Assembly: GCA_030700225.1 (NCBI GenBank) | Contig: JAUYJT010000056.1 | Span: 663 to 64,662, forward strand | Direction: 5' to 3' | Length of the DNA: 64,000 nucleotides | Source: Candidatus Nanopelagicales bacterium | Lineage (GTDB): Bacteria > Actinomycetota > Actinomycetes > S36-B12 > GCA-2699445 | Shown: piece after piece, positions 1 through 64,000 of the stretch | How the letters are laid out: each line of letters starts with the position of its first letter | Position numbering within the stretch: position 1 is the stretch's first letter | Made by a program: the position numbers and the translations under genes | Notes under the pieces: model-generated | The model's input: only the letters and a program-made list of their open reading frames with translations | Database searches by the model: none | Told to the model about the DNA's origin: nothing

Positions 1-241
1 GGGATCAATCGGCGAGTGTAAGTAGGTCCTAGGTCTCCCGAGCCGCTGCGGGCACTCGTTTTCGGCAACGCCAATAGCTTGTAGTTCTAAGCGCGCCGGA
101 ATCGCCCGCCAACCCCGCCACGAGCGCGGAGCCACCCCCCGGCCGTTCCGTCAAACCGCGGCAGATGCATCTGCCGTCATGAGCTTCGTCGAGCGAACTG
201 AGGATTCCCGAGGGAGCCGCCCTCCCCTACGCGGCGTCCTG

Positions 242-889
242 TCAGCAGGCAAATGACCGGGAGAGTGCCCGGTACCTGCGCGTGCGAATCGGTCGAACAA
301 ACCAGCGCGCGAAGAACGGCACGGCTCGCCAGACAGTCGCCTGATCCGCGGGGCTCGCACCATCGCTCATCCAAGGCAGCAGGAGTCGGCCACACTCATG
401 CGCACTCGAGAACTTCCGGTACTCGCGCAGGTCCTTCTCCGTCAGGTACTTCCGCAGGATCTTCGTGGCGTCGCGCTCCTCATGCGCGGCGTGCCCGGAG
501 AAGGCAACAACCAAATCGTCGAGCCTGGCCAGGATCGCGTCTACGTCAGCGATGCGGCCGACTGCCAGCGCGGCGAACTCGTCATCCAAGCTCGCGATCG
601 GTTCAGCGAGGACGTTGTGCTCGGCAACCATGGCGTTGATGACAACTAGCTCCTCAGGCTTGCGCGACCTCTCCCTGACGACAGGCCACATGTACTTGTC
701 CTCGGCGGCTTGATGCGTCCTCAATTGACATGACACGAACTGCCACCTGGCCGCCGCTGAACACGCGCGCTCCCTATCGCCCTCCTTGATCTCCTTCAGG
801 CAGCTTCGAACGCGGACGAAGTCCCGCTTGCAGGCGGCGTGCATGAGCCGGTTCGTGGTCAGGTCCGCTGGCTTGTCGCTCATCACCAA
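242..889 (-). CDS. Hemerythrin/HHE-like cation-binding domain protein (tentative)
   Basis: 215-aa ORF with repeated His/Glu-containing helical segments (HQAAEDKY, AEHNVL, HAAHEERD). Family assignment is by pattern only. Confidence 0.45.
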   Translation of the reverse strand: MVMSDKPADLTTNRLMHAACKRDFVRVRSCLKEIKEGDRERACSAAARWQFVSCQLRTHQAAEDKYMWPVVRERSRKPEELVVINAMVAEHNVLAEPIASLDDEFAALAVGRIADVDAILARLDDLVVAFSGHAAHEERDATKILRKYLTEKDLREYRKFSSAHECGRLLLPWMSDGASPADQATVWRAVPFFARWFVRPIRTRRYRALSRSFAC

Positions 890-910
890 GCTCCTAAGCC
901 AGCGGGCATC

Positions 911-2197
911 TCAGCGGCTGGCCATCGGCACGTAGTCGCGAGCGCGCTCCCCCACATACACCTGACGCGGACGCCCGATCTTGGTTTCAGGATCGTTGAT
1001 CATCTCGCGCCACTGAGCGATCCATCCTGGTAGCCGACCCAAGGCGAACATCACCGGGAACATGCGGCACGGGAACCCCATCGCCTTGTAGATCAGGCCC
1101 GTGTAGAAGTCCACGTTCGGATAGAGCTTGCGGGACACGAAGTAGTCATCGGCCAAGGCCACCTCTTCCAGATGGAGCGCGATGTCCAGAAGCGGATCCT
1201 GCACCTTGAGGGCTTCAAGAACGTCGTGTGCCTTGTCCTTGATGATGGCCGCGCGCGGATCGTAGTTCCTGTACACGCGGTGCCCGAACCCCATCAGGCG
1301 GATCCCTTCCTCACGGCTCTTCACCTGCTCAATGAACTTGCTGGCTCCGACCCCGGACTGGTGAATCTGCTCCAGCATCTCCACGACCGCTTGGTTCGCA
1401 CCGCCGTGCAGGGGTCCAAACAGCGCGTTGATGCCCGCGGACACAGAGGCGAACAAGTTGGCGCGCGCGGACCCCACGAGCCTGACCGTCGAAGTCGAGC
1501 AGTTCTGCTCATGATCCGCGTGCAAGAGCAGCAGCAGATCCAGAGCCTCTACGACTACGGGATTCGCCTGGTAGTCCTCAGCGGGCACGCCGAATGTCAT
1601 TCGCAGCAAGTTGTGCACGTAGCCATACCGGTTGTCCGGATACAGGTACGGCTGGCCTACAGACTTCTTGTACGCGTACGCGGCGATCGTAGGCAGCTTC
1701 GCCAGTAGTCGGACCGTGGAGATCTCAACTTGCTCATCGTCGTCAGGATCAAGGGAATCTTCGTAGAAGGTCGACAGCGCGCTCACCGCGCTGGAGAGCA
1801 CAGGCATTGGATGCGCCTCCCGCGGGAATCCGTCGAACAGGCGCCGCAGATCCTCATGCAAGAGAGTGTGCCTATTGATCCGCTGCTGATACTCGGCCAT
1901 CTGACCGGCCGTCGGCAGCTCTCCGTAGATGAGTAGATACGCGACCTCGAGGTAGTTGGACTGCAGGGCCAACTGCTCGATGGGATAGCCGCGGTAGCGC
2001 AGGATTCCCTCGTCACCGTCGATGTAGGTGATCTTCGAACGGCACGATGCCGTGTTACCGAAGCCGATATCGAACGTCACGCCGCCGGTGGACTTCAGCA
2101 GCGACGAGATGTCGATCCCCGACGGCCCCTCCGACGGTGACACGACCGGCAGGTCCAAGTCCAGACCCGCATGGCGCAGACTCGCGATGTCGTTCAC
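911..2197 (-). CDS. gltA: Citrate synthase
   Basis: Contains the citrate synthase signature GFGHRVYRNYDPRA. ORF runs to 2275, but GTG at 2197 has GGAGAG upstream and avoids overlap with the upstream gene. Confidence 0.9.
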   Translation of the reverse strand: MNDIASLRHAGLDLDLPVVSPSEGPSGIDISSLLKSTGGVTFDIGFGNTASCRSKITYIDGDEGILRYRGYPIEQLALQSNYLEVAYLLIYGELPTAGQMAEYQQRINRHTLLHEDLRRLFDGFPREAHPMPVLSSAVSALSTFYEDSLDPDDDEQVEISTVRLLAKLPTIAAYAYKKSVGQPYLYPDNRYGYVHNLLRMTFGVPAEDYQANPVVVEALDLLLLLHADHEQNCSTSTVRLVGSARANLFASVSAGINALFGPLHGGANQAVVEMLEQIHQSGVGASKFIEQVKSREEGIRLMGFGHRVYRNYDPRAAIIKDKAHDVLEALKVQDPLLDIALHLEEVALADDYFVSRKLYPNVDFYTGLIYKAMGFPCRMFPVMFALGRLPGWIAQWREMINDPETKIGRPRQVYVGERARDYVPMASR

Positions 2198-2219
2198 GCA
2201 CGCTCTCCAACCATCGCCT

Positions 2220-2663
2220 TCACGCCGCTCCGGGTGGCAGATGGTCACTCGGTCCGCCCACGCCAAAGTACTCACGCGCTGCTCTTGTGTTGTTCAGCAC
2301 TAGGGCTACCGCGTTGAGCGCCAACACGGCACAACCGGTGCCATAGGCGAGCGAGAATAGAGCGAAGAACAGGTTGATGACCATCAGAATATTGGCCAGC
2401 ATCCACGACTGCGGATCTCCAGCGAGCTGCTGCCGGGCAACCCACAAGTAGATGAATCCAAGCAGCCCCGAAAGCATCGCTGCCAGAATCCAGTACCAGT
2501 CGCTGATCGGTGCCCCGTAGAACTCCTGGATTTCACCCGGCCGAATCGCCAGGACGGCATAGAGTCCTGCCGTGATGAACTGCAGGACAGCCCCCACTAC
2601 GAACAGGACGGCGACTCCCGTCACGGAGCCGGGTCGGCTGGGCACACGTAGCTGACTACTCAT
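2220..2663 (-). CDS. Small integral membrane protein, unknown function
   Basis: Four hydrophobic segments. ATG at 2663 forms an ATGA overlap with the stop of the upstream aminotransferase. Confidence 0.6.
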   Translation of the reverse strand: MSSQLRVPSRPGSVTGVAVLFVVGAVLQFITAGLYAVLAIRPGEIQEFYGAPISDWYWILAAMLSGLLGFIYLWVARQQLAGDPQSWMLANILMVINLFFALFSLAYGTGCAVLALNAVALVLNNTRAAREYFGVGGPSDHLPPGAA

Positions 2664-3793
2664 GGTTCGCATACTAGACGCTCGGGTGACCCTAATGCCC
2701 AACCCCAGGTGAGTTCCGCGATCCTCGCCGCGGCCTCGTCGACCTGAGAGTCACTGGCAGTCAGCGACAACCTGATGTGCCGCCCGCCCAGCGCGCCATA
2801 GAAGTCTCCAGGGGCGACGACGATCCCGGCGTCGGCAAGCCTGCCCACAGTCACGTCACAGGGTTCATCCAGGGACGCCCACACGAACAGCCCGGCTTGG
2901 TCATCATCAACGACGAACCCGCGCTGCCGCAGGGCAGCGGCTAGGACTTCGCGCCGACTCTGGAAGCGCTTCCTTGCCAGCGCGGCCAGGCTGTCGTCGG
3001 ACAGGGCGGCGGCCCCGGCGGCCTGCACAGGAGTCGGGACAAGCAACCCAAGATCGCGTCTGCGCTGAAGCAAGCGGCGAACCACGCCCTGGTCACCGCT
3101 GACGAATCCGCATCTGTACCCCGCCATCGAGTAGGTCTTGGACAACGAGTGGAGCGCTAGGACGTTGTCGAAGGAACCGCCGCTGACATCTGGATGCAGT
3201 ACCGAGTGCGGGCGATGCCCAGTCGGCGCCAGTTCTATGTAGCACTCATCGCTGACTAGCAGGCTGCCCCGGTCCCGCGCCCACTGGACCATCTTGTGCA
3301 GATGCTCAGGCGGGAGCACCTGTCCTGTCGGATTGGACGGGGTGTTCACCCACACGATCGACACCCTCGCGGGCCCCAGCGCCAGCAGGGAATCGGAGAC
3401 CACTACCCGACAGCTGGCAAGATCGGCGCCGACCCGGTACGTCGGATACGCCAGATGGGGAATCACAACAGTGTCGGCGGCTCCCAAGCCCAGCAGCGTG
3501 GGCAGCAGTGCGATCAGTTCCTTGCTCCCGATAGTCGGCACGACATCGCGTGGGTCTATCGCCGCGCCAATCCGTCGTGATGCCCAGCTCGCGAACGCCG
3601 ACCGCAGGTCATCGGTTCCGTGGGCGGTTGGATAGCCGGGAGCATCGCCAGCGTTGGAAAGGGCATCCCGGATCGGCGCTGGTGTTTCATCGACCGGCGT
3701 CCCTTGCCCGAGATCGATCACGGCTAGGCCCGATGCGATTGCCCTCGGGCGCACTTCCGCGATCCGTTCAACCACGTTCCTCGGGGGAACCAT
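2660..3793 (-). CDS. Class I/II pyridoxal-phosphate aminotransferase (succinyldiaminopimelate aminotransferase-like)
   Basis: PLP-lysine region SLSKTYSMAGYRCGF. ORF extends to 3820; ATG at 3793 lies just after the tyrA stop. Confidence 0.8.
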   Translation of the reverse strand: MVPPRNVVERIAEVRPRAIASGLAVIDLGQGTPVDETPAPIRDALSNAGDAPGYPTAHGTDDLRSAFASWASRRIGAAIDPRDVVPTIGSKELIALLPTLLGLGAADTVVIPHLAYPTYRVGADLASCRVVVSDSLLALGPARVSIVWVNTPSNPTGQVLPPEHLHKMVQWARDRGSLLVSDECYIELAPTGHRPHSVLHPDVSGGSFDNVLALHSLSKTYSMAGYRCGFVSGDQGVVRRLLQRRRDLGLLVPTPVQAAGAAALSDDSLAALARKRFQSRREVLAAALRQRGFVVDDDQAGLFVWASLDEPCDVTVGRLADAGIVVAPGDFYGALGGRHIRLSLTASDSQVDEAAARIAELTWGWALGSPERLVCEP

Positions 3794-3795
3794 GC

Positions 3796-4785
3796 TCACT
3801 GACCAGCCCGAGCCGACCACGTCGACGCCCAGGAGCCGGGCCCGTCACCGCGTAGATCCAGCATCACCGACCCCGTGTCAACCAGCCCGGCCATGTGAGC
3901 CCTGAGGTCAGCCGGGGAAGCGTGGCTGGCTGATTCCCCTGGGCTGCGCTCGAGCCGTTCGAGATCGAGCCGAGCCTCGTGAGCCGACTTCAGCCACTCC
4001 TGAAGCCCAGCGATGTCTCCATCATCTAGATACCGCGCCGCCCGCAGAAGTTCGGCACTTGCCAGGCGAGCCCGCTCGGCCGCGCACCGAGCGTTGGCGG
4101 CGACGAACTCCGCTGTGCGCGCTGGGGGTGAAGCGCACACCCGACTGATGTCGCGGAATGAGCCAGCCGCCAGCCGCAGCGCCAGTGTCCGGTGTGGTTC
4201 GGTGGCCGCCGCTCGCCCCAGCGCCCCGGCTAGAAGGTGAGGCAGATGCGACACCTCAGCGACGACAGCGTCATGTGTGGCCGCCGTGACCGGCACGGGA
4301 AACGCCCCGAAAGCCAGGACCGCCCTCAACACGACGATCAGCGCCTTCGGGTCAGTCAACTCGTCGATCACTACTGGCCACGCGGCTCCGACGAACAGGT
4401 CCGCGCTGCCCGCACCAACGCCGGAAAGCTGCGACCCGGCCATCGGGTGCGTCGCGACGAACGGGAACCGGCCACTGTCAGCGCGCCACACTTCGACAAT
4501 GGGCGACTTCGCCGAACCCAAATCCATCGTCGGAACCCGCGGCCCCGACTCCTGCAACCGGGCCAGGATCTGCGCGTTCACCCCCGTCGGCGCCGCCAGC
4601 ATCATCAGATCCACGCCGGACATCTCGTCGGTCGAAGCCACGGGCCTCACGCCGAACTTCAGCGCCTCATCCATGATCCGCGAGTCCAGATCCAGTCCCA
4701 GGACTTCAACCCCTTGGCCGGTCAGCGCCCGGGCGGCGGAGGAACCAATCAAGCCCAGGCCGCAGATGCCCACGACCCGCAACAT
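3796..4785 (-). CDS. tyrA: Prephenate dehydrogenase
   Basis: N-terminal Rossmann motif VVGICGLGLIGSS. ATG at 4785 is preceded by GGGGGGTCGGAG. Adjacent to pheA. Confidence 0.8.
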   Translation of the reverse strand: MLRVVGICGLGLIGSSAARALTGQGVEVLGLDLDSRIMDEALKFGVRPVASTDEMSGVDLMMLAAPTGVNAQILARLQESGPRVPTMDLGSAKSPIVEVWRADSGRFPFVATHPMAGSQLSGVGAGSADLFVGAAWPVVIDELTDPKALIVVLRAVLAFGAFPVPVTAATHDAVVAEVSHLPHLLAGALGRAAATEPHRTLALRLAAGSFRDISRVCASPPARTAEFVAANARCAAERARLASAELLRAARYLDDGDIAGLQEWLKSAHEARLDLERLERSPGESASHASPADLRAHMAGLVDTGSVMLDLRGDGPGSWASTWSARAGQ

Positions 4786-4799
4786 CTCCGACCCCCCGC

Positions 4800-5744
4800 T
4801 CACGGTGCCTTGTGCTCCAGCAGTGAATCGATCCACGAGTCCAGCGTGGCGGCCCCGACAGACCCTGGGGGCGGAAACTCTCCGATCCGGCCTTCGCTGA
4901 CAGCCGGATTGAGCGGGTAGCAGCCAAGGATCTTGACCTCGGCCGGAACTCGCGCGGCGCAGGCCAGAGCTTCGCGAATCCGCGAATCCGCGAGGTGCCC
5001 GCGTGCGGTTAGCAAGAAGCAGTACTCCCCCAGGCGAGTTCTCAACCGTCGGGAGCTGATCGAGGTCAGTGCGATGTCTCTGCTTGAGAAGCAGGCGAGG
5101 ATGTCCGCCAGGACGCCTGTGCGGTCCCCCACGGGCGTCACCACGACGGCCGTTGTGTCATGCCCAGTCGCAGGAGCTGGCTTACGCCTCAGAACGGCCA
5201 TGCGCGTGGCCACGCCGGAGTGGTCTTCCGCGACGCCGCGCAGAACAGCGAGCGCGTGCAAACGGCCAGCCTTCGCGGAAGCTATCGCCGCGACAGCCGG
5301 GTCGTCCTGACCGGCGACGCGAGCGCAGGCCTCCGAGACCGACTCGACTAGGGTCAGTTCCGCGCCAGAGGATTCGATGAACCGCCGGCACTGAGCCGCT
5401 GCGGCCTGGGTCGTGATCAGGCGCCGAACTCCCGCCGCACGGGCGCCGGCCAAGCCGACGACCACGTAGCTGATGGGCACGACGAGTTCTTCGTTTATGA
5501 AGCAAATGGATGACCGGAAGATCAACTCGTCGATAGTGCTCGACACGTCCCCCTCGACCGAACTCTCCAGCGGCACAATGCCAGCCGCGGCCTCTCCCGC
5601 TTCGACGCTGAAGATCACATCAGGCACGCTGGCACGCGGCGAGACCTCGCCAACCCACGGAACCGCCAACATGTCGACCGCGGAGTGCGTGAACGATCCC
5701 GGCGGGCCAAGGTAGGTCAGCAACTCCCCCGCACCATCAGTCAC
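4800..5744 (-). CDS. pheA: Prephenate dehydratase
   Basis: LTYLGPPGSFTHSA N-terminal motif and an ACT-like C-terminus. GTG at 5744 overlaps the ferredoxin stop; the longer Arg-rich extension was rejected. Confidence 0.85.
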   Translation of the reverse strand: MTDGAGELLTYLGPPGSFTHSAVDMLAVPWVGEVSPRASVPDVIFSVEAGEAAAGIVPLESSVEGDVSSTIDELIFRSSICFINEELVVPISYVVVGLAGARAAGVRRLITTQAAAAQCRRFIESSGAELTLVESVSEACARVAGQDDPAVAAIASAKAGRLHALAVLRGVAEDHSGVATRMAVLRRKPAPATGHDTTAVVVTPVGDRTGVLADILACFSSRDIALTSISSRRLRTRLGEYCFLLTARGHLADSRIREALACAARVPAEVKILGCYPLNPAVSEGRIGEFPPPGSVGAATLDSWIDSLLEHKAP

Positions 5745-6073
5745 TCGTCGTGTTCCTGCGGCGGCAGGGCAGTCACGAGAGGAACGTCCTTCTCCCATGG
5801 CCCATGCTTGGCCGCGCCGCCGAGGTCGGAATCGGGGATTCCTGTGAAGAACTCCGCGTTGGCGTCGGTGTATGGCGTGTACTCGTCCGGAACGTCGTCT
5901 TCGTAGAAGATCGCCTCCACGGGACATACCGGTTCGCAGGCGCCGCAGTCGACGCACTCATCAGGGTGGATGTAGAGCATGCGGTCGCCCTCATAGATGC
6001 AATCCACCGGACATTCATCCACGCAAGCCCTGTCCTTGAGGTCAACACAGGGCTGGGTGATGACGTAGGTCAT
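5741..6073 (-). CDS. fdxA: 7Fe ferredoxin
   Basis: MTYVITQPCVDLKDRACVDECPVDCIYEG and CVDCGACEPVCP cluster motifs. 110 aa from the internal ATG. Confidence 0.9.
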   Translation of the reverse strand: MTYVITQPCVDLKDRACVDECPVDCIYEGDRMLYIHPDECVDCGACEPVCPVEAIFYEDDVPDEYTPYTDANAEFFTGIPDSDLGGAAKHGPWEKDVPLVTALPPQEHDE

Positions 6074-6114
6074 CTGTCCTCCTCGCCAATTCTCGAACGC
6101 GGATTGGGCACCGC

Positions 6115-7161
6115 TTGGACCTAGTATCGTCAATTCCACCACGCCTTGTACAAGGGGGCACCGTGCCGTCATTCCCTGCCGCCAGGGGTTCTATCAACGC
6201 GTCGCCGTCAGACATCGGCCGTCGGCTCACCGTTCGCTATCGGGATGGCTTCGCGAAGCCGGAGCGTGAAGCCGCTGGAGTCCTTGACCGCTGGACCGGT
6301 GGACTCGCTGACGGGATCCTGCAGATCCGGAGCCGCGATGGCAGCGAACTGAGGATCCGGGCAGAGGACCTAGTCGCGGCCAAAGTCATCGAGCCTGAGA
6401 TCTCGGCATACGAACTCCAGTGGCTCGCCGAGCAGGCGTGGCCGCCGATGGAATCGCAGTCCCTCAACGGCTGGGAGCTCCGCGCATCTCAGGGAGCCAC
6501 CTGGCGAGCGAACAGCGTCCGCGTCGCGGGCAGGCCGCCGAAGTCGCTGGCTGACACGTTGCGCAAGGTCGAGCGGTGGTACGCCAAGTTCGACGTCACG
6601 CCCAAGCTGCAAGTCCCGGCGCCATCAGGACTCGACTCGGAACTGGACGAACTCGGCTGGACTGTCGCGCGGACGAGTCGAATGATGATCGCTTCGGTGT
6701 CGCACTTGGCTGCCACGGCTGGAGCCGCGCGCAGCCGGTCCGATCTGGACATCGAGGTCCGCGACGGCCAGAACCCGGAATGGATACGTCTGATCGCCAG
6801 CTATAGGCCAGAGGCCGCCCAGGAATTCGACCACATCATGGACGCGCCAGGTCCTGCCGCGTTCGTGTTCTGCCGAAACGCCGACGGAGTGCTGCTGGGA
6901 GCCGGGCGGGGCCTGGCCCTTGGCGACTGGGCGAGCATCACGAACATCGACACGCTCTCCCAGTCGAGGCGTGAGGGGATAGCGACAGCGATCTTGGCAC
7001 GCCTTGCCCAGTGGGCCGTGGAACAGAACGCCAAGAACTGGTTCCTGCAGGTGTCAGCCGACAACACCGCCGCCCGCGCCTTCTACGAGAAGCACGGGTT
7101 CGTCAAGCATCATCGATACCAATACCGCAGTCCGACCCAGTCTCAGCCCCCGGGGGAGTGA
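6115..7161 (+). CDS. GNAT family N-acetyltransferase
   Basis: C-terminal acetyl-CoA-binding-like region RREGIATAILARLAQWA followed by ARAFYEKHGF. Start codon uncertain. Confidence 0.7.
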   Translation: MDLVSSIPPRLVQGGTVPSFPAARGSINASPSDIGRRLTVRYRDGFAKPEREAAGVLDRWTGGLADGILQIRSRDGSELRIRAEDLVAAKVIEPEISAYELQWLAEQAWPPMESQSLNGWELRASQGATWRANSVRVAGRPPKSLADTLRKVERWYAKFDVTPKLQVPAPSGLDSELDELGWTVARTSRMMIASVSHLAATAGAARSRSDLDIEVRDGQNPEWIRLIASYRPEAAQEFDHIMDAPGPAAFVFCRNADGVLLGAGRGLALGDWASITNIDTLSQSRREGIATAILARLAQWAVEQNAKNWFLQVSADNTAARAFYEKHGFVKHHRYQYRSPTQSQPPGE

Positions 7162-7540
7162 CGGGCTCCGGACTCCGGTCCGCGGGTCTGATCCGGGCGG
7201 GAAGCGAAGCTGCCGCGGCCCCAAGCACTGCGCCGCCAAACAGGTAGACGACGGGCACGACGCCTTCGGCGATCACGACGTTCCCGCCCGGCAGCGGCAC
7301 CGCCAGCACCAGAGTCATCACTAGCCATCCAACGAACCAAGCCGCGGCCGGCGTGCGGGATTCCCAGCTGTGGACTAGCGCTCGCTGAGTCGCGCCCAAC
7401 GCGGCCAGAACCAGCACAAGTCCGACGGGGATCTGAACGCTCGCGACGTTGGCGCCGATCGCCTGGACGAACCCACCCAAGAGTCCGAGTGCCGCGCCTC
7501 CGAGGACCACCGGCAGCAACCACCAGCGGGACTCACTCAT
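7103..7540 (-). CDS. Conserved actinobacterial membrane protein downstream of mshB
   Basis: Four hydrophobic helices. ATGA overlap with the mshB stop. The 3-prime end overlaps the convergent GNAT gene by ~59 nt. Confidence 0.6.
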   Translation of the reverse strand: MSESRWWLLPVVLGGAALGLLGGFVQAIGANVASVQIPVGLVLVLAALGATQRALVHSWESRTPAAAWFVGWLVMTLVLAVPLPGGNVVIAEGVVPVVYLFGGAVLGAAAASLPARIRPADRSPEPVTPPGAETGSDCGIGIDDA

Positions 7541-8433
7541 AGGACTACGCCGCTGAACAAGTCATCTTCCGGCTGTCCGCTGGGGCCGTCCCCGCGCTGG
7601 CCCTTGGCTAGACGGAAGTGCTCAAAGGCGAACACTGGGGTGCCGACATTGTCCGCAAGCGCGAAGAAGCCGCTTCCCATGTTGATCTGGCTGGCGTGCG
7701 CGTGCAGGGCCGCGACCTTTCGGTCCATCACGCTCGAGACGTCGATGGACGCCCCGATCCAATCCGTGGGGCAGGCGAAGGGCAGATCGTCGGCATCCAA
7801 CGACGCGAAATCAGACTGGTCCCCCATGGCCCTGAGGGCCTCGATACCGGCGCGGACCATGTCGATTGGGAATGCCGTCCAGTAGATCTTGGGTACGTCC
7901 CAAGCCGGTCCGATGTCAGGCCGGTACGACGCGACCTGAGCCAGGGCCGCGGCATAGGTCGTGACGCGGTGGGCCTGGATGTGGTCCGGATGACCGTAGC
8001 CGCCGAAGTCGTCATATGTGACGAGCACGTGCGGCCGCGCGTCCCTGATCACCTCAACCAAGTCGGTCGCGGCCTCGCGCAGATCGGCCCGCCAGAAACT
8101 GTCCGGGTCCTCGTTCGACGGCTCGCCCATCATCCCCGAGTCGCGGTACTTGCCCGCACCGCCGAGGAACCGGAAATCCGTCACTCCCAGGGCTGACATC
8201 GAGGCCGCCAGCTCCGACATCCGGTGTTCCCCCAGCCCACCCTCGGCGCTTGAGCGCAGGTGTTGGATTCCGGGGAGCAGAATCTCGCCCTCTTCGCCGA
8301 GAGTGCAGGTCACCAGAGTGACGCTGCCCGTCCCAGCGGCATGCTTGGCCATCAGGCCACCTGTGGTGATGACCTCGTCGTCCGGATGCGCGTGCACAAC
8401 CATGAGTCGGCGTCCGTGTTCAGCCATTGACAC
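7537..8433 (-). CDS. mshB: GlcNAc-Ins deacetylase (LmbE family, MshB-like)
   Basis: VVHAHPDDEVITTGG zinc-binding motif and HPDH, typical of the LmbE/MshB family. Confidence 0.8.
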   Translation of the reverse strand: MSMAEHGRRLMVVHAHPDDEVITTGGLMAKHAAGTGSVTLVTCTLGEEGEILLPGIQHLRSSAEGGLGEHRMSELAASMSALGVTDFRFLGGAGKYRDSGMMGEPSNEDPDSFWRADLREAATDLVEVIRDARPHVLVTYDDFGGYGHPDHIQAHRVTTYAAALAQVASYRPDIGPAWDVPKIYWTAFPIDMVRAGIEALRAMGDQSDFASLDADDLPFACPTDWIGASIDVSSVMDRKVAALHAHASQINMGSGFFALADNVGTPVFAFEHFRLAKGQRGDGPSGQPEDDLFSGVVL

Positions 8434-8497
8434 ACACTAGAGCCTGCCCCTGACCCGCCCGTGGCCTGCCGGCGGCCTGCGGGCGGCCATGGCCTGC

Positions 8498-8604
8498 CCC
8501 CGCCTGACGAAGCGGCCGTTTCCGACAAACGCGACCGTTACGCAAAGAAACGCTCGTTGTAACGGGCGCGTCTGTACCCAAACGGGCGCGTTTGCGCGAA
8601 GCGG
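8498..8604 (+). repeat. Structured dispersed intergenic repeat, copy A
   Basis: Aligns by eye along its length with 56651-56757 (same orientation) and 34161-34264 (inverted). Contains CAAACGCGACCGTTA and near-complementary AACGGGCGCGTTTG arms. Confidence 0.8.
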
Positions 8605-8715
8605 CCGGTTCCGCGGGGGCGGGCGGGGCGGGCGGGGCGGGCGGGTAGGGCGCGCGGGTCGGGCGGGTCGGGCGGGCGGGGCGCGCGGGTAGGGCGCGCG
8701 GGTCGGGCGGGTCGG
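8605..8715 (+). repeat. G-run tandem tract (about 20 GGG/GGGG runs, ~44-bp higher-order period)
   Basis: GCGGGTAGGGCGCGCGGGTCGGGCGGGTCGGGC occurs twice (8631-8663 and 8674-8706), preceded by a GGGGCGGGC series. Confidence 0.85.
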
Positions 8716-8745
8716 GCACGGGGACGCGAGCAACGCCCCCCAGGT

Positions 8746-10842
8746 TTGCGGCAGGATCCTGGCATGGCAAGCGACTTCCCACGAAGGCACGCGCTGACTA
8801 GAGGGTTCCGGCTTGGAGCGCCCCGCAACCTGGCTATCCCCCCAGGCGGCTCTGGCGTGATGTTCCTCAGATCCAGTAGCGGAGTAGATCCGGTCAATGA
8901 CCTGTGGATCGCGGAGCTCGCCACATCCGGGGACATCCGCGAGGAGCGACTGGTGGACGCGCGGTCACTGCGCGATGGCGTCGACCACGAGTTGCCAGCG
9001 GCGGAGCGCGCGAAGCGGGAACGCGTCCGAGAGATCGGTGAGGGCATAACGTCGTTCTCGGCTGACGAATCCGGAGCCCGCGTCTGCTTTCCGCTGACGG
9101 GCAGGCTGTTCGTGACGGAGGTGTCGGCACGCGAGACTCGGCGAATCGGCAGTGACACAGATGTGGCTGAATGCCGGATCGCGCCAACCGGCGAAGCCGT
9201 CGCGTACACCACTGGGGGTTCGGTCAAGATCGCCGACCTACGCACAGGCCAGACCCAGGTTCTGTGCGCCCCGGAGACTCCAGAGCAATTCTGGGGGACA
9301 GCGGAGTTCATCGCCGCCGAGGAGATGAACAGGTTTGACGGCATGTGGTGGTCGCCAGCGGGGGACCGCCTGCTGGTGACTCTGACCGACGAGTCGGAGG
9401 TGCCGGTTTGGTGGATATCGGACCCCGCGAACCCAGCCACGCCGCCAGTCCAGCATCGCTACCCCGCAGCCGGCACAACCAACGCCGACGTCTCACTCTG
9501 GCTGGTGAATCTGGCCGGTGACAGGGTCCGCGTGGACTGCGGCGACTTCGAGTACCTGACCCGCGTGAGTTGGTCGATGCATGGCGACCCGATAGCGCAA
9601 GTACAAAGCCGCGACCAACGCACCTGCCGCATCCTGTCAGTCAACCCCGCCGACGGCTCCACGACATGCGTTCGGGAACGCACGGGCGACTCCGTGATCG
9701 AGCTAGTCCCGGGAGCCCCAAGACTCACCGAACATGGCGTGATCGAAGTTGTCGACGACCTCGAGACGGATACGCGCAGACTGGTCCTCAATGGCACGCC
9801 TATCTCCGAGCTCGGCCTGCAGATCGGGGCGGTCCTGTCCGATGACAGCCGTGGTTGCGTCGTCTTGGCGAGCACCGATCCAACGACAACTGACATGTAC
9901 TTCATAGATTGGGATGGCGAAGCTCGGCGCCTAACCCAGCCGGGAGGCCGAGTCCTCGGCCGGGCGAGCGGTAACGTGTGCGTGACGCAACGATCAGACC
10001 TGACCGAGCCGATCACGATGACCACCGTGACCGTCGCCGACCTGGTCACCCAGATCAGGTCCTACGCCGAGCGGCCGTCGGTCACGCCGAGGCCGCGGTT
10101 CCTGCTGGCAGGTCCGGATCGGATCCGAACGGCCGTGCTGATGCCAACCGAGCCACGCCCCGGCGCCCTCCCGATCCTCATGTCGCCATACGGCGGACCG
10201 CACGCCCAGAGGGCCATCGCCTCTGCCGCCTCCTACGTCACTGACCAATGGCTCGCGGATCAGGGATTCTGCGTCGTCGTGGCTGACGGTCCCGGGTCCC
10301 CCTACCGGGGCCCTGCCTGGGAGGCGCGCATCCAGGGGGACCTCGCCGCCGGCCCGCTGGCCGGACAGATCGCCGCGCTCGAAGCGGTCATCGAGGATCT
10401 CGGAGATCGAGTGGACCCTGGCAGAGTCGGGATCCACGGCTGGTCCTTCGGCGGCTACCTTTCCGCCCTGGCGGTCCTGGAGCGACCTGACCTGTTCCAC
10501 GCGGCCGTGGCGGGAGCGCCCGTCACCGAGTGGGCGCTCTATGACACCCACTACACCGAGCGGTATCTGGGGATGCCGTCGCAGGAACCGGGCGCCTACG
10601 AACGATCCAGCCTGCTGGTGCGGGCGGCTCAACTCCGGCGCCCGCTACTGATCGTGCACGGACTCAGCGACGACAACGTAGTCGTCGCGCACACGCTGCG
10701 CCTGTCAGCCGCACTGCTGGCGGCCGGTCGCGAACATTCGGTTCTGCCGTTGTCGGGAGTGACGCACATGACCCCACAGGAAGTCGTCGCGGAGAATCTG
10801 CTCCTGCGCGCTGTCTCGTTCTTGCGCGACGCTCTGGCCTGA
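8746..10842 (+). CDS. S9 family peptidase (dipeptidyl aminopeptidase / prolyl oligopeptidase type)
   Basis: Beta-propeller-like N-terminal half and a C-terminal hydrolase domain with nucleophile elbow GWSFGGY and HGLSDDNV. Alternative start at 8764. Confidence 0.85.
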   Translation: MRQDPGMASDFPRRHALTRGFRLGAPRNLAIPPGGSGVMFLRSSSGVDPVNDLWIAELATSGDIREERLVDARSLRDGVDHELPAAERAKRERVREIGEGITSFSADESGARVCFPLTGRLFVTEVSARETRRIGSDTDVAECRIAPTGEAVAYTTGGSVKIADLRTGQTQVLCAPETPEQFWGTAEFIAAEEMNRFDGMWWSPAGDRLLVTLTDESEVPVWWISDPANPATPPVQHRYPAAGTTNADVSLWLVNLAGDRVRVDCGDFEYLTRVSWSMHGDPIAQVQSRDQRTCRILSVNPADGSTTCVRERTGDSVIELVPGAPRLTEHGVIEVVDDLETDTRRLVLNGTPISELGLQIGAVLSDDSRGCVVLASTDPTTTDMYFIDWDGEARRLTQPGGRVLGRASGNVCVTQRSDLTEPITMTTVTVADLVTQIRSYAERPSVTPRPRFLLAGPDRIRTAVLMPTEPRPGALPILMSPYGGPHAQRAIASAASYVTDQWLADQGFCVVVADGPGSPYRGPAWEARIQGDLAAGPLAGQIAALEAVIEDLGDRVDPGRVGIHGWSFGGYLSALAVLERPDLFHAAVAGAPVTEWALYDTHYTERYLGMPSQEPGAYERSSLLVRAAQLRRPLLIVHGLSDDNVVVAHTLRLSAALLAAGREHSVLPLSGVTHMTPQEVVAENLLLRAVSFLRDALA

Positions 10843-10851
10843 GGCGATCCG

Positions 10852-11865
10852 TCATTCTCCGCTGTCGCCGGCGTCCGGGCAGTAGCAGGCCACCAAGTGG
10901 TCCGGCGAGCTTCCCGGAACCGGCTCCAGTTTCGGAGGGGATCCAGAGCACGCATCGTAGGCCTTCCAGCACCGCCACCGGAACCGGCACCCAGCGCCGA
11001 GAGTCGCGTCGGACCCAGACGCTCGCCCAGCGGTGTCCGTTAGGCTGCTCGGGACGGCCCCGGCCCTTCGTCGGGCCGCGGCCAGCAGCGACCTCGTATA
11101 CGGGTGGGCCGGGCGGCTGTAGATGTCATCGCGCCCCCCCGTCTCGACTATGGAGCCCGAGTACATCACCGCCACCTTGTCGGCGATCTGGCGCACGACG
11201 GCCAGGTCGTGACTGATGAACACGTACGACAAGCCCAACTCGTCCCGCAGATCGAGCAACAGATTCATGATCTGCGCCCGGACCGACACGTCCAGGGCCG
11301 AAACCGGTTCGTCAGCAACGACGATCTTCGGCCGCAAGGCGATCGCCCTGGCGACTCCGATGCGCTGACGCTGGCCGCCGGAGAACTGATGCGGGTACCT
11401 GTTGGCGAACTCCGGGCCCAGTCCGACCTGCTCGAGCAGCCCAGCGACGGCCTGCCTGGACGATCGGTTCGGTGCCAGCGCGTCCGGATGGATGGCGAAG
11501 GGCTCTCGAAGGATCGCCGAGATGGTCATCCTCGGATTCAGCGACAGGTACGGATCCTGAAGCACGATCTGGATGTCCCGCCGCTTCCGGCGAAGCTGAC
11601 GGGCCGAGAGTCCAGCCAGGTCATCCCCGGTTACTTCGACGGACCCAGAAGTCGGGGCCTCCAGCCCGAGCAGCAACCTGGCCGTGGTCGACTTCCCAGA
11701 CCCGCTCTCACCGACTATTCCGACGGACTCCCCCGCGCGCAGTGTCAGCGTCACTCCGTCTACCGCCCTGACTTCGCCGATAGTGCGTTTCCAAATGACT
11801 CCGCGCCGGATCGGGTAGACCTTTGTCAGGTTCGTCGCAGCCAGGACGATCGGGCGCTCAGCCAT
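10852..11865 (-). CDS. Peptide ABC transporter ATP-binding protein (DppF/OppF type)
   Basis: Walker A GESGSGKST and signature FSGGQRQR, with a C-terminal oligopeptide-type extension. Start overlaps the upstream stop. Confidence 0.85.
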   Translation of the reverse strand: MAERPIVLAATNLTKVYPIRRGVIWKRTIGEVRAVDGVTLTLRAGESVGIVGESGSGKSTTARLLLGLEAPTSGSVEVTGDDLAGLSARQLRRKRRDIQIVLQDPYLSLNPRMTISAILREPFAIHPDALAPNRSSRQAVAGLLEQVGLGPEFANRYPHQFSGGQRQRIGVARAIALRPKIVVADEPVSALDVSVRAQIMNLLLDLRDELGLSYVFISHDLAVVRQIADKVAVMYSGSIVETGGRDDIYSRPAHPYTRSLLAAARRRAGAVPSSLTDTAGRASGSDATLGAGCRFRWRCWKAYDACSGSPPKLEPVPGSSPDHLVACYCPDAGDSGE

Positions 11866-12841
11866 GCGACATGACCTCATCAGCCCGCCAGCAGCGGCTC
11901 CAGTGATCTGGCGCCGCCAGGGACCACTCGGGCTCCCGCGCGCACAGATCGATCGCGAGCGCGCACCTGGGCCGGAACAGGCAACCGGACGGCAACTTCA
12001 TCAGGCTTGGGGGAAGGCCAGGGATCGCGGGCAACCTGCCTAACCCGTCGTCCAGCGACGCCACGGACCGCATGAGCCCCTGGGTGTATGGATGAGCTGT
12101 GTTAGCGAGTACAACGGCCGTCTCGCCCTGTTCCATGGCGCGGCCCGCGTACATGACGGTGACCCTGTCGGCCGCGCTGGCGGCAACACCGAGGTCGTGG
12201 GTGATCAACACCAGTCCCATTCCGGTCTCAGCCCGGAGCTCTGATAGGAGGTCCATGATCGCGGCCTCGACCGTCACGTCCAAGGCCGTAGTCGGCTCGT
12301 CGGCGATCAGGACTTCGGGTCGCAGCGCGATCATCATCGCGATCAGGATCCGTTGCCGCATGCCCCCAGAGAACTGATGAGGGTAGTCCCCGTACCGCTT
12401 GTCCGCGGAGGGGATTCTCACGCGTGTCATCGCGTCGATCGCGGCCGCGCGCGCGTCCGCGTGCCCGAGATGCTCATGGACCGTGAACATCTCCGCCACC
12501 TGCCGACCCACGCTGACTACGGGGTTCAGAGCCGACAAGGCGTCCTGGAAGACGATGGCGATTCGCCGGCCTCGGATCTGCCTGTACTCCTTCTCTGTCG
12601 CGCCCACTAGCTCCGTACTCGACAAGCGGATGCTCCCGGAAACTATGCGTGCCCGTTCGGGCAGCATCCCCATCACAGCCAGCGCCGTCATCGACTTACC
12701 CGAGCCGGACTCCCCCAGCAGCGCGACGGCCTCGCCAGCGTTCACCGAGAAGCTGATCCCGTTCACCGCGCGGGCCTCACCATCCCTACTCGAGATGCGA
12801 ACCGAGAGATCCGAAACTTCAAGCACTGGATCAGCCATCAC
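11858..12841 (-). CDS. Peptide ABC transporter ATP-binding protein (DppD/OppD type)
   Basis: Walker A GESGSGKSM and signature FSGGMRQR. Confidence 0.85.
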   Translation of the reverse strand: MMADPVLEVSDLSVRISSRDGEARAVNGISFSVNAGEAVALLGESGSGKSMTALAVMGMLPERARIVSGSIRLSSTELVGATEKEYRQIRGRRIAIVFQDALSALNPVVSVGRQVAEMFTVHEHLGHADARAAAIDAMTRVRIPSADKRYGDYPHQFSGGMRQRILIAMMIALRPEVLIADEPTTALDVTVEAAIMDLLSELRAETGMGLVLITHDLGVAASAADRVTVMYAGRAMEQGETAVVLANTAHPYTQGLMRSVASLDDGLGRLPAIPGLPPSLMKLPSGCLFRPRCALAIDLCAREPEWSLAAPDHWSRCWRADEVMSHG

Positions 12842-12844
12842 TGC

Positions 12845-13762
12845 TCACGCCCTGAACTTCGGGTCCATGGCGTCACGTATCGCGTCGCCGAGCAGGATGA
12901 AGGCCAGCACTGTCGCGCTCAGGAACGCGGCGGGGAACAAGAGGGTCCACGGCGCCTGGAAGAACACCGATTGAGCGTCACTGATCATGGTTCCCCAGGA
13001 GAAGTCCGGTGGTCGGATCCCAAGCCCCAGGAACGAGAACGTGGCCTCCGCCGCGATGAAACCGCCCAACGACAGCACCGCGATCACGATGCCGGGACCC
13101 GCGGCATTGGGCAGGATGTGCCGCACCATGATCCGCGCGTTTCCGGCCCCCAGTGCCCGCGCGGCGAGCACGTAGTCCTGCCCTTTGGCCTCGATGGTGG
13201 TGGATCTGACGATCCGGGCCGCTGCCACCCACCCCAGGACCGATAGCACGAACACGACTCCCCAGATGCCGGGCAACGAGATCGCGCTCAGCGCCACGAT
13301 CCCGCCAAGGATCAACGGCAGCCCGAAGAACACATCAACGACGCGAGACAGCACCGAGTCCAGCCACCCGCCGGAGTATCCCGCGATCAGTCCGACTGTG
13401 GCACCCAGGACCGTCGTGGCGATCGTGGCGATGACACCGACGGCCACGCTCGGCCTGGCCCCGTACACGCTCAACGCGTACACGTCGCACCCCTGCTGAT
13501 CGGTCCCGAACCAATGCTCACCGCTCGGCGGTAGCAGGGAATCCGCCAGGGCGCAGCCGCCCGTCAGTGATGACGTGTGCTCGACGTCTGAGAAGAAACC
13601 TGGGAACAACACCATCCCGGAGACCAACACGATCAGCACGGCACTGATCCAGAACACGAAGCTGTGCCGCAGGTCAAACCACGCGTCACGTGCCAGAGTG
13701 CGCGTCGGCCCGGTGTCGGCTCCAGCCAGGGCGACCTCTGCGGTGGGGGTGAGGTCAGTCAT
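12845..13762 (-). CDS. Peptide ABC transporter permease (DppC type)
   Basis: Multi-pass membrane protein with a BPD-transport EAA-like loop (AARALGAGNARIMVRHILPN). Internal ATG chosen to limit overlap with the upstream gene. Confidence 0.8.
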   Translation of the reverse strand: MTDLTPTAEVALAGADTGPTRTLARDAWFDLRHSFVFWISAVLIVLVSGMVLFPGFFSDVEHTSSLTGGCALADSLLPPSGEHWFGTDQQGCDVYALSVYGARPSVAVGVIATIATTVLGATVGLIAGYSGGWLDSVLSRVVDVFFGLPLILGGIVALSAISLPGIWGVVFVLSVLGWVAAARIVRSTTIEAKGQDYVLAARALGAGNARIMVRHILPNAAGPGIVIAVLSLGGFIAAEATFSFLGLGIRPPDFSWGTMISDAQSVFFQAPWTLLFPAAFLSATVLAFILLGDAIRDAMDPKFRA

Positions 13763-14681
13763 ACCGGATCCTCGGATCCAGAACGGCGTACAGCACATCA
13801 ACCAACAGGTTCATCAACAGGTAGGCGATCACCAACGCCGTGACCGTACCGACGACCACGACAGCCTCACCCAGCCGGATGGACGAATACAGCTGCTGAC
13901 CGATTCCGGGCACGTTGAAGATCCCCTCGACTACGACCGCTCCCCCCATCAGGGCCGCAAGGTCAGCGCCCAGGAAGGTGACCACGGGGATCAAGGAGTT
14001 GCGCAAGCCATACTCCCTGATGATCCGGCGCGCTGGCAGACCCTTGGCCCGGGCTGTGGAGAAGAAGTCCTGATTCACCGTTTCCAGCAGACTCTGCCTA
14101 GTCAGCCTGAGCACGTAGGCCAACGACAGCAGCGCCAGGACCGTGGCCGGCAGCAAGTAGCTGACCGGCCATCCGTCCGCGATCCCGGACGCGGGGAGCC
14201 AGCCCAGCTTCACGCCTATGACCCACTGGGCGACGTAGGCCAGCACGAACACAGGGATCGAGATCACGACCAGGGTTCCGCCCAACGCCAGTGAGTCGAT
14301 GACTCCTCCCCGGCGCAGCGCTGCCCATACCCCGAGGGAGACGCCGATGAGTATCTCGATGACTAGGGCAGTGAGGGCCAGCTGCACGGTTACTGGCCAG
14401 CGTTCGGCGAAGATCTCGGTGACGGCTTGACCAGAGAAAGTGGTTCCCAGATCCCCGGTGAATATCCCCATTAGGTACTTCGCGTACTGAACGAAGAAGG
14501 GGTCATCAAGATTGAACTGCGAAGTCAGATACTCCAGGTAGGCCGGGTTCTCCTGCCGACCCCCGGCCAGGTTGTCCAGCGGGTCACCGGGCACCGCGAA
14601 CATCAGGAAATAGATGAGGAACGTCGTGCCCAGAAACACCGGAACTACCTGCAGCAACCGCCGCAGAACGTAGCGACCCAA
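13755..14681 (-). CDS. Peptide ABC transporter permease (DppB type)
   Basis: MGRYVLRRLLQVVPVFLGTTFLIYF N-terminus and an STARAKGL EAA loop. Confidence 0.85.
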   Translation of the reverse strand: MGRYVLRRLLQVVPVFLGTTFLIYFLMFAVPGDPLDNLAGGRQENPAYLEYLTSQFNLDDPFFVQYAKYLMGIFTGDLGTTFSGQAVTEIFAERWPVTVQLALTALVIEILIGVSLGVWAALRRGGVIDSLALGGTLVVISIPVFVLAYVAQWVIGVKLGWLPASGIADGWPVSYLLPATVLALLSLAYVLRLTRQSLLETVNQDFFSTARAKGLPARRIIREYGLRNSLIPVVTFLGADLAALMGGAVVVEGIFNVPGIGQQLYSSIRLGEAVVVVGTVTALVIAYLLMNLLVDVLYAVLDPRIRYD

Positions 14682-14704
14682 GGTCCCTCACTTCGAGGTT
14701 GGGG

Positions 14705-16342
14705 TTACTTCACGACCCTGATCTCGGCCAAGTTCACGAACTGCTGCGAATTCACCTTGACGTTGGACACGTTCTGAGAGTACCCGGCCACAATGTTCGG
14801 GAACTGAGTCGGAGCCAGCCAGAAGTCGTCCATGGCCACCTGCTCCGCGCGTTGCCAAATGGCCACCTGCTCGCCGGGGGATTGGGTGGCGTTGCCTTCC
14901 TGCATCAACTTGTCGAACCGGGGATTGTCGTATCCGAAGTCATTGCCACCGCCATCCCGGCTGAAGAGCGGCCCGATGGTGCTCGCCAGAGTCGGGTTGT
15001 CGGCCGCCCAACCGGCTTGGAAGAGGTCCCCGGGTTCAGCGTTGTCGAGGGCGTCGAAGTACGCCTGATAGTTGGGCAGCACCTTGATGGTGCATTCGAT
15101 CCCCAAGTTGCGCTGGAGCTGGTTACAAATCGCCTTCTCCACTTGCTGCGTCGCACTCGCGAGCGACATGAGCCGGACCTTACCGCCGGGCAACCCGCCG
15201 GCCTGCTGAAGGCTCTTCTTCGCGGCGGCGGCATCAAATACGCACTTGTCGCCGCACAGGTCCGTTCCGCCGCCTGGAGCGGCATCCGACACGAAACTGA
15301 GCGCCCGCTGACGAGTGCCATAGAACAACTTGGAGTTGATCTCCGCCCAGTCGATGGCCTTGGAAATGGCCACCCGAGTGGCCTTGTCCTTGAACGCCTC
15401 GCCTTTGGGGAACCCGAAGAAGCTGACTAGCAGGGAGGCGCTGTCGTTGATGAATCGATCGCCGAGCACTTGCTCGGCATTGGCCAGCGCGTTTTGCGGA
15501 AGGATAGGCGCGACATCGAGCGTCCCGGCCTGCAAATCGGACCAGAGCGTGTTGTTATCCGCGTAAACCCGGAACTCAATGTTGTCGGCATTACCCGGGG
15601 TTCCGGCGTATCCGGAGTTCTTGGCCAGAGAAACTTCGGTGGCGCTCCACGGCCTCTTCAACTGATATGGACCGTTGCCGATCGGCTGCTTGCCATATGC
15701 CTTGATGTCCTTGAACGCGACCGATGGCATCGGTAGGACAGGCGGCCCCGCCAGGAAGTTCTTGAACAGCGCGTCGCCCAGCGGTGAGACAAGCGACACC
15801 TGAATCGCGTTCTTGCCCACAGCCTTCAATCCTGACATTGTCTTGGACTTCGGCTCGGCCTTCGGGTTGGAAGGCGCCACGTCCGCGTAGCCCTTGACGT
15901 TCAACTGGCTCGGTCCGAAGACGAACCCGAGTTGCTGGCCGTTGGGTGCGTACGCCGTGAAATTCCATGTGTCGATGAACGTCTTCGCCGTGATCGGCTC
16001 CCCGTTGGTGAACTTCCATCCGGAGTTGAGCTCGATCTTCCACGTCTTCCCGTTGTCCGCCGTGGACACCTGGCTCGTCAGGCCCGTCTGCTCCGGAACC
16101 AAAGTCCCGTCATCTTGAGTCTGGAACGCGAACAGACCCGTGAACAGAACACTGAGCACATTCGCGCAGTAGATGTCGTAGCAGTTGCTCGGCACGAAGC
16201 TGCGCGAGGACTCGATGGCAACCGAGTAGGTCCCGCCAGTCGGCCCCGGCGTCGGCTGGTCATTCTTTCCGCATGCGGCCAAGACCAGAGCCCCCGCTAC
16301 GACACCACACGCTAGCAACTTGACGCGGTTCCTCATTGTCAC
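14705..16342 (-). CDS. Peptide ABC transporter substrate-binding lipoprotein (family 5)
   Basis: Signal peptide with lipobox LVLAAC. 545 aa, first gene of the permease/ATPase operon. Confidence 0.85.
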   Translation of the reverse strand: MTMRNRVKLLACGVVAGALVLAACGKNDQPTPGPTGGTYSVAIESSRSFVPSNCYDIYCANVLSVLFTGLFAFQTQDDGTLVPEQTGLTSQVSTADNGKTWKIELNSGWKFTNGEPITAKTFIDTWNFTAYAPNGQQLGFVFGPSQLNVKGYADVAPSNPKAEPKSKTMSGLKAVGKNAIQVSLVSPLGDALFKNFLAGPPVLPMPSVAFKDIKAYGKQPIGNGPYQLKRPWSATEVSLAKNSGYAGTPGNADNIEFRVYADNNTLWSDLQAGTLDVAPILPQNALANAEQVLGDRFINDSASLLVSFFGFPKGEAFKDKATRVAISKAIDWAEINSKLFYGTRQRALSFVSDAAPGGGTDLCGDKCVFDAAAAKKSLQQAGGLPGGKVRLMSLASATQQVEKAICNQLQRNLGIECTIKVLPNYQAYFDALDNAEPGDLFQAGWAADNPTLASTIGPLFSRDGGGNDFGYDNPRFDKLMQEGNATQSPGEQVAIWQRAEQVAMDDFWLAPTQFPNIVAGYSQNVSNVKVNSQQFVNLAEIRVVK

Positions 16343-16446
16343 TCCTCACGACTCGACCAAGCCTAGCGCCGCGACTCCCTGATTGGCGTTCCGTCGGATG
16401 CCTGGGCCGTGCGCGGTGCTGCGCGCGGCGACCTCACCGAGGCTGC

Positions 16447-17700
16447 TCAGCAACTGACTTGATAGTGCTGACTGCGATACGCCGGAGGCGCGGCTGCCGC
16501 GCGCGAGGTCCCAGCGTAAGCCGCGATGTGATCCGGGTAGCTGATCCAAAGCTCGCCAGTCGGATCGAAGTCGCGTTCGAGAGCCCGCTCCGCGCCGCGC
16601 TGGTCTCGCGTCGCCAGCTTCGCGACCAACCCCAGGTCGGGCGCGGGTTTGACCTCCAAAGCGGAGGCCGCGAACTCCATAGCCGCGCGCCCGGCGTCTG
16701 TCCTGGCGAGCACCGTGGTCCAGCCCGGGTCGCTGCCGATGCTGCCCACGGCGATGTCAGCCGACCGACCGGCGAAGTCAGCGCATTCCGCGCACCCCCG
16801 CAGGGCAGCGCTCCGGATGTCGCGGACCGGCAAGCGCAGGAGCTCTTCGCCGCCCTGTGCCCAGCCGATCATCTCGCCTGCACGCACGTCGATCCGGGCC
16901 AGTCGCGTCACGTCAACACCTGTGGCTGCCAGGGCCTCCGCGAGCTTGTCCCCGTCGAATGACCGCGTGCAGAACAAGGCGACCGTGAGCACCACAGCGT
17001 CCGCGGCGGTCTGGCGGTATCGCCACGGGAAGCGCTGGAGCGCCCGCAACACGCTCACCTGGCATGGCGTTCCAACGAAAGCGAGCCGGTGGACGTCTTC
17101 CGGCAAAGGTGAGTTGAGCTCAACGAGCGCCTGTGATTGCGTATATACACTTCCGGCGCACGCCCGCAGCTCGTCCTCGGTCCGCGCGAGAACGGGATTG
17201 CCGGCGAACACTCCATCCGGCCGGTTGACGATCGCGCCGTCGATGACCTCGTCCTTCAGGAGCTTCGACAGCAGCGCGGTCACGACACCGCCGTCCTGCG
17301 CACTCTCGACTCGAGCCGCGGCCCTGGCCGAGGACGCGTCGAGGACTTCGATCATGCCCGATTCTTGGGCGCTGTCAGCCTGGCCGTCCAAGACGGACGC
17401 GAGTCTCTCGGTGCGAAGCCCTCCCATCGGGCAGTAGTCCCAGCACGCCGAGCATCCCGTGCACATTTGGACCAGCGTCGGGCGACCGTCCTCGCCGACA
17501 TTTATCGAACGCGACGGGCACGCCGCTATGCAGCCGCCACATCTGATGCACCGATCGGCGTCGATCACAGCCGCCGCGGTCCTGTGGAACCAAATCTTCT
17601 CCGGCAGCTCCGGCACGCCACTGGCCGCCGCGATCTCGTCGCGCACATCCGCGGCAGGATCGATGAACGCCGCCGGCGCCGACGTGGCCACCGGGTTCAC
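16447..17700 (-). CDS. FrhB/FdhB-family protein with an N-terminal 2x[4Fe-4S] ferredoxin domain
   Basis: CIRCGGCIAACP and CTGCSACWDYCP cluster motifs followed by FVGTPCQVSVLRAL, a GTPCQ motif typical of F420 hydrogenase/dehydrogenase beta subunits. 4-nt overlap with the upstream reductase. Confidence 0.7.
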   Translation of the reverse strand: MNPVATSAPAAFIDPAADVRDEIAAASGVPELPEKIWFHRTAAAVIDADRCIRCGGCIAACPSRSINVGEDGRPTLVQMCTGCSACWDYCPMGGLRTERLASVLDGQADSAQESGMIEVLDASSARAAARVESAQDGGVVTALLSKLLKDEVIDGAIVNRPDGVFAGNPVLARTEDELRACAGSVYTQSQALVELNSPLPEDVHRLAFVGTPCQVSVLRALQRFPWRYRQTAADAVVLTVALFCTRSFDGDKLAEALAATGVDVTRLARIDVRAGEMIGWAQGGEELLRLPVRDIRSAALRGCAECADFAGRSADIAVGSIGSDPGWTTVLARTDAGRAAMEFAASALEVKPAPDLGLVAKLATRDQRGAERALERDFDPTGELWISYPDHIAAYAGTSRAAAAPPAYRSQHYQVSC

Positions 17701-19292
17701 CTCTGGCTCCCCGATGTCGCGTCAACCCTGTCCAAGACATCACCGAAATCTCGAGCATCCAGTGAGCCCAGGCTGGCTTCGCCGCTGGCGACCTCAACTA
17801 GCGCCGACGTGATCGCGTCGAAGGTCGTGCTCGCTGGCGCTCCCAGACAGGCCCAGCTCCCCAGTCTTCCCGCCCCCGAGTCTCCCCCGACGGCGACGTC
17901 AAAGGCGTCGAATATCTGAGTATCCGTCTTGCCCATCGTCGCCCTCAAGCCGATGTGAGCCAGCGGTATTTGGGCGCACGAGGCCTTGCAGCCAGACATA
18001 TGAATTCGCAGACCCTCCAGACGATCCCATCCCCCGACTGGCACGTTGCGGCGAAGGTGCTCGGTCAGCTGCGTGCCGTAGGTCTTCATCGGCAGGATCG
18101 CGAACTTGCAGAATGGAGCGCTCGTGCATGCCACGACCGCGCGTTCGAACGGATCTGGTTCAGGTCGGAAGCGCTCCAGCAGTGGCTCAGCTAGCAGCCG
18201 AGCCGTGTCGCTAACGCCGGTCAGCACCAGGCTTTGGCGTTGCGTCAGGCGCACGTTGCCATCCCCATGAAGCCGGGCCAGCCGCGAGATCTCGCGCAGG
18301 TCATCAACTCCCACTCGCCCCACTGGCACCGACAGCCCAACGTAGGAAGTCCCGAACTTGTCAGTGTTCACGCCGAGGTGATCGGCGGTTTCCCATGTCG
18401 ACAGATCCTCGCCACGGGGCTCAAGCGACCCGTCGGGCACGCGAGCGCGCAACTCTGAGGCGATGCGCACCGGACCCAGCCGATGGACAAGTGCCCTGAA
18501 ACGATTGACGCTTGAATGCTCGTAGTCGCCTTCGGCTCGGAACAGATCCAGAAGGGCCGCGACAACTTTCGGTGCCACCGCCGGCTCGATGAACATGTCC
18601 AAAGCGGTCGCCAGCCGCGGGTAGTCGGACAGTCCGCCCCCAACGTGGACGCCGAACCCGACGCGGCCCGCGCGCCGAGCCGGGGTGAAGGCGACGCAAT
18701 TCACTCTGGCCACGACGCAATCGGTCGGGCAGCCAGTCACCGCGACCTTGAACTTGCGCGGCAGGAAGGCCGTCAGACGCTCGTCGCTGCCCATCAGAGC
18801 CTCGATGGCTTCAACTACCGGGCCGACTTCGAGCAAACCTCGGCCATCGACCCCATCCACGGCACACGCCGTCACATTGCGCAGGGTGTTGCCACAGGAC
18901 TCGACCGAACCAACGCCTACCGCGCCGAATCGAGCCCATATCTCGGGCAGGTTCTCGAACCGTATCCAATGGATCTGCAGGTCCTGCCGAGTTGTGATCT
19001 CGGCGAAGCGGTCGGGGTCTGAATGTCCCGGCGAGCGCACGCAGAAGTCATTGACGACTCCCACGATCGCATCCAGCTGGTCAGCGTTGAGTCGGCCGCC
19101 GGGGATCCGGACCCTCATCATGAACGTGTCTTTGAAGCGGTCGTCGTAGACGCCGACCATGCGGAGTTTGCCGATGCCAAGGGGGCCACGGTCCGACGGA
19201 TGCAGATCCGCCAATTCTGTCGGGCCTGACCTCAGGATCGCCGCCATCACGTCCGACGGAGCCTGATCTTCAGCGAAGAGTTGTGTTTTCAT
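17697..19292 (-). CDS. Siroheme-type sulfite/nitrite reductase hemoprotein (SirA/NirA-like)
   Basis: Two nitrite/sulfite reductase ferredoxin-like halves with Cys clusters CTSAPFCKFA and MSGCKASCAQ. ATG at 19292 (MKTQLF) chosen. Confidence 0.85.
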   Translation of the reverse strand: MKTQLFAEDQAPSDVMAAILRSGPTELADLHPSDRGPLGIGKLRMVGVYDDRFKDTFMMRVRIPGGRLNADQLDAIVGVVNDFCVRSPGHSDPDRFAEITTRQDLQIHWIRFENLPEIWARFGAVGVGSVESCGNTLRNVTACAVDGVDGRGLLEVGPVVEAIEALMGSDERLTAFLPRKFKVAVTGCPTDCVVARVNCVAFTPARRAGRVGFGVHVGGGLSDYPRLATALDMFIEPAVAPKVVAALLDLFRAEGDYEHSSVNRFRALVHRLGPVRIASELRARVPDGSLEPRGEDLSTWETADHLGVNTDKFGTSYVGLSVPVGRVGVDDLREISRLARLHGDGNVRLTQRQSLVLTGVSDTARLLAEPLLERFRPEPDPFERAVVACTSAPFCKFAILPMKTYGTQLTEHLRRNVPVGGWDRLEGLRIHMSGCKASCAQIPLAHIGLRATMGKTDTQIFDAFDVAVGGDSGAGRLGSWACLGAPASTTFDAITSALVEVASGEASLGSLDARDFGDVLDRVDATSGSQR

Positions 19293-19346
19293 GCCTTGAG
19301 TCCGAGCGAATGGAAGACCCGAGCATAGCAACGCTTGTACGCGGCC

Positions 19347-20252
19347 TCACTCGGCCTCGAGTGCTGCGCGCGCTGCCTTCAAGGCGATGCGCTCATCCGC
19401 GCTCACCTCGGGGTAGCGCAGACCCATCCCGGTGACGGTTGTGCTGACGATGTCGGCCACCAGTGCGCGCATAGCCCATTTGCGGTCCGCCGGGATAACC
19501 CACCAGGGGGCCCGATCGGTCGATGTCTCCTGGATCATCTCTTCGAACGCCACCTGGTACGCGTCCCAGAAGCCCCGCTCTTTGACATCCGCGGATGAGA
19601 ACTTCCAGTTCTTGTCCGCGTGATCGAGTCGTTCGAGGAACCGCTTCCGCTGCTCTTCCTTTGACAGGTGCAGGAAGAACTTCAGTACAACTGTTCCGTT
19701 GCGGTCCAGATGCCGTTCGAAAGCGTTGATGTCCTCGTAGCGCGCCCGCCAGAAGCCCTGGTCCCGCGGTCCAGGCGGCAGTTTCTGCGACTGGAGGATC
19801 TCTGGATGGACCCGCGTGATCAGGACTTCCTCGTAGTGGGACCGGTTGAAGATCCCGATCCGGCCGCGTTCGGGTAGGGCCTTGGCCGCGCGCCAGAGGT
19901 AGTCATGGTCCAGTTCCTCAGCGCTCGGCTGCTTGAAGGACGTGACGCTGCATCCTTGAGGGTTGACGCCGCTCATTACGTGCTTGATGGTCCCGTCCTT
20001 GCCCGCGGCGTCCATCGCCTGGAACACCAGCAGCAGCGCGAACCTGTCATCGGCGTACAGGATGTCCTGAGCCGCTTCTAGCTCCGCTTTGCTCGCGGCC
20101 AGAATCTGTTCGCCCGAAGCCCGCCGCTCGTCTTTAGGCATAGCCTCCAACTGATCCGGCAGCCACTTAGTGTCGAAGGCACTCAGCCGGAACCCGCGGC
20201 TTTCCTTGTGGTCGATGCGCAATCTCTCCAGGGTGTCCCGGCTCAGCGCCAT
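19347..20252 (-). CDS. Polyphosphate kinase 2 family protein
   Basis: PPK2 P-loop region [16 protein letters not shown]. Single-domain length of 301 aa. Confidence 0.85.
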
Positions 20253-20531
20253 CTTGTCCCTCTCCTCCGACAGTCGATCGGTTCAAGGCATGCTCGCACG
20301 TCTGGGGGCGGGCCGCGCGTTAGCCTGAGCCCCCGCCGGGCCGCCGTCATTCGCCCCTGCGGAGGCCCAGATGGTGCGAAGCCTCTGATGATCAAGCTCG
20401 TCAGCGAGCTTCCCTTCCTGGGTGATCGTCGACCCCCATGATCAGCAGAGGATTTGCATCATCTAGCTGCCTTGAGCCTGAGCTCGCCGACCGATCACAC
20501 CCGTCTGTGGATTCAGGATTAGCCTGGCTGG

Positions 20532-21131
20532 GTGTACCAGGAAGTCTGGCAACAGCGATACTCCGAGCCCGGGCGCGTCTGGTCCCGGACGCCGAACCGG
20601 TGGCTCATCGACCTCGCCAACACGATGCGTCCAGGATCCGCGCTCGACCTGGCCTGCGGCGAAGGCGCGGATGCGATCTGGCTGGCACTCAACGGCTGGC
20701 AGGTGACCGCTGTGGACTTCGCCCCGGCCGCTATCGAAAGGGCAGCCGCTACGGCAGCGGAGGCGGGCGTCGGTGATCGGATGACCTGGGTTTCGGCAGA
20801 CGTTGACTCCTGGGAGCCCGGCCGCACGTTCGATCTAGTCAGCGTTCAGTTCCTGCACAGCCCCGCTGAGTGCAGGCGCCGCATCCACCGCAAGGCGTGG
20901 CAGGCGACAGCTCGGGCGCTCATCGTCGTCGGTCACGATCCCCGGAACGAGGCCGAGGGTCATTGCGGGCCATCCGATCCTGCGTTGCTCTACGACGCGG
21001 CGGACGTGCTCGCGAGCTTGGGCCTGTCGGAGTCCAGCCCGGAAGTCAAGGTAGCGGAATGCCGCGTCCGGAGCCCCGGGGATCCAGAGCAGATCGCGTT
21101 CGACAGCGTCGTTGTCGTGCGCCGGCTTTGA
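20532..21131 (+). CDS. Class I SAM-dependent methyltransferase
   Basis: SAM-binding motif ALDLACGEGADAIWLA. GTG start uncertain. Confidence 0.7.
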   Translation: MYQEVWQQRYSEPGRVWSRTPNRWLIDLANTMRPGSALDLACGEGADAIWLALNGWQVTAVDFAPAAIERAAATAAEAGVGDRMTWVSADVDSWEPGRTFDLVSVQFLHSPAECRRRIHRKAWQATARALIVVGHDPRNEAEGHCGPSDPALLYDAADVLASLGLSESSPEVKVAECRVRSPGDPEQIAFDSVVVVRRL

Positions 21132-21148
21132 GGATCGACGCCCGCTCA

Positions 21149-21312
21149 AACGTTGAAGCGGAACGATCGCGTGGGGTTTCGGCTGTCGTTGGTCACCGCT
21201 GGGTGATGCCGGAGAACATGGCTTGACCTGCGGAAACGCGTTCACGGGAGCTCGGGCGTCGTCGACGATCGTCGGTCTCGGCTGGACTTCTTGCGGACTA
21301 TTTGCGGACCGC
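21149..21312 (+). repeat. Direct repeat R1: ychF-tail mimic plus ~150-bp arm
   Basis: On the minus strand 21146-21163 reads TTC CGC TTC AAC GTT TGA (FRFNV-stop), the same as the ychF end. The rest aligns by eye along its length with 22995-23156 and ends in TCGGCTGGACTTCTTGCGGACTATTTGCGGACCGC. Confidence 0.8.
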
Positions 21313-21432
21313 AGGATGTCCGGAGCCCCTTCCGCATCTGGTCGAACTCGGCCGCCATGCGTCGACCTCAGAGCCCGAATCTGCGGGCAAACACTCGTAG
21401 CCGGGGCGACAGGGGATCCGCATCGCGACGAT

Positions 21433-21930
21433 TCACAGCTGCGCGCCGTCGAACCTCTCGAAGAACCACCCCGCCTGGTCCGGGACGATCTCCGCCAACT
21501 CGTCGGAGACGTCAAGGTCGTACGCGGCAGCGATCTCACCCACCTGGACGCCAACGAGGGCCCGGAGGCGACCAAGAGCCATTGAGAGCGGATCTGTTCC
21601 CATCGGCCGATAGTGGCGGTCCCAGTCGTCGCCTGCGGAACCCACCTGGTCCATGAACTCGCGGAAGAGACGCTGCAGCAGCTGAACCCGTTGAATCATG
21701 TCCGGGCCAATCTCTGGGTTGTCGAGGTGCACGCCCAGCTGCTTGCGTACGTGATCCGCCGACTGCACGCAATGCTCCTCGATCTCCATCGAGAAGTCCT
21801 TCCAAAGCATGCGTCGGTCGGCCAGCAGGTTGAGCGCCCGTCGCGCAATCTCACGGTCGTCGTCCTTCCGCTCCCATTGCGCTCCGCCGAAGGGTCCAAC
21901 CGATCCGCCGGTGACTCGATATCTGGTCAC
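21433..21930 (-). CDS. Hypothetical protein, second gene of the Ymh-like operon
   Basis: 165 aa from GTG 21930, which overlaps the upstream TGA as GTGA. Predicted helical and acidic; no family recognised. Confidence 0.6.
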   Translation of the reverse strand: MTRYRVTGGSVGPFGGAQWERKDDDREIARRALNLLADRRMLWKDFSMEIEEHCVQSADHVRKQLGVHLDNPEIGPDMIQRVQLLQRLFREFMDQVGSAGDDWDRHYRPMGTDPLSMALGRLRALVGVQVGEIAAAYDLDVSDELAEIVPDQAGWFFERFDGAQL

Positions 21931-22718
21931 AAGCTGACTTCCTCGACGTCGGCCTGGTCTACCCATCGAGCCAACAGGCTGAACGCGGCCAGCTGCTCAA
22001 GAGCCAGTTGCTCCTCGCCACCCGCGCTCTCCTGTGGCTTGTGCATACCGGGGTTCCGAATCGCGGTGTAGAGCCCGTCCGCGAAAGCGCGGGCTCCCCG
22101 ATGGAGATTCTGGTAGGTCTTGCCGCCGTCATCCTCCGCCAGGCGAAGACGAGGTGCTCCTTCCTTAGGCTCGTCAAGCGAGAACGCCTCGTTGAACAAC
22201 GCCGTCTCCGACACGTCCATCCGCCCCAACTTGGCCTGCGTCTCCGCATTGATCCGGATCGCCGCCTGCATGACTGCCTGGTGGCAGTGGCCGGTGTTCC
22301 AGTACGACCTTCCGTTCTCCCACGACCACGGGTGGAGATTGGCAGCGTCCATGTCAGGTGCGTTGTCGCCCAACTTCTCAGCCAACTCCCCCTGACGCTG
22401 GAGCGCAGCCTTGGCACGGGAGGCCTGGTCTCGGAGCCAGTCGAAATCCTCGTCCTTCTTCGGACGCTCGCGCGACCAACCGGGAAGCACGCGGTCGAGA
22501 ATCTGCTCCACAACATGCGCGCGTTGCGACGCCTCGGTTGCCGGGCCACGCATGACGGTTCCGAAGTAGGCGATGCCCGGTCCCATGTCAGGGACGACCT
22601 GTGCCGTCACGCCCAGGAACGCGTCGATCTCACTGATTGCCCACTCGGGATCCAACTTCGCCACGGAGACATCTTGCCGCGATGCGCCGACCGAACGAGT
22701 GTCGGAGGCGCGTGTCAC
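21927..22718 (-). CDS. Protein with a C-terminal TIGR02391/Hypoth_Ymh-like domain
   Basis: C-terminal ~130 aa (LHPWSWENGRSYWNTGHCHQAVMQAAIRINAE ... LHRGARAFADGLYTAIRNPGMH ... EQLAAFSLLARWVD) fit the Ymh pattern as I remember it. N-terminal ~115 aa unassigned. Start uncertain (GTG 22718 or 22664). Confidence 0.65.
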   Translation of the reverse strand: MTRASDTRSVGASRQDVSVAKLDPEWAISEIDAFLGVTAQVVPDMGPGIAYFGTVMRGPATEASQRAHVVEQILDRVLPGWSRERPKKDEDFDWLRDQASRAKAALQRQGELAEKLGDNAPDMDAANLHPWSWENGRSYWNTGHCHQAVMQAAIRINAETQAKLGRMDVSETALFNEAFSLDEPKEGAPRLRLAEDDGGKTYQNLHRGARAFADGLYTAIRNPGMHKPQESAGGEEQLALEQLAAFSLLARWVDQADVEEVSL

Positions 22719-22727
22719 GCTCTCTGC

Positions 22728-22973
22728 ATGAGTAACCGTCGCAAGCCGAAGCGCCGCAACCCCGACCCGGCCTCACGCCGCGCCGAGGCGGAAGCTCTTG
22801 TCGACAAGATCCTTCATGACACGCCGGAAGGTCGAGTAGACCCGGCAATCTCAGAGAACCTGCGGCAACATCTTGCGCGGAACCCCGGCCAGCCCGACCG
22901 CGCTCTGCTCAATCACTTCAAGGACCAGATTCCCGACTTCGACGCGGCGTTCCCGGAGGACCTGGAGAAGTAG
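22728..22973 (+). CDS. Small hypothetical protein with a basic N-terminus (81 aa)
   Basis: ATG-initiated ORF MSNRRKPKRRNPDPASRR..., divergent from the Ymh-like gene. A weak hairpin follows at 22977-22994. No homology recognised. Confidence 0.3.
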   Translation: MSNRRKPKRRNPDPASRRAEAEALVDKILHDTPEGRVDPAISENLRQHLARNPGQPDRALLNHFKDQIPDFDAAFPEDLEK

Positions 22974-22994
22974 CAGGGCGGGGCTCTCACGCCC

Positions 22995-23156
22995 CATTGA
23001 AACGGAACGACCACGCGGGATTTGGCCGTTGGTGGTCATCCTGGGTCGATGCCGAAGAGTGCCGCTTGTCCCGCAGCAACGCACTCTCCGGTCCGTTGAG
23101 CGTCGTTGGCGCCCTTCAGGCTCGGCTGGACTTCTCGCGGACTGCTTGCGGACCGC
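22995..23156 (+). repeat. Direct repeat R2: degenerate ychF-tail mimic plus ~150-bp arm
   Basis: Minus-strand 22987-23007 reads FRFNGA-stop. The arm aligns with R1 and ends in TCGGCTGGACTTCTCGCGGACTGCTTGCGGACCGC. Confidence 0.8.
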
Positions 23157-23162
23157 TGGCAA

Positions 23163-23942
23163 TCAGTCATCGGCTTCCAACTCAAGGATGGCGTTGGCGA
23201 CCTCGGACGGGAAGAGCGTCGACCAGATGATCTCGCCCGAGCCAGGGTTCATCTCAGCGAGTGGCGACGGTTCGGGCTGCCAGTCCTCGGGTGTCACACC
23301 CGGGACACAGTCGAGGAGCAGCGCGAAAATCTGCGGATCGGGAACTCCCTCGGCGATGATCGCGAGGTAGGCCTCATGGCCGTTCTCTGCTCGCACAAGA
23401 GCCTTGATCCGATGGCTGCGGAACTCGGCGACGGCGAGGTGGCCGTTCTTCAAGGACATCGAGACAAGGCGGATGACCATCCGCTTCATCTCACGCCGCC
23501 AAGCAACGGCCTGTTCCGCTGCGAGGCGCTTCCAGTCCCAATCGGCCGGAAGAAGGTGATCTGAGGAGACGGTCTTCCCCGTCGTGCACTCTCGCTGCAG
23601 GGTGGCGTAGAAATCGCGCTGAGGGCTGTCCGCTTGGCGTCGACCAGCCGCTCCGATCCACCACGCCCCTCGGCTCGGGCGCACCCAGTCCGGGAGTTCC
23701 TCGCCGCGAAGCTCTGTGACGGCGGCGCGATGGTCACTGGTCTTGACCTTGAACCAGACGCGGTCGGCGAGCGCAACGACGCGCTCTGCGCCACCGGCAT
23801 CCCGCTGCTCTGGAACGCTCTGAGCGTTAGCCACGACCGGGTGATCGATCTCTTCCAACCGGATCCCGAGGTCCGGCAGACCAGCCGCAAGGTCACCGAG
23901 GCAGCGCTTCGTCGGACGCACGCCGATCGGTTCCGAGACCAT
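23163..23942 (-). CDS. Hypothetical 259-aa protein downstream of an RHH gene (candidate toxin/effector)
   Basis: Clean ORF 47 nt downstream of the RHH gene. The segment RVWFKVKTSDHRAAV...AWWIGAAGRRQADSPQRDFY loosely resembles the RelE/ParE beta-sheet pattern. C-terminal ~140 aa unassigned. Confidence 0.6.
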   Translation of the reverse strand: MVSEPIGVRPTKRCLGDLAAGLPDLGIRLEEIDHPVVANAQSVPEQRDAGGAERVVALADRVWFKVKTSDHRAAVTELRGEELPDWVRPSRGAWWIGAAGRRQADSPQRDFYATLQRECTTGKTVSSDHLLPADWDWKRLAAEQAVAWRREMKRMVIRLVSMSLKNGHLAVAEFRSHRIKALVRAENGHEAYLAIIAEGVPDPQIFALLLDCVPGVTPEDWQPEPSPLAEMNPGSGEIIWSTLFPSEVANAILELEADD

Positions 23943-23989
23943 GGCGCGAATCTAGCGGCCAGGTCCGACGGTCAGCGGGCCGTCATGGG

Positions 23990-24250
23990 CTACTTCGGCA
24001 GCCCGCCGAGGTCATCGAGCTCTTCGGCGCTGAGGCCGGTCATAAGCGACACAGCAGCAGCTTCGGTGCCTTTGAGCTGACCGAGCGCAGCCTTGACGCC
24101 AGCGTTGATCTCATCGCGGTGTGCGTCGATGTACTCGCGCACGGCGGCATCGACGATGTCCTTCTTCGAGCGGGACATGAAGTGAGCTGCGTGCGACACA
24201 AGCTCGTCAGTCGCGGCGTCGACCTTGATCGGCGCAGTAGCGGTAGCCAT
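23990..24250 (-). CDS. Ribbon-helix-helix (CopG/ParD-like) DNA-binding protein, antitoxin-like
   Basis: 86 aa from ATG 24250, preceded by AAGGAGGG. The N-terminus PIKVDAATDELVSHAAHFMSRSKKDIVDAAVREYI fits the beta-alpha-alpha RHH pattern. Confidence 0.65.
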   Translation of the reverse strand: MATATAPIKVDAATDELVSHAAHFMSRSKKDIVDAAVREYIDAHRDEINAGVKAALGQLKGTEAAAVSLMTGLSAEELDDLGGLPK

Positions 24251-24269
24251 AGCGCTGCCCTCCTTCTCG

Positions 24270-24283
24270 GGTACCAAAGTACC
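24270..24283. promoter_or_regulatory. Palindrome GGTACCAAAGTACC upstream of the RHH gene (candidate operator)
   Basis: Perfect 5+5 inverted repeat with a 4-nt spacer, 20-33 nt upstream of the RHH start on the minus strand. Confidence 0.35.
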
Positions 24284-24313
24284 AGTATCTACCGTCATGG
24301 CAAATCCGCGTGG

Positions 24314-25381
24314 ATGGTTATGCGTCCGGCCGCACGTCGCCGATCCGCCTGTGGGCGCCAGTGCACGCCGATAACCTCAGAGGCACCATGGGTTACCGGG
24401 GACGACGACGCCAACCGCCTTGCCGCCCAAGCGCGCGCCCGCGTGCTCATCGACCGGCAGCTCGCCGAGGCGGGCTGGTCGGCGCAGGACCTTAAGTACG
24501 TCGTCCTGTTCCGCCCGATCGGCTCGATGGTCGAGTTCAAGCAGATCGTCGGGCGAGGGTCACGTCTCTACCCCGAGAACGACAAGTACTCCTTCGAGAT
24601 CGTGGACTACGTCGGCGCTTCGGTCCTTTTCTCCGATCCAGGCTTCGACGGTGAGCCGGTGCGCATACGGACCGAGCGCATCGACGAGTCCGGCGAGATC
24701 GTCGAAGACGAACTCGGGGACGTTGCCCCCGAGATGCCGTCGCTTGGCGAACCCGAGCCCCCCTTCGACCGAACCCAGTCCGAAGGAGAGCTCGAACAGC
24801 CGTCGGCGAGGAAGCATTACGTCGACGGCACAGAGGTCACTGTGACTGCCGAGGCGTACTACGTCGCTGACACGAGTACCGGCGCTCTCCGCCTCGTGGA
24901 ATACACGGACTACCTGGCCGGCCAGGTGCGCGTGCTGTGTCCGACCATCGATGACCTTCGCGCACGCTGGGCCGATCCTCAGCTACGTGCGGTCTTGGAG
25001 GAGGGCCTCGCCTCGCGCGGCGTGTCCATCGAAGAGATGTCGAGGCGCCTCGAACTTGCGCCCGACACGGACCCCTTCGACGTCCTCGCACACGCCGCCT
25101 GGAACGTTCCTCAACGGACGAGGGCGGAACGCGCTCGGCTGGTGCGCGAAGACCACGCGAGCGACCTCAAGGCGCTGGTGCCGACCGCGCGCGAGATCAT
25201 CTCCGCCCTCCTCGACCGCTACGAGGAGTACGGCGTCGAGGAGATGACCCACATCTACGCCTTCCAGGTGCCGCCGCTGAGCAACTTCGGCTCACCCGTC
25301 GAAGCGGCACAACACTTCGGCGGCGCTGAAGGCTGGCGCCAAGCCGTCAGCGAGCTCCAAGGTTGGCTGTACTCAGCGTGA
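24314..25381 (+). pseudogene. hsdR: Type I restriction enzyme R subunit remnant (in-frame internal deletion)
   Basis: HsdR-like N-terminal motif ARARVLIDRQLAEAGW is joined directly to helicase motif VI (FKQIVGRGSRL) and an EcoEI_R_C-like C-terminus (DPFDVLAHAAWNVPQRTRAERA). Nuclease and DEAD-box motifs I-V are absent. Confidence 0.7.
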
Positions 25382-25435
25382 GTTTTATTTTAGCGACGGC
25401 CGACTGCATAGAACTAAAGTCTAGATTGAGTTCGA

Positions 25436-26047
25436 ATGCGCTATGCTTGGCCCATGGCCGGCACTCGACAGGATCTGCGGCTGGCGCTCCAACGCCTTGC
25501 CTTCAGCCAGGCTGGCTACTTCACCGCCGCCGAGGCTCTCGACCTCGGGTACAGCTATCAGGCACAGAAGTACCACGCCGATAGTGGCAACTGGCTGCGA
25601 GTCGACCGTGGTCTGTTCCGACTTCCCGACTGGCCCTCCGCTCCCGAGGACCAGTGGGTGCGCTGGACCCTATGGAGCGAGGGCCGTGGCGTCGTGTCCC
25701 ACGACTCGGCCGCGCTCGTCCACGACCTCGGCGAGCTCGATCCCCGCCACGTGCACCTGTCCGTTCCCCCCGGATTCCGGGCCGTGGATCCGGCGGTGGT
25801 CACGCATGTGTACGATCTGCCTGCCGCGGACGTTCTCGACCGCGGCGCCTGGCGGGTGACTACGCCGCTGCGCACACTGCTCGATCTCGCGGGTGGCGAC
25901 ACCACGCAGGAGCAACTCGAGGCTGCGGTCGCCGCCACGCTGGAGCGGGGCCTGACGACCGCGCGCCGGATCCGCACTCGCTCGGACGAGGCCGGAGACC
26001 GGGCGGCGCTCCGCATCGAGCGGGCGCTCAAGGCAACGACGACATGA
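25436..26047 (+). CDS. Type IV toxin-antitoxin system AbiEi family antitoxin
   Basis: 203 aa with an AbiEi-like wHTH N-terminus (LAFSQAGYFTAAEALDLGYS) and an ATGA overlap with the downstream nucleotidyltransferase. Preceded by the only low-GC patch in this region (25381-25435). Confidence 0.75.
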   Translation: MRYAWPMAGTRQDLRLALQRLAFSQAGYFTAAEALDLGYSYQAQKYHADSGNWLRVDRGLFRLPDWPSAPEDQWVRWTLWSEGRGVVSHDSAALVHDLGELDPRHVHLSVPPGFRAVDPAVVTHVYDLPAADVLDRGAWRVTTPLRTLLDLAGGDTTQEQLEAAVAATLERGLTTARRIRTRSDEAGDRAALRIERALKATTT

Positions 26048-26898
26048 CCGACAACCAGGCGCTCAGAACCAGCATCGAGCAACGGCTCGCCAATCTGGCG
26101 GCCGAGCGACAAGTCTCGCTCGATCGGTTGCGCCGCCACTTCGTTTTCCAGCGGATCCTGGTTCGACTGTCCGCGGACGACAACTGGGTACTCAAAGGCG
26201 GCTTCGCCCTCGAGGTCAGGCTCGGCCTCGACGCCCGGGCGACCAAGGATCTGGATCTGGCCATGCTGGAGGACCTCGACGGCGTCGAGGCGCAGGATCG
26301 TCTGCTCGATGCTCTCGACGTCGACGCCGGTGACGGATTGACCTTCCAGGTGTCCGCACCGCGAGCGATCGCCTCGGACGATGCCGGAAACCCCGGCTGG
26401 AGGTTCACCGTCACATCGGTCCTAGGCGGCAAGGTCTTCGCATCGCTGCGCCTCGACGTCGTCGCGCGGAGCGCGGAGATCGTCGGCGCCATCGGCACCA
26501 TCGAGGTACGCCCGCCGATCCTCGCGGAACTCCTGAGCAGCACCGCGATGCCGACGGTGGACATCGCCCAGCACGCCGCGGAGAAGTTCCACGCGATGGC
26601 CCGGACGTACGCCGGAGATCGACCCAGCAGCCGCGTCAAGGACTTGGTCGACGTCGTACTCCTCGTGGAAGCGGGGCTGCTGCCGAATCCGGACCTGCCC
26701 GGTCGGCTTCAAACGGTCTGGCAGGTGCGGGACGGCGTGCCGCCACCGGCACAGCTCCCCGATTTCCCGGCGTCGTGGCCCAGCGACTTCGCCGCAATGG
26801 CCGCTGAACTCGATCTGGCCGTCGACTACCCCACCGCCCGCTCCACCGCCGAACGACTCTTCGCCGAGGCGGTCACCACCGAGGAGAACCAATCGTGA
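26044..26898 (+). CDS. AbiEii/AbiGii nucleotidyltransferase toxin (DUF1814)
   Basis: VLKGGFALEVRLGLDARATKDLDL nucleotidyltransferase motif. 284 aa. Its stop overlaps the hsdM GTG as GTGA. Confidence 0.8.
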   Translation: MTDNQALRTSIEQRLANLAAERQVSLDRLRRHFVFQRILVRLSADDNWVLKGGFALEVRLGLDARATKDLDLAMLEDLDGVEAQDRLLDALDVDAGDGLTFQVSAPRAIASDDAGNPGWRFTVTSVLGGKVFASLRLDVVARSAEIVGAIGTIEVRPPILAELLSSTAMPTVDIAQHAAEKFHAMARTYAGDRPSSRVKDLVDVVLLVEAGLLPNPDLPGRLQTVWQVRDGVPPPAQLPDFPASWPSDFAAMAAELDLAVDYPTARSTAERLFAEAVTTEENQS

Positions 26899-28391
26899 GC
26901 CGTGCCGCCAAGAGCGTTGCCCAGACCCCGCAGGCGCGTCTCGCGTCGGTCATCAAGACCAGTCGGGACATCATGCGCAAGGACGCCGGCCTCAACGGCG
27001 ACCTGGACCGGCTTCCTCAACTGTCCTGGCTCCTCTTCCTCAAGGCCTTCGACGACCTCGAGCGGAACAGGATGATCGTCGACCCCAGCTACCGGCCAGC
27101 ACTGCCGGAGGAGCTCCGATGGAGCGTGTGGGCGGCAGATCCGACCAAGCGCAAGCAGGGTGACGCCCTCATCAACTGGGTCAACGGAACCCTGCTCCCG
27201 GGGCTTGGCCGACTGAAGGGATCCGGCCGGGCGGGCGACCCTCGCACCACGCTCGCCACGGTCTTCAAAGAGACCAACAACCGAATGCTGTCCGGCTACC
27301 TGCTCGGTGACCTGATCGACCAGATCGACAAGGTGCACTTCACGTCGGCCGACGACATCCACACCATGGCCCATCTGTACGAGTCGATGCTGCGCGAAAT
27401 GCGGGACGCAGCCGGAGACTCGGGCGAGTTCTACACACCCCGGCCGGTGATCCGGCTCATGGTCGAGCAGGTCAATCCGCGCTTGGGCGAGACGGTGCTG
27501 GACCCGGCTGTCGGCACAGGCGGATTCCTGGTCGAGGCATACGAGCACCTCCGCGCCCAGGCGCGGTCCGCGACCGAGATCGCGACGGCGAAACGCTCGA
27601 TCAGCGGCTTCGAGAAGAAGCCACTCCCCTACCTGCTCTGCCAGATGAACCTGCTCCTGCACGAAGTGGAACAGCCCAACGTCACCCGCATGAACTCGCT
27701 GACCTTCTCGTTGGCTGACCAGCGCAAGGCCGGCGTCGACGTCGTTCTGACCAACCCGCCGTTCGGGGGTGAGGAGGAGAGCAGCAGCCTGGGGAACTTC
27801 CCTGCCGACTCGCGGACGGCAGAGACCGCCTGGCTGTTTCTCCAGGTGGTGATGGCGCGCCTGGAGAAGAGGAAGGGCCGCTGCGGGATCGTCGTCCCCA
27901 ACGGGGTCCTCTTCGCCAACGAGGGCGCGCCGGCACGGATCAAGAAGAAGCTGCTCACCGACTTCAACCTGCACTCTGTGGTGCGGCTGCCCAACGGCGT
28001 CTTCGCTCCGTACACCCTCATCCCCTCCAACCTGCTCTTCTTCGAATACGGCGGGCCAACGAAGGACATCTGGTTCTACGAGCAGCCCCTGCCGGAGGGG
28101 CGGAAGAACTACACGAAGACAAGACCGCTGCGTTTCGAGGAATTCGCCGATGTCCAGGCATGGTGGGGTGGCACGGATCGAGTCGGCCGAGTCGAGAACG
28201 AGCACGCGTGGAAGGTCGACGCCGCCACACTCGCGGAGGACGGCTACAACCTGGATCTCCGCAACCCGCATCGTGCCGACGATCTGACGCATCGCTCGCC
28301 CGAGGAACTCGTCAAGGAACTGATTGCCGTGGAGGAGCAGATCCTCGCAGCCCTTCAGGACCTCCAGTCCAACCTCGGGAACGACGCCTGA
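26895..28391 (+). CDS. hsdM: Type I restriction-modification system methyltransferase subunit
   Basis: N6-adenine MTase motif IV NPPFGG, SAM motif VLDPAVGTGGFL, and an HsdM N-terminal domain. Confidence 0.9.
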   Translation: MSRAAKSVAQTPQARLASVIKTSRDIMRKDAGLNGDLDRLPQLSWLLFLKAFDDLERNRMIVDPSYRPALPEELRWSVWAADPTKRKQGDALINWVNGTLLPGLGRLKGSGRAGDPRTTLATVFKETNNRMLSGYLLGDLIDQIDKVHFTSADDIHTMAHLYESMLREMRDAAGDSGEFYTPRPVIRLMVEQVNPRLGETVLDPAVGTGGFLVEAYEHLRAQARSATEIATAKRSISGFEKKPLPYLLCQMNLLLHEVEQPNVTRMNSLTFSLADQRKAGVDVVLTNPPFGGEEESSSLGNFPADSRTAETAWLFLQVVMARLEKRKGRCGIVVPNGVLFANEGAPARIKKKLLTDFNLHSVVRLPNGVFAPYTLIPSNLLFFEYGGPTKDIWFYEQPLPEGRKNYTKTRPLRFEEFADVQAWWGGTDRVGRVENEHAWKVDAATLAEDGYNLDLRNPHRADDLTHRSPEELVKELIAVEEQILAALQDLQSNLGNDA

Positions 28392-29512
28392 TGGCGGTGC
28401 GGCAGGTGCGAGTAGGGGACATCCTCTCGCTTCACCGCGTTCCCGTTCAGATTGACGAGGCAGATAGCTACAGGCAAATCGGCCTCTACTCCTGGGGCAA
28501 AGGGTTCATCCATCGACCTTCGTGTCTCGGCTTCGAACTCAGCAAGCTTCGTTACTTTCAGATCCCAGCCGGCGCTCTCGTTCTCAGCAGCATCCAGGCA
28601 TGGGAGGCGGCCATCGCCGTATCGACCAACGCTGAAGCTGAATTCATCGGGTCGAACCGGTTCCTTAGCTATGTACCGCGCACCGACGACGTGGACGTGC
28701 GCTACTTACTGCACTACTTCCTCTCCGAACCTGGTCTCCACCAGATCAAGCAGGCTTCGCCGGGAACGCAGGTACGAAACCGAACGCTGGGGCAGCAACT
28801 CTTCGAGCGCCTAGCAATTCCCCTGCCCGACGTCACCGAGCAGCAGTGCATTGCCGCACGCCTCGACCGAATCGTGGCAATCTCGACGTCGTTCGGCGAA
28901 CCTCCGACCGCGGCCCTTCGAGACAACTTCCTCGATAGGGTCTCGCAGAGATCACGGATCGGGCACATCATCACGCTTGCTCGACACCCTGTGAGCGTCA
29001 AAGCGAGCGAGGCCTACCCGAACCTCGGCATCCTCAACCGGGCCCGTGGTGTGTTCGCCAAGCCGCCGATGCTGGGTTTAGGGACGAAGTACTCGACCTT
29101 GTATCGGGTGCGCGCCGGACAGTTGATCTATTCGAAACTGTTCGGCCGGGAGGGATCGCTCGCCATCGTGCCCGAGTGGGCGGACGGGTGGTTCGTCTCC
29201 AGCGAGTTCCCCACGTTCGACGTGAACACCGACGCAGTAGATCTCGACTACTTCGGCCAGGTGTTGCGCTGGCGCGGTCTCGCGGAACAGCTGGCCGCCG
29301 CGACGTCAGGGATGGGTCAGCGGCGACAGCGCGTGCAGATCGACCAGTTCGAGGCGCTCGAGGTCCCGTTGCCAGACCTCCCGACCCAACGCCACATCGG
29401 CGCCGATCTCCTCCGACTCGCCGCAGTCGAGGGCCTGGTGGCCCACAGGGCAACGCTGTCGGCCGGCCTACTTCCTGCCGCTCGGAATCAAGCGTTCGCC
29501 AGCCTCACCTGA
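28391..29512 (+). CDS. hsdS: Type I restriction-modification system specificity subunit
   Basis: ATG overlaps the hsdM TGA (TGATG). 373 aa with two target-recognition-like halves separated by a helical spacer (LPLPDVTEQQCIAARLDRI and LPLPDLPTQRHIGADLLRL). Confidence 0.8.
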   Translation: MAVRQVRVGDILSLHRVPVQIDEADSYRQIGLYSWGKGFIHRPSCLGFELSKLRYFQIPAGALVLSSIQAWEAAIAVSTNAEAEFIGSNRFLSYVPRTDDVDVRYLLHYFLSEPGLHQIKQASPGTQVRNRTLGQQLFERLAIPLPDVTEQQCIAARLDRIVAISTSFGEPPTAALRDNFLDRVSQRSRIGHIITLARHPVSVKASEAYPNLGILNRARGVFAKPPMLGLGTKYSTLYRVRAGQLIYSKLFGREGSLAIVPEWADGWFVSSEFPTFDVNTDAVDLDYFGQVLRWRGLAEQLAAATSGMGQRRQRVQIDQFEALEVPLPDLPTQRHIGADLLRLAAVEGLVAHRATLSAGLLPAARNQAFASLT

Positions 29513-30161
29513 CGCTGCGCCATGAACTTCCCGCGATTACTACGTGGTCAAGGAACCGGAGTCCGGCCGCATCGGCGGCCCGGCCTACGGCGCCAGTGGC
29601 CTCACGGTCGTAGATGCTTGGGGTCGGATCTCCAGAAGGATGATTGTGCGCGAGGGCGAACGCTCGACCGTCGTACCGCAGCACGGCGTGCAGCACCTCT
29701 CGGACAGGCAACGGACTCGAGTCCAGGCCTCCAGTTGCAACGGGTACAAGGCGAAGCACGCGGTTGGCGGCGTCGGCCACCAGGACCACGACCTTCTCCC
29801 GCCGTTCGCGGGCGAGCACCGGGGCGACCAGCTCAGCGATCGCGGCTGCGGAGTCCACGACACGGTTGGCCGGTGAAGCTGTAGCCCGAGCCGCTAGTTC
29901 GAATGCGGCTGTTAGGCGCACTGCCTCTGCGGGGCCGATGCTTGATGACCGCATCAGCTCCTCAGGAAACGCGGCTGCCAGGCCACTCAGTCCTCCGCAC
30001 TCGTCGATCAGTTTCCGACCCACCGCAACCTCGTCGCATCCCTGTGGTGCTACGGCGGCTACCAGGGCAACAAGCTCGGCGTCGCTGAGCGCGCCAGGTC
30101 CCAGACTCAGGAGACGCTCGCGGGGCTGGTCGCCGGCGAACAGCCGCGACGTGATCGACAT
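29505..30161 (-). CDS. radC: RadC-like JAB/MPN domain protein
   Basis: JAMM motif LAHNHPSGDPTPS and an N-terminal HhH-like region. Converges on hsdS with an 8-nt overlap. Confidence 0.8.
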   Translation of the reverse strand: MSITSRLFAGDQPRERLLSLGPGALSDAELVALVAAVAPQGCDEVAVGRKLIDECGGLSGLAAAFPEELMRSSSIGPAEAVRLTAAFELAARATASPANRVVDSAAAIAELVAPVLARERREKVVVLVADAANRVLRLVPVATGGLDSSPLPVREVLHAVLRYDGRAFALAHNHPSGDPTPSIYDREATGAVGRAADAAGLRFLDHVVIAGSSWRSVR

Positions 30162-30231
30162 CCCGCAACGCTAGGTCGCAGAGCCGACGAGCACTATCGC
30201 GCCCGAGACACCTGTGGAAAGGCTAGCTTCG

Positions 30232-30570
30232 TCAGCCCTTGAAGATGCAGGTCGGATCGTTGTCGTACTCGGCCAGCAGCCGCTCGATCGGCTGATCCGG
30301 CTCGAGAAGGTCGTAGGCATGGGCTCGGGAGTTCCGATCGAACCAGTACAGGGTCCAGCCCTTCGTTTGCTCGTCGTACTTCATCCGAGCCTGCGGAGTG
30401 TCGGTCCACTCCGGGCCTAGCGCCGGATTCCACGGCGGCCGATGCTCGACGATCGTCACGGTGCGACCGCGCACGCGGTGCTCCACACGCACCTGTTCCC
30501 GCATCTCGGGCGGGACCTGCGTCTCGCAGAACCGCCGGATCCGCGCGAGATCGGTCTCTGGGACGGCCAT
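30232..30570 (-). CDS. DUF3024-like protein
   Basis: 112 aa from the internal ATG (MAVPETDLARIRRFCE...VTIVEHRPPW...GWTLYWFDRNSRAH), a pattern I associate with DUF3024. Confidence 0.6.
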   Translation of the reverse strand: MAVPETDLARIRRFCETQVPPEMREQVRVEHRVRGRTVTIVEHRPPWNPALGPEWTDTPQARMKYDEQTKGWTLYWFDRNSRAHAYDLLEPDQPIERLLAEYDNDPTCIFKG

Positions 30571-30784
30571 GGGCTCAGTATCTGATGAGTATCGCCGGGG
30601 CCGCCATCCGCGTCCCACCCTTCCCGCTCTCGTGCCCCTCACTGACTACCGCCGACTCCTCACCGTCGCGAGAATCTCTCCCACGTCGCACCCGCCTTCG
30701 CCCTCAACCCCTTTGAGTGGCACCCATCAGACAGAACCCGCGAACCTTGCCGATTGGTCGGCCCTGGCTGCAAAGATCGATGTC

Positions 30785-31696
30785 ATGAGCGGCAAGCACA
30801 TCGAGCTCTTCCTCGTCGACGGCACCCCCGGCGGCCTGACGACTGCGGAGATCCTGAACTGGACGGGGCAGGTCTTCAGTGCTCCGCGATCGGAGATGAG
30901 CGCCCTCGTCCGCCGCGCCGAGCTCGCGGGCACGTGCGTGTACCTACTGCTCGGTCCCGACGAGCAAGGCGGCAGCCGTTGCTACATCGGCGAGACCGAC
31001 GACTTCAAGGCACGCCTTCGATACCACGATGCGAACAAGGAGTTCTGGCGCAAGGCCGTGGTGATCACCTCGAAGGACGCGAACCTGACGAAGGCACACG
31101 GCCGCTATCTGGAGTCCCGCCTGATCGCACTCGCTCTCCAGGTCGGCCGCGTCGTCCTCGACAATGGGACGACTCCTCCGCCACAGGCACTGCCCGAGGC
31201 GCACGCCTCCGACATGGACTACTTCATCGACCAGCTGCAGATTGTCCTGCCGGCCCTCGGAGTCGATGCCATCCGCGGTCGGGAGACCGTCGCAGTGACG
31301 GCAGCGCGGCAGGAACAGCTGGTGTCGCCGGTCTTTCGTCTCGTGAACATGAAGCTCGGCGTCGCTGCAACGGCTCAGCAGATCGACGGGGAGTTCACGA
31401 TGCTGGCCGGTTCTACCGTCGTGGGTGACTGGCAGGGCGTGGGGAAGGCCGACAGCACGATCAAGGCGTACGACTCGTACCGAACCCAACACCTCAAGCT
31501 CATCGCCGACGGCTCGATCATCGTCGAGAACGGTGTCGGTCGGGTCGCGAAGGACATCGTCTTCGGCTCCCCATCGACCGCTGGCGCGATCGCTCAGGGG
31601 CGCTCCTGCAACGGCCGGACCTCCTGGGCGGCGGAGGACGGCAGCACCTTCGGCTCCTGGGAGAGCCGCGGTGTCGGGACAACGGAGGTCTCCTGA
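30785..31696 (+). CDS. GIY-YIG nuclease domain protein with a DUF4357-like C-terminus
   Basis: GIY-YIG elements CVYLLLG, CYIGETDDFKARLRYH and ESRLI. The C-terminus FGSPSTAGAIAQGRSCNGRTSW is typical of DUF4357. Start ATG 30785; the upstream ORF extension is antisense to DUF3024. Confidence 0.75.
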   Translation: MSGKHIELFLVDGTPGGLTTAEILNWTGQVFSAPRSEMSALVRRAELAGTCVYLLLGPDEQGGSRCYIGETDDFKARLRYHDANKEFWRKAVVITSKDANLTKAHGRYLESRLIALALQVGRVVLDNGTTPPPQALPEAHASDMDYFIDQLQIVLPALGVDAIRGRETVAVTAARQEQLVSPVFRLVNMKLGVAATAQQIDGEFTMLAGSTVVGDWQGVGKADSTIKAYDSYRTQHLKLIADGSIIVENGVGRVAKDIVFGSPSTAGAIAQGRSCNGRTSWAAEDGSTFGSWESRGVGTTEVS

Positions 31697-31698
31697 CC

Positions 31699-31842
31699 AT
31701 GGCTGGCATCCAGCACCTGTCCATGCGCGCGCCATGGCGCGACCGACCGTGGGACCAGTTCCTCTGCGACGACCCGCTCGGCAACTCCTCATGCACTCTC
31801 CTCGCGGCGATCGGCAAACGTCGTGACGACGACACTGGTGAG
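31699..31842 (+). pseudogene. N-terminal stub (~48 codons) of a larger gene coupled to the GIY-YIG gene
   Basis: ATG lies 2 nt after the GIY-YIG stop. MAGIQHLSMRAPWRDRPWDQFLCDDPLGNSSCTLLAAIGKRRDDD looks like a genuine conserved N-terminus, but after ~31842 the frame runs antisense through another gene. Confidence 0.45.
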
Positions 31843-31989
31843 GAGCGGCAATTGATTCAGGCGCTCCTCGGCCTGCCGGAGGAACGACGCCGCACGCGCG
31901 ACGTCTGCGGGCACGACATCGAGACGTCCCGCCTCGACCAGCGCGAGCACGGTCGCCTGCTGGACGCGGGTGAGCGGGGTCAGCGCCAC
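31789..31989 (-). pseudogene. Truncated partner gene of the wHTH-nucleotidyltransferase (possible HEPN-type toxin remnant)
   Basis: GTG 31989 overlaps the upstream stop by 10 nt. About 49 plausible codons (VALTPLTRVQQATVLALVEAGRLDV...RLNQLPLLTS) are followed by junk read-through to the stop at 31789. Confidence 0.4.
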
Positions 31990-32564
31990 GGCAGCTCCCC
32001 GATCACGGCGACCGCCGGGCCGCTGCGCACGTTGTCCAGGAAGCCGGAGGGAGCGGCGAACTCCGCATCTGTGAGGATCGTCGGGTTCACGGGCCGGTGC
32101 ACCGCAGCCTCGATCCGGGCGCACGCCTCGTAGACCGCGTCCACGTCGGGCTCACCGAGCACCATGACGTCGATGTCGTGCGGTGCCGGACCGGCATCCC
32201 CGAGCATCCGCGCGGCGAAGGAACCGTAGAGGAACGCCGACTCGATCCCGTCGATGCGAGCAAGCTCCTCGGCCAGGATCACCACCGGACCAGTAGCGAC
32301 CGTGAGGATCTCGCGCAACGGCTCCACCAGCGGGCTCTCGCCGTTGGCGCGGATCAGCCTCGTGCGGCCCACCTGCCGCTCGCTCAGGATGCCAGCGTCC
32401 ACCAGGCGCGCGACCTCGCGGTGCGCGGTCGGGTATGCCAGGCCCGCCCGTTTGGCCAGATCGGTGACGCTGAGCTCCTCGCCGGTCAGCAACAAGGTGG
32501 AGAGCAGGCGCGCTTGGCCGTCCGACCGGAAGATCGGAGCGAGGAGCGGTGCCTCAGTTCTCAT
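31980..32564 (-). CDS. Winged-helix (ArsR/MarR-like) plus nucleotidyltransferase-domain protein (MNT-type antitoxin-like)
   Basis: HTH region LSVTDLAKRAGLAYPTAHREVARLVDAGIL and NTase motif LYGSFAARMLGDAGPAPHDIDVMVL. ATG 32564 chosen. Confidence 0.7.
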   Translation of the reverse strand: MRTEAPLLAPIFRSDGQARLLSTLLLTGEELSVTDLAKRAGLAYPTAHREVARLVDAGILSERQVGRTRLIRANGESPLVEPLREILTVATGPVVILAEELARIDGIESAFLYGSFAARMLGDAGPAPHDIDVMVLGEPDVDAVYEACARIEAAVHRPVNPTILTDAEFAAPSGFLDNVRSGPAVAVIGELPWR

Positions 32565-32573
32565 ATAACTGAG
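32553..32573. promoter_or_regulatory. 7-bp inverted repeat CTCAGTT-N7-AACTGAG spanning the start codon of the wHTH-NTase gene
   Basis: Perfect inverted repeat in a low-GC patch. Candidate autoregulatory operator or 5-prime hairpin. Confidence 0.35.
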
Positions 32574-32975
32574 ATTATCCTCCACTATATCGATAGTCAA
32601 CGCCGGGGAATAGTCAAGACCTGTGGATTGGCGTGTCTCATGCTGCGGTGATCCCGTCGGGGCGCTCGATGAGTTTGAACGCCATCGCCACGCCATCTGC
32701 CCTCGAGCCTGGACCTTTGGTGACTTTGGTCCGCAGCCGGACGGTCGCGAACACGGACTCCATCGTTCATCGTTATCTGGAGGCGTCCAGCAGGGGGGTC
32801 CTTGGAGGTCTGATGCTCGTTCAGCGGGTGGCGGCACTACGAGCCGTGCTTGAAGCCGAAATCGCGCAGAATGTCGGACCCGTAGTACACAATGAGGAGG
32901 TCAACGCAGCCTAAGCGATCAACGGGCCGCTACCGAAGTTCCACGGAACTCGGGACATCCTCGAAACGCGCCGAT

Positions 32976-34055
32976 TCACACGTTGAAGCGGAACTCCACG
33001 ACGTCCCCTTCGGCCATGACGTAGTCCTTGCCCTCGATATGCAACTGGCCGCGCGCCCTGGCCTCGGCCAGGGACCCGGCCGCGACCAACTCATCGAAGG
33101 ACACGACCTCGGCCTTGATGAACCCGCGCTGGAAATCAGTGTGAATGACGCCGGCGGCCTCCGGTGCCGTGGCGCCCCTGCGAATCGTCCAAGCGCGCGA
33201 TTCCTTCGGGCCAGCTGTCAGGAAAGTCTGCAATCCGAGCGCGTCGAAAGCGACACGCGCCAAAGCCGCGATGCCTGACTCCTCCTGCCCGACCGACCGC
33301 AGAAGCTCAAGGGCTTCCTCTTCGGGCAGCTCGGCCAGCTCCGACTCGACCTTCGCGTCCAGAATCACGGCCTCCGCCGGGGCCACCAACGCACGTGCCT
33401 GGGCCGCGAAGTTCGGGTCCGCCAGCTCCTGCTCATCCGCGTTGATCACGTAGAGGAAGGGCTTGGCCGTCAACAAGAACAGCTCCCGGATCGCGGCGGC
33501 GTCGACGCCGGATCCGAACAGGGTCCGCCCAGAGTCCAGGATCTCCTGCGCCCGCAGGGCTGCGGATAGGGCCGCACCGCGCGACTTGTCGTTTCGAGCC
33601 TCCTTCTCCAACCTGGGGATCGCCTTCTCGAGGGTCTGCAGGTCCGCCAGGATCAGCTCAGTGTTGATCGTGTCCATGTCATCGGCGGGCGATATCCGAC
33701 CCTCCAGATGGATCACATCTGGGTCCTCGAACGCTCGCAGTACCTGGCAGATCGCGTCGGACTCGCGGATGTGAGCCAGGAACCTATTCCCCAACCCCTT
33801 GCCCTCGCTGGCACCGCGCACGATCCCCGCGATGTCGACGAAGGTGACCGCCGCCGGTACGACCCTCCGCGAGGCGAAAACCTCCGCCAGAACGTCCAGC
33901 CTGGGATCCGGCACCCCAACGACGCCAGTGTTCGGCTCGATCGTCGCGAAGGGGTAGTTGGCGGACATGGCGGCCGCTGAGTTGCGAGTCAGGGCGTTCA
34001 GCAGCGTCGACTTTCCAACGTTAGGCAAGCCGACGATTCCGACAGTGAGTCCCAC
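32976..34055 (-). CDS. ychF: Redox-regulated ATPase YchF
   Basis: P-loop GIVGLPNVGKST, and a C-terminal IHTDFQRGFIKAEV TGS-type domain. Ends in EFRFNV-stop. Confidence 0.9.
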   Translation of the reverse strand: MGLTVGIVGLPNVGKSTLLNALTRNSAAAMSANYPFATIEPNTGVVGVPDPRLDVLAEVFASRRVVPAAVTFVDIAGIVRGASEGKGLGNRFLAHIRESDAICQVLRAFEDPDVIHLEGRISPADDMDTINTELILADLQTLEKAIPRLEKEARNDKSRGAALSAALRAQEILDSGRTLFGSGVDAAAIRELFLLTAKPFLYVINADEQELADPNFAAQARALVAPAEAVILDAKVESELAELPEEEALELLRSVGQEESGIAALARVAFDALGLQTFLTAGPKESRAWTIRRGATAPEAAGVIHTDFQRGFIKAEVVSFDELVAAGSLAEARARGQLHIEGKDYVMAEGDVVEFRFNV

Positions 34056-34160
34056 TAGGGCAGTCTAGGTGGGCGAAGCGGTGCGGGATTCGCGCCAGCA
34101 TCGCCCAGACCCCCGCAGCCCGCGTCGGCCGACGGGGTTAGCTATCCGGACGACGGGGTT

Positions 34161-34264
34161 GGCGGCCGTTCCTGACAAACGCGACCGTTAGGGTACAGAC
34201 GCGACCGTTGCAACGGGAGTTTCTTTGCGTAACGGTCGCGTTTGGCGGGAACGGTCGCTTCTTC
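34161..34264 (-). repeat. Structured dispersed intergenic repeat, copy B (inverted)
   Basis: Perfect 15-bp inverted repeat CAAACGCGACCGTTA (34176-34190) / TAACGGTCGCGTTTG (34230-34244) enclosing the 12-bp palindrome CCGTTGCAACGG (34205-34216). The reverse complement aligns with copies A and C. Confidence 0.85.
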
Positions 34265-34329
34265 ACCCCAAATCCGCTTGAAGCGTGTCCCGGTCCACGT
34301 CTGTCGGACCCCTGAGGCATGGTTGCCCC

Positions 34330-35631
34330 ATGAGCAACAGCATCGCCCAGCTTGTGGTTCCCCTAGTGATAGTCGCCATCGGGGCAGCCCTCGGCGTCGC
34401 GGCAGCAACGATCGCGGCTCGCTCCCGGATGCGGATTCAGCTCGCTGAGTTCGAGGCGGAACGTGCGACGTGGGGGCGGCGTGAGGCGGAAGTCGCCGCG
34501 CAACTATCCGTCACCCATGGCGAGCTCAAGGCCGAGACCCGCGCCCACGACGCCACTCGGATGGAACTGGCCGAGGAGCGCCGAGTCAACGGTCAGCTCG
34601 ACAAGACAGTGCAGCCGCTCCGCACAGCGGTCGACGAGCTCGGCAAGAGGGTAGGTGAGGCCGAAGCGGCCAGATTGAGGGCGCGCACGGAGTTGCAGGC
34701 TCAAATCACGCAGATGGGCGTGAAGTTTGGGGAGGCAACCGCGAGTGTTCAGCAGGAGGCAAGGCGACTAAGTCAGGCCCTGACGCGCAGCGAACGGCGG
34801 GGTTCGTGGGGGGAAATGCAGCTGAAGAGGCTCGTGGAAGCGTCGGGCATGATCGAGAACGTTCACTTCGTCACTCAAGACCGGACGACCACAGATGATG
34901 GCACCTGGGTCCCGGACATGATCATCGACCTGGCGGGCGGCCGCAAGGTCGTCGTTGATGCGAAGGTCTCCCTGGATGCCTTTCTCGCGCTCGAGCAGGA
35001 ACCTGGCAGCCAGGAGATGTTCAAGAAGCACGCGGATGCCGTCATTTCACACGTCGACCGGCTGTCACGCAAGGAGTACTGGAAGCGCTACGAATCCCCA
35101 GAGTTCGTAGTCCTGTTCCTGCCGGCCGAGGCATTGCTGCAACCGGCCTTGGAGGTTCGCCCGGACCTTCTGCAGTACTCATTCGAGAAGCGCATAGTGC
35201 TAGCCACACCAACAACGCTGATGGCTCTGCTACGCACGATCAGCTTCGCTTGGCAGCAAGCCGATGTGGCAGCCCAGGCAAAGGAGATACAGAGCTTGGG
35301 CGCGGAGATGTACGAGCGGCTGCTGCGGATGGCGGAGCACTTCGACTCCCTGGGCAAGTCCATCGGTATGTCAGTCAACCGCTACAACGCGACAATCGGG
35401 TCGCTGGAATCCCGTGTTCTACCCGCGGCTCGTAGGTTCCAGCCAATGAGCGCCACGTCCAAGGACCTGCCCAAGCTGCCCGGGATTGACAACACAATCC
35501 GCCCGCTCCTGCCCGAGTTGCAGCTGAATGCCGAGATCGCCCAGCCCGATGACGGCTCCGGGGACGACTCCGGGGATGATGACGCTGCCGAGGGCGATAC
35601 CGGCCCGGAGCCTGGCCTGCGCAGCGCATAG
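34330..35631 (+). CDS. rmuC: DNA recombination protein RmuC
   Basis: N-terminal TM segment, a long coiled coil, and a RmuC nuclease-like C-terminal domain (VEASGMIENVHF...PDMIIDLAGGRKVVVDAK). ORF opens at 34285. Confidence 0.85.
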   Translation: MSNSIAQLVVPLVIVAIGAALGVAAATIAARSRMRIQLAEFEAERATWGRREAEVAAQLSVTHGELKAETRAHDATRMELAEERRVNGQLDKTVQPLRTAVDELGKRVGEAEAARLRARTELQAQITQMGVKFGEATASVQQEARRLSQALTRSERRGSWGEMQLKRLVEASGMIENVHFVTQDRTTTDDGTWVPDMIIDLAGGRKVVVDAKVSLDAFLALEQEPGSQEMFKKHADAVISHVDRLSRKEYWKRYESPEFVVLFLPAEALLQPALEVRPDLLQYSFEKRIVLATPTTLMALLRTISFAWQQADVAAQAKEIQSLGAEMYERLLRMAEHFDSLGKSIGMSVNRYNATIGSLESRVLPAARRFQPMSATSKDLPKLPGIDNTIRPLLPELQLNAEIAQPDDGSGDDSGDDDAAEGDTGPEPGLRSA

Positions 35632-35688
35632 CCAGACACTCGGGAGCCGCTACCGGGAACAGTCAGGCGCGCCGCCTAGAGTAGCCAG

Positions 35689-36477
35689 GTGACGACGCAG
35701 CCGGTCCCGGACGCTCCACCTGAGGACGACGGGTCCTCGCCCTGGTGGGAGCCTCGAACCGCGACCAACGGCGTCACCAACATCCTCCGGCGCCACGTGC
35801 TCGCCACAGCGCCGACCGCCCCCGAAGACCATTTGCCCGACCCCGAGGAGCCCCTGGGCGCTGACCCGGATCAGCCAACTACGAGCGACAAGCCGCGCTC
35901 CACCCGCCTTCAGGTGATTGAGACCCACAGCGAGCCCGAGCCACCGGCGGAAGCCCAAGCACCCGAAGCGGATGCGCCCCCCGACCAGGCCAAATCGCCC
36001 ACTTCATGCGCGAAACAGCCCTCGGTCGTCAGTCTTGGTCGCGGTCTTGTGTCGCCATTCGGCTCCCTGTCACCGCGCGCTGTGCTAGTCGTCGTCCTCG
36101 CGGCGGGAGCACTGGGGTGCGTGCTGGGCTTCGTCATCTCGGGAGCGACCTTGATCCCCGCTTCCGCGAGCTGGGGTTTGGTGGCCGGAGCGTTCGTTGG
36201 CGCCGCTCTCGTGCGTCTCAGCGACACATGGGCAGCCATCTGGGCTCCGCCGTTGGCCATGCTGGGGATAGCGGCGACGCTTGGACAGATCACGCTTCTG
36301 GGTGGACCGGTGACGGTGGCGCGGGAGACCGCGATGATCTTGACCGCCCTCGCGGGAAGCGCGCCGGCACAGGTCATCGCCGTCGTCGGTGCCGCCGTGA
36401 TCTGCGCCGCCCGGCGGAGATCACAACAGCACTCCACCCAGCCCAGCGAGCCGAAGTCGCCTACGGAAGCCAGCTAA
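35689..36477 (+). CDS. Pro-rich N-terminus / polytopic membrane protein, unknown function
   Basis: Disordered Pro/Asp/Glu-rich first ~110 aa followed by four hydrophobic helices. GTG start. Confidence 0.55.
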   Translation: MTTQPVPDAPPEDDGSSPWWEPRTATNGVTNILRRHVLATAPTAPEDHLPDPEEPLGADPDQPTTSDKPRSTRLQVIETHSEPEPPAEAQAPEADAPPDQAKSPTSCAKQPSVVSLGRGLVSPFGSLSPRAVLVVVLAAGALGCVLGFVISGATLIPASASWGLVAGAFVGAALVRLSDTWAAIWAPPLAMLGIAATLGQITLLGGPVTVARETAMILTALAGSAPAQVIAVVGAAVICAARRRSQQHSTQPSEPKSPTEAS

Positions 36478-36501
36478 TCGCAGCCCCCCGGTTCAGCGGA
36501 C

Positions 36502-37482
36502 CTAAGACCTGCTGTCCCGAATGCGCCTGTCGGCGCCACCGCCCCTCAGCTCCTTGGGTAGCGCGAATGTCAGCGTCTCCTGAGTCGCACTGACCGTTTC
36601 AACATCTAAGAACCCGCGTTCGGCCAACCACGCCAACACTTCCGAAACCAAGGATTCCGGTACCGACGCCCCGCTGGTCACGCCCACGGTCCTCGCCGAC
36701 CGCACGTCCGCGTCCGTCATCTCCTCGGCCCCATCCACACGAACCGCCGCCCTCGCACCGGCCTCCAGCCCAACCTCCACTAGCCGGACGCTATTGGAGG
36801 AGTTCGCCGAGCCGACAACCACGAGGAGGTCACAATCAGGCGCCATCCGCTTGACCGCCATCTGCCGATTCTGTGTGGCGTAGCAAATGTCGTCGCTCGG
36901 CGGGTCCATAAGGCCCGGAAACCGCTCCCTCAGGACAGCGACAATCGCCATGGTTTCGTCCACGGACAGGGTGGTTTGTGACAGCCATGCCACCTTGTCC
37001 GAGTCAGCAGCGACGGTTCGGGCGGCCTCGACGCTCTCCACGAGCGTCACCCGACCCGGCGCCTCGCCAGCGGTCCCCACGACTTCCTCATGACCCTGGT
37101 GACCGATGAGGAGGATCTCGAACCCCTCTCTGGCGTAACGGCGCGCCTCGTTGTGGACCTTCGTAACCAAAGGACACGTGGCATCAATGGTCCGCAAGCC
37201 CAGCGCGGCAGCTTCCTGGCGAACAACCGGCGACACGCCATGTGCCGAGAAGACGACCGTGGCACCGCTAGGGACCTCATCGGTCCGTTCCACGAAGACC
37301 GCCCCCCGCTCGCGCAGCGCCCGCACGACGAACTGGTTGTGCACGATCTGCTTGCGCACATAGACCGGTGGGCCGTACTCGATCAGCGCCCGCTCAACCG
37401 TCTCGATCGCCCGCTCCACGCCCGCGCAGTACCCACGCGGTGCCGCCAGGAGTACCCGCAGCGGAGTCGCCGGCTCGCTCAT
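36502..37482 (-). CDS. ispH: 4-hydroxy-3-methylbut-2-enyl diphosphate reductase
   Basis: LytB-family sequence along its length ([31 protein letters not shown]). Confidence 0.9.
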
Positions 37483-37624
37483 TGCTTCATTCTACGACCC
37501 GCCACTACCTGACAGGCCGGGCAAGATCTCCCTGGCCTGCCGACTAGCCAGCGACCCAGAACCTCGACTCGCGCGCGGTCCACAGGGGTTATGCCGACTA
37601 ACGCGCAGGCCATACCCTGCCCCA

Positions 37625-38968
37625 ATGGGGTTGGAAACATCGCCGGACAGCCCGATCCAGGTGGAGAAAGCCTCCAACCTGATGAGGGACTGGATTCGCA
37701 GGCTGGGATCGATCTGGGTCGAGGGCCAGATCGCGCAACTGCGCGTCCGCCGGTCCTACGTCTGGATCACTCTGCGGGACACGGACGCCGACGTCTCCAT
37801 CCCGCTTGGGTGCAGCCGGTCCGAAATCGAGAGCGCCGATGGCGGGATCACCGAAGGCCAGCGGGTCGTGGTCTATCTCAAGCCCGACTACTCCATGCGG
37901 CGGGGAGACATTCAATGGCGCGCGACCGACTTCAGACCGGTTGGCCTTGGGGAGCTGCTAGCCCGGATAGAACGGCTGAAGAAACTCCTGGCAGCTGAGG
38001 GGATCTTCGCCGAAGAGCGCAAGAGGCCGCTTCCGTTCCTGCCTCGACGGATCGGACTGGTTTGCGGCAGGGCCAGCGCGGCCCAGCACGACGTAGAAGT
38101 CAACGCGCGCCTCCGCTGGCCCGGAGCGCTCTTCGAGGTCAGAGAGGTGCCGGTGCAGGGACCGTCCGCGGTCGCCCAAGTCATAGCCGCGATCACGGAT
38201 TTGGATCAGACCCCCGAAGTGGATGTCATCGTCGTCACCAGGGGCGGCGGTTCGGTGGAAGATCTGCTGCCTTTCAGCAACGAGGCCCTGGTCCGGGCTG
38301 TGGCGGCCTGCGCAACGCCCATTGTCAGCGCGATCGGACATGAGGATGACGTGCCGCTGCTGGATCTAGTCGCGGACCTGCGGGCCTCGACCCCCACCGA
38401 CGCTGGCAAACGCATCGTTCCAAGCCTGAAGGAGGAAACTGCCAAGGTCGCTGACCTTCGCGAACGCGCTCACACCGCTTTGGAGACGAGGGTGCGCACA
38501 GAAAGACGACACCTCACCTCCCTGACATCGCGTCCCGCGATGTCACGGCCCGGCGCACTCGTCGATAGAGAGAGAGCGAGCTTGCGGCTAACGGCCGAGC
38601 GAGGCCGCAGAAGCCTGCGGTCGCGCGTCGTTTCCCAGAACGAGAAGATGACCGTGCTCCTGTCCAGACCGGCCTTCGCGCACCCAGAGCTGGCCATCGC
38701 GCGACGCGTCGATCTCCTCGCCGGACTGAGGGACCGGTGCGCCCGGGCCTTCTCGGGCCAGTGGCAAGCCACCGTGGTGGATCTGCAGCACCAAACGGCC
38801 AGGCTCCAGTCGCTGTCACCTCTAGCCACGCTGGACCGGGGGTACTCGGTCGTGGAGTCCAACGGCGTGATCCTGCGCGACAGCTCCGAGGTAGCGTTGG
38901 GCTCCAAACTGCGGATCAGACTCTCTCGCGGACAGCTCGGCGCCGTCACAACGTCGGTTCGCCAGTAA
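37625..38968 (+). CDS. xseA: Exodeoxyribonuclease VII large subunit
   Basis: OB-fold N-terminus (IWVEGQIAQL) and a catalytic region VTRGGGSVEDLLPFSNE. Confidence 0.9.
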   Translation: MGLETSPDSPIQVEKASNLMRDWIRRLGSIWVEGQIAQLRVRRSYVWITLRDTDADVSIPLGCSRSEIESADGGITEGQRVVVYLKPDYSMRRGDIQWRATDFRPVGLGELLARIERLKKLLAAEGIFAEERKRPLPFLPRRIGLVCGRASAAQHDVEVNARLRWPGALFEVREVPVQGPSAVAQVIAAITDLDQTPEVDVIVVTRGGGSVEDLLPFSNEALVRAVAACATPIVSAIGHEDDVPLLDLVADLRASTPTDAGKRIVPSLKEETAKVADLRERAHTALETRVRTERRHLTSLTSRPAMSRPGALVDRERASLRLTAERGRRSLRSRVVSQNEKMTVLLSRPAFAHPELAIARRVDLLAGLRDRCARAFSGQWQATVVDLQHQTARLQSLSPLATLDRGYSVVESNGVILRDSSEVALGSKLRIRLSRGQLGAVTTSVRQ

Positions 38969-38994
38969 TAGCCGCTCAACCTAGGGGAACACAG

Positions 38995-39231
38995 ATGACC
39001 GACGAATCGCTGCGAGAACTCCTCACCGCTGACCTGGCGACACTGTCATATGAACAGGCCAGAGACGGTCTGGAGCGAATCGTGGACAGACTAGAGGAAG
39101 GCTCGGCCTCGCTGGAGGATTCCCTGGCCCTTTGGGAACGCGGCCAGCAACTCGCGAAGCGGTGCGCCGACTGGCTGGACGCGGCGCAGAAGCGCCTAGA
39201 TCAAGCCGCACCCGCCGCCGAGCAGGAGTAA
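38995..39231 (+). CDS. xseB: Exodeoxyribonuclease VII small subunit
   Basis: 78 aa with LSYEQARDGLERIVDRLEEGSASLEDSLALWERG, immediately after xseA. Confidence 0.85.
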   Translation: MTDESLRELLTADLATLSYEQARDGLERIVDRLEEGSASLEDSLALWERGQQLAKRCADWLDAAQKRLDQAAPAAEQE

Positions 39232-39236
39232 ACGGC

Positions 39237-39863
39237 TCAAGAACGCGACCGAACATCGACGGGCCGCAGACTGCCCGCGAACTCGGTCAAGTCACTCCAT
39301 CTCCCGGTACCGGTGACGATGATCGTCTGGTCCGGGGCCACTCGGACCAACGAACGCTGCTCCCCCGATTCGTTCTCATACGCGACCCATGTGTCGTTCC
39401 CGACCGGCGGGCCCTGCCAGGGCCAATCAGCCGACTGGACGCGCTGCCCGCCAAGCGTCTGTTCGGTAATGAAGACTTGGCTAGTGGCACTGGACTGCAC
39501 AACGGCCGCCGAGCGACCACGCGGCGAGACCCAACCGTTGAGCCACACCGCCTTGCCCATCGATTCCTCGCTGGGGTCCCATCGAGCTGACGTTGAGCGC
39601 CATCCTGGTCCAGGGTTGGCCAGGAGGATGGGGAACGACGCTTCCCGGGCAGCGAGCCGGGCCACGGGTTGAACATCCAGCTCGCGGACAGGTCCAAGTT
39701 CCGGCCGCCAGTTGAAGACCATCAACACGACAATGGCGACTGTCACTAGGCCCATGGAGACCGCGATGTCCGAGACCGCTCTGCCCGATCCGCGACCCCG
39801 CCGTGCGACCGTCACCCCTTGGTCTATGGCGACCCGTTCAGCCATGTACCCATGGTGCATCAA
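39237..39863 (-). CDS. Conserved actinobacterial membrane-anchored protein (DUF4245-like)
   Basis: One N-terminal TM helix plus an extracytoplasmic domain. Position next to xseB is typical for this family; the family name is from memory. Confidence 0.55.
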   Translation of the reverse strand: MMHHGYMAERVAIDQGVTVARRGRGSGRAVSDIAVSMGLVTVAIVVLMVFNWRPELGPVRELDVQPVARLAAREASFPILLANPGPGWRSTSARWDPSEESMGKAVWLNGWVSPRGRSAAVVQSSATSQVFITEQTLGGQRVQSADWPWQGPPVGNDTWVAYENESGEQRSLVRVAPDQTIIVTGTGRWSDLTEFAGSLRPVDVRSRS

Positions 39864-39896
39864 CGAAGTGCGCGCGACCGCGAACTGAACCGCTCG

Positions 39897-40730
39897 TCAG
39901 CGCGTGTCGTCGTCCCTGGCTTGTTCCGGGTCTCTCGCGGCGATCGGCTTGCGCACTGGGGGCGGGGGCAGGACGCGCTCCGACCGTGATCCAGGTGGGG
40001 GTTCATCGGCCACAACCGTGACAGTCACACCGCTGAACAGCGCGGTACCGGTGACCCGGATCAGCGGAGCTCTAAGGGGCGGCGGCAGTTCCCTCTGCGC
40101 CGACGAGCGATGGTCCCGCAGCGCGAAGCCCCCGAACAAGCCGCTGCCTGTCACTTCGACCCGCATGTCGCCGGGAACCGTGATCTCGATACGCCCGAAG
40201 ACCGTGACGGCCTTGACCTCGATGACAGGGGATTCCAGCATCGCGTGGGTCAGGTCCAGCTTGACGCTCCCGAACGATGCCACTGAGACGAGAGAACTAG
40301 GCACCGCCCAACGACCGTCGCGGACGACATCGCCGAAGATCGCCACAAGAGGCGACGAATCGACCTTCACCCCGCGCGGCACAACGCGCCAGTGGTCCGC
40401 GGCCGATGATCCCGCCGAACCGCCCGGCCCGGCAGCGACTGGCAAGGACACCGGAGGGCCGGGAATGTCGCCAGGCGGGATCGGCAGGTCCGACAGCAAC
40501 GGCGCCAGATCGGCGTAGGTGGACGCCCGGTACGCCAGGTCCATCCGTTCGTCGTACTCATCGCGGGAGAGCCGACCCTCCAGGAACGCGGACTGCAGCA
40601 GCGCCACGTACTGCTCGCGGTCAGCATCAGCGGCTCGAAGGAGCCAAGGATCGCGTTCCGGCTCGGTAGACACAACTGTGACGGTACCCACTGCCCGCGC
40701 CGCGCCGCGCGCCGCGGCCGCGAGATCCAT
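39897..40730 (-). CDS. DUF1707 domain protein with a LiaF-like C-terminal domain
   Basis: [32 protein letters not shown] is the DUF1707 motif. The C-terminus has a repetitive beta-rich segment. Start set at ATG 40730 to avoid overlapping the divergent fumarase gene. Confidence 0.65.
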
Positions 40731-40742
40731 AGGCTTGGCCCC

Positions 40743-42407
40743 ATGCCTGATTTCGCCTACTCCCCAATGTTGCCCCTCGGACATGACCAGACGCAGTATC
40801 GACATCTGTCCAGCGAAGGTGTCGAAGTCATCCGGCTCGGTGATCAAGACTTCCTGTCGGTGCGTCCAGAAGCCCTCACGTCACTAACATTCCAGGCGAT
40901 CCGGGATATCGAGCACCTCCTCAGGCCGAGCCATCTAGCCCAGCTCCGCGGCATCATCGACGACCCGGAGGCCAGCCCCAACGACCGGTATGTGGCGCTG
41001 GACCTGCTGAAGAACGCCGTCATCGCCGCGGACGGGGTTCTGCCCATGTGCCAGGACACCGGGACGGCGATTGTCATGGGCAAGCGCGGGCAGCGCGTGC
41101 TGACAACGGGTCCGGATGAGGAGCACATCGCGCGAGGAATCTACGACGCGTTCGGCCAGCTCAACCTGCGCTACTCACAGCAGGCGCCGCTGACGATGTG
41201 GGAAGAACGCAACACCGGGACGAACCTGCCAGCCCAGATCGACCTCTACGCCGCGACTCACCCTGACAACGCCCTTGACTACAAGTTCTTGTTCATGGCC
41301 AAGGGCGGCGGGTCAGCGAACAAGTCCTATCTGTTCCAGAAGACACCAGCCGACCTCAACCACCGCGATCTGATGCGCTTCCTGGACGAGCAGTTGCGCC
41401 AGATCGGCACCGCGGCATGTCCTCCCTATCACCTCGCGGTCGTCATCGGAGGCACCAGCGCCGAAGACGCACTGAAGACAGCGAAATACGCCAGCGCCCG
41501 GTATCTCGACAGTCTTCCGACACAGGGAGACGCGTCCGGGCACGCGATCCGCGTTCCGGAGATGGAGTCGGAAATCCTTCGGATGACTCGCGCTTTCGAC
41601 CTGGGCGCCCAGTTCGGGGGCAAGTACTTCTGCCACGACGTGCGTGTCATCCGGCTTCCCAGGCACGGAGCGTCCCTGCCGGTCGCGGTCGCGGTGTCGT
41701 GCTCCGCTGACCGCCAGGCCAAGGCGAAGATCACGCCCGACGGGGTGTTCCTGGAACGACTGGAACAGGACCCTTCGCAGTACTTGCCGGTGTCCGGCAG
41801 CGCCGGAGGAGACGACGATGCTGTGAACCTTGACCTCAACCAGCCAATGGCTTCGCTCCGGGAGCAGCTGTCCGGACTGGCTGTTGGTACGCGCGTCAGC
41901 CTCACCGGCCCGCTGACGGTCGCCAGGGACTTGGCCCACGCCAGGGTCCGTGAGGCGCTCGACCGTGGCGAGGAGATGCCCTGGTACTTCCGTGACCAGT
42001 GCGTCTACTACGCAGGTCCCGCCAAGAAGCCTGAGGGCTACGCGTCAGGATCGTTCGGGCCGACTACCGCTGGCCGAATGGACTCCTACGTCGACCAGTT
42101 CCAGCGAGCGGGCGGATCACTGGTGATGCTGGCGAAGGGGAACCGCTCACCCGCCGTGGCTGAGGCCTGCAAGCGAAACGGCGGGTTCCACCTCGGATCG
42201 ATCGGCGGACCCGCTGCCCGGCTGGCCAAGGACAACATCACTTCCGTTGAGGTTCTGGACTTCCCCGAGCTAGGTATGGAGGCGGTCTGGCGGATCGAAG
42301 TCCGCGACTTCCCCGCGTTCGTGATCATCGACGACAAGGGGAACGACTTCTTCGCCGACCGGTTACGCCCGATCCAGATCATCACGAACCCGTCACGGAA
42401 GGCCTGA
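40743..42407 (+). CDS. Class I (Fe-S) fumarate hydratase
   Basis: 554 aa with the [10 protein letters not shown] motif and fused alpha and beta domains. Confidence 0.9.
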
Positions 42408-42428
42408 TACCCCGCCGCCTCTAGCGAC

Positions 42429-43724
42429 TCAGCGCGGAACGTCCTCGAGTATCTCTGTGACTAGCGCGGCGATGGGAGAGCGCTCAGCGCGCGTCAGCGT
42501 TATGTGCGAGAACAAAGGGTGGCCCTTCAGGCGCTCGATGACGGCCGCGACGCCGTCGTAGCGCCCAACGCGCAGGTTGTCCCGCTGGCCCACATCGTGG
42601 GTGAGAATGACCCTGGAGTCCTGGCCGATTCGGGACAGGACCGTCAGAAGGACGTTGCGTTCCAGCGATTGGCACTCGTCCACGATCACAAACGCGTCAT
42701 GAAGCGAACGACCGCGCACATGGGTCAGCGGGAGGACTTCGAGCATCCCCTGATGGACGACTTCCTCAACGACATCTGGCGAAGTCACTGCCGACAGCGT
42801 GTCGAACACGGCTTGACCCCAGGGCGACATCTTCTCATTCTCCGACCCAGGCAGATACCCCAGTTCCTGACCACCGACGGCGTAGAGCGGCCGGAAGACC
42901 ATGACCTTGCGGTGGCGGCGCCTCTCCAATACCCATTCCAAGCCGGCCGCCAGCGCGAGAGCGCTCTTGCCGGTGCCAGCCCGTCCCCCGAGTGACACGA
43001 TGCCGATTTGTGGATCCATCAGGGAGTCCAGGGCTAGCCGCTGCTCTGCGCTGCGGCCATGCAGGCCGAACACTTCCAGGTCGCCGCGGACGTGACGGAC
43101 GCGCTTGTCAGCCGTGGCCCGGCCCAAGGCGCTGCCCCGATCGCTGAGCAGCACCAGTCCGGTGTTGACTGGAACGTCGACTCCGACCGGCAGATCGATC
43201 TCGCCGGTGCGGTAAAGCTCGTCGATGGCGCCGGAGCCCACGTCGATCTCGGCTATGCCGCTGTATCCGGAGGTCACGACCAGCTCGGCGAGGTACTCCT
43301 CCGCGCTCAGTCCCACAACCGAGGCTTTGACCCGCATTGGCAGGTCCTTGGAGACCAGAACGACCGACCGCCCGTCCTTGCTCAAACTCAGCGCCACGGC
43401 GAGAATGCGCGAGTCGTTGTCCCCGACACGGAATCCGGGCGGCAGCACACCCGGATCCGAGCGGTTCACCTCAACGCGGATCGTTCCCCCCTCATCGCCG
43501 ATCGGCAGTGCCTCGTCCAACCGTCCGTGGGTCTGTCGCAGGTCATCCAGGAATCGGAGCGCCTCTCGGGCGAAGTAACCCAGCTCGGGGTGGGTCCGCT
43601 TGGCTTCCAGCTCGGCGATCACGACGAGTGGCAGCACGACGTCATGCTCAGCGAACCTGCTCATCGCCAGTGGGTCACTCAGCAGAACCGAAGTGTCGAG
43701 TACATAGGTCCTGCTGGACTGCAT
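42429..43724 (-). CDS. PIN-domain / PhoH-like ATPase fusion (PhoH2)
   Basis: N-terminal PIN ([12 protein letters not shown]) and a PhoH P-loop [11 protein letters not shown]. Confidence 0.85.
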
Positions 43725-43777
43725 GATCCGACGCTACGGGGAACACCTCTAGTAGTCGCAGAGCCACGCCGCGTGGG

Positions 43778-44548
43778 CTACGCGCCGAAACGCCGCTGCC
43801 TTTGCTGATAGGACCGCAGCGCGCGCAGGAAGTCCACCTCGCGGAAGTCAGGCCAGAACGCTTCACAGAAGTAGACCTCCGAGTGAGCGCTCTGCCACAA
43901 CAGGAAGCCGGATAGTCGCTGCTCACCCGATGTCCGAATGACGAGGTCAGGATCGGGCTGTCCCTTGGTGTACAAGTGATCCGCGATGTGCTCGACATCA
44001 ATGATCCGGGCCAGGTCGTCCAAAGACGTGCCCATCGCAGCGTGCTCCTGGAGAAGCGCCCGGACCGCATCGACGACTTCGCGCCGCCCACCGTAACCAA
44101 CCGCTACGTTCACTGTCAGGCCCGGGGCGTTCTCGGTGGCTTCCTCAGCTTCCTTCAGTGACGCCGAGACATCCTCGGGCAGGAGATCGAGCGCTCCGAC
44201 AGGCCGGATCCGCCAGCGACCAGCCTGAACAAGATCCAGGACTGTGGTGTCGATGATTCCCAGAAGCGCCCGCAACTCCGCTGGGTCCCGGGCGAGGTTG
44301 TCCGTCGAAAGAAGCCACAGCGTTACCAGTTCCACACCGGCGTCTTCGCACCAGCCGAGGAACTCCGCGATCTTGGCCGCGCCCGCGCGATGCCCGACGT
44401 CGCTGGGAGACCCCTGCGAGCTGGCCCACCGACGGTTGCCGTCGAGGATCACTCCCACATGGCGTGGCGCCTGGCTCGCGTCGAGCCTGCTTCGCAGCCG
44501 ACGCGCGTACGCGGAATAGACCGCATCGCGCATGCCCACGTGTGTCAC
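43778..44548 (-). CDS. uppS: Isoprenyl (cis-prenyl) diphosphate synthase
   Basis: HVGVILDGNRRWA and IRTSGEQRLSGFLLWQ motifs. Confidence 0.9.
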   Translation of the reverse strand: MTHVGMRDAVYSAYARRLRSRLDASQAPRHVGVILDGNRRWASSQGSPSDVGHRAGAAKIAEFLGWCEDAGVELVTLWLLSTDNLARDPAELRALLGIIDTTVLDLVQAGRWRIRPVGALDLLPEDVSASLKEAEEATENAPGLTVNVAVGYGGRREVVDAVRALLQEHAAMGTSLDDLARIIDVEHIADHLYTKGQPDPDLVIRTSGEQRLSGFLLWQSAHSEVYFCEAFWPDFREVDFLRALRSYQQRQRRFGA

Positions 44549-44612
44549 CCTTCCGACTGCCTGAGGCTAACCGACGGGTGATCGACGCCACACCGCCAGG
44601 TAGATTGCGGGG

Positions 44613-45251
44613 GTGACGGCCACCCATACAGAGCTACGCCCGGCTCTGCGGGGCTGGCTGCACGCCACGGCCGCACCGATCGCCGCCACGACCGGCACCG
44701 CCCTAGTGGCGTTCGCGCCAGTGCATCGGTTCGCGTCATCCATCTACGCTGTCGCCGCCACCGCCCTGTTCTCCGTCAGCGCTGTGTACAACCGAGGGCG
44801 TTGGAGCGGCATGGCGATGGCGGTCCTCAGCCGCCTGGACCACTCGATGATCTTCTTCATCATCGCCGCGTCCTACACCCCAGTAGCGATGGTCGTCCTG
44901 CCCACCGACTCGGCCCGGCTGCTGCTCATCCTGGTGTGGACCAGCGCCGGCATCGGAACGCTGTTCAGAGTCGCGTGGTTCGCCGCCCCACGGTGGTTGT
45001 ACACGCCGCTGTACGTCGTGACGGGTTGGGCGCTCGTGCCGTTCCTTGGACAGCTCAACGCCAACCCGGCTGGGATGGCGTTCATCGCGATCTCCGGCCT
45101 TTGCTACACCAGCGGAGCCGTCGTGTACGGCTTGCGGCGGCCAGACCCGGTGCCGCACATCTTCGGCTTCCACGAGCTGTTCCACGCCCTGACCATCGGT
45201 GGCTGGGCACTTCACTATGTGGGACTCTGGCTCGTCGTCGTACCCATGTAG
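44613..45251 (+). CDS. Hemolysin III / PAQR family membrane protein
   Basis: Seven predicted TM segments and a conserved C-terminal FHELFHAL motif. Confidence 0.8.
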   Translation: MTATHTELRPALRGWLHATAAPIAATTGTALVAFAPVHRFASSIYAVAATALFSVSAVYNRGRWSGMAMAVLSRLDHSMIFFIIAASYTPVAMVVLPTDSARLLLILVWTSAGIGTLFRVAWFAAPRWLYTPLYVVTGWALVPFLGQLNANPAGMAFIAISGLCYTSGAVVYGLRRPDPVPHIFGFHELFHALTIGGWALHYVGLWLVVVPM

Positions 45252-45338
45252 TCGGCGCGAACCTACTAACCGGAACCTGCGGCGCGTTTGGGCGAACGTG
45301 TGCCGGACTTGTTACGCTCCGCGTGCCGGAGGTGAGTA

Positions 45339-45818
45339 ATGGCAGACGTGAAATGGCTGACGCAGGAAGCGTACAACGCGTTATGCGCCGAGATAGCCCA
45401 GCGTGAAGGACCGTTGCGCCAAGAGATAGTCCGGCGGATCGCGGCGGCGCGTGAAGAGGGCGACCTGAAGGAAAACGCCGGCTACCACGCCGCGAAGGAC
45501 GAGCAGGGCCACAACGAGGCCCGCGTGCGGCAGTTGCGATCGATCCTTGAGTCAGCCCAGGTCGGCCAACCGCATGCCGCCGACGACCAGGTGGCTCACG
45601 GCCGGGTCGTCACAATTCGGATTCCCGACCTTGACCACGAGGAGACGTTCCTGCTCGCTTCCCGGGAAGAAGCCGCCCACGCGGAAATCGAGGTCTACTC
45701 GCCAACTTCGCCTCTTGGCTCCGCCGTCGACGGACGCCGGGTCGGCGAAACGGTCACCTACGAGCTGCCTAGCGGCAAGGTGATAGAGGCCCAGATCCTC
45801 GCCGTCGCGGAGTCCTAA
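45339..45818 (+). CDS. greA: Transcription elongation factor GreA
   Basis: EGDLKENAGYHAAKDEQ coiled-coil tip motif. GGAGGTGAGTA precedes the ATG. Confidence 0.9.
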   Translation: MADVKWLTQEAYNALCAEIAQREGPLRQEIVRRIAAAREEGDLKENAGYHAAKDEQGHNEARVRQLRSILESAQVGQPHAADDQVAHGRVVTIRIPDLDHEETFLLASREEAAHAEIEVYSPTSPLGSAVDGRRVGETVTYELPSGKVIEAQILAVAES

Positions 45819-45852
45819 GCGTTCTCCCCCGCAGGGTGCGCGGGCAGACCCG

Positions 45853-46947
45853 TTACATGAACACAGACCGCCGCTGGACCAGCAGCCGGTACAACTGCTG
45901 CTGGATCGTCTCGCGCACCTGATCGGTCAGGTTGAACACCAGCATCGGATCGTCATCTGCTCCCGCCGCGAAGGCCTCGGTGTGAATCGGCTCGCCGAAC
46001 ATGATGATCCACTTGCTGGGTAGCGGCACAAGCCCGAGCGGCCCGAGCCACGGGAAGGTCGGGGTGATCGGGAAGTACGGCAACCCGAGGAGACGGGCAA
46101 GAAGCCTGAAGTCCCCAATCATCGGGTAGATCTCCTCCGCGCCGACTATGGCCGTGGGGATGATCGGGACGCCCGCCTGGAGCGCAGCGGCCACGAATCC
46201 GCCCCTTCCGAACCGCTGCAGCTTGTAGCGCTCCGCGAACGGCTTGCCTACGCCCTTGAAGCCCTCTGGCCACACCCCCACCAGCTCGCCCTTGTTCAGC
46301 AGCCTTTCGGCATCGGGATTGCAGGCCAGGGTTGAGCCACTCTTGCGGGCCAGTTCACCCAGGACCGGCGTGCTGAAAATCAGGTCCGCGCCGAGCATCC
46401 GCAGCCTCCGGCGCGCCGGATGGTGATCCAACAAGGCGACCTGCGTCATTACCGAGTCCACGGCGATCGTGCCGGAATGGTTCGCGACCACGAGCGCGCC
46501 ACCTGTGTCCGGGATGTTCTCCAGGCCCCGCGTCTCGACTCGGAACCACTTTTCGTAAAGCGGGCGGAACGGCGCCATGAGCACGTGTTCCTGCAACTCC
46601 GGGTCGAATCCGAACTCGTCGATCTCGTAGTCGCCGGTGACTCGGCGGCGCAGGAAGGCCAGGGCAGACGCCACGCGTTCATCCCACTGGGGCGGCTCAT
46701 AGACATTGCCCGGCAGGGGCTGGAAATTCGATCCGTCGGCGATCGGGCCGCGACGCCTGCCACTGCTGTCGTTTCTGACTGTGCGGCGCCTGTTCTCGGT
46801 GCCCCGGCGCCGCTCAGCACCTGCTGGGGAGGATGACCCAGCCTGTCTGGACCCTGAGCCCGGCTCAGGCGCGACCGCGGCCGCCACGGGGCGCACTGGC
46901 TCCGGCGAGTCGTCGCCTCCGATCGCGATTATTCGAGCCTCAGGCAT
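45853..46947 (-). CDS. Lysophospholipid (1-acyl-sn-glycerol-3-phosphate-type) acyltransferase family protein
   Basis: Acyltransferase block VVANHSGTIAVD and VWPEGFKG, with a disordered Arg/Pro-rich N-terminus. Confidence 0.75.
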   Translation of the reverse strand: MPEARIIAIGGDDSPEPVRPVAAAVAPEPGSGSRQAGSSSPAGAERRRGTENRRRTVRNDSSGRRRGPIADGSNFQPLPGNVYEPPQWDERVASALAFLRRRVTGDYEIDEFGFDPELQEHVLMAPFRPLYEKWFRVETRGLENIPDTGGALVVANHSGTIAVDSVMTQVALLDHHPARRRLRMLGADLIFSTPVLGELARKSGSTLACNPDAERLLNKGELVGVWPEGFKGVGKPFAERYKLQRFGRGGFVAAALQAGVPIIPTAIVGAEEIYPMIGDFRLLARLLGLPYFPITPTFPWLGPLGLVPLPSKWIIMFGEPIHTEAFAAGADDDPMLVFNLTDQVRETIQQQLYRLLVQRRSVFM

Positions 46948-47974
46948 TCACGGCCCCCTTCCGCGTCAGCAGGTTTGTCAGTGACTGTTCAACCGACGCG
47001 ACTCGTTCCGGCTTCAGCACCCTGTTCAACCCGCGCCCTTCAACGAAGGACATGAACGCTTCCCTCGTCGTGTACTCAGGGACGAACTCCAGAACTTCAC
47101 GCATCCGCGTGGTGTCCACGCCCCTGCCGAACGTCAGGAACCGAACCTGTTCCGGCGAGAAGTCAGCCAGGCCGAGGCGGATCACCGCACGTCCCACTCC
47201 CCCAACGAGCAGCGGAGGCACCGGGAACGGGAGTCTGCCCGCCAGCCGGATCGCTTGGGACAGCGCGATGACGCCATCGCCCGCGATATTGAACAGCCCG
47301 GGATAGTCGTCGACCGCAGCATGGTGGATCGCCGCGAGCCCGTCGTCCTCGTGGATGAACTGCAGCCTGGCGTCGAATCCGGTCACTACCGGAACCAACG
47401 GCAGGGTGAAGTAGGCCGTCATGGGGGTTTGGACGATCGGTCCGATGAAATTCGCGAATCTGAGCGTCGTGGTCACGACGTCGGGCCGTCTGCGAGCGAA
47501 ACCGCGCACATATCCTTCGACCTCGACGGAGTCCTTCGCCCAGCCGGATTCTGGAGCGTGGCGCGGCTCAGTCCCCTCAGTGAACATGGCCGGGTCTTGG
47601 GAGCCGGCCCCGTAGACCGAGGAGGTCGACTTCACGACTAGGCGGCGGATCGAGGGCGACTTCTGGCACGCGGCCAGAAGCTGCATCGTCCCGATGACGT
47701 TGATCTCCTTCATCGCCATGCGACCACCGGCCTGGACCGGCGTGGCGATCACTCCCATGTGGACGACGGTGTCTACGTCCGCAGCGGCTATGACTTTCGA
47801 GATGATCGGGTTCCGGATGTCGGCGCGAGCGAACTCGGCCCTGCCTATGTCAGTTCTCGGAGGGACGACATCGACTCCAATGACCCGGTCAATCCGAGGA
47901 TCGTCGGTCAGCATTCGTGCCATCCGCCCGCCAAGATAGCGGGATACCCCCGTCACAAGAACTACCTGACCCAC
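46940..47974 (-). CDS. NAD-dependent epimerase/dehydratase (extended SDR) family protein
   Basis: N-terminal VLVTGVSRYLGG Rossmann motif. 344 aa. Confidence 0.8.
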   Translation of the reverse strand: MGQVVLVTGVSRYLGGRMARMLTDDPRIDRVIGVDVVPPRTDIGRAEFARADIRNPIISKVIAAADVDTVVHMGVIATPVQAGGRMAMKEINVIGTMQLLAACQKSPSIRRLVVKSTSSVYGAGSQDPAMFTEGTEPRHAPESGWAKDSVEVEGYVRGFARRRPDVVTTTLRFANFIGPIVQTPMTAYFTLPLVPVVTGFDARLQFIHEDDGLAAIHHAAVDDYPGLFNIAGDGVIALSQAIRLAGRLPFPVPPLLVGGVGRAVIRLGLADFSPEQVRFLTFGRGVDTTRMREVLEFVPEYTTREAFMSFVEGRGLNRVLKPERVASVEQSLTNLLTRKGAVNA

Positions 47975-48020
47975 GCCTATCCCTTTCCCCGAAACCGGAA
48001 ACTGATCCCTGACCCGGCTA

Positions 48021-48116
48021 CTACTTGTTCCGACGCTGGACCCTAGTCCGCTTCAAGAGCTTGCGGTGCTTCTTCTTCGCCATCCGCTTGCGACGCTTCT
48101 TGACAACGGACCCCAT
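48021..48116 (-). CDS. 30S ribosomal protein bS22 (actinobacterial 31-aa basic peptide)
   Basis: Not in the ORF track because it is under 60 aa. The minus strand translates to [31 protein letters not shown]-stop, matching the conserved bS22 sequence known from mycobacteria. Confidence 0.85.
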
Positions 48117-48245
48117 GCATACCTCACTTGTTGCGCCGCATGACCTCAATGGGCGCCGCGGCAAGTCGAGCTGACGACCTAGCCTACTGCCACTGGGGCG
48201 TGTGTCCCACTCGGCGAGCCCGTGATCCCCGCCGTAGCAAAACCG

Positions 48246-50786
48246 TTACTCAGCGGAGATCGACTCCAACATCGGCAACAGCGCGGCCCTGCGCGCTGGC
48301 AAAGCCGCGGCAGCCACACCTATCAGCACGGTCAAGACCAAGATCACTACCAGCACGGAGACGGGCGCATCCAGGACGCTGATCCCTGACTCGGCCAGGG
48401 CGCGTTGCAGGATCACACCCGTGCCAACCCCCACCGCGATACCCAGGATGCCGCCTGTCACGGCCACCAGAATGGCCTCCCAGCGGATCATTCGGCGGAC
48501 CTGCCGCCGCGTGGATCCGACCGCTCGCAGCAGACCGATCTCCGCTGTGCGTTCCAGAACCGACAGCGCCAGCGTGTTCACGACTCCCAGTGCCGCGATG
48601 ATGACCGACAGTGCGAGCATCGCGTAGACCAGTAGCAGCAACTGATCCAGGGCAGCGGAGTTCTGTTCCTTGATCGCTGTTTGATCGAGAACCTGAACGA
48701 GCGGATTCGACTCCGCGACGCTTTCCAGGCCCGCTGTCACATCAGCCAGATTGGCCCCGGGCTGAATCGTGACAAGTAGGGTGCGGTCCTGCGCGGCGCC
48801 GCCGCCCGCACGGTACTCGTCCATGGGAATCACCAAGCCGGTCAGCAACGCGCTGGGCTCGTACACGCCTCCAAGCAGAAACTGCCGCTTTCCACCGCTG
48901 GGGAGCGTGACCTCGACTGTCTGGTTCAGGCTCCAGCCCATTTCGCCAGCAAGGTCCTTGCTAACGACCGCCACTCCTGGGGAGAGCTCGAACTTGCCTT
49001 CCACTCCGGATACGGCGTGCGCGGCCTCGAGCGGACCGCCGCCGACCGCGGTGACAGTCAGCTCTGACCCGTCCGCCAAGGCTGGCCCGGTCGATTCGCT
49101 CATCACATACTTGACCCCAGGCACGTCCCGGGCCCGCTCCGCGATGGACAAGTCGAAGGGCTGCATCGTCTGCGTTCCGATCATCAGATCCCCACTGAAC
49201 GACTCGTCCACGAGCTTCGAGATGGAAGCCTTGGCCGAAGCGGTCACGATCGTGACGCACACGACCAGTGCCAGACCGATGGTCAGAGCGCTGACGGTGG
49301 CCGCGAGCCGCCGGGGTGAGCGAGCCGCATTCCGCCCGGCCAGACGGCCAGTGACCCTTCCGAAAGCATCCATGACAGGCATCAGGGCCCGGATCAACAT
49401 CACGCCGATCCACGGTGACATAAGCACTGCGGCTATGAGCAACGCGCAGGCCCCAAGTGAAGCCGCCAGAGCCCTGCTGCCGGGATCATCACTTCGCAGG
49501 CCAACAACGACAAGCGCCACCGCCGCAGCCAGCGCGAACGCCCCAGCCGCGATCCTGCCCCCACCGACACGGTCACGGGCGCCAGCTGCCTCCCTGAGGG
49601 CGGCGACTGGAGGCACCCGCGCCGCCCGGATCGCCGGAAGCAGCGCGGCTGACACCGTCACCAGCACGCCGACCACGGTCGCCCACCAAACCGCCTGGCC
49701 CGTAATGGCCACACCGGATGTCAGGCTCAGACCCATGCTGGCGAACAATCCCGTGAGTCCCAGCGCCAGCAAGTACCCAACGCCGATGCCGATCAGGACT
49801 GACCACACGGCCACGAACAGCGCCTCGATCAGCACCGACGCCAGCACTTGCCTGCGGGTCATCCCTATCGAACGCAGCAGGGCCAATTCCCGCTCGCGCT
49901 GGGCCACGAGCATCGAGAAAGTGTTGTGAATCAGGAACGCCGCCACCAGCAGCGACACCGCGGCGAAGCCGATCATGAAGTAGCTGAAGAACGCCAGACC
50001 TTCTCGCAATGCGCTGCTCTGCTCGTCGACCTGCTGAGCCCGAGACTTGACCACCACGTCGCCGCCAAGCGTCCCCCCGATCGCTTCAGCGACCTCATCG
50101 TCGCTGTAGCCGTCGGCCACAGCTACATCTATCGCGGTCCACTTGCCTGGCTCGGCCAGCAGCTTCTGCGCCTGCTCGGGAGTGAAGGCCGTGAGCGTGG
50201 CTCCGGCCAAACCGCCGCTCTCGCCGAACTTGAAGCTCCCAACCAGGGTCGCGTTCACGCGGCCAGCCGGTGTGACTACTGGGACCCGATCGCCGAGCTT
50301 GACTCCCAGCTTCGGGAAGGTTGTCTCGTCGACGACGATCTCGTTGTCGGCAGCTGGTGCCCTGCCGTCCACGATCCTGACCAGGCTGAGCTGACTGTCG
50401 TCCTCCCAGCTGACACCCAAGGCCGGCGGGCCCATGGCGCCCACGACCTTGCGATCTCTGTCGATCAGGTACACCCCGAATCTGCTGACGGTCCCTGCTG
50501 CTGCCTCCACGCCTTCGACCTGGCGGACCCGAACCACCGACTCGTCGGGTATTAGCAGGGGAGCGGAGTCGCCAACATGTGTCAGCACGTCTTGTGAGAC
50601 CGCTGGGGAGCGTGTCACCTGCACGTCCTGAGCGCTGCCCTCAACCATCTCGACGAACGTCCTGTCCAGCGCCGATGTCAGCATCAGCGTTCCGGTGACG
50701 AAAGCCACGCCGAGAACGATCGCCAACGCGCTCAGCAGCAAGCGCCCCTTGTGCGCCAACGCCGTACGCCAAGTAGCCCGGAACAT
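48246..50786 (-). CDS. FtsX/MacB-type ABC transporter permease (fused double module, 846 aa)
   Basis: Two FtsX-like 4-TM modules, each preceded by a large extracytoplasmic domain. No cognate ATPase gene is adjacent. Confidence 0.8.
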   Translation of the reverse strand: MFRATWRTALAHKGRLLLSALAIVLGVAFVTGTLMLTSALDRTFVEMVEGSAQDVQVTRSPAVSQDVLTHVGDSAPLLIPDESVVRVRQVEGVEAAAGTVSRFGVYLIDRDRKVVGAMGPPALGVSWEDDSQLSLVRIVDGRAPAADNEIVVDETTFPKLGVKLGDRVPVVTPAGRVNATLVGSFKFGESGGLAGATLTAFTPEQAQKLLAEPGKWTAIDVAVADGYSDDEVAEAIGGTLGGDVVVKSRAQQVDEQSSALREGLAFFSYFMIGFAAVSLLVAAFLIHNTFSMLVAQRERELALLRSIGMTRRQVLASVLIEALFVAVWSVLIGIGVGYLLALGLTGLFASMGLSLTSGVAITGQAVWWATVVGVLVTVSAALLPAIRAARVPPVAALREAAGARDRVGGGRIAAGAFALAAAVALVVVGLRSDDPGSRALAASLGACALLIAAVLMSPWIGVMLIRALMPVMDAFGRVTGRLAGRNAARSPRRLAATVSALTIGLALVVCVTIVTASAKASISKLVDESFSGDLMIGTQTMQPFDLSIAERARDVPGVKYVMSESTGPALADGSELTVTAVGGGPLEAAHAVSGVEGKFELSPGVAVVSKDLAGEMGWSLNQTVEVTLPSGGKRQFLLGGVYEPSALLTGLVIPMDEYRAGGGAAQDRTLLVTIQPGANLADVTAGLESVAESNPLVQVLDQTAIKEQNSAALDQLLLLVYAMLALSVIIAALGVVNTLALSVLERTAEIGLLRAVGSTRRQVRRMIRWEAILVAVTGGILGIAVGVGTGVILQRALAESGISVLDAPVSVLVVILVLTVLIGVAAAALPARRAALLPMLESISAE

Positions 50787-50788
50787 GA

Positions 50789-51985
50789 TCAGAACCCTTG
50801 CCAGCCGTCGACGGGAAGCCCGTGATACGGAAAGACGGCCCGCCGGGTCGCCGCGATCGCCGCGTCGACCGGGTCATCCGGGTCATATCCCAAATCCCAC
50901 AGCTTCGGCCACGGTTCGAAACCATCGGTCATGAGCGCGGGCGGTTCCCGCCCAAGTAACTCATCGCAGTAGGAGCGGAATCCATCTGGGACTGGCGTTT
51001 GCGGGTCGATCGGCCTGCCGATCGCCTCGGCCATCAGGTGCGTCCACGCACGAGGGACCACGTCAACCCACTCGTAGCCTCCACCTCCGAGGGCGAGCCA
51101 ATTCCCGCCAGCGAACCGGTGAGCCCAGTTGTGCGCTGCCACCGCGCCCAGGCGCTCGCCGTCGATCGAAACGGTGAGGTTTCCCAGCGGGTCCTCGAAG
51201 TGCGTATCGCACCCGTGCTGGGATACCAGGAACTGCGGCTTGAACTCGCGAAGCAGCGAAGGAGCCACAGCGTGCAATCCCCGCAACCATCCCTGGTCCC
51301 CTGTCCCAGCGGGCAGGGCGATATTCACCGCCGAGCCGAGCGCGCGCGGACCGCCGATCTCAGTTGGCCACCCTGTGCCGGGGAACTGGGTAGACGGGCT
51401 CTCGTGGATCGAAATCGTCAACACGCGGGGGTCATCCCAGAAAGCGACCTGAACCCCGTCTCCGTGATGAACGTCGACATCCAGGTACGCGATTCGCTGC
51501 AGGCCTTGGTCCAAGAGCCAGCGGATCGCGACCGCGGCGTCGTTGTACACGCAGAACCCCGACACGCGATCCGGCATCGCGTGGTGCAGCCCACCTGAGA
51601 TGTTGACCGCGTGCCCGGCCCGTCCGGACAGGACCGCCTCGGCGCCGACGACGCTGGCTCCGCAAATCCTGGCGGCCGCGCTGTGCATGTCCGGGAACAC
51701 CGGGTTGTCCGGCGTCCCGAGGCCGAAGCTCGGGGCCTCGAAGTCCGGGTCAGAGGAAGCGGCCTTCACCGCCTCCAGCAAGGCCGGGCGATGCACTGTG
51801 AGCAGGGTCGCGTCGCCTGACACGGGGATCTCGGACACCACTGAGACGTTGGAATGGTCCAGCAGTCCGAACTCCTCGACCAAGCGCATCGTCAACTGCT
51901 GGCGGATCGGGCTGAACGGGTGGCCGGGGCCGAAGTCGTACTTCTGCAGCGACTCGTGCCACACCACGGCCACCGAGTCGCTCAC
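50789..51985 (-). CDS. acuC: Histone deacetylase family protein (acetoin utilisation AcuC-like)
   Basis: DVDVHHGDGVQ active-site motif. GTG 51985 is preceded by GGGAGG; the long upstream ORF extension was rejected. Confidence 0.85.
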   Translation of the reverse strand: MSDSVAVVWHESLQKYDFGPGHPFSPIRQQLTMRLVEEFGLLDHSNVSVVSEIPVSGDATLLTVHRPALLEAVKAASSDPDFEAPSFGLGTPDNPVFPDMHSAAARICGASVVGAEAVLSGRAGHAVNISGGLHHAMPDRVSGFCVYNDAAVAIRWLLDQGLQRIAYLDVDVHHGDGVQVAFWDDPRVLTISIHESPSTQFPGTGWPTEIGGPRALGSAVNIALPAGTGDQGWLRGLHAVAPSLLREFKPQFLVSQHGCDTHFEDPLGNLTVSIDGERLGAVAAHNWAHRFAGGNWLALGGGGYEWVDVVPRAWTHLMAEAIGRPIDPQTPVPDGFRSYCDELLGREPPALMTDGFEPWPKLWDLGYDPDDPVDAAIAATRRAVFPYHGLPVDGWQGF

Positions 51986-52070
51986 CGAACCTCCCTGATC
52001 AACGACACCATCTGTAGCGCCCCGATGATCTCGCGCCGGTTCGACACGACTACCGGGGAGGGCGCGAGCT

Positions 52071-52868
52071 TCAGGAGCCCAGTTCCTTCGACCGATCCCG
52101 CGCCGCCTCCATCGCGGCCAGGAACGCCGCTCTGACGCTGTGCTTCTCCAGCTCGCGCAGGGCCGCGGCCGTGGTCCCGGCGGGCGATGTGACTTGCTCG
52201 CGCAGGACAGTGGGGTGCTCGCCAGTGTCACGCAGCATCTTCGCGGCACCGAAAGTCGTTTGGACGGCCAGCTCCGTCGCGGTTGAGCGCGGCAGACCCA
52301 GGTGGACGCCAGCTTCGATCATTGACTCCACAACGAAGAACACGTAGGCCGGACCGCTGCCAGAAACGGCCGTGACCGCATCCTGCTGATGCTCGGGCAC
52401 CCGGATGACTCGGCCAACCGCCGAAAGCAGCGCCTCGGCTTCGGCCAGGTGCTCCTCATCGCAGGAGCAGCCAGGCGATATAGCGGCCATGCCTTCGTCG
52501 ACTAACGCTGGCGTGTTGGGCATGACACGCACGACGGCTGTGCCCGCCGGTATGTGGCTTTCGATGAACGGCGTGGTGATCCCGGCCGCCAGGGAGATGA
52601 TCAGGGTGTCGGGCTTGATGTGTCCGGCGATTTCGGCAAGCAGGCTGGACATGTCCTGAGGCTTTACGATCAAGACCAATGTCTGAGCCGAGCTGGCAGC
52701 CGTGACGCTGTCCACGACCTCGACTCCGTAGCGTTCGCTCAATTGAACCGCGCGCTCGGGACGGCGTTCGCTGATCAGCACGTCTTGCGCGTGGCGCCCC
52801 GCCCGCAACAGCCCAGACAACAGCGTCTCGCCCATCACGCCGCCGCCAAGCAGCGCAACCTTCGCCAT
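52071..52868 (-). CDS. proC: Pyrroline-5-carboxylate reductase
   Basis: VALLGGGVMGETL Rossmann motif and a P5CR C-terminal dimerisation region (VTSPAGTTAAAL). Confidence 0.9.
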   Translation of the reverse strand: MAKVALLGGGVMGETLLSGLLRAGRHAQDVLISERRPERAVQLSERYGVEVVDSVTAASSAQTLVLIVKPQDMSSLLAEIAGHIKPDTLIISLAAGITTPFIESHIPAGTAVVRVMPNTPALVDEGMAAISPGCSCDEEHLAEAEALLSAVGRVIRVPEHQQDAVTAVSGSGPAYVFFVVESMIEAGVHLGLPRSTATELAVQTTFGAAKMLRDTGEHPTVLREQVTSPAGTTAAALRELEKHSVRAAFLAAMEAARDRSKELGS

Positions 52869-52897
52869 CGGAACCTCCCCTCAGTCAACGCGCGGAA

Positions 52898-53824
52898 CTA
52901 CTTCTTCGATGACAGCGACTTGACCAGCAGCGCCAGGTTCGCCGGCTTCTCAGCCATTCGCCGAACCATGTACTCGTACCAGTCAGGGCCGAACGGCACG
53001 TACACGCTAACGCGTTCGCCTTGATCCGCGAGCCGCTGCTGCTCCTCCGGGCGCACGCCGAGGAGCATCTGGAATTCGTAGGAGCCTCGCGGCCTGTCAT
53101 TGTGGATGGCAAGAGCCTGGGCAATGTCAACCAGTCTGGGGTCATGCGTGGCCACCATCGGGTACCCGGTGCCCTCCATCAGTATCCTCAAGCACCGAAC
53201 GTAGGCCAGATCTATTTCGTGCGGAGCCTGGTACGCGACCGACTCCGGCTCCCGGTAGGCACCCTTGCACAGTCGTACGCGAGATCCCTCGCCGGAAAGC
53301 TCACGGCAGTCGGCCTCGGTCCTGTACAGGCAGGCCTGCAACACGACGCCGATACCGGGGTAGTCCTTCCTCAGCTCCCGGACAGTGGCTAGGACCGTGT
53401 CGGTCGTCGTGTGGTCCTCCATGTCCAGGGTCAACGTGGTTCCGGCCTCGTCCGCCGCTTCGGCGATCTGGCGCGCGTGCCCCAGAGCGATCTTCTCCCC
53501 GTCCGGCAGGGCCAATCCGATCGAGGACAACTTCAGTGAGACTTCAGCCTCGTCGGCCAGGCCATTCGCGGCCAGCGACTCCAGTAGCTCCAGATACTCG
53601 TCGCGAGTCTCCTGGGCCTGGGACAGCTCGACGATGTCCTCGCCCAGCCGGTCGATCGCCGAGTACCGTCCGCTGGCAGCCAGGTCGGCGGCTACGCCGA
53701 TCGCGTCTGGGATCTGCTCTCCGGCCACGAAGCGGTTGACGATCTGTCGCGTTCCAGGCATCGCGACAGACAAACCCCGGATCCTGTCGCTGCGCGACAC
53801 TGCCAGCAACGTTCGGCTCAGCAC
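52898..53824 (-). CDS. Proline dehydrogenase
   Basis: PRODH TIM-barrel sequence (RVRLCKGAY, VATHDPRL). GTG 53824 is preceded by GAGGAGG. Confidence 0.85.
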   Translation of the reverse strand: MLSRTLLAVSRSDRIRGLSVAMPGTRQIVNRFVAGEQIPDAIGVAADLAASGRYSAIDRLGEDIVELSQAQETRDEYLELLESLAANGLADEAEVSLKLSSIGLALPDGEKIALGHARQIAEAADEAGTTLTLDMEDHTTTDTVLATVRELRKDYPGIGVVLQACLYRTEADCRELSGEGSRVRLCKGAYREPESVAYQAPHEIDLAYVRCLRILMEGTGYPMVATHDPRLVDIAQALAIHNDRPRGSYEFQMLLGVRPEEQQRLADQGERVSVYVPFGPDWYEYMVRRMAEKPANLALLVKSLSSKK

Positions 53825-54105
53825 TGGCCCTCCTCGGTGTGCCCGACCCGCATCGGCAACCCGCACCGCGGCCCGGCGTTCGTCCCTTCGCAGGCTAGTC
53901 CGTGACACTGCCCCTGTCGCGGAATGTGGCGACACCGCAGCGCGCCCGCGCCCGCACCAGAATCCCACAGGTTCATCGGATCTTCACAGATTCGCCACTC
54001 GGCGTGCGGCGCGGGGCCACAACGATGGACGTGCCGGTCGGCGTCGGCGCCGAAGGTACTGGCACCGCAGCGGCGGGGTTGCCCGCACGACTTGAGGAGA
54101 ACAGC

Positions 54106-54375
54106 ATGGGAAGACGCAACATCGGCCTGGCGGCTGTGGCAGCCGGAATCGCGTTTCTAGTCGCACTCGCGCTTGGCGTGCCCGCAGCCAGCATCGCTTC
54201 GTTCGGCGTGTTCCTCATCTGCCCTCTTATGATGATCTTCATGATGCGCGGTATGCATGGCTCGCACGGCTCAGGACATGGCGGCGGAGGTCACAGCTGC
54301 TGCGCGGGAGACTCATCCTCGACGCCGCAAGGCAGCCAGACGTCAAGGCCGCACGATCAGGCAACACCCCACTAG
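54106..54375 (+). CDS. Small His/Met/Cys-rich membrane protein (DUF2933-like)
   Basis: 89 aa with one or two TM helices, then CPLMMIFMMRGMHGSHGSGHGGGGHSCC. GAGGAGA lies upstream of the ATG. Confidence 0.6.
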   Translation: MGRRNIGLAAVAAGIAFLVALALGVPAASIASFGVFLICPLMMIFMMRGMHGSHGSGHGGGGHSCCAGDSSSTPQGSQTSRPHDQATPH

Positions 54376-54401
54376 CCCATCGCGAGCCAAGGAGGCCGAA
54401 A

Positions 54402-55091
54402 GTGGCAATTCTGAGGCAAACTGGCGACATCGCAAGTCCAAGCCCGGCCTCCGACCCAGACGTCGTCCTCGAAGCCGTCGGCATCGCGAAGTCGTACAGG
54501 AGCGGTATCTGGCCGTTCCGGGCAACCAAGAGCGTGCTCCGGGGCGTGGATCTGACTCTCTACGGCGGAGAGGTAGTCGGACTCGTCGGTGAGAATGGCG
54601 CGGGCAAGTCCACGTTGATGAACATCCTCGTGGGCGCGCAGAACGCCGATGACGGCACTGTGGAGCACGCGGGAGCGCTGGGCTTCTGCCCGCAGCAGCC
54701 CCTTGTGTACGCACGACTCACGTGCGATGAGCACTTCGAGCTGTTCGGCCGCGCGTACCGCATGACCCCGGCCGCTGAGCGTGTAGCTCGGCGGAACCTG
54801 TACGCATCCCTCGGCTTCGCCCAGTACGCCACAACGCGCGCGGATCAGCTCTCCGGCGGAACGCTGGCCAAGCTCAACCTCAGCCTGGCGCTACTCGCCG
54901 ACCCAGGTCTGCTTCTTCTGGACGAGCCATACGCGGGGTTCGACTGGGACACGTATCAGAAGTTCTGGACCCTGGTTGCCGAGCGGCGCACGTTGGGTCG
55001 CACTGTGCTGATCATTAGCCACTTCGTGACCGATGAGCAGCGTTTCGACAGGATCTTCGACATTCGCGACGGGCAGGCAGTCCAGCGATGA
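54402..55091 (+). CDS. ABC transporter ATP-binding protein
   Basis: Walker A GENGAGKST, signature LSGGTLAKL, Walker B LLLLDEP. Confidence 0.85.
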   Translation: MAILRQTGDIASPSPASDPDVVLEAVGIAKSYRSGIWPFRATKSVLRGVDLTLYGGEVVGLVGENGAGKSTLMNILVGAQNADDGTVEHAGALGFCPQQPLVYARLTCDEHFELFGRAYRMTPAAERVARRNLYASLGFAQYATTRADQLSGGTLAKLNLSLALLADPGLLLLDEPYAGFDWDTYQKFWTLVAERRTLGRTVLIISHFVTDEQRFDRIFDIRDGQAVQR

Positions 55092-56617
55092 CGATGGCGC
55101 TGTGCGTGCGGCGGTTCCTGCTCGACTACGCCCGCAACCCGGTGAATGTGCTGATGCTCGTCATCGTTCCAGTCATCTTCGTCGCCGTCGCGGCGCAGTC
55201 GATCGCCGACACCGCCGAGCTGCTGGGCGGCGCGGGGGGCGCTCCCGCCACCGAGACCTCGACGGCGGGTTGGGCGGCGGGCTTCCTGTCGGGAATCGCG
55301 ATGTACTTCCAGGTTTCATCCGCCCGAGGGACCGACCGTCGGCTGGCCATCGCGGGCATCAGTCCACGCCAACTCGTCGCCGCGAGGCTCTTGACAGGGC
55401 TCATCCTCGCCGCCTTGGTCACTGCGGTGGCTCTGGGCGTGCTGGCTGCGCGAACCGGCCTCGACGACCCGGTGCGCGTGGGTATCGGGACGATGATGTT
55501 CGCCGCTGTCTATGTGGGACTGGGTGCGATCGTCGGCGCGTGGGTACCCAATCCAGTCAACGGAACCGTGCTTGTTCTATTCGTGCTCATCATCGACGTC
55601 TTCTTCGGCCCGACGATGATCACTCAAGACAAGCCGATCACTCGGATCTTGCCAACTCACTTCGTCTCGCTGTGGATGGTCGACGTTCCGTCCGGGCACG
55701 AGAGCGCGCTGAGCGATCTTGGCTGGGCCTTGGTGTGGGCGATCGGATGCCTCGTGGCGGCCTTCTTGGTGCTGCGGGCCACGGTCAACGTCGACGCCGC
55801 GCAGCGCGGCAGGGCGAAGCTAGGTTCGGTTACTGACCAGATGGTCGCCGCGACAGCTCTCGGGATCCGGAACTGGCGGCGCAACCCGATCCTGTGGATC
55901 CTTCTGATCGTAGTTCCGACCGTGTTCATCGTCCTTTCGGAGTTCATCACCCCCAGCGAACTAGTACCCATGACCGTGACCGAGGGCGGAATCGACAAGA
56001 CAGAGATGGTCGATATCGCCAATATCCACGCCGCGACCATGGCGCCGATCGCGGTGTCATCGCTAGCGATGCTGGCTGGGGTATTCGTCGTTCTGGATGC
56101 GCGCTCTGCCGATCAGCGCCTCAACCTGGCAGGCCTGCGCACGGGAGCCTTGCTGTCAGCCAGGCTCGCCGTCGTCGGGCTCGCCGTGCTGCTGTCAACG
56201 TTCGTCGCGCTCGCGGTCACGGCCGCCCTGTTCCGTCCTCCCCAGTGGTTGTCGTACGCTCTGGCCAACCTTCTCCTCGCGATGACGTTCGGCCTGCTCG
56301 GGGTCCTCGCCGGACCAGTGTTCGGACGGATCAGCGGCGCTTTCATCGCGTTTCTTGTCCCGTTCATCGACCTGGGCATGTCCCAAAGCCCCATGCTGCG
56401 CGGAACTCCCCCTGACTGGGCGCAGTACCTGCCCGGATACGCGGGGATGCGAATACTCATCGACGCCGCGGTCACCGACAGCTTCGATGAGGCCCGGAAC
56501 TTGCTGCTTGCTCTCGGCTGGATCGCGGCGCTCCTGGTCGCGTCAGTGCTCGTGTTCCGCCACATGATCAAGTCTCCAAGCCGCCCCGAAATCGGGTCCG
56601 CACTCGTCCGAACTTGA
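55088..56617 (+). CDS. ABC-2 type transporter permease (duplicated, 509 aa)
   Basis: About 12 hydrophobic segments. ATGA overlap with the ATPase gene. Confidence 0.75.
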   Translation: MTMALCVRRFLLDYARNPVNVLMLVIVPVIFVAVAAQSIADTAELLGGAGGAPATETSTAGWAAGFLSGIAMYFQVSSARGTDRRLAIAGISPRQLVAARLLTGLILAALVTAVALGVLAARTGLDDPVRVGIGTMMFAAVYVGLGAIVGAWVPNPVNGTVLVLFVLIIDVFFGPTMITQDKPITRILPTHFVSLWMVDVPSGHESALSDLGWALVWAIGCLVAAFLVLRATVNVDAAQRGRAKLGSVTDQMVAATALGIRNWRRNPILWILLIVVPTVFIVLSEFITPSELVPMTVTEGGIDKTEMVDIANIHAATMAPIAVSSLAMLAGVFVVLDARSADQRLNLAGLRTGALLSARLAVVGLAVLLSTFVALAVTAALFRPPQWLSYALANLLLAMTFGLLGVLAGPVFGRISGAFIAFLVPFIDLGMSQSPMLRGTPPDWAQYLPGYAGMRILIDAAVTDSFDEARNLLLALGWIAALLVASVLVFRHMIKSPSRPEIGSALVRT

Positions 56618-56650
56618 CCCTGCCCCGCGCCGCACCTCGCCCCTCCGCGC

Positions 56651-56757
56651 AGAAACGGCCGCTCCCGACAAACGCACCTGTTACGCAAGGAAACGACCGT
56701 TCTAACGGGCGCGTCTGTACCCAAAAGGGCGCTTCTGTTCGGAGCGGCCGTTTCTGC
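56651..56757 (+). repeat. Structured dispersed intergenic repeat, copy C
   Basis: GAAACGGCCGCTCCCGACAAACGCACCTGTTACGCAAGGAAACGACCGTTCTAACGGGCGCGTCTGTACCCAAAAGGGCGC... is collinear with copy A. Confidence 0.8.
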
Positions 56758-56760
56758 CAG

Positions 56761-56792
56761 GACGGCGGGACGGCGGGACGGCGGGACGGCGG
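56761..56792 (+). repeat. Perfect tandem octamer (GACGGCGG)x4
   Basis: Four exact 8-nt units immediately after repeat copy C, abutting the stop codon of the convergent DUF2752-like gene. Confidence 0.9.
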
Positions 56793-56793
56793 G

Positions 56794-57240
56794 CTACATG
56801 AGCAGTTCGGCGTGGGACTGCTGGTTGACCTCCAGCGCCACAATGAGCGCGATGACCACGGCAACCGCGATCCACTTGCCCCGTCGGGTCCACCTGATGT
56901 GCATCGAGGGCCAGCGCCCCGAGATGAGCCCGAATGCGCCCCTGACGACCAGAACCGCACCAGTTAGAACCACCGGTATGCCGATGGGGTTGTACCTCCA
57001 GGACTCCGCGAAGTCACCCATGGCCGCCAGCCGCACGGCGCGCGTACCACCGCACAGCGGGTCCATGTACCCAGCGGCGTGCAACGGGCCGTGCATGTCC
57101 AGCGGCGGCAATCCGAAGATCGCCATAGCGACCGCCAGGAGGAGTCCCCCGAGCGCGAACCACGTAAACCCCGTCCAAGCGTCGTGGTCTTCCAAACTCA
57201 GCCAGACCCGTCTGGTACGCGTGTCGGAAGGAACAGTCAC
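56794..57240 (-). CDS. DUF2752-like membrane protein
   Basis: The DPLCGGTRAV motif, flanked by hydrophobic helices, is typical of DUF2752. Confidence 0.65.
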   Translation of the reverse strand: MTVPSDTRTRRVWLSLEDHDAWTGFTWFALGGLLLAVAMAIFGLPPLDMHGPLHAAGYMDPLCGGTRAVRLAAMGDFAESWRYNPIGIPVVLTGAVLVVRGAFGLISGRWPSMHIRWTRRGKWIAVAVVIALIVALEVNQQSHAELLM

Positions 57241-57272
57241 ACCCGATGTCTACCAAAGTCGGCAGCGAACTG

Positions 57273-58010
57273 TCACGGTGTCCTGCGTCGCAAGGTCGCC
57301 GCGCCCAGGCCCACGGCTCCGACGATGAAGGCCGCGACGACGGCCATCGACGTCAGCGTCCCAGAGTCGAGCTGCGCGTGGGTCGCTATGTCAGTCGTGG
57401 CGTCGACCGCATAGGACAGCGGCAGTACGTCGGATATAGCGGACAGGACGGTAACCATCTGATCCCTTGGCGCGAGCAGCCCGCACAGCAGGAACTGAGG
57501 CAGCACGAACGCCGGCATGAACTGCACGGCCTGGAACTCAGTCTGGGCGAACGCGCTCAGCGCCAGGCCGCAGGCGGTTCCCAGCAACGCGACCAGGACG
57601 GCCACAAGCGTCAGCGACCAGGTCGACCCAGCCACCTGAAGGCCGAGCAGCCACAACGACACGCCGACCGCGAGCACGGACTGGATCAGGGCCATCAGCC
57701 CGAACGCCAGCAGATACCCGACTAGGAGGTCTCCTTTGCCGATGGGCATCGCCAGCAGCCGCTCCAGAGTCCCCGTCTGGCGCTCTCGCAGGGTCGCGAC
57801 GCTGGTAACGACGAACATCACAAGGAAGGGGAAGATGCCCAGCAGGGACGTGCCAGCGGAGTTGAACAGCTCGGGGGAATCGATCCAGACGTACTTCAGA
57901 AGTGTCATCAACAGAATCGGAACAGCGAGCATCAACGCGACAGTCCGGTGGTCATGCCGGATCTGATGCAGCACGCGCGCTGCCGTCGCCAGCGTTCGCG
58001 AGGCCGTCAT
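57273..58010 (-). CDS. ABC-2 type transporter permease
   Basis: Six TM segments. 4-nt overlap with the upstream ATPase. Confidence 0.8.
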   Translation of the reverse strand: MTASRTLATAARVLHQIRHDHRTVALMLAVPILLMTLLKYVWIDSPELFNSAGTSLLGIFPFLVMFVVTSVATLRERQTGTLERLLAMPIGKGDLLVGYLLAFGLMALIQSVLAVGVSLWLLGLQVAGSTWSLTLVAVLVALLGTACGLALSAFAQTEFQAVQFMPAFVLPQFLLCGLLAPRDQMVTVLSAISDVLPLSYAVDATTDIATHAQLDSGTLTSMAVVAAFIVGAVGLGAATLRRRTP

Positions 58011-58747
58011 GCGCCGCCCCGCTCGCCGCCGGAGGCTCCCTCGCGCTCAACCAGGGCCAGGAATGCGCTCTCGACGTTCCCGGTTCCCGTCTCGGCGAGA
58101 ACAGAGTCCAGCGTGTCGTCGGCCAGTATCCGGCCCTGCCGCAGAAGCAGCATCCTGTCGCAGCGCGATGCCTCATCCATGACGTGGCTCGACACGACAA
58201 GGGTGACTCCGTTGTCCGCCAACGAGCGGAAGATGTTCCATAGGTCACGCCGGAGCACTGGGTCTAGCCCAACTGTCGGCTCGTCCAGGATTAGGACCTC
58301 GGGCGAACCGAGCAGCGCCACAGCCAGCGATGCCCGGCCGCGCTGGCCGCCCGACAGCCGCGACACTCGACGGTCCGCCATGTCCGTCAGCCCGACTTCG
58401 GTGAGAACCCGGTCAACATCGGATACTGGCGTGCCAAGGATCTTCCCGAAGTACCGGATGTTCTCCCGCACGGACAGATCCGCGTACACGCTCGGATCCT
58501 GCGTCACGTATCCGATCCGATGCCGCAAGTCAGGGTCACCCGCCGGCCTGCCGAGCACAGTCACTGTTCCGCCATGCGTGTACTGAACGCCAACGATGGC
58601 GCGCATCATGGTGGTCTTGCCGCCGCCGCTGGGCCCCAGCAGGCCGGTGATCTGACCAGCGGCGATCTGGCACGAAACCTCGTGAAGGACGGCTTGGCCG
58701 CCCCGGTCGACACGAAGCTGATCGACGACGATCGCGGGGTCGACCAT
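58007..58747 (-). CDS. ABC transporter ATP-binding protein (DrrA-like exporter ATPase)
   Basis: Walker A GPSGGGKTT, signature LSGGQRGR, Walker B ILILDEP. Confidence 0.85.
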   Translation of the reverse strand: MVDPAIVVDQLRVDRGGQAVLHEVSCQIAAGQITGLLGPSGGGKTTMMRAIVGVQYTHGGTVTVLGRPAGDPDLRHRIGYVTQDPSVYADLSVRENIRYFGKILGTPVSDVDRVLTEVGLTDMADRRVSRLSGGQRGRASLAVALLGSPEVLILDEPTVGLDPVLRRDLWNIFRSLADNGVTLVVSSHVMDEASRCDRMLLLRQGRILADDTLDSVLAETGTGNVESAFLALVEREGASGGERGGA

Positions 58748-58757
58748 CTCGGGCCCG

Positions 58758-59336
58758 CTACGTTCCGGGGATCGACTTCGTCGGATCCAGCAGATCCTGA
58801 ATTATCGGCGCGAACATCCTCACGACATCGTCCTCCGGCGCCGAAGCCAGCGGCTCAAGCCTGATGATGAAGCGAACGGTAGCCAGCCCGATCAGATGGC
58901 TGGAGATCAGCGCAGCTCGCATCCGGGCATCCGGGATACCGACGACGCCGGCCACTCGGTCGATTACTGATTCCTCCAGGAATTCCCTCAGGTCAGCACT
59001 GGCCTTGCCCGCGGCGATCCCGGACTGGAACAGGTCGATGAGTTCCTGGCGTGATTGCTCGTCACTGACCATCTCAAAAGTGCCCCGCACAAGACGTTCG
59101 CCCATGCCTTCAAGCCCGGGCGCCAGGAGTTGGGGGACAGCGCTCGAAGGATCGAAGGGGAATCGTACGGCGGCCGCGAACATCTGTTCCTTGCTCGCGT
59201 AGTACTTGCGCAGCACGCCAGGAGCCACTCCGGCAGCCGAGGCCACGCCCTTCATTGTGGTGTGTGCGTAGCCGTAGTTGTGGAACGCCGAACGGGCGGC
59301 TTCCAGGACAGCGTCCGCTACTTCGTCTCGGGTCAT
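58758..59336 (-). CDS. TetR/AcrR family transcriptional regulator
   Basis: N-terminal HTH FHNYGYAHTTMKGVASAAGVAPGVLRKYY. First gene of the exporter operon. Confidence 0.85.
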   Translation of the reverse strand: MTRDEVADAVLEAARSAFHNYGYAHTTMKGVASAAGVAPGVLRKYYASKEQMFAAAVRFPFDPSSAVPQLLAPGLEGMGERLVRGTFEMVSDEQSRQELIDLFQSGIAAGKASADLREFLEESVIDRVAGVVGIPDARMRAALISSHLIGLATVRFIIRLEPLASAPEDDVVRMFAPIIQDLLDPTKSIPGT

Positions 59337-59341
59337 GATGA

Positions 59342-60238
59342 CTACTTTAGGGATGACTCGGGGCGAACGCGGCCAGATCGCCGCTCAACCGTGGAAACCG
59401 CCATGTGGAGCCGTGCGAAGACCAGAGCCTCGGCGAGGTCCGCTTCACGATCAGCGCGAGAAGCCGCCTTGCGCGTGGACACTTCCACCACGACCGTGCC
59501 ACCAAACCCGCGTCGCGCCAGGAACTCCAGCAGCTGGCCCGCGGGTTGAGAGCCGCGGCCTGGGATCAAGTGCTCGTCACGGGCTGATCCGGTGCCGTCC
59601 GCCAGGTGTATGTGAGCCAACCTGTCGCCGAGATCCTCAGCGACCTTGACAGCGTCCGAACCACTCACCGCCGTGTGGGACAGATCCAATGTCGTGTGCG
59701 GGTAGTCATCATGCCGGACGTCCCAGCCCGGAGCGTAGGCCAGGATTTCGCGCGAGCGCGCTCGCCATGGGTACATATTCTCGACGGCGAACTTGATGTC
59801 GGTCTCCTCGCCCATCCGCCGAAGCCCGGTGACGAAATCGCGCGAGTACTCCCTCTGCCAGCGGAAGGGCGGGTGAACGACCACGGTGCTCGCGCCGAAG
59901 AGCTCCCCGGCGGCCTTGGCCTTGAGCAGCTTGCCCCATGGGTCAGTGCCCCAGACCCTCTGCGTGATTAGTAGACAAGGAGCGTGAATGGCCAGGATCG
60001 GCATCGAGTAGTGATCCGACAAGCGTTTCAAGGCGTCGGGATCCTGGCTAATCTGGTCGGTCATAACCATGACCTCTATACCGTCATACCCGAGCCTCGC
60101 GGCTATCTCGAACGCCGCGGCCGCTGACTCCGGATAGACCGACGCCGTCGACAGCGCCACCTTCGCGTCTGGGATTCGCACGGCGGGCGTCTTCTTCGTT
60201 CTGCCGCCGCGTTTCGCCGCGGCCTGGGCTCGTGTCAT
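59342..60238 (-). CDS. Sugar phosphate isomerase/epimerase (xylose isomerase-like TIM barrel)
   Basis: 298 aa from ATG 60238, which forms an ATGA overlap with the P-type ATPase stop. Contains [16 protein letters not shown] and HIHLADG motifs. The upstream ORF extension was rejected. Confidence 0.75.
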
Positions 60239-62595
60239 GAGCGCCGCCGACGGTCGATGAAAGGAGTGATCAGCAAGATTACCGCAGCACCGAGTAGACC
60301 GATTCCCACCGCGACTCCAGCGTTGGAGTCCGGATACACCCTCATAGCGAAGAATTCTGACAGAGCCGGGACAACAATGACGGTGACGAACGATAGAGCC
60401 ATGATGGCGACCACTGCCAATCTCAGCAGATTCAGCGGTCTTGCGGACTGCAGCAGGACAGCCAACGCCACCACAAACAGCGAAATCGTGGCGTCGACGC
60501 GCGCGCTGGCCTCGCTCGTTTGCCCGATCGCGAGCAGGTACGACGTGAACGTAGCGGCGGCCGCGACAATGCCCGCCGGGACAGCGAACAGCAACACCCG
60601 CCGGAAGAAACCTGGCCTGAAGCGATCGGTGTTCGGCATCAGCGCCAGGAAGAATCCCGGGATGCCGATTGTCAGGGAGCCAATCAGCGTCAAGTGCCTC
60701 GGCAGGAACGGGAACGCTACGCCGAACAACCCCGTGGAAAGTGAAATAACCATCGCGTAGATGGACTTGGTCAGGAACACATCGGCAACCCGCTCGATGT
60801 TGCCAAGGACCCGCCTGCCTTCGTACACGATCTGCGGCAAGGTGGCCCACTTGTTGTCCAGCAGGACGACTTGGGCGACGGCGCGGGTTGCCGGTGCGCC
60901 TGAGCCCATGGCGATCCCGAGGTCGGCTCGTTTCAGCGCGAGCACGTCGTTGACACCGTCCCCGGTCATGGTCACGGTGTGTCCCCGGCTCTGCAGAGCG
61001 TCAACCATCAGCTGCTTCTGCGCTGGAGTCACGCGGCCGAACACCGAGCCGTCGTCCATGGCTATGCCAAGTTCTGGAACTGTCACCGGAAGAGTCGACG
61101 CGTCCACGGGGTTATCCGCACCGGCGACTCCAGCGCGCCGCGCGATCGCTCCTACGCTGGCGGCGTTGTCTCCGGAGATGACTTTCACCGACACGCCCTG
61201 GCTGTCGAAGAAGTCGATTGTCTGCTTCGCGTCGGATCGCAAGTGCTGGTCGATGACGACCAGCGCCACAGGTACAACAGTCGGCAGCGGCAGTTCCGCA
61301 CACGCGTCGCCCACGGCCGACGCCAAGAGCAAGACGCGTGCCCCGTCCGCTGTCTCTTCCTCCACCCGGCCAGCCCAGGCCGTCTGACCCCAGCCCGGGT
61401 CGACGATCTCCGGGGCGCCGATTACCCAGCACCCGTGGTCGGCGAAGCTGGCGCTGGACCACTTCCTCGAGGACGAGAACGGAACGGTCACCGTCACCGG
61501 CCAGAAGGGGTCAGGGCACTCGTCGCGTACAGCGTCCATGGTTGGGTTGGGTCGCGGATCTGAGGCCGCCAACGCGCCGAGGATCTGGTGCAGATAGGCC
61601 GGGTCATGAGACGCCAGCGGAACGATGGCTCGCACCCCCATGCCTGGGTCGGTCAAGGTGCCTGTCTTGTCGACGCACACCACGTCGGTCCGCGCGAGCG
61701 CCTCGACCGCCGGGAGCTCCTGTACAAGTGCCTTGCGCTGGGCGAGCCGGATGACCGCGACTGCCATGGCGATGCTCGTCAGCAGCACCAGTCCTTCCGG
61801 GATCATCGTGACCATCCCGGCGATGGATCCACGGATCGCGTCCTTGACCGGCTGATCGGCTCTCATCTGGCTGATCACGAGCAAGATCCCGACTGGGATG
61901 ATGAGTACGCCCACGACCTTGATGAACCTCATGACCGAGTCGCGCAGTTCCGAGTCAGCCATCGCGTAGTGCTTGGCCTCAGCGGTTATCCCGGCCGCGA
62001 ATGAATCCGGGCCGACTCGCTGGGCGACCATCAATCCCGAGCCGGCGGCCACAAACGAGCCGCTCATCAGCTCATCTCCGGGTGCCTTCGGCACTGAGTC
62101 GGCCTCTCCGGTCAGCAGACTCTCGTCCAGCTCCATTCCGGCGCTGGCGACGACCTCCCCATCAACGACGAGCTGGTCCCCGGCGTTGAGCACGAGGAGG
62201 TCGTCACGAACGACGTCGTGGATCCGGACCTCGACGTCGTTGCCGTCACGTCGCACGGTCGGGCGTGCCTCTCCGATGACCGACAGCTCTGCCAGCGCCC
62301 TGGACGCACGGTATTCCTGTATGACGCCTATGGCGGTGTTGGCGATGATGACGAGACCGAACAGCGTGTCTTGTGGCGGCGCCACCAAGATCATCATCAC
62401 CCAGAGGGTCCCCAGGAGCGCGTTGAACGGGGTCAGCGTGTTTGCCCTGACGATGTCACCGAGGCTGCGGGACTTCGCTTCCGGTGAATCGTTCGTCAGT
62501 CCGGCAGCTACGCGCCGCTCAACGTCCGCGGTGCTCAGGCCCTGCGCGGGATCGGGTGTGGTCGGCGCTGGAATTTCGACCAGAGGAGCGCTCAA
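60235..62595 (-). CDS. Cation-transporting P-type ATPase
   Basis: Phosphorylation motif CVDKTGTLT, hinge motif [22 protein letters not shown], and about 8-10 TM helices. Confidence 0.9.
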
Positions 62596-63521
62596 TGTTC
62601 AAGCCCGTCGAGCCGCCGCAGAATGATCCCCTCACGCAAAGCCCAAGGGCAGACATCCAACATTTCGATTCCGAGCAGGTCCATGGCTGCCTCCGCCACG
62701 ACCGCTCCCGCCACAAGCTGACCCGCCCTGCCCACAGACACGCCCGGCAACGATGCCCGCTCCTGGGCGGTCATCGCCGCCAGCTTCGGCAGCCATTCCG
62801 ACAGGTCGACCCCGGCCAGGGTCCGGCGGACGAACTGCCCTTCCGCCGACGGCGCCGACCCGGCGATCCGCGCTAGCTGCTTGAAGGTCTTGGATGTTGC
62901 GACGGCGTGGCGGGTCGCCTCCATCCGCTGGATCCGTCCGGCCACGTCGGCGATCTGGGCGCGCGCCGCTTTGCGAAGCTCTCGGACAAGTTCTTGCCGA
63001 GGGGGATCCCCCGCCAGATGGGTGCGGGTCAGCAGGCCGGCACCCAGCGGCAGCGAAACCGTCCACTCCGGCTCCTCGTCCCCCCCGACCGCGATTTCCA
63101 GACTCCCGCCCCCAATGTCGAGGACCAGCAGCCGACCGGAGGACCACCCGTACCAGCGCCGAACTGCCAAGAAGGTCAACCGCGCCTCGTCCTCGCCGGA
63201 CAGCACGTCGATGTCCACGCCCGTGGCGTCCTTGACGGCCCACAGCAGCTCGCCACCGTTCGCCGCGTCACGCACCGCCGAAGTCGCGAAGGCCTTGAAC
63301 TCGCTCACGCCCAGGTCCTCCTTGGCGACCAAAGCCTCGCGCACGAAACCAATCAAGGACTCGATCGCCTCTGAATCGATCAGACCCTCAGGCGTCAGGT
63401 GCTCAGATAGCCGCAGCTCGATCTTTCGCGAGAACGCCGGAATCGGCGCTGCGCCATAGTGGGCGTCAACCACTAGCAGATGGACGGTGTTTGACCCGAT
63501 GTCGAGCACTCCGAGACGCAC
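62592..63521 (-). CDS. ppx: Ppx/GppA family phosphatase
   Basis: ASKHA-fold motifs [14 protein letters not shown] and [11 protein letters not shown]. 4-nt overlap with the downstream ATPase. Confidence 0.85.
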
Positions 63522-63552
63522 GGTCCGACGGTAGCGCGTCTACTCTTGGGGC

Positions 63553-64000
63553 GTGGCGGAGGTGACCCCGGGATTCCCGAGGGCGTGGATCGAATTCAGA
63601 GATCCCGCCAACGACAACCAGTTGATTCGAGCGGACCTAACTTGGCTCACATCCAAATGGAATTGCACTTTCGGTCAGGGCTGCCTCGGCATCTACCGCT
63701 CGGCGCCTGACGCCGGCTGTTGCGCACTGGGAGCCCACCTCGCCGACAACGCCGACCTCAGGCGCGTGGCGAAGTGGGTCGGGCGCCTGACGGCGCGGGA
63801 TTGGCAGCAGCGACCGGGCGGGAGACTGACTCGCGCTGCCTGGACCGAGCAGGACGAGGAGGGCGCTCGCAAGACGAGGGTGACCGAGGGCGCGTGCATC
63901 CTGATGAACGGCCCGGGCTTCCCAGGTGGTTCCGGCTGCGCGCTCCACATCCTGGCCATGAGGCTCGGCGAATCCTTCGTAGAAACCAAACCCGATGTGT
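63553..64000 (+). CDS. Conserved Cys-rich hypothetical protein, 3-prime end outside the window
   Basis: GTG-initiated frame open to the window edge: VAEVTPGFPRAWIEFRDPANDNQLIRADLTWLTSKWNCTFGQGCLGIY...GCCALGAH...GCALH. Good GC3 bias. Divergent from ppx. Confidence 0.5.
   Translation, partial: MAEVTPGFPRAWIEFRDPANDNQLIRADLTWLTSKWNCTFGQGCLGIYRSAPDAGCCALGAHLADNADLRRVAKWVGRLTARDWQQRPGGRLTRAAWTEQDEEGARKTRVTEGACILMNGPGFPGGSGCALHILAMRLGESFVETKPDV

Follow-up and report, generated by a model that had tools for sequence, protein, structure and literature searches.

The question raised by this locus is what kind of sequence is present, three times, in the intergenic spaces of a 64-kb window (the window being the whole stretch of 64,000 nucleotides that was analysed). 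The first-pass annotation had described collinear segments at 8498-8604 (+), 34161-34264 (inverted) and 56651-56757 (+), and had offered a REP/MITE-like element, a structured sRNA family or a clustered regulator-binding module as possible readings. The segments were found at these positions and in these orientations, and are 79-85% identical to each other. They are collinear over about 105 bases and all of them are intergenic. The conserved elements, as delimited by alignment, repeat search, nhmmer and a covariance model, and the palindromes that contain them are as follows:

8509-8612, plus strand: conserved element, copy A
8516-8610, plus strand: part of copy A that is equivalent to the 95-nt insert at the other two sites
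8493-8627: imperfect palindrome of copy A, full extent
34160-34264, minus strand: conserved element, copy B
56650-56758, plus strand: conserved element, copy C
56641-56765: extent of the palindrome of copy C

The repeat search gave pairwise identities of 85% over 103 nt (A/B), 79% over 100 nt (B/C) and 79% over 127 nt (A/C), and the mean column identity of the three copies in a MAFFT alignment was 80-84%. When an nhmmer profile and a covariance model were run on the 64-kb window, exactly three copies were returned (E 1e-34 to 1e-36, 114-126 bits), which is the count that had been given before. The weaker reverse-strand nhmmer matches at the same three places reflect the palindromic nature of the repeat. 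The common sequence blocks that had been quoted are also real, the invariant 19-mer AACGGNCGCGTCTGTACCC being present exactly once in each copy (0.08 expected by chance).

In element orientation each copy is composed of three direct units of ~19 nt, with RAAnCGCGACCGTT-like cores, followed by three inverted units, and this is the nested inverted arrangement of a repeated submotif that the first-pass annotation had perceived. The six ACGCGACCGTT-like units are spaced by 19-20 bp and the symmetry centre of the element is CCGTTGYAACGG. This 3+3 arrangement of units was found nowhere else in the ~330 kb examined. The window contains 16 ACGCGACCGTT-like units where 6.6 would be expected; they form clusters only inside A, B and C, and no isolated units were found outside the copies.

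The whole element can be folded into a single long interrupted hairpin and this holds on either strand. As RNA, the element strand gave -54 to -59 kcal/mol (z -5.0 to -6.2) and the opposite strand -55 to -71 kcal/mol, with z-scores ranging from -2.5 to -8.3 over both strands and all copies. As DNA, folded with its flanks, it gave -34 to -47 kcal/mol (z -4.5 to -5.6). The extended hairpin, which had been proposed as a possibility, is thus formed by each copy on both strands. Since the units are iterated, alternative pairing registers are possible: units 1-3 are each able to pair with units 4-6, alternative clover-like folds could be formed, and in the fold of copy C unit 2 is paired with unit 4. 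The terminal arms are 74-90% complementary, copy C having a perfect 16-bp terminal repeat.

The best-conserved parts of the element are two asymmetric internal loops, ACGCAARGAAAC and CGTCTGTACCCWAA, in which 24 of 26 columns are invariant versus 51 of 83 elsewhere (Fisher p=0.003). These loops give the element a polarity, the two strands being non-equivalent. Folding and a search for covariation had been recommended as a check; the fold was confirmed on both strands, and pairing appears to be conserved, with 89% of the pair cells paired across the three copies versus 34-50% in slid controls. Moreover, seven stem pairs are changed on both sides across A, B and C, which with three sequences is suggestive only.

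The gene context, taken from Pfam and the source annotation, is as previously described, with two divergent sites and a convergent one. Copy A is placed between divergent genes encoding an MshB-type PIG-L deacetylase (ATG at 8427, minus strand) and an S9 peptidase (ATG at 8764, plus strand). Copy B is placed between the divergent ychF (minus strand) and rmuC (plus strand, ATG at 34330), and copy C where the 3' ends of an ABC-2 permease gene (plus strand) and a DUF2752 gene (minus strand) converge. Copies A and B are located within 50-130 nt of start codons and copy C is in a 3' UTR-like position. The orientation of the copies relative to the neighbouring genes varies, and these neighbours are functionally unrelated. 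A crude GC3-based gene map gave ~14% of the window as intergenic; since this map missed several genes, the figure is too high.

No sigma-70-like promoter signals were detected around copies A, B and C, and a search of both strands around each copy found no intrinsic terminator-like sites. No copy has a T-tract, in agreement with the earlier view that a simple terminator role does not explain all three. The similar peptides encoded by the ORFs of the three segments had been considered a by-product of the nucleotide repeat. This view is supported by the fact that zero matches were obtained with a four-frame concatenated profile of the element peptides against 5.8 billion proteins and with a single-frame profile against 1.84 billion representatives; at E<=10 the six-frame peptides had no match in protein databases. 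Two readings of short motifs as regulator sites were tried and rejected. The GlnR box has the form GTnAC-N6-GAAAC, so that in GTTAC-N5-GAAAC the spacing is off by one, and this reading had no other support; the GAAC-containing ends are a poor match to a LexA/Cheo box.

By exact look-up of five flanking proteins, the window was assigned to contig JAXMJW010000030.1 (67,922 bp) of the NCBI MAG GCA_034376245.1, labelled Candidatus Nanopelagicales bacterium. Filled and empty sites were compared using a sister MAG (GCA_034523275.1) which contains members of the same protein clusters (90% identity grouping) as the flanking proteins of the window. Its contigs show 95.5-97.3% nucleotide identity to the window over ~48 kb of synteny. 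In this MAG and in the matching Logan contigs of SRR26726070 the element is present at site A and missing at sites B and C, the flanking genes being conserved. In the window and the sister MAG together the repeat was therefore seen as four copies at three sites. The sister copy A (contig L021, 9825-9932) is ~95% identical and occupies the orthologous site; the orthologous A copies differ by 6 substitutions (~5%) and A, B and C differ among themselves by 15-21%. The sequences that define the junctions are listed below, a slash marking the junction with the element or, in an empty allele, the corresponding point:

8509-8515, plus strand: GAAGCGG heptamer at the left edge of copy A; its counterpart at B and C is already present in the empty allele
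34161-34255, minus strand: DNA of copy B missing from the sister MAG (95 nt; 34148-34255, 108 nt, in an alternative alignment)
34256-34264, minus strand: GAAGAAGCG at the left edge of copy B, also in the sister empty allele (GAAGAAGCG/GATGCT)
34130-34160, minus strand: sequence 3' of copy B, composed of AACCCCGTCG (34151-34160), TCC (34148-34150), GGATAGCT (34140-34147) and AACCCCGTCG (34130-34139)
56659-56753, plus strand: core of copy C missing from the sister MAG (95 nt)
56650-56658, plus strand: CAGAAACGG at the left edge of copy C, also in the sister empty allele (CAGAAACGG/ATGCT)

At site C the sister intergenic region has 77 bp and reads ...CCGCGCAGAAACGG/ATGCTCGTATGTAGGTCAAGCTGCG/CTACATGAG, and the window reads ...CCGCGCAGAAACGG/CCGCTCCC...(core)...GGCCGTTT CTGCC (GGACGGCG)x4 /CTACATGAG. 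At site B, in element orientation, the sister has ...GAAGAAGCG/GATGCTAACCCTGTCGGCCGG and the window ...GAAGAAGCG/ACCGTTCCC...(core)...GGCCGCC AACCCCGTCGTCC GGATAGCT AACCCCGTCGGCCG. From this comparison it follows that the first 7-9 nt of the apparent left end (GAARCGG) pre-exist in the empty alleles and, since this is the case at both B and C, the GAAGCGG of copy A can be regarded as target-side sequence. The left junction is the same at B and C, after GAARCGG (after GAAGCG at B) and in the same element orientation. Both empty alleles carry the 12-mer GAARCGGATGCT, with the motif GAARCGG/ATGCT, and this 12-mer was found nowhere else in 26 loci (~330 kb; ~0.08 expected). The differential core has 95 nt at B as well as at C. 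No clear target-site duplication was seen between the filled and empty alleles of these two sites, at most a possible one of 2-3 nt (CG/CGG). The right junction at B is ambiguous because of the two-copy direct repeat of AACCCCGTCG, and at site C ~20 nt were replaced by the core and the adjoining array, which is not a clean insertion.

Where the two genomes differ by indels of at least 6 nt, these fall mainly at the three element sites; the only others are three of 7-18 nt and a gap near 45269, which has 30 nt or, when aligned with MAFFT, 35 nt. The 35-nt segment (GCGCGAACCTACTAACCGGAACCTGCGGCGCGTTTGG..), at 45256-45298 of the window and absent from the sister MAG, is located between a HlyIII-family gene and greA. 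It is bounded by GCGAAC-like direct repeats and part of it is loosely like the right arm of the element (GCGCGTTTG.GCGAA).

The ychF-rmuC spacer of the sister MAG (contig L023, 1076-1510) contains ~430 extra nt, including a fragment that encodes the last ~45 residues of a transposase of the IS5 family (Pfam DDE_Tnp_1_2, E 6.8e-6, ..RWVIERTHAWINHNRRMARQWE..) and is bracketed by similar CGGCCG..GGGGTT sequences. The presence of this fragment indicates that more than one kind of mobile DNA has landed in the spacer. A link between the element and the IS5-family fragment was considered and rejected, given that nhmmer and the covariance model found no similarity and no homologue of the fragment was retrieved.

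A defence-island-like block is also present in the window at ~21400-32840, with genes encoding DUF6650, Hypoth_Ymh, an EcoEI_R_C protein, AbiEi/AbiEii, type I HsdM/HsdS, RadC and DUF4357. The sister contigs examined end at 18502 and resume at 33031, and the Logan contig L013 ends at the right border of the island. The island is possibly variable between strains, and copy B is placed ~1.3 kb from its edge. Inside the island there is a second two-copy direct repeat (21200-21320 and 23044-23165), ~70% identical over ~120 nt, whose 60-nt core is 82% identical and contains GGCTGGACTTCTYGCGGACT..TTGCGGACCGC.

Copies A and C are each followed, at most a few bases past the 3' end, by one of the two strongest intergenic tandem arrays of the window. 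These arrays, and a motif on the other side of copy A, are:

8616-8717, plus strand: G-rich tandem array directly 3' of copy A, with GGGGCGGGC-type units and 9/22/44-nt periods
8449-8461, plus strand: left-flank motif CCTGACCCGCCCG of copy A, reverse complement of the array unit CGGGCGGGTCGGG (92% complementary)
56759-56793, plus strand: (GGACGGCG)x4 tandem array directly 3' of copy C, reaching the DUF2752 stop codon and absent from the sister MAG

As CCTGACCCGCCCG is the reverse complement of CGGGCGGGTCGGG, the array unit on the right side of copy A, the palindrome at this site continues into the flanking sequence. In the sister MAG the array at A lacks ~67 nt, and on one Logan contig it is ~44 nt shorter, which may be a k-mer collapse. 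The GGG runs of the arrays at A and C could form quadruplexes. In the left flank of copy A (8465-8500) there are iterated GGCCTGC motifs, and an 11-nt piece, CGCAGGCCGCC (8471-8481), is missing in the sister MAG, so that a further small and variable repeat adjoins the element here.

The copy-specific flanks outside the core are complementary to each other, with duplex energies of -20.8, -17.4 and -13.0 kcal/mol versus a null of -6.6 +/- 3.2 (empirical p = 0.0004, 0.0024 and 0.04). The empty sites B and C have stems of 5-6 bp only and fold no better than shuffles (z -0.2 and -0.7), and therefore the pairing of the flanks was not simply inherited from a pre-existing hairpin. For the same reason we rejected the idea that the element lands in pre-existing hairpins. 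Intra-strand template switching in the quasi-palindrome would extend or correct the palindrome and promote slippage. Such a process would also explain the compensatory changes in the stem, so that selection on RNA is not required for them.

The repeat was then sought in databases. Rfam gave no match at the gathering score and none at E<=5 in the three repeat regions, and the search suggested earlier thus led to no already named ncRNA family. A scan with the exact 19-mer returned chance matches only, 8 in the GTDB species representatives (185,579 genomes) and 4 in JGI metagenomes, and no matches in viral contigs. Three of these 12 matches were inspected (on L003, L009 and L012) and have unrelated flanks; with nhmmer, 0 of the 12 match the element beyond the motif. 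No match was found by blastn against plasmid and phage collections, and literature searches on actinobacterial REP/MITE families brought up no match to the repeat sequence.

Among the relatives of YchF none is above 79% identity except one identical Logan fragment. The recommended search for further copies in relatives recovered copy A in the sister MAG; the B and C sites were empty there, and nhmmer and the covariance model found no copies in the ychF loci of the nearest other lineages (79% YchF identity, ~75 kb non-redundant). In the nearest outgroup, at this same 79%, the rmuC-ychF spacer has 73 bp and lacks the element. Judging from these sequences, the family looks restricted to one species-level lineage.

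Within that lineage copy A is complete in GCA_034376245.1, in GCA_034523275.1 and on a Logan contig of SRR26726070, and parts of copies A and B are present on independent Logan contigs of SRR26726065 and SRR13727534. Three Logan contigs (k=31) extend to A or B, and each of them stops within the element, L013 in copy B and both L030 and L031 in copy A; contig L027 ends in the array at copy C, the contigs that end at an element or array coming from three sequencing runs. No run of 30 or more bases is common to any two of the copies A, B and C, and Logan contigs nevertheless break inside the element, which suggests that there are further near-identical copies elsewhere; the alternative is poor coverage across strong hairpins. 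Also, given that A, B and C are 15-21% diverged and the A orthologues only ~5%, the donors of B and C would be unsampled copies if these two are recent gains. We infer that the genome contains additional copies; a density of three per 67 kb would correspond by extrapolation to roughly a hundred per 2-3 Mb, a figure with a very wide uncertainty.

At ~140-170 (minus strand), 3' of a hemerythrin gene, a GGCAGATGCATCTGCC hairpin is followed by GCGGTTTGACGGAACGGCCGGG, which agrees with the right end of the element, GCGTTTGTCAGGAACGGCCGCC, at ~18 of 22 nt. This match scores below the thresholds of nhmmer and of the covariance model, and may represent a solo fragment or have arisen by chance. Logan contig L030 also ends ~40 nt past it (near window 104).

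Taken together, these results are best explained if the repeat is a non-autonomous, palindromic and target-specific mobile element, restricted to one lineage and REPIN/MITE/PATE-like, and we would put the probability of this reading at about 0.68. It retains the REP/MITE-like proposal of the first-pass annotation, which is supported by the empty B and C sites of the sister and by their common 12-mer and left junction; the sRNA family and the regulator-binding module are disfavoured. The polymorphism at B and C would be the work of an enzyme acting in trans, possibly a transposase of the single-strand (HUH/Y1) type, which inserts the element or excises it precisely. The 73-bp outgroup spacer without the element may slightly favour gain at site B. 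The element is found directly 3' of GAARCGG within GAARCGG/ATGCT, in fixed orientation and without a clear target duplication. Template switching inside the quasi-palindrome would produce the pairing of the flanks and the compensatory changes. Any effects on the neighbouring genes (a strong UTR hairpin, a changed promoter spacing, termination where the genes converge) would be secondary consequences.

In the main rival reading the repeat is an immobile relic, whose old copies at B and C were lost from the sister by hairpin-promoted slipped-strand deletion between very short direct repeats, and the polymorphism would then stem from the instability of the palindrome and not from transposition. 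The copies are indeed 15-21% diverged versus ~4% between the genomes, palindromic sites are clearly unstable, as the variable arrays illustrate, and at B a deletion between the CG/CGG repeats at the base of the hairpin would give the empty allele. However, two independent deletions would both have to yield the 12-mer GAARCGGATGCT with the same left junction, and site C is not derivable by one deletion. Moreover, copy A is intact in both genomes, a distant outgroup has no element at the B site and a past spread by transposition would still be required, and for these reasons we consider the relic unlikely. An assembly or binning artefact is hardly credible: the source is a MAG, and repeats and palindromes are prone to mis-assembly, but two MAG assemblies and a Logan contig of SRR26726070 contain the whole of copy A, and parts of A and B are on further independent Logan contigs.

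The two remaining readings depend on a function at the level of RNA or of DNA binding. That the hairpin was selected as RNA, either in a family of sRNAs or as a cis-acting UTR element, appears quite improbable in spite of its strong and significant folding, the compensatory pair changes, the conserved loop sequences and the positions of the copies (C being 3' UTR-like, A and B within 50-130 nt of start codons). Both strands fold, as those of a DNA palindrome would, the orientation relative to the flanking genes is inconsistent, no sigma-70-like promoter or intrinsic terminator was found around the copies and Rfam has no match at E<=5. Furthermore, B and C are missing in a 96%-identical strain with the same genes, and the covariation, weak at three or four sequences, could be produced by template switching in the quasi-palindrome. 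That the repeat is a module of clustered binding sites for a nucleoid protein or a DNA-binding regulator, with six ACGCGACCGTT-like sites 19-20 bp apart, is very improbable. Such a module would agree with the iteration of the units at roughly two-helical-turn spacing, with the location of two copies in divergent promoter regions and with the conservation of non-palindromic blocks. Against it, the whole module of ~100 nt, spacers included, has been copied at 79-85% identity, which points to common descent and not to convergent sites. In addition, at one copy the gene ends converge, the neighbouring genes have no functional relation to each other, a near-identical strain does without two of the three modules, and there are no isolated units elsewhere.

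Returning to the mobile element, a more far-reaching version can be conceived, which we regard as speculative and rather doubtful. It would be an undescribed type of mobile palindrome in Actinomycetota, composed of 3+3 iterated units with the two conserved loops that define its polarity, and moved by a single-strand DNA enzyme to a target of ~12 nt (GAARCGG/ATGCT) without duplication. Its palindrome would grow into the host flanks by fold-back and template switching, and it would seed G-rich, potentially quadruplex-forming variable arrays near promoters.

Most of what is understood about small palindromic repeats comes from Proteobacteria and a few pathogens, and to our knowledge very little has been described on such repeats in uncultured high-GC actinomycete lineages. 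The filled and empty sites in 96%-identical genomes, with their 12-nt empty-site motif, provide a natural comparison that could help to find the mobilising enzyme. They could also be used to test the effects of long hairpins in promoter and terminator regions on expression and on local repeat instability. The element breaks up k-mer assemblies of its host organism, and such elements could serve as strain markers. The details of the element merit a whole-genome census of its copies.

Several known systems can be compared with this repeat. REPs and REPINs are mobilised by RAYT (TnpA-REP) Y1 HUH transposases, whose gene has the repeats on its flanks, and occur in tens to hundreds of copies per genome. 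A REPIN is formed by two inverted REP hairpins and a spacer that together make a long hairpin, with compensatory changes (Bertels & Rainey 2011, PMC3116915). In REP families, those compiled being mostly from Proteobacteria, a conserved 5' guide tetranucleotide, GT[AG]G, is located 0-2 nt away from the hairpin foot (PMC6006769). Like REPINs, our element has ~100 nt, is non-coding and strictly intergenic, is composed of symmetric inverted halves in one long hairpin, shows compensatory stem changes and presence/absence without target duplication, and has a species-specific sequence. Unlike them, its hairpin feet (..CTGACGAAGCGG.., ..GGGGTGAAGAAGCG.. and ..GCGCAGAAACGG.., with their complements on the right) have no GTAG or GTGG on either side, each half is composed of three tandem ~19-nt units and not of a self-folding REP hairpin, no RAYT gene was seen within 67 kb and the host is an actinomycete.

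As in IS200/IS605 elements and PATEs, insertion is directly 3' of a short specific sequence which is kept at the left flank. There is likewise no target duplication, the orientation to the target is fixed, as in IS200/IS605, and the structure depends on a hairpin; excision of IS200/IS605 elements can also restore the target. These elements, however, have two separate subterminal hairpins of 20-25 nt, at the left and right ends, which a Y1 transposase recognises, and a target of 4-5 nt, whereas here a single palindrome of ~95 nt and a motif of 7-12 nt were found. In addition, no Y1 or other transposase gene was seen in the stretches examined (source genome, 67 kb; sister, ~46 kb), and the window has no transposase or integrase genes.

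The likeness to MITEs and other interspersed palindromes (Correia/NEMIS, ERIC/IRU, RUP, Nezha) lies in a size of ~100-150 bp, terminal inverted repeats, either orientation, intergenic location and insertion polymorphism between strains, and MITEs also give long-hairpin transcripts. With a core of 95-105 nt, the element is within the size limit of MITEs (<300 bp), and it is non-coding with terminal inverted repeats. Unlike MITEs, it has no defined target-site duplication (such as TA) and no ends in common with a parent IS were seen; the single IS trace examined, the DDE_Tnp_1_2 fragment of the sister spacer, has no similarity to it by nhmmer or covariance model. Template-switch mutagenesis in quasi-palindromes, with growth of the palindrome, is an established mechanism of replication slippage. 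It could explain the compensatory changes, the copy-specific pairing of the flanks and the inverted left-flank array to the right of A, but it is a mutational process and not a family, and gives no explanation for the dispersal to unlinked loci.

Most likely, therefore, the family belongs among the known small palindromic interspersed mobile repeats, as a new and lineage-restricted member. Its unusual details are the 3+3 arrangement of units, the 12-nt empty-site motif, the extension of the palindrome into the flanks and the adjacent G-rich variable arrays.

Follow-up and report, generated by a model that had tools for sequence, protein, structure and literature searches.

Tandem accretion of ICEs and integrative mobilizable elements (IMEs) and their decay into cis-mobilizable elements (CIMEs) are known, for example, from Streptococcus thermophilus, in which ICESt1/ICESt3-related islands occupy the fda 3' end (reviewed in PMC5704250). 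Known canonical IMEs employ MobP, MobQ, MobV or MobC relaxases only (2017 review). In Actinomycetota, ychF is a reported integration site for pipolins with large serine recombinases (PMC11551731); no published account of a tyrosine-integrase family at ychF was found. Here we analysed a stretch of 64,000 nt from Candidatus Nanopelagicales bacterium (the window), in which about 11.8 kb behind ychF form a real genomic island. It is very probably the decayed product of repeated integration into the ychF end by one tyrosine-integrase family of small integrative mobilizable elements, an ordinary mechanism acting at a little-described target site. A sequence-only reading of this DNA had proposed one island bounded by ychF tails and had considered ychF a rarely described target. 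The integration origin stands, but the island is a decayed tandem array with internal deletions rather than one element; the site is indeed little described, although pipolin integration there had already been published.

The target gene, ychF (32976-34055, minus strand; Pfam YchF-GTPase_C and MMR_HSR1), encodes a redox-regulated ATPase whose translation ends in EFRFNV*; the gene end, TTC CGC TTC AAC GTG TGA, specifies the consensus FRFNV-stop. Its last 19 nt (copy C, 32976-32994, minus strand) would represent the attL core. Copy A (GTTCCGCTTCAACGTTTGA; 21146-21164, minus strand) is found at a distance of 14 nt from a methyltransferase stop codon; the 19-nt repeat was called exact, and 22 of 26 bases of the ychF end match over a longer span. 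Direct repeats of the target are present at both ends of the island, and one of them completes ychF. A search of the window with the 19-nt tail pattern, allowing up to 3 mismatches, returned three matches, compared with 0.02 expected by chance; the third (25292-25310, 3 mismatches) falls within the coding part of hsdR and is probably fortuitous. Copy B (22987-23007, minus strand), which reads TTC CGT TTC AAT GGG GCG TGA (FRFNGA-stop), was too degenerate to be retrieved by this pattern, and it was accepted as a true copy because it has an arm of about 170 nt in common with copy A. Both the tail beside the methyltransferase gene and the degenerate third copy had been noticed in the sequence-only reading, and both withstood this examination.

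Each downstream tail copy is preceded by such an arm, in which three AGTCCGCAA repeats stand in 11-nt phase and a CGCAGGTCAG box is also present. The attR-type unit A (P arm and ychF tail; 21134-21330, minus strand; nhmmer 8.5e-57 and arm alignment), next to the chromosomal flank, contains arm A (21165-21330) with the repeats GGTCCGCAAAT, AGTCCGCAAGA and AGTCCAGCCGA and the box CGCAGGTCA; this arm is 87.6% identical to that of L054. Unit B (P arm and degenerate tail; 22982-23171, minus strand; nhmmer 1.2e-47 and arm alignment) contains arm B (23008-23171) with GTCCGCAAGCAGTCCGCGAGAAGTCC. The two arms are homologous to each other (21153-21315 versus 22996-23159) and show no similarity to the ychF body; between genera, arms are 82-88% identical, compared with 71-72% for ychF. 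Arm-plus-tail units in the same orientation are also found downstream of ychF in other Actinomycetota (L054, L048, L053 and L023). In a metagenome scan for the arm repeat motif, the ychF tail occurred at a constant +147 nt in 46 of 121 contigs, and in other contigs the motif stands ahead of tRNA 3' ends. Alignment of 45 distinct copies revealed strong conservation of arm length and of several blocks, and the AGTCCGCAA repeats are putative integrase arm-binding sites. P arm, tail and P' arm are contiguous in L085, L110 and L112, and L054 and L053 have kept both arms. In the window, no P' arm repeats could be detected after tails C and B, where the paired repeats of L053, L054, L009 and L064 are absent from the attL sides; the attL sites therefore look incomplete. 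The tail copies had been put forward as scars of integration, to be abandoned if they proved to be chance matches outside any attP-like context; with 0.02 matches expected and attP-type arms present, they did not prove so.

Integrases adjoining this very site are found in other genomes. Of the 80 actinobacterial ychF loci of other species, 9 have a tyrosine integrase directly at the stop codon of ychF (L036, L052, L009, L064, L006, L057, L008, L032 and L029). Paired GTCCGCA repeats, 11 nt apart, occur beside ychF-abutting integrase genes and nowhere else in those loci; repeats like those of arms A and B accompany the integrase genes of L009, L064, L032 and L053, and the repeat sequence varies with the integrase-bearing locus (GTCCGCA, GTCCACA, GTCCTTGGA and CTGGGCC variants). 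The integrase of L131 is 58-64% identical to the ychF-side integrases of L052, L009, L006, L064, L057 and L008, and shares 40% identity with that of L036.

Contig L131 also reveals what an intact member of the family looks like: integrase, HTH_17 excisionase, TrwC/AAA_30 relaxase, MNT, HEPN, arm and tail follow one another. The same order is seen in L170 as far as the arm, its tail being undetectable; both are small integrative mobilizable elements. Like them, L196 carries integrase, HTH_17 excisionase and relaxase, after which comes cargo of the toxin-antitoxin or defence kind, with att sites marking the ends, and TrwC together with AAA_30 was found in L131, L170, L186, L190 and L196. Two of the cargoes discussed below stand behind a family relaxase in relatives, the R-M/AbiE/RadC block in L186 (TrwC upstream of the block) and the 102-aa/259-aa module in L190.

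The gene content of the island agrees with its earlier description as accessory (R-M, Abi, TA-like, nuclease and RadC genes). Between the ychF stop and the first cargo gene there is a 375-nt spacer (32601-32975), in which we found no arm-type repeats, no blastn or tblastn match to any fetched locus, and an ORF (32633-32914) with no Pfam match; in an intact element, this position would be occupied by the P' arm, integrase, excisionase and relaxase. The MNT-type antitoxin gene (HTH and nucleotidyltransferase; 31980-32600, minus strand; PADLOC PDC-M05A, 1.5e-105 over the whole model; Pfam NTP_transf_2 and HTH) belongs to the cargo that the element family has conserved at its right end, with 86-94% nucleotide identity to at least 15 contigs. 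It is followed by a truncated HEPN toxin gene (31789-31989, minus strand), to which tblastn with the HEPN protein of L131, an intact homologue with a HEPN Pfam match, aligned only at 32118-31825; homology is limited to about 55 of 152 codons, and all nucleotide alignments to relatives end at 31824, the first deletion breakpoint. Further on lie genes for a GIY-YIG/DUF4357 protein (30569-31696, plus strand; Pfam; PADLOC candidate defence gene PDC-S14; 66% amino acid identity to L190), a DUF3024 protein (30232-30642, minus strand; Pfam 4e-30), which recurs in the element family (L159, L190, L090, L170 and L118), and a RadC-like JAB domain protein (29505-30161, minus strand; Pfam RadC and UPF0758_N; 78-83% amino acid identity to L159, L144 and L186). 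The genes abiEi, abiEii, hsdM and hsdS (25436-29512, plus strand; Pfam, PADLOC) place an AbiE abortive-infection pair within a type I restriction-modification operon, and the block is 85-87% identical in nucleotide sequence over 3.9-4.4 kb to L159, L144 and L186.

HsdM and HsdS of this system are intact and HsdR is truncated. The hsdR gene (24320-25381, plus strand; blastp) covers only positions 488-800 of the 807 of the PADLOC REase_I model; L159 and L186 encode full-length proteins (788 and 974 aa). The window gene is chimeric: by blastp, about 32 N-terminal residues are of the L190 type and the C-terminal 307 residues of the L159/L186 type. The second deletion breakpoint is located at about 24485, within this gene; the chimera suggests that a deletion between elements in tandem took out an att junction together with a backbone. 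(The hsdR start and the PDC-S14 coordinates were derived by mapping gene calls of the identical contig L207 to the window.) A two-gene module (23163-24298, minus strand) encodes a 102-aa RelB/VapB-like protein (23990-24298), with only weak antitoxin matches, and a 259-aa protein (23163-23942), for which no family or solved-structure match was found. It is conserved right-end cargo of another subfamily, with 85.6% nucleotide identity to L190 over 1304 nt, and is present also in L116, L195, L192 and L023. The most distal unit has as its cargo genes for a Hypoth_Ymh protein (HEPN/Abi-like; 21927-22718; weak PADLOC Aga_HEPN match, 3.6e-06) and a DUF6650 protein (21433-21966; both minus strand, Pfam, gene calls taken from the identical contig L206); apart from its arm, this unit has no homologue in the fetched loci by tblastn. 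Beyond it, convergent with ychF, stands the gene for a SAM-dependent methyltransferase (20532-21131, plus strand; Pfam Methyltransf_25), presumed to be the chromosomal flank on the B' side. Defence genes are clustered in the island (type I R-M, AbiEi/AbiEii, PDC-S14, PDC-M05A and the weak Aga_HEPN match). Of the three truncated genes reported earlier, hsdR and the HEPN gene were verified, but a third was not identified.

The earlier statement that no integrase, excisionase or transposase can be recognized was corroborated by domain, motif and tblastn searches of the window. None of the three was found in the island, no Phage_integrase or recombinase match was obtained among its ORFs, and an integrase/recombinase motif is absent from the whole window. 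With family integrases as tblastn queries, the island yielded nothing at E<=10, and the matches obtained outside were short and weak (E 0.015 or higher). No remnant of an integrase, excisionase or relaxase was detected anywhere in the window, and for want of a relaxase the island does not rank as an IME.

Comparison with relatives shows that the cargo is horizontally acquired. Cargo blocks are 81-94% identical to element cargo (88-94% for MNT-HEPN, 81-88% for R-M/AbiE/RadC), whereas ychF of the same contigs is only 71-72% identical. No GC shift between the island and its surroundings was observed. The nearest other YchF among the database proteins has 79% identity, and none of the 80 ychF loci shows synteny with the left flank. 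As no closely related genome in which the site is empty or otherwise occupied is available, we infer insertion in this lineage from distant relatives. Together, the attP-type arms, the integrases at the same site, the intact relatives and the horizontal cargo support the proposal that the displaced ychF tails are att-site scars of site-specific integration.

In the proposed attP, the P arm, with its three phased AGTCCGCAA repeats, and the CGCAGGTCAG box would be followed by a core that equals the ychF tail; in the P' arm beyond it, two more repeats would adjoin the integrase gene. The family integrase would recombine this site with the last five ychF codons plus the stop, and each integration would restore an intact ychF end at attL, while the previous tail, now behind the P arm, would be shifted downstream as attR. 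Further elements that integrate into a tail already present could then build up a tandem array. In this genome the array would go back to at least three or four family members, whose number and order of integration are a reconstruction; the stacked cargoes would be MNT-HEPN, PDC-S14/DUF3024/RadC/type I R-M with AbiE, the 102-aa/259-aa pair, and Ymh with DUF6650. Deletions would subsequently have taken every integrase-excisionase-relaxase backbone and two internal att junctions, one of these deletions arising by recombination between hsdR genes of neighbouring elements, and the end state would be a fixed, integrase-less defence and toxin-antitoxin island between ychF tails.

It might be argued that the units are not decayed but living, cis-mobilizable or integron-like cassettes that still undergo excision, exchange and capture at the ychF tail through a family integrase provided in trans, encoded at another genomic position or brought in by an incoming element. 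Integrase-less minimal cassettes bounded by tails do recur in unrelated genera (MNT-HEPN in L054, L053 and L048, two YefM-YoeB in L021, and a cupin gene with an EthD-like gene in L001); both arms in L054 and L053, the contiguous sites of L085, L110 and L112, the intact repeats of arms A and B, and a conservation of the cassette far above that of the host backbone could be understood in the same way. However, the minimal forms are explained equally well if complete elements like L131 have decayed repeatedly, P' arm repeats are missing at tails C and B of the window, the two internal junctions are plain deletions within genes, the 64 kb contain no integrase, and the arms lack a conserved attC-like hairpin. 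We therefore consider such exchange unlikely. That the tail copies arose by chance, as long transposon target-site duplications, or from a decaying duplicated ychF 3' end could be suspected in an island with no recombinase of its own and with a degenerate copy B; this idea, which has practically no probability left, was rejected, as it is contradicted by the chance count, the arm comparison and the integrases at the same site in nine species. Arms unlike the ychF body and better conserved between genera than ychF do not fit a duplicated 3' end, nor does a 19-26 bp repeat with a 170-nt arm fit a transposon duplication, and the arm motif occurs elsewhere ahead of tRNA 3' ends.

Serine integrases use short att sites with no such arms. 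The phased repeats, typical of tyrosine-integrase attP and linked to tyrosine integrases in relatives, thus speak against delivery of the island by a large serine recombinase of the pipolin type, as do the absence of a serine recombinase motif from all window ORFs of at least 150 codons and of a primer-independent PolB domain from the island ORFs scanned. Such delivery is very improbable, despite the reported use of ychF by these pipolins in Actinomycetota (PMC11551731) and the altered ychF C-termini of unexplained origin at several loci. Conservation of length and blocks in 45 distinct arms might also be expected of a structured non-coding RNA or regulatory element travelling with the cassettes. 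This reading is likewise very improbable: no Rfam match was found, the consensus fold is negligible on both strands and has no covariation support, and single-sequence folding energy equals that of shuffles. Moreover, conservation resides mostly in the 11-nt-phased direct repeats, which fits protein binding, and the same repeats recur on the integrase side of the core.

Among known systems, integron arrays resemble the island as a row of promoter-distal, mostly small toxin-antitoxin or defence cassettes beside a fixed landing site, each ending in a copy of the recombination site. However, the island falls outside this class, as no IntI-type integrase or attI lies beside the array; furthermore, by the arm alignment the repeated site has no conserved hairpin, and intact family members are self-contained, with their own integrase. 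Pipolins share the target gene, the phylum and the carriage of defence systems (PMC11551731), but they possess a large serine recombinase and primer-independent PolB, neither of which is present in the window island, whereas the family elements use tyrosine integrases with long arms. As in a lambda-type attP, the core is identical to the target, and phased 8-9-nt motifs, putative integrase sites, lie in the arm at a distance of about 150 nt from the core and recur on the integrase side; the family arm also carries the invariant CGCAGGTCAG box. The canonical IME, with tyrosine integrase, excisionase and its own relaxase but no mating-pore genes, is matched by L131, L170 and L196, except that the family relaxase is of the TrwC/MOBF type, whereas the window island has none of the three backbone genes. 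CIME accretion comes with a different host phylum, target gene, integrase lineage and arm sequence, and two internal att junctions have been deleted in the window island. The strict definition, by which attL and attR are both kept, does not clearly apply, because the attL sides have no recognizable P' arms: arms A and B, of the attR type, have been kept in good condition, while the paired repeats are missing on the attL sides. In both cases, nevertheless, a conserved protein gene is targeted at its 3' end, which is rebuilt, gene-tail direct repeats mark the junctions of stacked related elements, and integration and transfer genes (here int, xis and relaxase, present in the intact relatives) are lost, while att sites and cargo are kept.

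The ychF gene (32976-34055, minus strand) ends in EFRFNV-stop. An exact copy of its final 19 nt, GTTCCGCTTCAACGTNTGA, stands at 21146-21164; a convergent SAM-methyltransferase gene has its stop codon 14 nt away, and it was just after this gene that the sequence-only reading had placed a second copy of the tail. The degenerate third copy that it had described is likewise present at 22987-23007, where it reads FRFNGA-stop. When the window was scanned with the ychF-tail pattern at up to three mismatches, three matches were found against 0.02 expected, and a chance origin of the copies is rejected on this basis. The third of these matches, a string within hsdR at 25292-25310, is itself probably due to chance. 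No tRNA gene or Rfam family was detected by the respective scans of the window, hence the target site is not of the tRNA type. The G+C content is 65%, with no compositional step at the island. A 29-nt inverted repeat (34162-34190 and 34230-34258; 90% complementary, spacer of 39 nt) occupies the rmuC-ychF intergenic region.

A feature unremarked in the sequence-only reading is a homology of about 170 nt shared by the two displaced copies on their ychF-proximal side (21153-21315 and 22996-23159). Read in the ychF direction, each such arm carries three repeats phased by 11 nt (GGTCCGCAAAT AGTCCGCAAGA AGTCCAGCCGA), followed after about 50 nt by an almost invariant CGCAGGTCAG box and, another 70 nt or so further on, by the tail. 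A profile of the arm-plus-tail unit matches four other genomes, only downstream of ychF and in the same orientation. The repeats presumably function as integrase binding sites. A structured RNA was considered as another reading of the arm and rejected, as there was neither a consensus fold nor covariation, and the folding energy equalled that of shuffled sequences. Nor are the arms fragments of a ychF pseudogene: they do not resemble the body of ychF, and they are better conserved than ychF itself.

Between the tails lie a type I restriction-modification operon, with AbiEi/AbiEii nested inside it and only the C-terminal part of hsdR, an HTH-nucleotidyltransferase gene (MNT; PADLOC PDC-M05A, 1.5e-105) with its truncated HEPN partner, genes for a GIY-YIG/DUF4357 protein (PDC-S14), RadC, DUF3024, Hypoth_Ymh and DUF6650 proteins, and a 102-aa RelB/VapB-like gene accompanied by a 259-aa gene of unknown family. 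Comparison of the 259-aa protein with Pfam, NCBIfam, PADLOC and PDB gave no match. The module formed by the latter two genes (23163-24298) is kept at 80-97% amino acid identity in five other contigs, always directly preceding an arm-plus-tail unit, and possibly constitutes a new toxin-antitoxin or defence pair. Genes for DUF3024 proteins (30232-30642 in the window) recur in seven comparison loci (L159, L190, L090, L170, L118, L125, L155), mostly just upstream of a terminal MNT or 102-aa module. The island had been called integrase-less, and indeed no integrase, excisionase, relaxase or transposase was found in it or in the remainder of the 64 kb. Weak tblastn matches to integrase and excisionase at 55-60 kb proved spurious on checking; the genes there are for proline metabolism, ABC transporters, a TetR regulator and a P-type ATPase.

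Integrases do occur at the same site elsewhere; the sequence-only reading had suggested a search for the core sequence beside integrase genes in other genomes. We compared 80 ychF loci from species representatives, whose best YchF identity to that of the window is 76%. Upstream synteny (rmuC, ispH) is retained in 53-58 of them, and the downstream flank of the window in none. In nine of the 80 loci (L036, L052, L009, L064, L006, L057, L008, L032, L029) a tyrosine integrase gene on the opposite strand ends no more than about 50 nt from the ychF stop. The interval contains a TTCCGCAGGTCAG box and paired repeats 11 nt apart, which differ by locus: AGTCCGCA in L009, L064, L008 and L032, GTCCACA in L057, GTCCTTGGA in L052, and CTGGGCC in L036 and L006. 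These pairs look as arm-type integrase sites of a P' arm would be expected to look. Nine further loci have displaced tails or arms without an integrase, so that about 18 of the 80 representatives bear an integrase, displaced tail or arm at the ychF 3' end. Cargo between the tails of the integrase-less loci comprises YefM-YoeB pairs (two cassettes in L021), MNT-HEPN (L054, L053, L048), a cupin with an EthD-like gene (L001), a methyltransferase (L065), a P450/monooxygenase/LuxR block (L048) and a sigma/anti-sigma pair (L045), the last followed by a displaced native ychF tail (...VMQDGDVVEFRFNV-stop). The YefM-YoeB pairs lie between ychF tail copies in Kitasatospora and Streptomyces (L021, 11080-12730, its two cassettes oppositely oriented; L020, about 11080-11900), and the arm there is shorter (about 95 nt), with the GCGTTTCCGCAGG box still present. 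Altered or extended ychF C-termini (VEFRHGAT..., VEFRFQAT..., VEFRHS-stop, for example) were seen in L005, L030, L033, L035, L045, L048 and L056; they are probably additional scars of recombination at this site, distinct from the others, and no recombinase was identified for them.

A search of metagenome contigs for the arm repeat motif yielded more than 120, and 121 were analysed. The ychF tail stands at a constant +147 nt in 46 of these; in some of the others the repeats stand before a tRNA 3' end or a different gene tail, or make up an integrase-side P' arm. Phased AGTCCGCAA repeats before such non-ychF ends, namely tRNA 3' ends and one other protein-gene tail (...YYDI-stop), were seen in L081, L099, L100, L103, L111, L147, L156, L166, L182 and L197, and in L146, L165 and L200; it seems that one arm-binding integrase lineage has switched core specificity several times. 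An apparently intact element of about 5.6 kb was recovered in contig L131, in the order integrase (Phage_integrase), excisionase (HTH_17), TrwC/AAA_30 relaxase-helicase, MNT, HEPN, arm, tail. In contig L170 the order is the same up to the arm, and L196 represents a larger relative built on that backbone. Among the integrases abutting ychF, those of L052, L009, L006, L064, L057 and L008 share 58-64% identity with the L131 integrase, and that of L036 shares 40%. This structure and these identities define a family of small integrative mobilizable elements, whose right end corresponds to the module adjoining ychF in the window. A TrwC/MOBF-type relaxase-helicase, but no mating-pore genes, was seen in the small, intact family members at L131, L170, L186, L190, L196, L118 and L097. 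Nothing in the phage collection matches the arm, and actinophage integrases share only 30-36% identity with the family integrase; the island is thus not a known prophage. Origin from a pipolin or another serine-recombinase element is contradicted by the absence of such genes and by the association of the arms with tyrosine integrases.

The cargo itself is a mosaic. The segment 31824-32602 (MNT and the first 55 or so HEPN codons) is 86-94% identical to at least 15 contigs, and homology to every relative ends at 31824, within HEPN; the window ychF is only 71-72% identical to ychF of genomes carrying the MNT-HEPN cassette. Segments 24485-28877 and 29471-30659 (type I R-M, AbiE, RadC, DUF3024) are 81-88% identical to L159, L144 and L186, the last of which carries this cargo behind a family relaxase, and 22997-24294 (the 102-aa and 259-aa genes with their arm) is 85.6% identical to L190, a relaxase carrier. 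The window hsdR is chimeric: about 32 N-terminal residues are of the L190 type, and joined to them are 307 C-terminal residues from an HsdR of the L159/L186 type, which at full length has 788 aa in L159 and 974 aa in L186. This points to a deletion between neighbouring elements. If two elements lay side by side in the same orientation, a deletion from one hsdR gene into the other would yield exactly such a chimera, and would also remove the arm and tail of the first element and the integrase, excisionase and relaxase of the second.

What is observed here, namely the repeats and arms, their association with integrases, the intact relatives, the mosaic of homologies and the chimeric gene, most likely reflects a history of integration, accretion and decay. 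We infer the following order of events: family elements would have integrated successively into the ychF tail or displaced tails, giving a tandem array; later deletions would have stripped the backbones and two junctions; and the residual cargo would have become a fixed defence and toxin-antitoxin island. The proposed origin by integration at the ychF 3' end agrees with the arms, the integrases and the intact relatives, but a single element does not account for the mosaic cargo and the chimeric hsdR, which indicate successive family members.

Exact look-ups of the window YchF, methyltransferase and MNT (with one start-codon choice) gave no match. Contigs reached through PPK2, IspH, RadC, the 259-aa protein and a shorter YchF call match the window at 100% identity and contain the same island; these short-read Logan contigs come from two samples. 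The next-closest YchF in a database of 5.8 billion proteins is 79% identical. The identical contigs end at 20367, 21175, 23202 and 32974, that is, at arm starts or ends, 2 nt after the ychF stop (32974), and at 20367, a break present in two independent samples. Strain heterogeneity could account for these breaks, as could k-mers in common with other elements, and the one at 20367 would put the methyltransferase within the variable region. One Logan contig stops at 34225, within the rmuC-ychF inverted-repeat region.

A separate question is whether units in the window are still mobile. Minimal cassettes retaining both arms exist in two ychF loci (L054, L053), and P arm, tail and P' arm are contiguous in L085, L110 and L112; however, no P' repeats follow the ychF end or the tail at 22987-23007, and for this reason we regard residual mobility as unlikely. 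It is similarly doubtful that the ychF tail and arm-plus-tail units serve as an open landing pad across Actinomycetota, where integrase-less cassettes (MNT-HEPN, YefM-YoeB, the 102/259 pair) would be moved in trans by the family integrase and the window array could still capture or release units. If true, defence cassettes would be traded in an integron-like manner, with a lambda-type att site as the basis.

Integration, accretion and decay are textbook processes, and the value of these results therefore lies in cataloguing and annotation rather than in a new principle. The ychF 3' end is recognised as a frequently used attachment site in Actinomycetota, and the att architecture and the responsible family, small integrase-excisionase-TrwC relaxase elements with defence and toxin-antitoxin cargo, are defined; this can be used to annotate integrase-less defence islands missed by standard island finders. 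The sequence-only reading held that ychF is not a commonly described target. This stands for tyrosine-integrase elements, of which we found no description at the ychF 3' end, nor any literature on ychF with AICE or Mycobacterium prophage integration sites, but pipolins encoding large serine recombinases are reported to integrate at ychF in Actinomycetota (PMC11551731). The pneumococcal element located between dnaN and ychF is not a comparable case, as it lies at the promoter end of ychF and not at its 3' end (PMC6375853). According to a 2017 review, none of the canonical integrative mobilizable elements then known had a MobF relaxase, and a single integrative mobilizable element was known from Actinobacteria (PMC5704250). 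Integration, decay to a cis-mobilizable element and accretion have been described for streptococcal and other elements (PMC5704250), and the chimeric hsdR provides a concrete case of how such islands become fixed.

Follow-up and report, generated by a model that had tools for sequence, protein, structure and literature searches.

Why does the window, the whole 64-kb stretch of DNA analyzed here, carry two ~163-bp direct repeats downstream of ychF? The repeats, R1 (positions 21149 to 21312) and R2 (22995 to 23156), lie 1.85 kb apart in direct orientation. They had been proposed in a first-pass annotation, and a global alignment bore the proposal out, with 122 identical columns of 166 (73%) and only three small gaps. 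The alignment score was far beyond shuffled controls, at ~15 standard deviations above 1,000 dinucleotide shuffles and also above 1,000 random 162-mers from the window (z≈15). The ends, described as nearly identical, indeed differed at 3 of 36 nt, and this block was matched in none of the shuffles. A profile search with nhmmer found exactly two copies of the repeat in the window. The reading that we prefer, and consider probable, is that R1 and R2 are scars of site-specific integration by members of a family of integrative mobilizable elements (IMEs), stacked and decayed behind ychF.

Each scar would consist of a displaced ychF 3′ end (the core) fused to a cargo-side attachment arm of ~145 nt. 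The ychF gene (32976 to 34055, minus strand; Pfam YchF-GTPase_C and MMR_HSR1) has a translation ending in FRFNV-stop, and its last 19 nt (32976 to 32994, TCACACGTTGAAGCGGAAC) are the target site and third core copy. The core at R1 (21146 to 21164, plus strand, TCAAACGTTGAAGCGGAAC) matches this 3′ end at 18 of 19 positions, with a sole difference that is synonymous on the coding strand; its minus strand likewise reads FRFNV-stop. In R2, the core has been reduced to TTGAAACGGAAC (22997 to 23008), which matches the ychF tail at 11 of 12 positions but is preceded by 7 nt that have no counterpart there. The mimic of the ychF tail reported to open each repeat is therefore clear in R1 and weaker in R2. 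The two good copies bound an 11.8-kb island (21146 to 32994) with the degenerate third copy inside it, and the layout was as the annotation had described it: core, arm, and cargo 1; core, arm, and cargo 2; core and ychF. On the far side of the island, the host flank holds a gene for an S-adenosylmethionine (SAM)-dependent methyltransferase (20532 to 21131, plus strand; Methyltransf_25 and related Pfam families), and no element motifs were found left of the R1 core. The base composition of the island was not distinct from that of its surroundings. The nearest species representative of the window's YchF was 76% identical, and exact-sequence look-ups with this protein matched no contig.

The genes between the outer cores can be read as four units of a fossil array. 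Unit 1 would be R1 plus the Ymh cassette. This cassette comprises a DUF6650 gene (21433 to 21966, minus strand; PF20355), which is a singleton among the first genes found beside arms; a TIGR02391/Hypoth_Ymh gene (21927 to 22718, minus strand; PF09509; likely true length, 243 aa) with weak PADLOC matches to Aga_HEPN and PD-Lambda-3_B; and a divergent 81-aa open reading frame (ORF) with no Pfam match (22728 to 22973, plus strand), followed by a hairpin, GGGCGGGGCTCTCACGCCCC. Relatives of Ymh with 80 to 89% identity are scattered across Actinomycetota, and in Arthrobacter koreensis Ymh also lies within an island behind ychF. The pair of Ymh and the small ORF is conserved (79% nucleotide identity) in an unrelated mobile element (L204). 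We could not sustain the earlier description of this unit as a minimal mobilisable defence cassette: no integrase-side (P) arm motif was found left of the R2 core, i.e., at the right end of cassette 1, and the DUF6650/Ymh cargo was not found beside any of about 126 other arms. Since the right-end P arm is lacking, an independent integration of cassette 1 would be no more than putative.

Unit 2 would be the decayed R2 (plus strand) with a 259-aa ORF (23163 to 23942) and a 102-aa ORF (23990 to 24298), which together occupy 23163 to 24298 on the minus strand; the latter gave merely faint antitoxin-like Pfam hints. The same pair stands right after the arm on six contigs (L098, L102, L117, L148, L150, and L168; 75 to 94% amino acid identity), and in L148 it constitutes the entire element between the arm and ychF. 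Arms of this cassette type on other contigs have intact cores and motifs, unlike R2. Unit 3 would be a type I restriction-modification/AbiE/RadC/PDC-S14 block, joined via an hsdR gene (24348 to 25381, plus strand) that is chimeric or internally deleted and in which only the EcoEI_R_C domain was detected. The N-terminal ~55 codons of hsdR resemble those of L148, L150, and L168, and the C-terminal ~300 codons (from 24485) resemble those of L124, L130, and L145; the gene thus records where remnants of two elements have been fused. The remainder of the block (25436 to 31696; Pfam and PADLOC assignments) encodes AbiEi, AbiEii, HsdM, HsdS, RadC (minus strand), and a GIY-YIG/DUF4357 protein (PDC-S14), and is also found on the arm-bearing contigs L124, L130, and L145 (85 to 88% nucleotide identity). 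Unit 4, beside ychF, would be a truncated HEPN-MNT module (31824 to 32600, minus strand; PADLOC PDC-M05A/B), in which a gene for an HTH-nucleotidyltransferase (MNT-like; 31980 to 32600) is accompanied by its HEPN partner, cut off after codon 56. Of the elements in the array, the one closest to ychF survives as this segment. The segment is 91% identical at the nucleotide level to segments of L054 and L053, whose ychF genes are 72 to 80% identical to that of the window, a disparity that indicates horizontal transfer of the segment.

Two related elements had been suggested to have integrated successively at one site. Accretion is largely supported by these data, but two clean elements are not: the island is a mosaic in decay, in which deletions have fused the remnants of at least three or four elements. 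Alternatively, the whole composite could have been built in another genome and have arrived at once, through integration or through homologous recombination in ychF and the flank, with no accretion in this lineage. A review of IMEs does not exclude the transfer of whole composites (PMC5704250), the hsdR-AbiE-HsdMS-RadC-PDC-S14 genes stand in the same order in L130 (87 to 88% identity), and the scars inside the island show that its parts have aged together. We nevertheless regard a single arrival as improbable, because the R1-Ymh-R2 junction was reproduced in no contig and because the synonymous difference between the R1 core and the ychF core is what an outer junction that still carries an older host tail should show. 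Even with a single arrival, accretion would have been needed somewhere, and R1 and R2 would be no different in nature.

The direct orientation and proximity of R1 and R2 would also fit a local duplication of one into the other by slippage or unequal crossing-over. The comparison with arms of other genomes makes this very unlikely. R1 is closer to the arms of L054 (88%) and L048 (82%) than to R2, whereas R2 together with its cargo is 74 to 86% identical to five other contigs, with homology that begins exactly at the R2 core (22997), and the genes that follow R1 are unrelated to those that follow R2. Since R1 is 88% identical to a foreign arm and only 73% identical to R2, the two repeats are independent acquisitions, of which R2 is the decayed one. 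A search of phage and plasmid collections with R1 DNA gave no match.

The arms themselves have a defined structure. R1, which is of the P′ type (on the cargo side of the core, plus strand), carries TGACCTGCGGAAACGC at 21224 and three CGGAC motifs in 11-bp phase (21284 to 21309); a GCGGAC pair is still present in R2 (23137 to 23153). Conserved blocks across 92 distinct arms comprise CGGAC three times at 11 bp, CGTTGG at 10 bp, and TGACCTGCGGAAACGC, and TGACCTGCGG belongs with CGGAC and CGTTGG among the repeats of the arm. The suggestion that the GCGGAC-containing end might hold repeats of the recombinase arm-site type is thus matched by phased GCGGAC repeats. The arm has sharp ends, running from the ychF-tail core through TTGCGGACCGCnGG; between genomes, the flank left of the core is unrelated and the cargo right of the arm varies.

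The arm might instead be some generic intergenic sequence that takes no part in recombination (REP-like, a terminator, or a small RNA gene); the REP and terminator readings had been raised at the outset. The position of the arm, 3 to 120 nt past the stop codons of cargo genes that converge on it, is what such an element might show. We find this scarcely credible: the window has only two copies; the arm is fused to the ychF-tail core across the collected loci (although the 117 metagenome contigs among them were preselected for the core); no terminator pattern (a stem-loop plus a T-run) was seen in R1 or R2; no Rfam match was obtained at an E value of ≤1; and RNAalifold found no conserved RNA fold in 60 arms (−10.8 kcal/mol, one compensatory pair). 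The data support the view that the arms are element-derived attachment-site arms rather than REP sequences, terminators, or RNA genes. Integron-like gene cassettes, with the arm as an attC that folds as single-stranded DNA, would account for arrays of small toxin-antitoxin-rich cassettes that each end in a conserved ~165-nt site, but are just as hard to credit, given that the 60 arms have no conserved palindromic fold, that conservation sits instead in direct, phased repeats, and that the recombinases found with the arms are tyrosine integrases of the lambda type, which work alongside an encoded excisionase.

In the proposed layout, an integrase-side arm lies on the other side of the core. Beside ychF, the window has a degenerate P arm (32838 to 32975, plus strand) in which only AAACGCGCCGAT is left next to the core and the GCGGAC pair is absent. 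At the same position, six other loci (L112, L137, L148, L189, L053, and L054) keep TTGCGGACTnnnTGCGGAC and TGACCTGCgcAAACGC. Pairs of GCGGACTnnnTGCGGAC lie 45 to 80 nt from the ychF stop codon in relatives, within the last codons of the integrase gene (ADSVRT), and are retained in most integrase-less derivatives. The viral contig L083 has three phased copies of the same motif together with an integrase, and both repeat sets there flank a likely attP. Putative arm-type sites are thus repeated on both sides of a short core, as in a lambda-type attachment site. Like lambda attP, the inferred site has a short core with two or three phased direct repeats on each side, in P and P′ arms; as in lambda, a small HTH excisionase is encoded beside a tyrosine integrase, here with an N-terminal extension of ~58 residues. 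Unlike in lambda, one repeat set is embedded in the last integrase codons, and the repeat sequences, to which the integrase would bind, are unrelated. Pfam detected no arm-binding domain at the integrase N terminus. ARAGORN predicted no tRNA genes on the viral contigs; as read from the letters, tRNA-like 3′ fragments adjoin the arm motif in L082 and L084.

Outside the window, the arm of ~165 nt with its ychF-tail core likewise lies downstream of ychF, both in genomes of other Actinomycetota and on 117 metagenome contigs. The contigs were chosen by a search pattern in which the core and the GCGGAC pair are fixed, and the conservation of both in the metagenome set is therefore partly built in; L054, L048, L053, and L023, which likewise have the arm downstream of ychF, were retrieved via the YchF protein alone. 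In 85 of 91 distinct metagenome arms, Val and the stop codon are still encoded by the 7 nt that precede this pattern on the left, and these vary only synonymously (TGA, TAA, or TAG for the stop codon and GTN for Val). Wherever a metagenome contig includes the arm as well as ychF, the two have the same relative orientation as in the window. The cargos that abut the arms are of many kinds, mostly toxin-antitoxin or defence genes, so that other genomes do have, behind ychF, the alternative cargos that were to be looked for. Tandem arrays recur outside the window: 8 of the 117 contigs have two directly oriented arms, and internal junctions of integrase-side arm, core, and cargo-side arm were found in L105, L130, and L202.

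Tyrosine integrases of one family (54 to 97% identity) are encoded directly at the ychF stop codon (L052, L009, L064, L006, L057, and L008, with L036 more distant) or else on contigs that bear the arm (L114, L186, L136, L153, L202, and L139). Cultured carriers include Modestobacter sp. VKM Ac-2977 (L009), Streptosporangium pseudovulgare JCM 3115 (L036), and Klenkia taihuensis (L008, where the gene is partial). Genes for an HTH_17 excisionase and a TrwC/AAA_30 relaxase adjoin the integrase genes, the relaxase gene being found on 13 related loci. Because related contigs combine tyrosine integrase, excisionase, and TrwC relaxase, we conclude that the arms belong to a family of IMEs. No single contig held the arm, cargo, integrase, core, and ychF in one piece. 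L114 and L186 were considered as complete elements and rejected, since no recognisable ychF core follows their integrase. In the 64-kb window, no integrase, excisionase, or relaxase is encoded: tblastn with three family integrases as queries found nothing, no TrwC homologue was present, and no gene between 21146 and 32994 had a Phage_integrase domain.

As pieced together from partial contigs, an intact member would start with the core and arm, followed by toxin-antitoxin or defence cargo, then by genes for a TrwC-type relaxase, an excisionase, and a tyrosine integrase, and last by the integrase-side arm, another core, and ychF. The integrase would recombine the ~19-nt core, re-creating the last ychF codons, and the phased repeats of the two arms (CGGAC spaced by 11 bp, CGTTGG spaced by 10 bp, and TGACCTGCGGAAACGC) would guide it. 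One integration after another into a single core would stack elements head to tail, and later deletions would have removed the integrase, excisionase, relaxase, and some junctions; the array is probably immobile at present.

This process, tandem accretion followed by decay from IME to cis-mobilizable element (CIME), is a known one at a little-described site. A tandem arrangement is also reported for islands at the ssrA gene of Dehalococcoides, with the ssrA 3′ end repeated directly, as a short sequence, at the borders of each island; most are said to retain their own integrase, and their arms are reportedly not described as a conserved 165-nt module. McMurdie et al. (2011, PMC3146451) present these islands as horizontally acquired and site-specific at the ssrA 3′ end with variable cargo, which resembles the situation here in that the 3′ end of a single-copy conserved gene serves as the site. 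Unlike ychF, ssrA is an RNA gene. The model of tandem accretion of IMEs and ICEs with decay to CIMEs, such as that for ICESt1 and its CIME in Streptococcus thermophilus (Guedon et al. 2017, PMC5704250), shares with the ychF island integration at the 3′ end of a conserved gene, a direct repeat of the gene end at each junction, head-to-tail stacking, and older elements that have shed their integrase and transfer genes and keep only att-derived sequence and cargo. The host phylum, target gene, and arm sequences differ. Like a CIME, the island is without integration and transfer genes, with neither an integrase nor a relaxase of its own. A CIME by definition keeps both attL and attR with their arms, whereas cassette 1 has only R1 and the ychF-side arm is degenerate; since the inner element has lost one arm and retains one, not both att sites, it falls outside that definition. 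Integration at ychF has been reported for Actinomycetota pipolins with large serine recombinases (PMC11551731) and for a pneumococcal prophage (PMC6375853); the elements described here differ from these in using a tyrosine integrase and a TrwC relaxase, and no piPolB was seen. The element family seems not to have been described for Actinomycetota and the ychF target.

Defence islands are well known to grow by stacking behind one site, and no new mechanism is involved. As accretion is a textbook process, the value of the locus lies in annotation and comparison rather than in a new concept: repeated site-specific integration and decay explain an 11.8-kb defence island, the ychF-tail core with a 165-nt arm and phased CGGAC provides a signature for such islands in Actinomycetota genomes and metagenomes, and a candidate pair of integrase and arm sites is pointed out. 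More tentatively, and with the odds against it, the ychF 3′ end of Actinomycetota may serve as a cassette platform on which short integrase-less units persist as substrates for integrases supplied in trans. Such a unit may consist of the core, the 165-nt arm, and one or two toxin-antitoxin or defence genes, with the last ~30 nt of the integrase gene kept only for its putative binding sites. On that reading, genomes would exchange defence and addiction modules in an integron-like manner but by lambda-type recombination.

A 1.4-kb arm-HEPN-MNT unit between two cores, as in L054, was considered as the common form of that module and rejected. Among 16 arm-HEPN-MNT units on metagenome contigs, there was no case of a core less than 450 nt from the MNT start; ychF was nearby in L192 alone, ~490 nt away. 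The module is, in most cases, the left end of larger elements.

We compared two direct repeats, R1 (21149-21312) and R2 (22995-23156), that the first-pass annotation had described as each opening with a mimic of the ychF tail and having near-identical ends. In a global alignment, 122 of 166 columns were identical (73%), with three small gaps; the score lay ~15 standard deviations above 1,000 dinucleotide shuffles, and likewise above 1,000 random 162-mers from the window. The 36-nt end block had a second occurrence with 3 mismatches and no match among shuffles. A profile of R1 and R2 matched twice in the 64-kb window, at R1 and R2 alone. Thus, both the repeat and its near-identical ends were confirmed. 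The ychF gene (32976-34055, minus strand; Pfam YchF-GTPase_C and MMR_HSR1) encodes a product ending in FRFNV-stop. The core at R1, TCAAACGTTGAAGCGGAAC (21146-21164), starts before R1 and runs into it; this is the reverse-complemented ychF tail, with one synonymous difference from the true tail, TCACACGTTGAAGCGGAAC (32976-32994). At R2, the mimic is present only in part, since TTGAAACGGAAC alone is kept.

We then considered 80 ychF loci from species-representative genomes, found via the YchF protein alone. The best YchF match was 76% identical, indicating that the organism has no close representative. An arm, as we term the ~165-nt sequence on the cargo side of the core, was found downstream of ychF in 4 of the 80 loci, in the same relative orientation as in the window. 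L054 has a full-length arm 88% identical to R1, L048 has one full copy (82%) and a second, partial copy, L053 has a copy with an internal deletion, and L023 has a partial copy. Alignment of the arm loci revealed sharp boundaries, with similarity running from the ychF-tail core up to TTGCGGACCGCnGG and a different sequence left of the core in each genome. Local duplication as the origin of R1 and R2 is excluded, since R1 is nearer the arms of other genomes (88% for L054) than it is to R2 (73%). The L054 unit spans 1.4 kb and consists of ychF, an HTH-nucleotidyltransferase gene, HEPN, arm, and core, without an integrase. The nucleotidyltransferase gene and first 56 HEPN codons of the window (31824-32600) share 91% identity with L054 and L053, whereas ychF of those same genomes is only 72 to 80% identical. 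This difference shows that the nucleotidyltransferase/HEPN cassette has evidently moved horizontally, with HEPN truncated in the window. Behind ychF in Streptomyces, Kitasatospora, and the window's closest relative, we also observed 0.8-kb units bounded by more ychF-tail copies (L020, 11056-11892; L021, 11056-12717; L001, 11056-11870), carrying YefM-YoeB or other small genes and lacking the R1/R2 arm type. Several element lineages thus appear to use the ychF tail as a hotspot.

We searched metagenomes with a pattern in which the core and a GCGGAC pair were fixed, separated by a gap of 112 to 138 nt, and matched 117 contigs. In all contigs with both arm and ychF, the side and strand of ychF were as in the window. 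Eight of the 117 had two arms in direct orientation, 1.3 to 5.3 kb apart. The first gene past the arm is encoded on the opposite strand, and its stop codon falls 3 to 120 nt from the arm end. The identity of this gene is highly variable: HEPN with its nucleotidyltransferase partner (20 arms), ParE (17), AbiEii (7), a 259-aa ORF with a 102-aa ORF (6, R2 included), DUF488 (4), PIN (3), and DUF4411, a HigA-like antitoxin, and others. The expected alternative cargos at the same arm therefore exist; the DUF6650/Ymh cargo of R1 occurred once in the arm sample. The 7 nt left of the pattern, positions unconstrained by the search, read Val plus stop in 85 of 91 distinct arms and varied at the stop-codon choice and Val wobble position alone, the trace that a displaced ychF tail leaves. 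The 259-aa/102-aa ORF pair (23163-24298 in the window) is conserved at 75 to 94% amino acid identity beside arms in six contigs (L098, L102, L117, L148, L150, and L168). The 102-aa ORF gave only faint antitoxin-like hints, and together the two ORFs could make up a toxin-antitoxin or defence pair that is as yet undescribed. The ~60 nt past the R1 end (21313-21373) are 78% conserved before a different cargo in L124 (363-421) and L145, and may be left over from the gene that originally adjoined the R1 arm type.

Median pairwise identity among 92 distinct arms was 68%, with conservation in blocks: the core plus GA, TGACCTGCGGAAACGC, two or three CGTTGG/CGTCGG units with 10-bp spacing, and CGGAC three times with 11-bp spacing. 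The last bears out the suggestion of arm-site repeats at the GCGGAC end. A terminator or RNA element was not supported: neither the R1 nor the R2 arm has a terminator-like site, Rfam gave no match to the arm, and RNAalifold on 60 arms yielded a weak consensus (-10.8 kcal/mol, one compensatory pair). Block conservation of this kind is the pattern of protein-binding DNA, as in the arms of lambda-type attachment sites, and we infer the binding itself.

The distal motif of the arm was present in five viral contigs. One of these, L083, encodes capsid proteins and a tyrosine integrase; on one side of its likely core GCGGACT occurs three times in 11-bp phase, and on the other side two copies lie within the last integrase codons (ADSVRTG). 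In seven loci (L036, L052, L064, L009, L006, L057, and L008), homologues of this integrase directly adjoin the ychF stop and are convergent to the gene, and L032 and L029 have integrase remnants there. The ychF-adjacent integrases carry GCGGACTnnnTGCGGAC in their 3′ ends, 45 to 60 nt from the ychF stop. Integrases on arm-bearing contigs belong to the same family: they are 54 to 66% identical to these, share up to 97% identity with one another, and are adjoined by HTH_17 excisionase and TrwC/AAA_30 relaxase genes. The order in L202 is excisionase, integrase, TGACCTGCGG, core, arm, cargo, relaxase, excisionase, integrase, a tandem of two integrase-bearing elements. Junctions of integrase-side arm, core, and cargo-side arm were also found in L105 and L130. 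Most integrase-less arrays keep the GCGGAC pair, often with TGACCTGCgcAAACGC, between the last gene and ychF; this stretch is equivalent to the last ~30 nt of an integrase gene. That stub is all that integrase-less derivatives retain of the integrase. The integrase-side GCGGAC repeats (ADSVRTG codons) lie at 9718-9734 in L083, 11146-11162 in L036, 11118-11134 in L009, and 11117-11133 in L053. In two viral contigs, L082 (~860-1033) and L084 (~230-396), phased GCGGACT lies 100 to 150 nt from a tRNA-3′-end-like sequence (GGTTCGAATCC, acceptor stem, CCA), which suggests that the integrase family has relatives targeting tRNA genes; at neither site did ARAGORN call a tRNA. The near-identical contigs L114 (13607-13713) and L186 (8930-9130) have arm, HEPN, nucleotidyltransferase, relaxase, excisionase, and integrase; their similarity ends ~75 nt past the integrase stop, and neither has a ychF core there.

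We assigned the genes between the repeats and ychF using Pfam and PADLOC. Behind R1 lie a DUF6650 gene, a TIGR02391/Hypoth_Ymh gene, and a divergent 81-aa ORF (cargo 1). Behind R2, the 259-aa and 102-aa ORFs, which match no family, are followed by hsdR (24348-25381; C-terminal domain alone kept), AbiEi, AbiEii, HsdM, HsdS, RadC, and a GIY-YIG/DUF4357 protein (candidate defence system PDC-S14). The HTH-nucleotidyltransferase gene (PDC-M05A) adjoins ychF. PADLOC thus called two candidate defence systems, PDC-S14 (30398-31696) and PDC-M05 (31824-32600), the latter with an intact nucleotidyltransferase and a truncated HEPN partner. No integrase, excisionase, or relaxase was found among the island genes, tblastn with family representatives was negative across the whole window, and tRNA genes were absent.

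R1 is the outer junction of the island (21146-32994); a host methyltransferase gene without element motifs lies to its left. The inner junction R2 has decayed: the first 7 nt of its core are gone, its TGACCTGCGG block is degenerate, and to its left only a hairpin and the stop codon that ends the 81-aa ORF are present in place of an integrase-side arm. Five other contigs are homologous to the R2 cassette from exactly 22997 onward, and in L148 arm, 259-aa ORF, 102-aa ORF, hsdR stub, and integrase-side arm form the sole cassette between core and ychF. The first ~55 codons of the window hsdR resemble hsdR behind the 102-aa ORF in L150 and L168; from 24485 on, it resembles another hsdR that heads an AbiE/HsdMS/RadC/PDC-S14 block in L124, L130, and L145, at 85 to 88% nucleotide identity. 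The gene is a chimera or an internal-deletion product. At the fusion point, near 24485-24511, ~55 N-terminal codons of one hsdR type meet the ~300 C-terminal codons of a second; as a result, the helicase core is missing, and the type I system is probably unable to restrict, with HsdM and HsdS appearing intact. HEPN is cut off after codon 56, and the arm beside ychF has lost its GCGGAC pair. From the decayed R2, chimeric hsdR, cut HEPN, and lost pair, we concluded that deletions have fused at least three or four element remnants into a mosaic island, which is probably immobile now. The repeat observation of the first-pass annotation stands, and its interpretation, tandem accretion of two related elements, was right in kind and wrong in such details as the number and state of the elements.

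The order of events matches a published model for integrative mobilizable elements in which integration into a gene 3′ end is followed by decay to a cis-mobilizable element and accretion of further elements (PMC5704250). The ychF gene is also a reported target of pipolins in Actinomycetota (PMC11551731) and of a pneumococcal prophage (PMC6375853); pipolins there use serine recombinases, unlike the tyrosine integrase of the arm-bearing family. We found no prior description of the tyrosine-integrase/TrwC family or of the arm in open-access literature.

Cargo 1 had been likened to a minimal mobilisable cassette; we saw no sign of the R1-to-R2 segment moving by itself. Relatives of the Ymh protein (80 to 89% identity) occur in Nocardioides, Arthrobacter, Kocuria, Microbacterium, and other genera. 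In Arthrobacter koreensis, Ymh belongs to an island behind ychF; an exact copy of the core closes this island, which lacks the R1/R2 arm type. The Ymh/small-ORF pair is conserved within a serine-recombinase element (L204), and in L203 Ymh and a TrwC relaxase gene are ~2.7 kb apart, an HTH_17 gene following further downstream. Such varied settings mark Ymh as a travelling module.

What the first reader, a model, noticed from the sequence alone, without database searches (positions are those of the whole stretch)
21433..22718. Two-gene operon: Ymh/TIGR02391-like protein coupled to an unknown 165-aa protein (candidate uncharacterised defence pair)
The upstream gene has an unassigned ~115-aa N-terminal region fused to a C-terminal domain that matches my memory of the TIGR02391/Hypoth_Ymh domain. 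That domain recurs next to R-M and abortive-infection genes, and its function is unresolved. Its TGA overlaps the GTG of the second gene (GTGA), implying stoichiometric co-expression. The second gene encodes an acidic helical protein (REIARRALNLLADRRMLWKDFSMEIEEHCVQSADHVRKQL...) that I cannot place in a named family. The pair is the sole cargo of the repeat-bracketed cassette and sits inside a defence island. It is a good candidate for an undescribed two-component immunity or toxin-antitoxin-like system.
Basis: partly seen in the sequence, partly recalled or inferred. Interest (0 to 1): 0.75.

Follow-up and report, generated by a model that had tools for sequence, protein, structure and literature searches.

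The report
HEPN RNase gene coupled to DUF6650
Two overlapping genes in a bacterial anti-phage island encode a predicted RNA-cutting enzyme and a member of a protein family recently shown to be a Thoeris immunity effector. The genes are real and co-expressed, but this pairing is a rare, recent combination rather than a conserved two-part system.

Summary
The two genes exist on the minus strand. Gene B (21433-21930, 165 aa) overlaps it by GTGA.

Gene B is not unplaceable. It is a full-length DUF6650 (PF20355) protein, the family of ThsG, the 2'cADPR-activated effector of type VI Thoeris. No TIR gene lies in the island.

Both genes are under purifying selection (dN/dS about 0.1). They sit in a defence island next to ychF that also holds Type I R-M with a truncated hsdR and AbiE.

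The pair is not conserved as a unit. Among about 55 loci carrying this DUF6650 clade, only one near-identical contig has the Ymh gene. Close Ymh homologues (80-89%) are solo on plasmids and ICEs, or embedded in Type I R-M operons.

DUF6650 does recur directly downstream of other nuclease-like genes: a second HEPN-like protein and a NucC-like nuclease. Elsewhere it follows non-nuclease genes or stands alone.

Best reading (about 0.4): a recently assembled HEPN effector plus DUF6650 sensor/regulator module. Nearly as likely: two autonomous defence genes stacked in one transcript.

The parts
21927..22664 (-). Gene A: 245-aa protein with an orphan N-terminal domain (about 108 aa) and a C-terminal Ymh-family HEPN domain.
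   Evidence: ORF list. Pfam PF09509 E 2.8e-22. Homologues are 241-245 aa and start at the equivalent of V19. An independent gene call gives 245 aa on identical contigs. GC3 is 0.78. dN/dS is 0.09 against L011. AF2 pLDDT is 84.
21960..22340 (-). Ymh (PF09509) HEPN domain of gene A.
   Evidence: Pfam match to aa 127-253 of the 263-aa translation, profile positions 2-119 of 119. Weak PADLOC matches to Aga_HEPN (3.6e-6) and PD-Lambda-3_B (1.4e-4) cover the same stretch. The HEPN assignment of Ymh comes from PMC3710099.
22041..22058 (-). RNPGMH, the Rx4H motif that is the predicted HEPN RNase catalytic site.
   Evidence: Translation checked. R203, N204, G206 and H208 are invariant in 81 homologues.
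22341..22664 (-). N-terminal domain of gene A (about 108 aa, alpha/beta). It matches no family and is the candidate sensor or regulatory domain.
   Evidence: No Pfam hit at E<=10. An N-terminal-domain-only search recovered only fragments and a few stand-alone proteins of 110-130 aa, with no other fusions. AF2 is confident over this region, with block pLDDT of 80-95. The domain is conserved in plasmid homologues down to 33-45% identity at full length.
21433..21930 (-). Gene B: 165-aa DUF6650 (PF20355) protein of the ThsG family. It is acidic and forms a helical bundle.
   Evidence: Pfam 31.4 bits against a cutoff of 27. 163 homologues were found, and the 120 listed are all annotated PF20355. 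541 family representatives align over residues 5-152. The family-wide conserved R39, R40, S57, R62, R90, R123, G127 and P150 are retained. phrog_29952 E 1.3e-13. The GTG start is confirmed by homologue alignment. dN/dS is 0.11. AF2 pLDDT is 76.
21927..21930 (-). GTGA stop/start overlap between A and B (translational coupling). A GAGGAAG ribosome-binding site lies at 21938-21944, inside the end of A.
   Evidence: Sequence read directly. The same overlap is kept in L011 despite 12.5% nucleotide divergence.
22728..22973 (+). Divergent 81-codon ORF with a basic N-terminus and no family match. It shares the 63-nt intergenic (presumably promoter) region with gene A.
   Evidence: Coding-like GC1/2/3 of 0.73/0.41/0.76. 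It is conserved in L011 at 89-94% aa identity but with a frameshift. It is called as an 81-aa gene on identical contigs. No Pfam, NCBIfam, PADLOC or PHROG hit.
21256..21315 (.). Left copy of the 60-nt imperfect direct repeat, 117 nt 3' of gene B. The core on the minus strand is CAGCGGTCCGCAAnnAGTCCGCrAGAAGTCCAGCCGAG, with GTCCGC units phased at 11 nt.
   Evidence: the repeat finder D1. The core occurs twice against 0 expected. Alignment with copies in L011 and L025.
23100..23159 (.). Right copy of the direct repeat, 3 nt 3' of the 259-aa gene.
   Evidence: TRF finds an 11-nt period with 2.7 copies at 23128-23157. No tRNA or Rfam match.

Best explanation
The locus is a co-transcribed, translationally coupled two-gene anti-phage module. 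It was assembled recently from two portable parts.

Gene A is a Ymh-family HEPN protein. An N-terminal domain of unknown fold is joined to a HEPN domain with an intact R-N-x-G-x-H site, so it is predicted to be a latent RNase.

Gene B is a DUF6650 protein. This is the family of ThsG, which in type VI Thoeris binds the nucleotide signal 2'cADPR and is modelled as a homo-hexameric ring.

Proposed mechanism (inferred, not shown): B acts as the trigger-sensing or regulatory oligomer. On sensing a nucleotide-type signal or an infection cue, it licenses the A RNase. A then cleaves cellular or phage RNA and aborts the infection.

Shown here: family memberships, the intact catalytic and family-conserved residues, the coupling, purifying selection on both genes, defence-island and mobile-element context, and the recurrence of DUF6650 directly 3' of other nuclease-type genes.

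Inferred: that A and B interact physically or functionally, which of them is sensor and which is effector, and what the trigger is.
For: - A is in the Ymh HEPN family and its Rx4H motif is invariant (PMC3710099).
- B is a full-length DUF6650 protein with the family-wide conserved Arg/Ser positions.
- DUF6650 is ThsG, a 2'cADPR-responsive effector modelled as a hexamer (bioRxiv 10.64898/2025.12.03.692087).
- The GTGA overlap and internal RBS are retained in L011 despite dS of 0.19-0.31, and both genes have dN/dS of about 0.1.
- B has no promoter space of its own.
- Independent loci place 72-85%-identical DUF6650 genes immediately 3' of other nuclease-type genes:
  - L012/13: a 181-aa protein with an 8-nt overlap, an RNLAAH motif, and sub-threshold HepT/DUF4145/HepT_toxin hits (E 4e-4 to 7e-4).
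  - L001/2/20: a DUF6602 protein matching the PADLOC NucC-like effector (E 1e-18) and PD_DExK (E 8e-30), 22 nt upstream.
  - L068: a 143-aa protein with an RDVGEH motif, overlapping.
- DefensePredictor DS-27 is reported as a SMEK nuclease-type domain fused to a DUF6650-like C-terminus, on HHpred evidence only.
- Context is a defence island (Type I R-M, AbiE) at a ychF-adjacent hotspot that holds DUF6650 or Ymh genes in other genomes.
Against: - The pairing is found only in the window's own strain (L072/L073) and one close relative (L011).
- About 55 other DUF6650-clade loci lack Ymh.
- Every examined close or plasmid Ymh homologue lacks DUF6650.
- Many DUF6650 genes look monocistronic with their own RBS, or follow non-nuclease genes such as DUF6262, a 92-aa protein or tyrosine recombinases. 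Nuclease neighbours could therefore simply reflect defence-island and MGE crowding.
- No physical-interaction evidence could be obtained, because no multimer modelling was available.
- Neither AF2 model had a significant PDB match.
- The DS-27 DUF6650 assignment was not reproduced with HMMER.
- Both proteins are acidic, so there is no obvious charge complementarity.
Confidence: 0.4

Rival explanations
1. The two genes are autonomous single-gene defence or MGE-maintenance modules that island shuffling placed in one transcription unit. On this view A is a self-contained sensor-plus-HEPN Abi-type protein, or a PrrC-like guard of the neighbouring Type I R-M. B is an 'orphan' ThsG-type protein that responds to a signal made elsewhere, for example by a TIR protein encoded in another locus. 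They do not need each other.
For: - Each gene is abundant without the other. Ymh homologues at 80-89% identity are solo next to IS110/TrwC, in a Tad/T4SS conjugative element, and on Rothia, Streptomyces and Curtobacterium plasmids.
- A 44.5%-identical full-length homologue sits between hsdS and hsdR with overlapping stops and starts in Rhodococcus pDF03, the PrrC position.
- DUF6650 is solo between an MmeI-type R-M plus a Schlafen-like gene and a methylase, beside a Type ISP enzyme, and next to a Tn3 transposase.
- Homology between DUF6650 loci begins exactly at the start codon, as expected for a freely recombining cassette.
Against: - Independent systems in islands normally keep their own promoters. 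Here B overlaps A by 4 nt and depends on A's transcript, and this arrangement has persisted under purifying selection.
- The same tight 5' coupling recurs with three other enzyme-like partners.
- The Type I R-M next door has lost about 1.5 kb of hsdR, so a PrrC-like guard role is not obviously functional here.
Confidence: 0.35
2. The pair is a toxin-antitoxin system. A is a HEPN RNase toxin, and B is a protein antitoxin that neutralises it until B is degraded or displaced during infection.
For: - HEPN RNases are toxins in HepT/MntA and other TA systems (established knowledge; PMC3710099).
- The genes overlap and are co-expressed.
- B has a weak sub-threshold hit to CbeA antitoxin (E 0.019).
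- B also follows another HEPN-like gene in L012.
Against: - Near-identical A homologues exist in many genomes and plasmids with no B or any conserved neighbour, so A is evidently not lethal alone.
- B occurs alone or with non-toxin neighbours.
- B has no DNA-binding or nucleotidyltransferase domain.
- Both proteins are acidic.
- In Thoeris VI the DUF6650 protein is the growth-arresting component, not a neutraliser.
Confidence: 0.1
3. The roles are reversed. B (ThsG-like) is the growth-arresting effector, and A takes the place of the TIR protein as the infection sensor. A would either generate the activating ligand or switch it off. It could generate it as 2',3'-cyclic-phosphate RNA products. 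It could switch it off as a HEPN ring-nuclease-like activity.
For: - In type VI Thoeris the partner 5' of, or next to, DUF6650 is the signal-producing sensor, and DUF6650 is the effector.
- A carries an extra N-terminal domain that could sense infection.
Against: - No HEPN protein is known to synthesise a second messenger (established knowledge).
- Nothing in the sequence was found that bears on this.
- The other DUF6650 partners found here, NucC-like and HEPN-like, are classical effectors rather than sensors.
Confidence: 0.07

Closest known systems
Type VI Thoeris (ThsB TIR + ThsG DUF6650), bioRxiv 10.64898/2025.12.03.692087
   Same: Gene B belongs to the same Pfam family (PF20355) as ThsG. 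It is a single-domain protein of about 160 aa, it retains the family-wide conserved residues, and it lies in a defence island.
   Different: No TIR gene is adjacent or anywhere in the island. The partner is a HEPN protein instead. None of the roughly 55 related actinobacterial loci showed a TIR neighbour in the annotations available. Ligand binding and hexamer formation were not tested for this clade.
Ymh/TIGR02391 HEPN family, including PD-lambda-3 component B and Ymh genes embedded in R-M operons (Anantharaman et al. 2013, PMC3710099)
   Same: Gene A has the PF09509 domain with a conserved Rx4H motif. It lies beside a Type I R-M system. A full-length homologue sits between hsdS and hsdR in Rhodococcus pDF03, and the HEPN domain gives a weak match to PD-Lambda-3_B.
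   Different: PD-lambda-3 pairs the Ymh protein with a PD-(D/E)XK nuclease and is reported only in Proteobacteria, whereas here the partner is DUF6650. Gene A is not inside the hsd operon: it is on the opposite strand, 1.7 kb from a truncated hsdR. Its N-terminal domain did not match Pfam's AbiJ N-terminal-domain models, nor any AbiTii or paraMORC model Pfam may hold.
PrrC/RloC-type anticodon nucleases guarding Type I R-M
   Same: This is a HEPN-superfamily nuclease genetically linked to Type I R-M. The Rhodococcus homologue occupies the same hsdS-X-hsdR slot as prrC (PrrC biology from established knowledge and PMC3710099).
   Different: Gene A has no ABC-ATPase N-terminal domain. It is not embedded in the operon in this window, the hsdR here is truncated, and there is an extra DUF6650 partner.
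HepT/MntA (HEPN-MNT) type VII toxin-antitoxin systems
   Same: Both are two small overlapping genes, one of which is a HEPN RNase.
   Different: The partner is not a nucleotidyltransferase. The pair is not conserved, and the HEPN gene is frequently solo.
DefensePredictor DS-27 (SMEK-domain protein with an HHpred DUF6650-like C-terminus), PMC13092281
   Same: It is an experimentally validated defence gene in which a nuclease-type domain is joined to a DUF6650-like region. This is the same logic as nuclease plus DUF6650 encoded as two genes.
   Different: DS-27 is a fusion, not an operon, and its nuclease is SMEK rather than HEPN. Its DUF6650 similarity is remote: HMMER against Pfam finds only SMEK_N, and a profile built from gene B's relatives does not detect it.

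Membership tests
Pfam DUF6650 (PF20355) / ThsG family (gene B) | Sequence match to the family model above the curated threshold, over the whole domain. | tested here: met
   31.4 bits against a gathering score of 27. That direct hit covers profile positions 3-97 only. However, B aligns over residues 5-152 with 541 representatives, whose members hit PF20355 at positions 4-146 of 150. NCBI names homologues 'DUF6650 family protein'.
Type VI Thoeris system | A TIR-domain ThsB gene in the same operon as the DUF6650 gene. | tested here: not met
   The upstream partner is Ymh/HEPN. No TIR hit appears in any scanned ORF from 14.7 to 37.5 kb of the window (the ORF at 17697-19331 and minor ORFs were not scanned).
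Type VI Thoeris system | The DUF6650 protein binds 2'cADPR, forms a hexamer and causes growth arrest. | not testable with these tools
   Only a monomer AF2 model was possible. Conserved basic residues are retained, but that is not a test of binding.
Ymh / Hypoth_Ymh HEPN family (gene A) | PF09509 domain above threshold, with the conserved Rx4-6H motif. | tested here: met
   79.3 bits against a cutoff of 25. RNPGMH is present, and R, N and H are invariant in 81 homologues.
NCBIfam TIGR02391 | Score above the curated cutoff of 39.45 bits. | tested here: not met
   30.1 bits for the 263-aa translation. NCBI nevertheless labels 80-89%-identical proteins 'TIGR02391 family protein'.
HEPN RNase (functional class) | Metal-independent RNase activity dependent on the Rx4-6H dyad. 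| not testable with these tools
   This is inferred from the family assignment in PMC3710099. Foldseek against the PDB gave no significant hit for the full-length model.
PD-lambda-3 | A PD-(D/E)XK nuclease component A next to a Ymh component B. | tested here: not met
   Gene B has no PADLOC hit. Gene A matches PD-Lambda-3_B only weakly (E 1.4e-4), and only in the HEPN domain. Composition of the system.
HepT/MntA type VII TA | A minimal nucleotidyltransferase antitoxin adjacent to the HEPN toxin. | tested here: not met
   Gene B has no NTP_transf hit. The only NTP_transf_2 protein, at 31980-32837, is 9 kb away.
Generic type II toxin-antitoxin pair | The two genes are conserved as a unit, and the toxin is not found without a cognate antitoxin. 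| tested here: not met
   The pair occurs only in the window's own strain and L011. Both genes are widely solo.
PrrC-like R-M-embedded anticodon nuclease | The gene is embedded within the hsd operon, and an N-terminal ABC-type NTPase is fused to the HEPN domain. | tested here: not met
   Gene A is on the opposite strand from hsdR/M/S and has no ATPase domain. The embedding criterion is met by the Rhodococcus pDF03 homologue.

The most novel reading that the evidence does not exclude
DUF6650 may be a portable, ligand- or trigger-sensing ring module that plugs into interchangeable nucleases. The candidates seen are Ymh HEPN here, a second HEPN-like protein in L012, a NucC-like PD-(D/E)XK nuclease in Austwickia, and perhaps SMEK in DS-27.

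On this reading the window pair is a TIR-less offshoot of Thoeris-type signalling, in which DUF6650 licenses an RNase. That would also suggest how transmembrane-less ThsG proteins exert toxicity, namely through a partner nuclease. The Thoeris VI preprint states this question is open.
Probability: 0.2. Interest if true: 0.7.

Novelty: new variant of a known kind. Interest (0 to 1): 0.45.

Why it matters
DUF6650 was linked to immunity only in 2025-26, as ThsG of type VI Thoeris and, by remote similarity, in DS-27. How it stops growth is unknown when it lacks membrane helices.

This window shows a full-length DUF6650 gene with no TIR partner, translationally coupled to a HEPN RNase. Related loci couple the same clade to other nuclease-type genes.

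If the coupling is functional, it gives a tractable two-gene model for what DUF6650 does. It would also extend Thoeris-type receptors beyond TIR signalling.

If it is not functional, the locus is still a clear example of how defence islands at the ychF hotspot stack and recombine single-gene modules at exact ORF boundaries.

Tried and rejected
- Foldseek of both AF2 models against the PDB, and of B against BFVD, gave no match with E<=0.001.
- Profile searches of PDB sequences found nothing meaningful.
- hhalign of the Ymh profile against the L012 181-aa partner showed no relation. The same was true for the DUF6650 profile against DS-27. The profiles were shallow (Neff 1.6-2.2).
- An HMM built from 113 DUF6650 representatives does not detect DS-27, and Pfam finds only SMEK_N in it. 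The DS-27 link therefore rests on the paper's HHpred result alone.
- A search with gene A's N-terminal domain alone returned only fragments and short stand-alone copies, with no new domain fusions.
- Neither gene has relatives in IMG/VR contigs or INPHARED phages by tblastn, although B matches phrog_29952.
- No tRNA or Rfam family explains the flanking repeats. RNA folding of the repeats is unremarkable (z between -1.9 and +1.2). I therefore do not interpret them as att sites or attC-like elements.
- No remnant of the recurrent 218-aa DUF6650 partner is present in the window.
- The consensus promoter/terminator scan was uninformative for this high-GC DNA.
Full report
**What is there**

The finding's coordinates hold two minus-strand ORFs.
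- The upstream ORF runs 21927-22718 from the first GTG. About 120 homologues are 241-245 aa and align from its residue 19. An independent gene call on contigs carrying the identical protein gives 245 aa. The real gene A is therefore most likely 21927-22664.
- Gene B is 21433-21930 (165 aa). Its GTG start matches the M[TV]RYR start of its homologues.
- The TGA of A and the GTG of B overlap as GTGA. A GAGGAAG ribosome-binding site lies 7 nt upstream, inside A.
- Both genes have coding-type composition, with GC3 of 0.78.
- Against the only diverged copy of the pair (L011, 87% nucleotide identity), dN/dS is 0.09 for A and 0.11 for B. Both are real, selected genes.

**Gene A**

- Pfam places residues 127-253 of the 263-aa translation in Hypoth_Ymh PF09509 (E 2.8e-22).
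- NCBIfam TIGR02391 scores just below its cutoff (30.1 against 39.45), though NCBI names near-identical proteins TIGR02391.
- Anantharaman et al. 2013 assigned Ymh to the HEPN RNase superfamily. They noted solo forms, fusions and R-M operon contexts (PMC3710099).
- The RNPGMH motif (22041-22058) is present, and R, N, G and H are invariant in 81 homologues.
- PADLOC gives only weak HEPN-domain matches, to Aga_HEPN and PD-Lambda-3_B.
- The N-terminal domain of about 108 aa matches no family. An N-terminal-domain-only search found no other architectures.
- AF2 models two confident domains (pLDDT 84), but Foldseek against the PDB found nothing significant.

**Gene B**

It passes the Pfam DUF6650 (PF20355) threshold.
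- All 120 listed homologues carry that annotation.
- An exhaustive HMMER search finds 541 cluster representatives. Most are single-domain proteins of 150-180 aa that align across residues 5-152. Sampled distant ones hit PF20355 end to end.
- B keeps the family-wide conserved residues R39, R40, S57, R62, R90, R123, G127 and P150.
- AF2 gives a helical bundle (pLDDT 76) with no significant PDB or viral structural neighbour.
[quoted passage not shown] There, TIR proteins make 2'cADPR on infection, and 2'cADPR arrests growth of cells carrying the system.
- ThsG is modelled as a hexameric tube with basic pockets. The authors state that it is unclear how ThsG proteins without membrane helices act (bioRxiv 10.64898/2025.12.03.692087).
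- DefensePredictor also lists DUF6650 among newly defence-implicated domains, through DS-27, a SMEK-domain protein (PMC13092281). I could not reproduce that DUF6650 assignment with HMMER.

**Context**

The pair lies in a defence island that runs from about 21145 to ychF (32976-34055). The left boundary falls just after a methyltransferase gene, where synteny with L011 ends. The island contains:
- a divergent 81-codon ORF;
- an RHH/RelB-like 86-102-aa gene plus a 259-aa unknown;
- a Type I hsdR reduced to its C-terminal third (PADLOC REase_I profile positions 488-800 of 807);
- AbiEi/AbiEii, hsdM and hsdS;
- RadC, a DUF4357 protein and a MarR-nucleotidyltransferase protein.

No TIR gene is present.

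The ychF-adjacent position is a hotspot. In two MAGs a DUF6650 gene sits right after ychF. In Arthrobacter koreensis a Ymh gene lies a few kb from lytB-ychF.

The 60-nt direct repeats are real. However, they also enclose the 81-codon ORF, and synteny with L011 continues beyond both copies. The 'cassette' reading is therefore unproven.

**Is the pair a conserved unit? No.**

- Contigs with the identical protein A (L072, L073) are the same sequence as the window.
- The only diverged instance is L011 (A 96% and B 93% aa identity).
- Seventeen species-representative genomes and 27 metagenome contigs carrying this DUF6650 clade have no Ymh gene nearby. Three further look-ups gave the same result.
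- Conversely, Ymh homologues of 80-89% identity are solo. They lie beside IS110/TrwC in Nocardioides, in Arthrobacter, and in a Tad/T4SS conjugative element seen in hundreds of contigs.
- The family is common on actinobacterial plasmids (49 records). It is solo in Rothia, Streptomyces and Curtobacterium.
- In Rhodococcus pDF03 it is embedded with overlapping stops and starts between hsdS and hsdR, the slot PrrC occupies in the prr locus.

It also argues strongly against an obligate toxin-antitoxin relationship.

**What does recur**

Nucleotide homology among DUF6650 loci begins exactly at the start codon, and the upstream sequences are unrelated. The immediate 5' neighbour varies:

| Locus | 5' neighbour of DUF6650 |
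|---|---|
| Window, L011 | Ymh HEPN (GTGA overlap) |
| L012/13 | 181-aa protein, 8-nt overlap, N-terminal hydrophobic segment, RNLAAH motif, three sub-threshold HEPN-model hits (HepT-like, DUF4145, HepT_toxin; E 4e-4 to 7e-4) |
| Austwickia (L001/2/20) | DUF6602 protein matching PADLOC NucC-like effector (1e-18) and PD_DExK (8e-30), inside a Tn7-like element |
| L068 | 143-aa protein with RDVGEH, overlapping |
| Micropruina and others | DUF6262, after a tyrosine recombinase |
| L026, L061-63 | 92-aa protein in a plasmid-like region |
| Various | None; own RBS, for example between an MmeI-type R-M and a methylase |

On the 3' side, a 218-aa protein overlaps the DUF6650 stop in L014, L015, L017, L032 and Nocardioides plasmid pNOCA01. 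It stays 77-81% identical, while the DUF6650 genes it follows are 84%, 77% and only 32% identical to gene B. That is better evidence for a conserved partnership than anything seen for Ymh. No remnant of it exists in the window.

**Interpretation**

Two readings are close.

(i) Cooperation (about 0.4). DUF6650 is a sensing or regulatory oligomer that is repeatedly hitched to nuclease effectors, and here it controls the Ymh RNase. Supporting points:
- tight coupling preserved under selection;
- B's lack of its own promoter;
- the recurrence of HEPN-like and NucC-like partners;
- TIR or SMEK partners in published systems.

(ii) Independence (about 0.35). These are two autonomous defence genes stacked by island recombination. 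Supporting points:
- the overwhelming separate occurrence of each gene;
- many solo DUF6650 genes;
- non-nuclease neighbours.

Toxin-antitoxin (about 0.1) and reversed-role (about 0.07) models are less likely.

None of these can be settled computationally with the tools available. Multimer modelling, ligand binding and genetics are needed.

**Novelty**

Both components belong to known defence-linked families. The combination matches nothing in PADLOC-DB v2, and it is not among the named systems I compared it with: Thoeris VI, PD-lambda-3, HepT/MntA, PrrC and DS-27.

The searchable literature mentions DUF6650 in only three papers, none with a HEPN partner.

I rate it a new variant of known kinds, of moderate interest. 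It is lowered by the lack of pair conservation. It is raised by what a TIR-less, nuclease-coupled DUF6650 could reveal about how ThsG-type proteins work.

Noticed in passing
window 21256-21315 and 23100-23159; L011 2480-2504; L025 4229-4253: The 60-nt direct repeats contain a small palindrome (GCGGTCCGC) followed by GTCCGC(A/G)A units phased at 11 nt, which looks like a protein-binding array. Each copy lies just 3' of a minus-strand gene. Copies also occur in L011 and in an unrelated Nocardioidaceae MAG contig (L025), 3.5 kb from a truncated DUF6650 gene. There is no tRNA or Rfam match, and the function is unknown.
   Followed up: partly
window 24320-25381 (hsdR remnant), 25454-26898 (abiEi/abiEii), 26895-29512 (hsdM, hsdS): The Type I R-M system has an hsdR reduced to its C-terminal third or so (PADLOC REase_I profile positions 488-800 of 807). 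The 5' part appears to have been replaced by the 21145-24300 block. An AbiE pair sits between hsdR and hsdM. Restriction is probably lost while methylation may persist.
   Followed up: partly
window 23990-24298 (-) and 23163-23942 (-): A small protein gives weak RelB, VapB and Rv0623-like antitoxin hits (E 0.006-0.05). It is followed on the same strand by a 259-aa protein with no family match, which is 91% conserved in L011. This is a possible uncharacterised toxin-antitoxin-like pair.
   Followed up: partly
L014/L015 5492-6148, L017 5492-6211, L032 532-1179, L058 (Nocardioides JS614 pNOCA01) 5473-6129: A 218-239-aa protein with no family match, and with a conserved RQ[IV]VEAH motif, overlaps the stop codon of DUF6650 genes. 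It stays 77-81% identical, while the DUF6650 genes it follows are 84%, 77% and only 32% identical to gene B. This is a better candidate for a conserved DUF6650 two-gene system than the Ymh pairing.
   Followed up: partly
L012/L013 1069-1614: A 181-aa protein overlaps the DUF6650 start by 8 nt. It has an N-terminal hydrophobic (membrane-like) segment, an RNLAAH motif, and sub-threshold HepT/DUF4145 hits. It is a probable second, unrelated HEPN partner of DUF6650.
   Followed up: partly
L001/L002/L020 (Austwickia MAG) 7103-9876 of L001: The order is DUF6602 (NucC-like/PD-DExK by PADLOC), then DUF6650, then DUF5677 with an RARTMH motif. The three are carried as cargo of a Tn7-like element (TnsA-like, TniB, TniQ).
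   Followed up: partly
L069 (Rhodococcus sp. p52 plasmid pDF03) 337-7824: A full-length Ymh homologue (44.5% identical) is embedded between hsdS and hsdR, with 4-nt overlaps on both sides. This is the same slot as PrrC in the E. coli prr locus. A TIR-domain gene lies about 900 nt downstream of hsdR, after an SprT-family gene.
   Followed up: no
window 32976-34055 (ychF); L015 3558-5495; L006 170-6732: The region next to ychF (and lytB) seems to be a recurrent integration and defence hotspot in Actinobacteria. It holds the whole island here, a DUF6650 gene in two MAGs, and a Ymh gene in Arthrobacter koreensis.
   Followed up: partly
L017 and L018 (same Micropruina contig JADJTM010000001.1, about 20 kb apart); L059 (Paraburkholderia pOLGA3): Two paralogous clusters of tyrosine recombinase, DUF6262 and DUF6650 lie on one contig, each with a different 3' partner. 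In a proteobacterial plasmid, a DUF6650 gene overlaps a tyrosine recombinase gene. DUF6650 is often integrase-adjacent cargo.
   Followed up: no
window 29505-32837: The rest of the island holds a RadC-like JAB protein, a 432-aa DUF4357 protein, and a 285-aa MarR/IclR-HTH plus NTP_transf_2 protein. The last is of the MNT-antitoxin type and has no adjacent HEPN gene.
   Followed up: no
window 22728-22973 (+): An 81-aa ORF with a very basic N-terminus (MSNRRKPKRRNP...) is divergent from gene A. It is conserved in L011 but frameshifted there, matches no family, and may be a regulator of the pair.
   Followed up: partly
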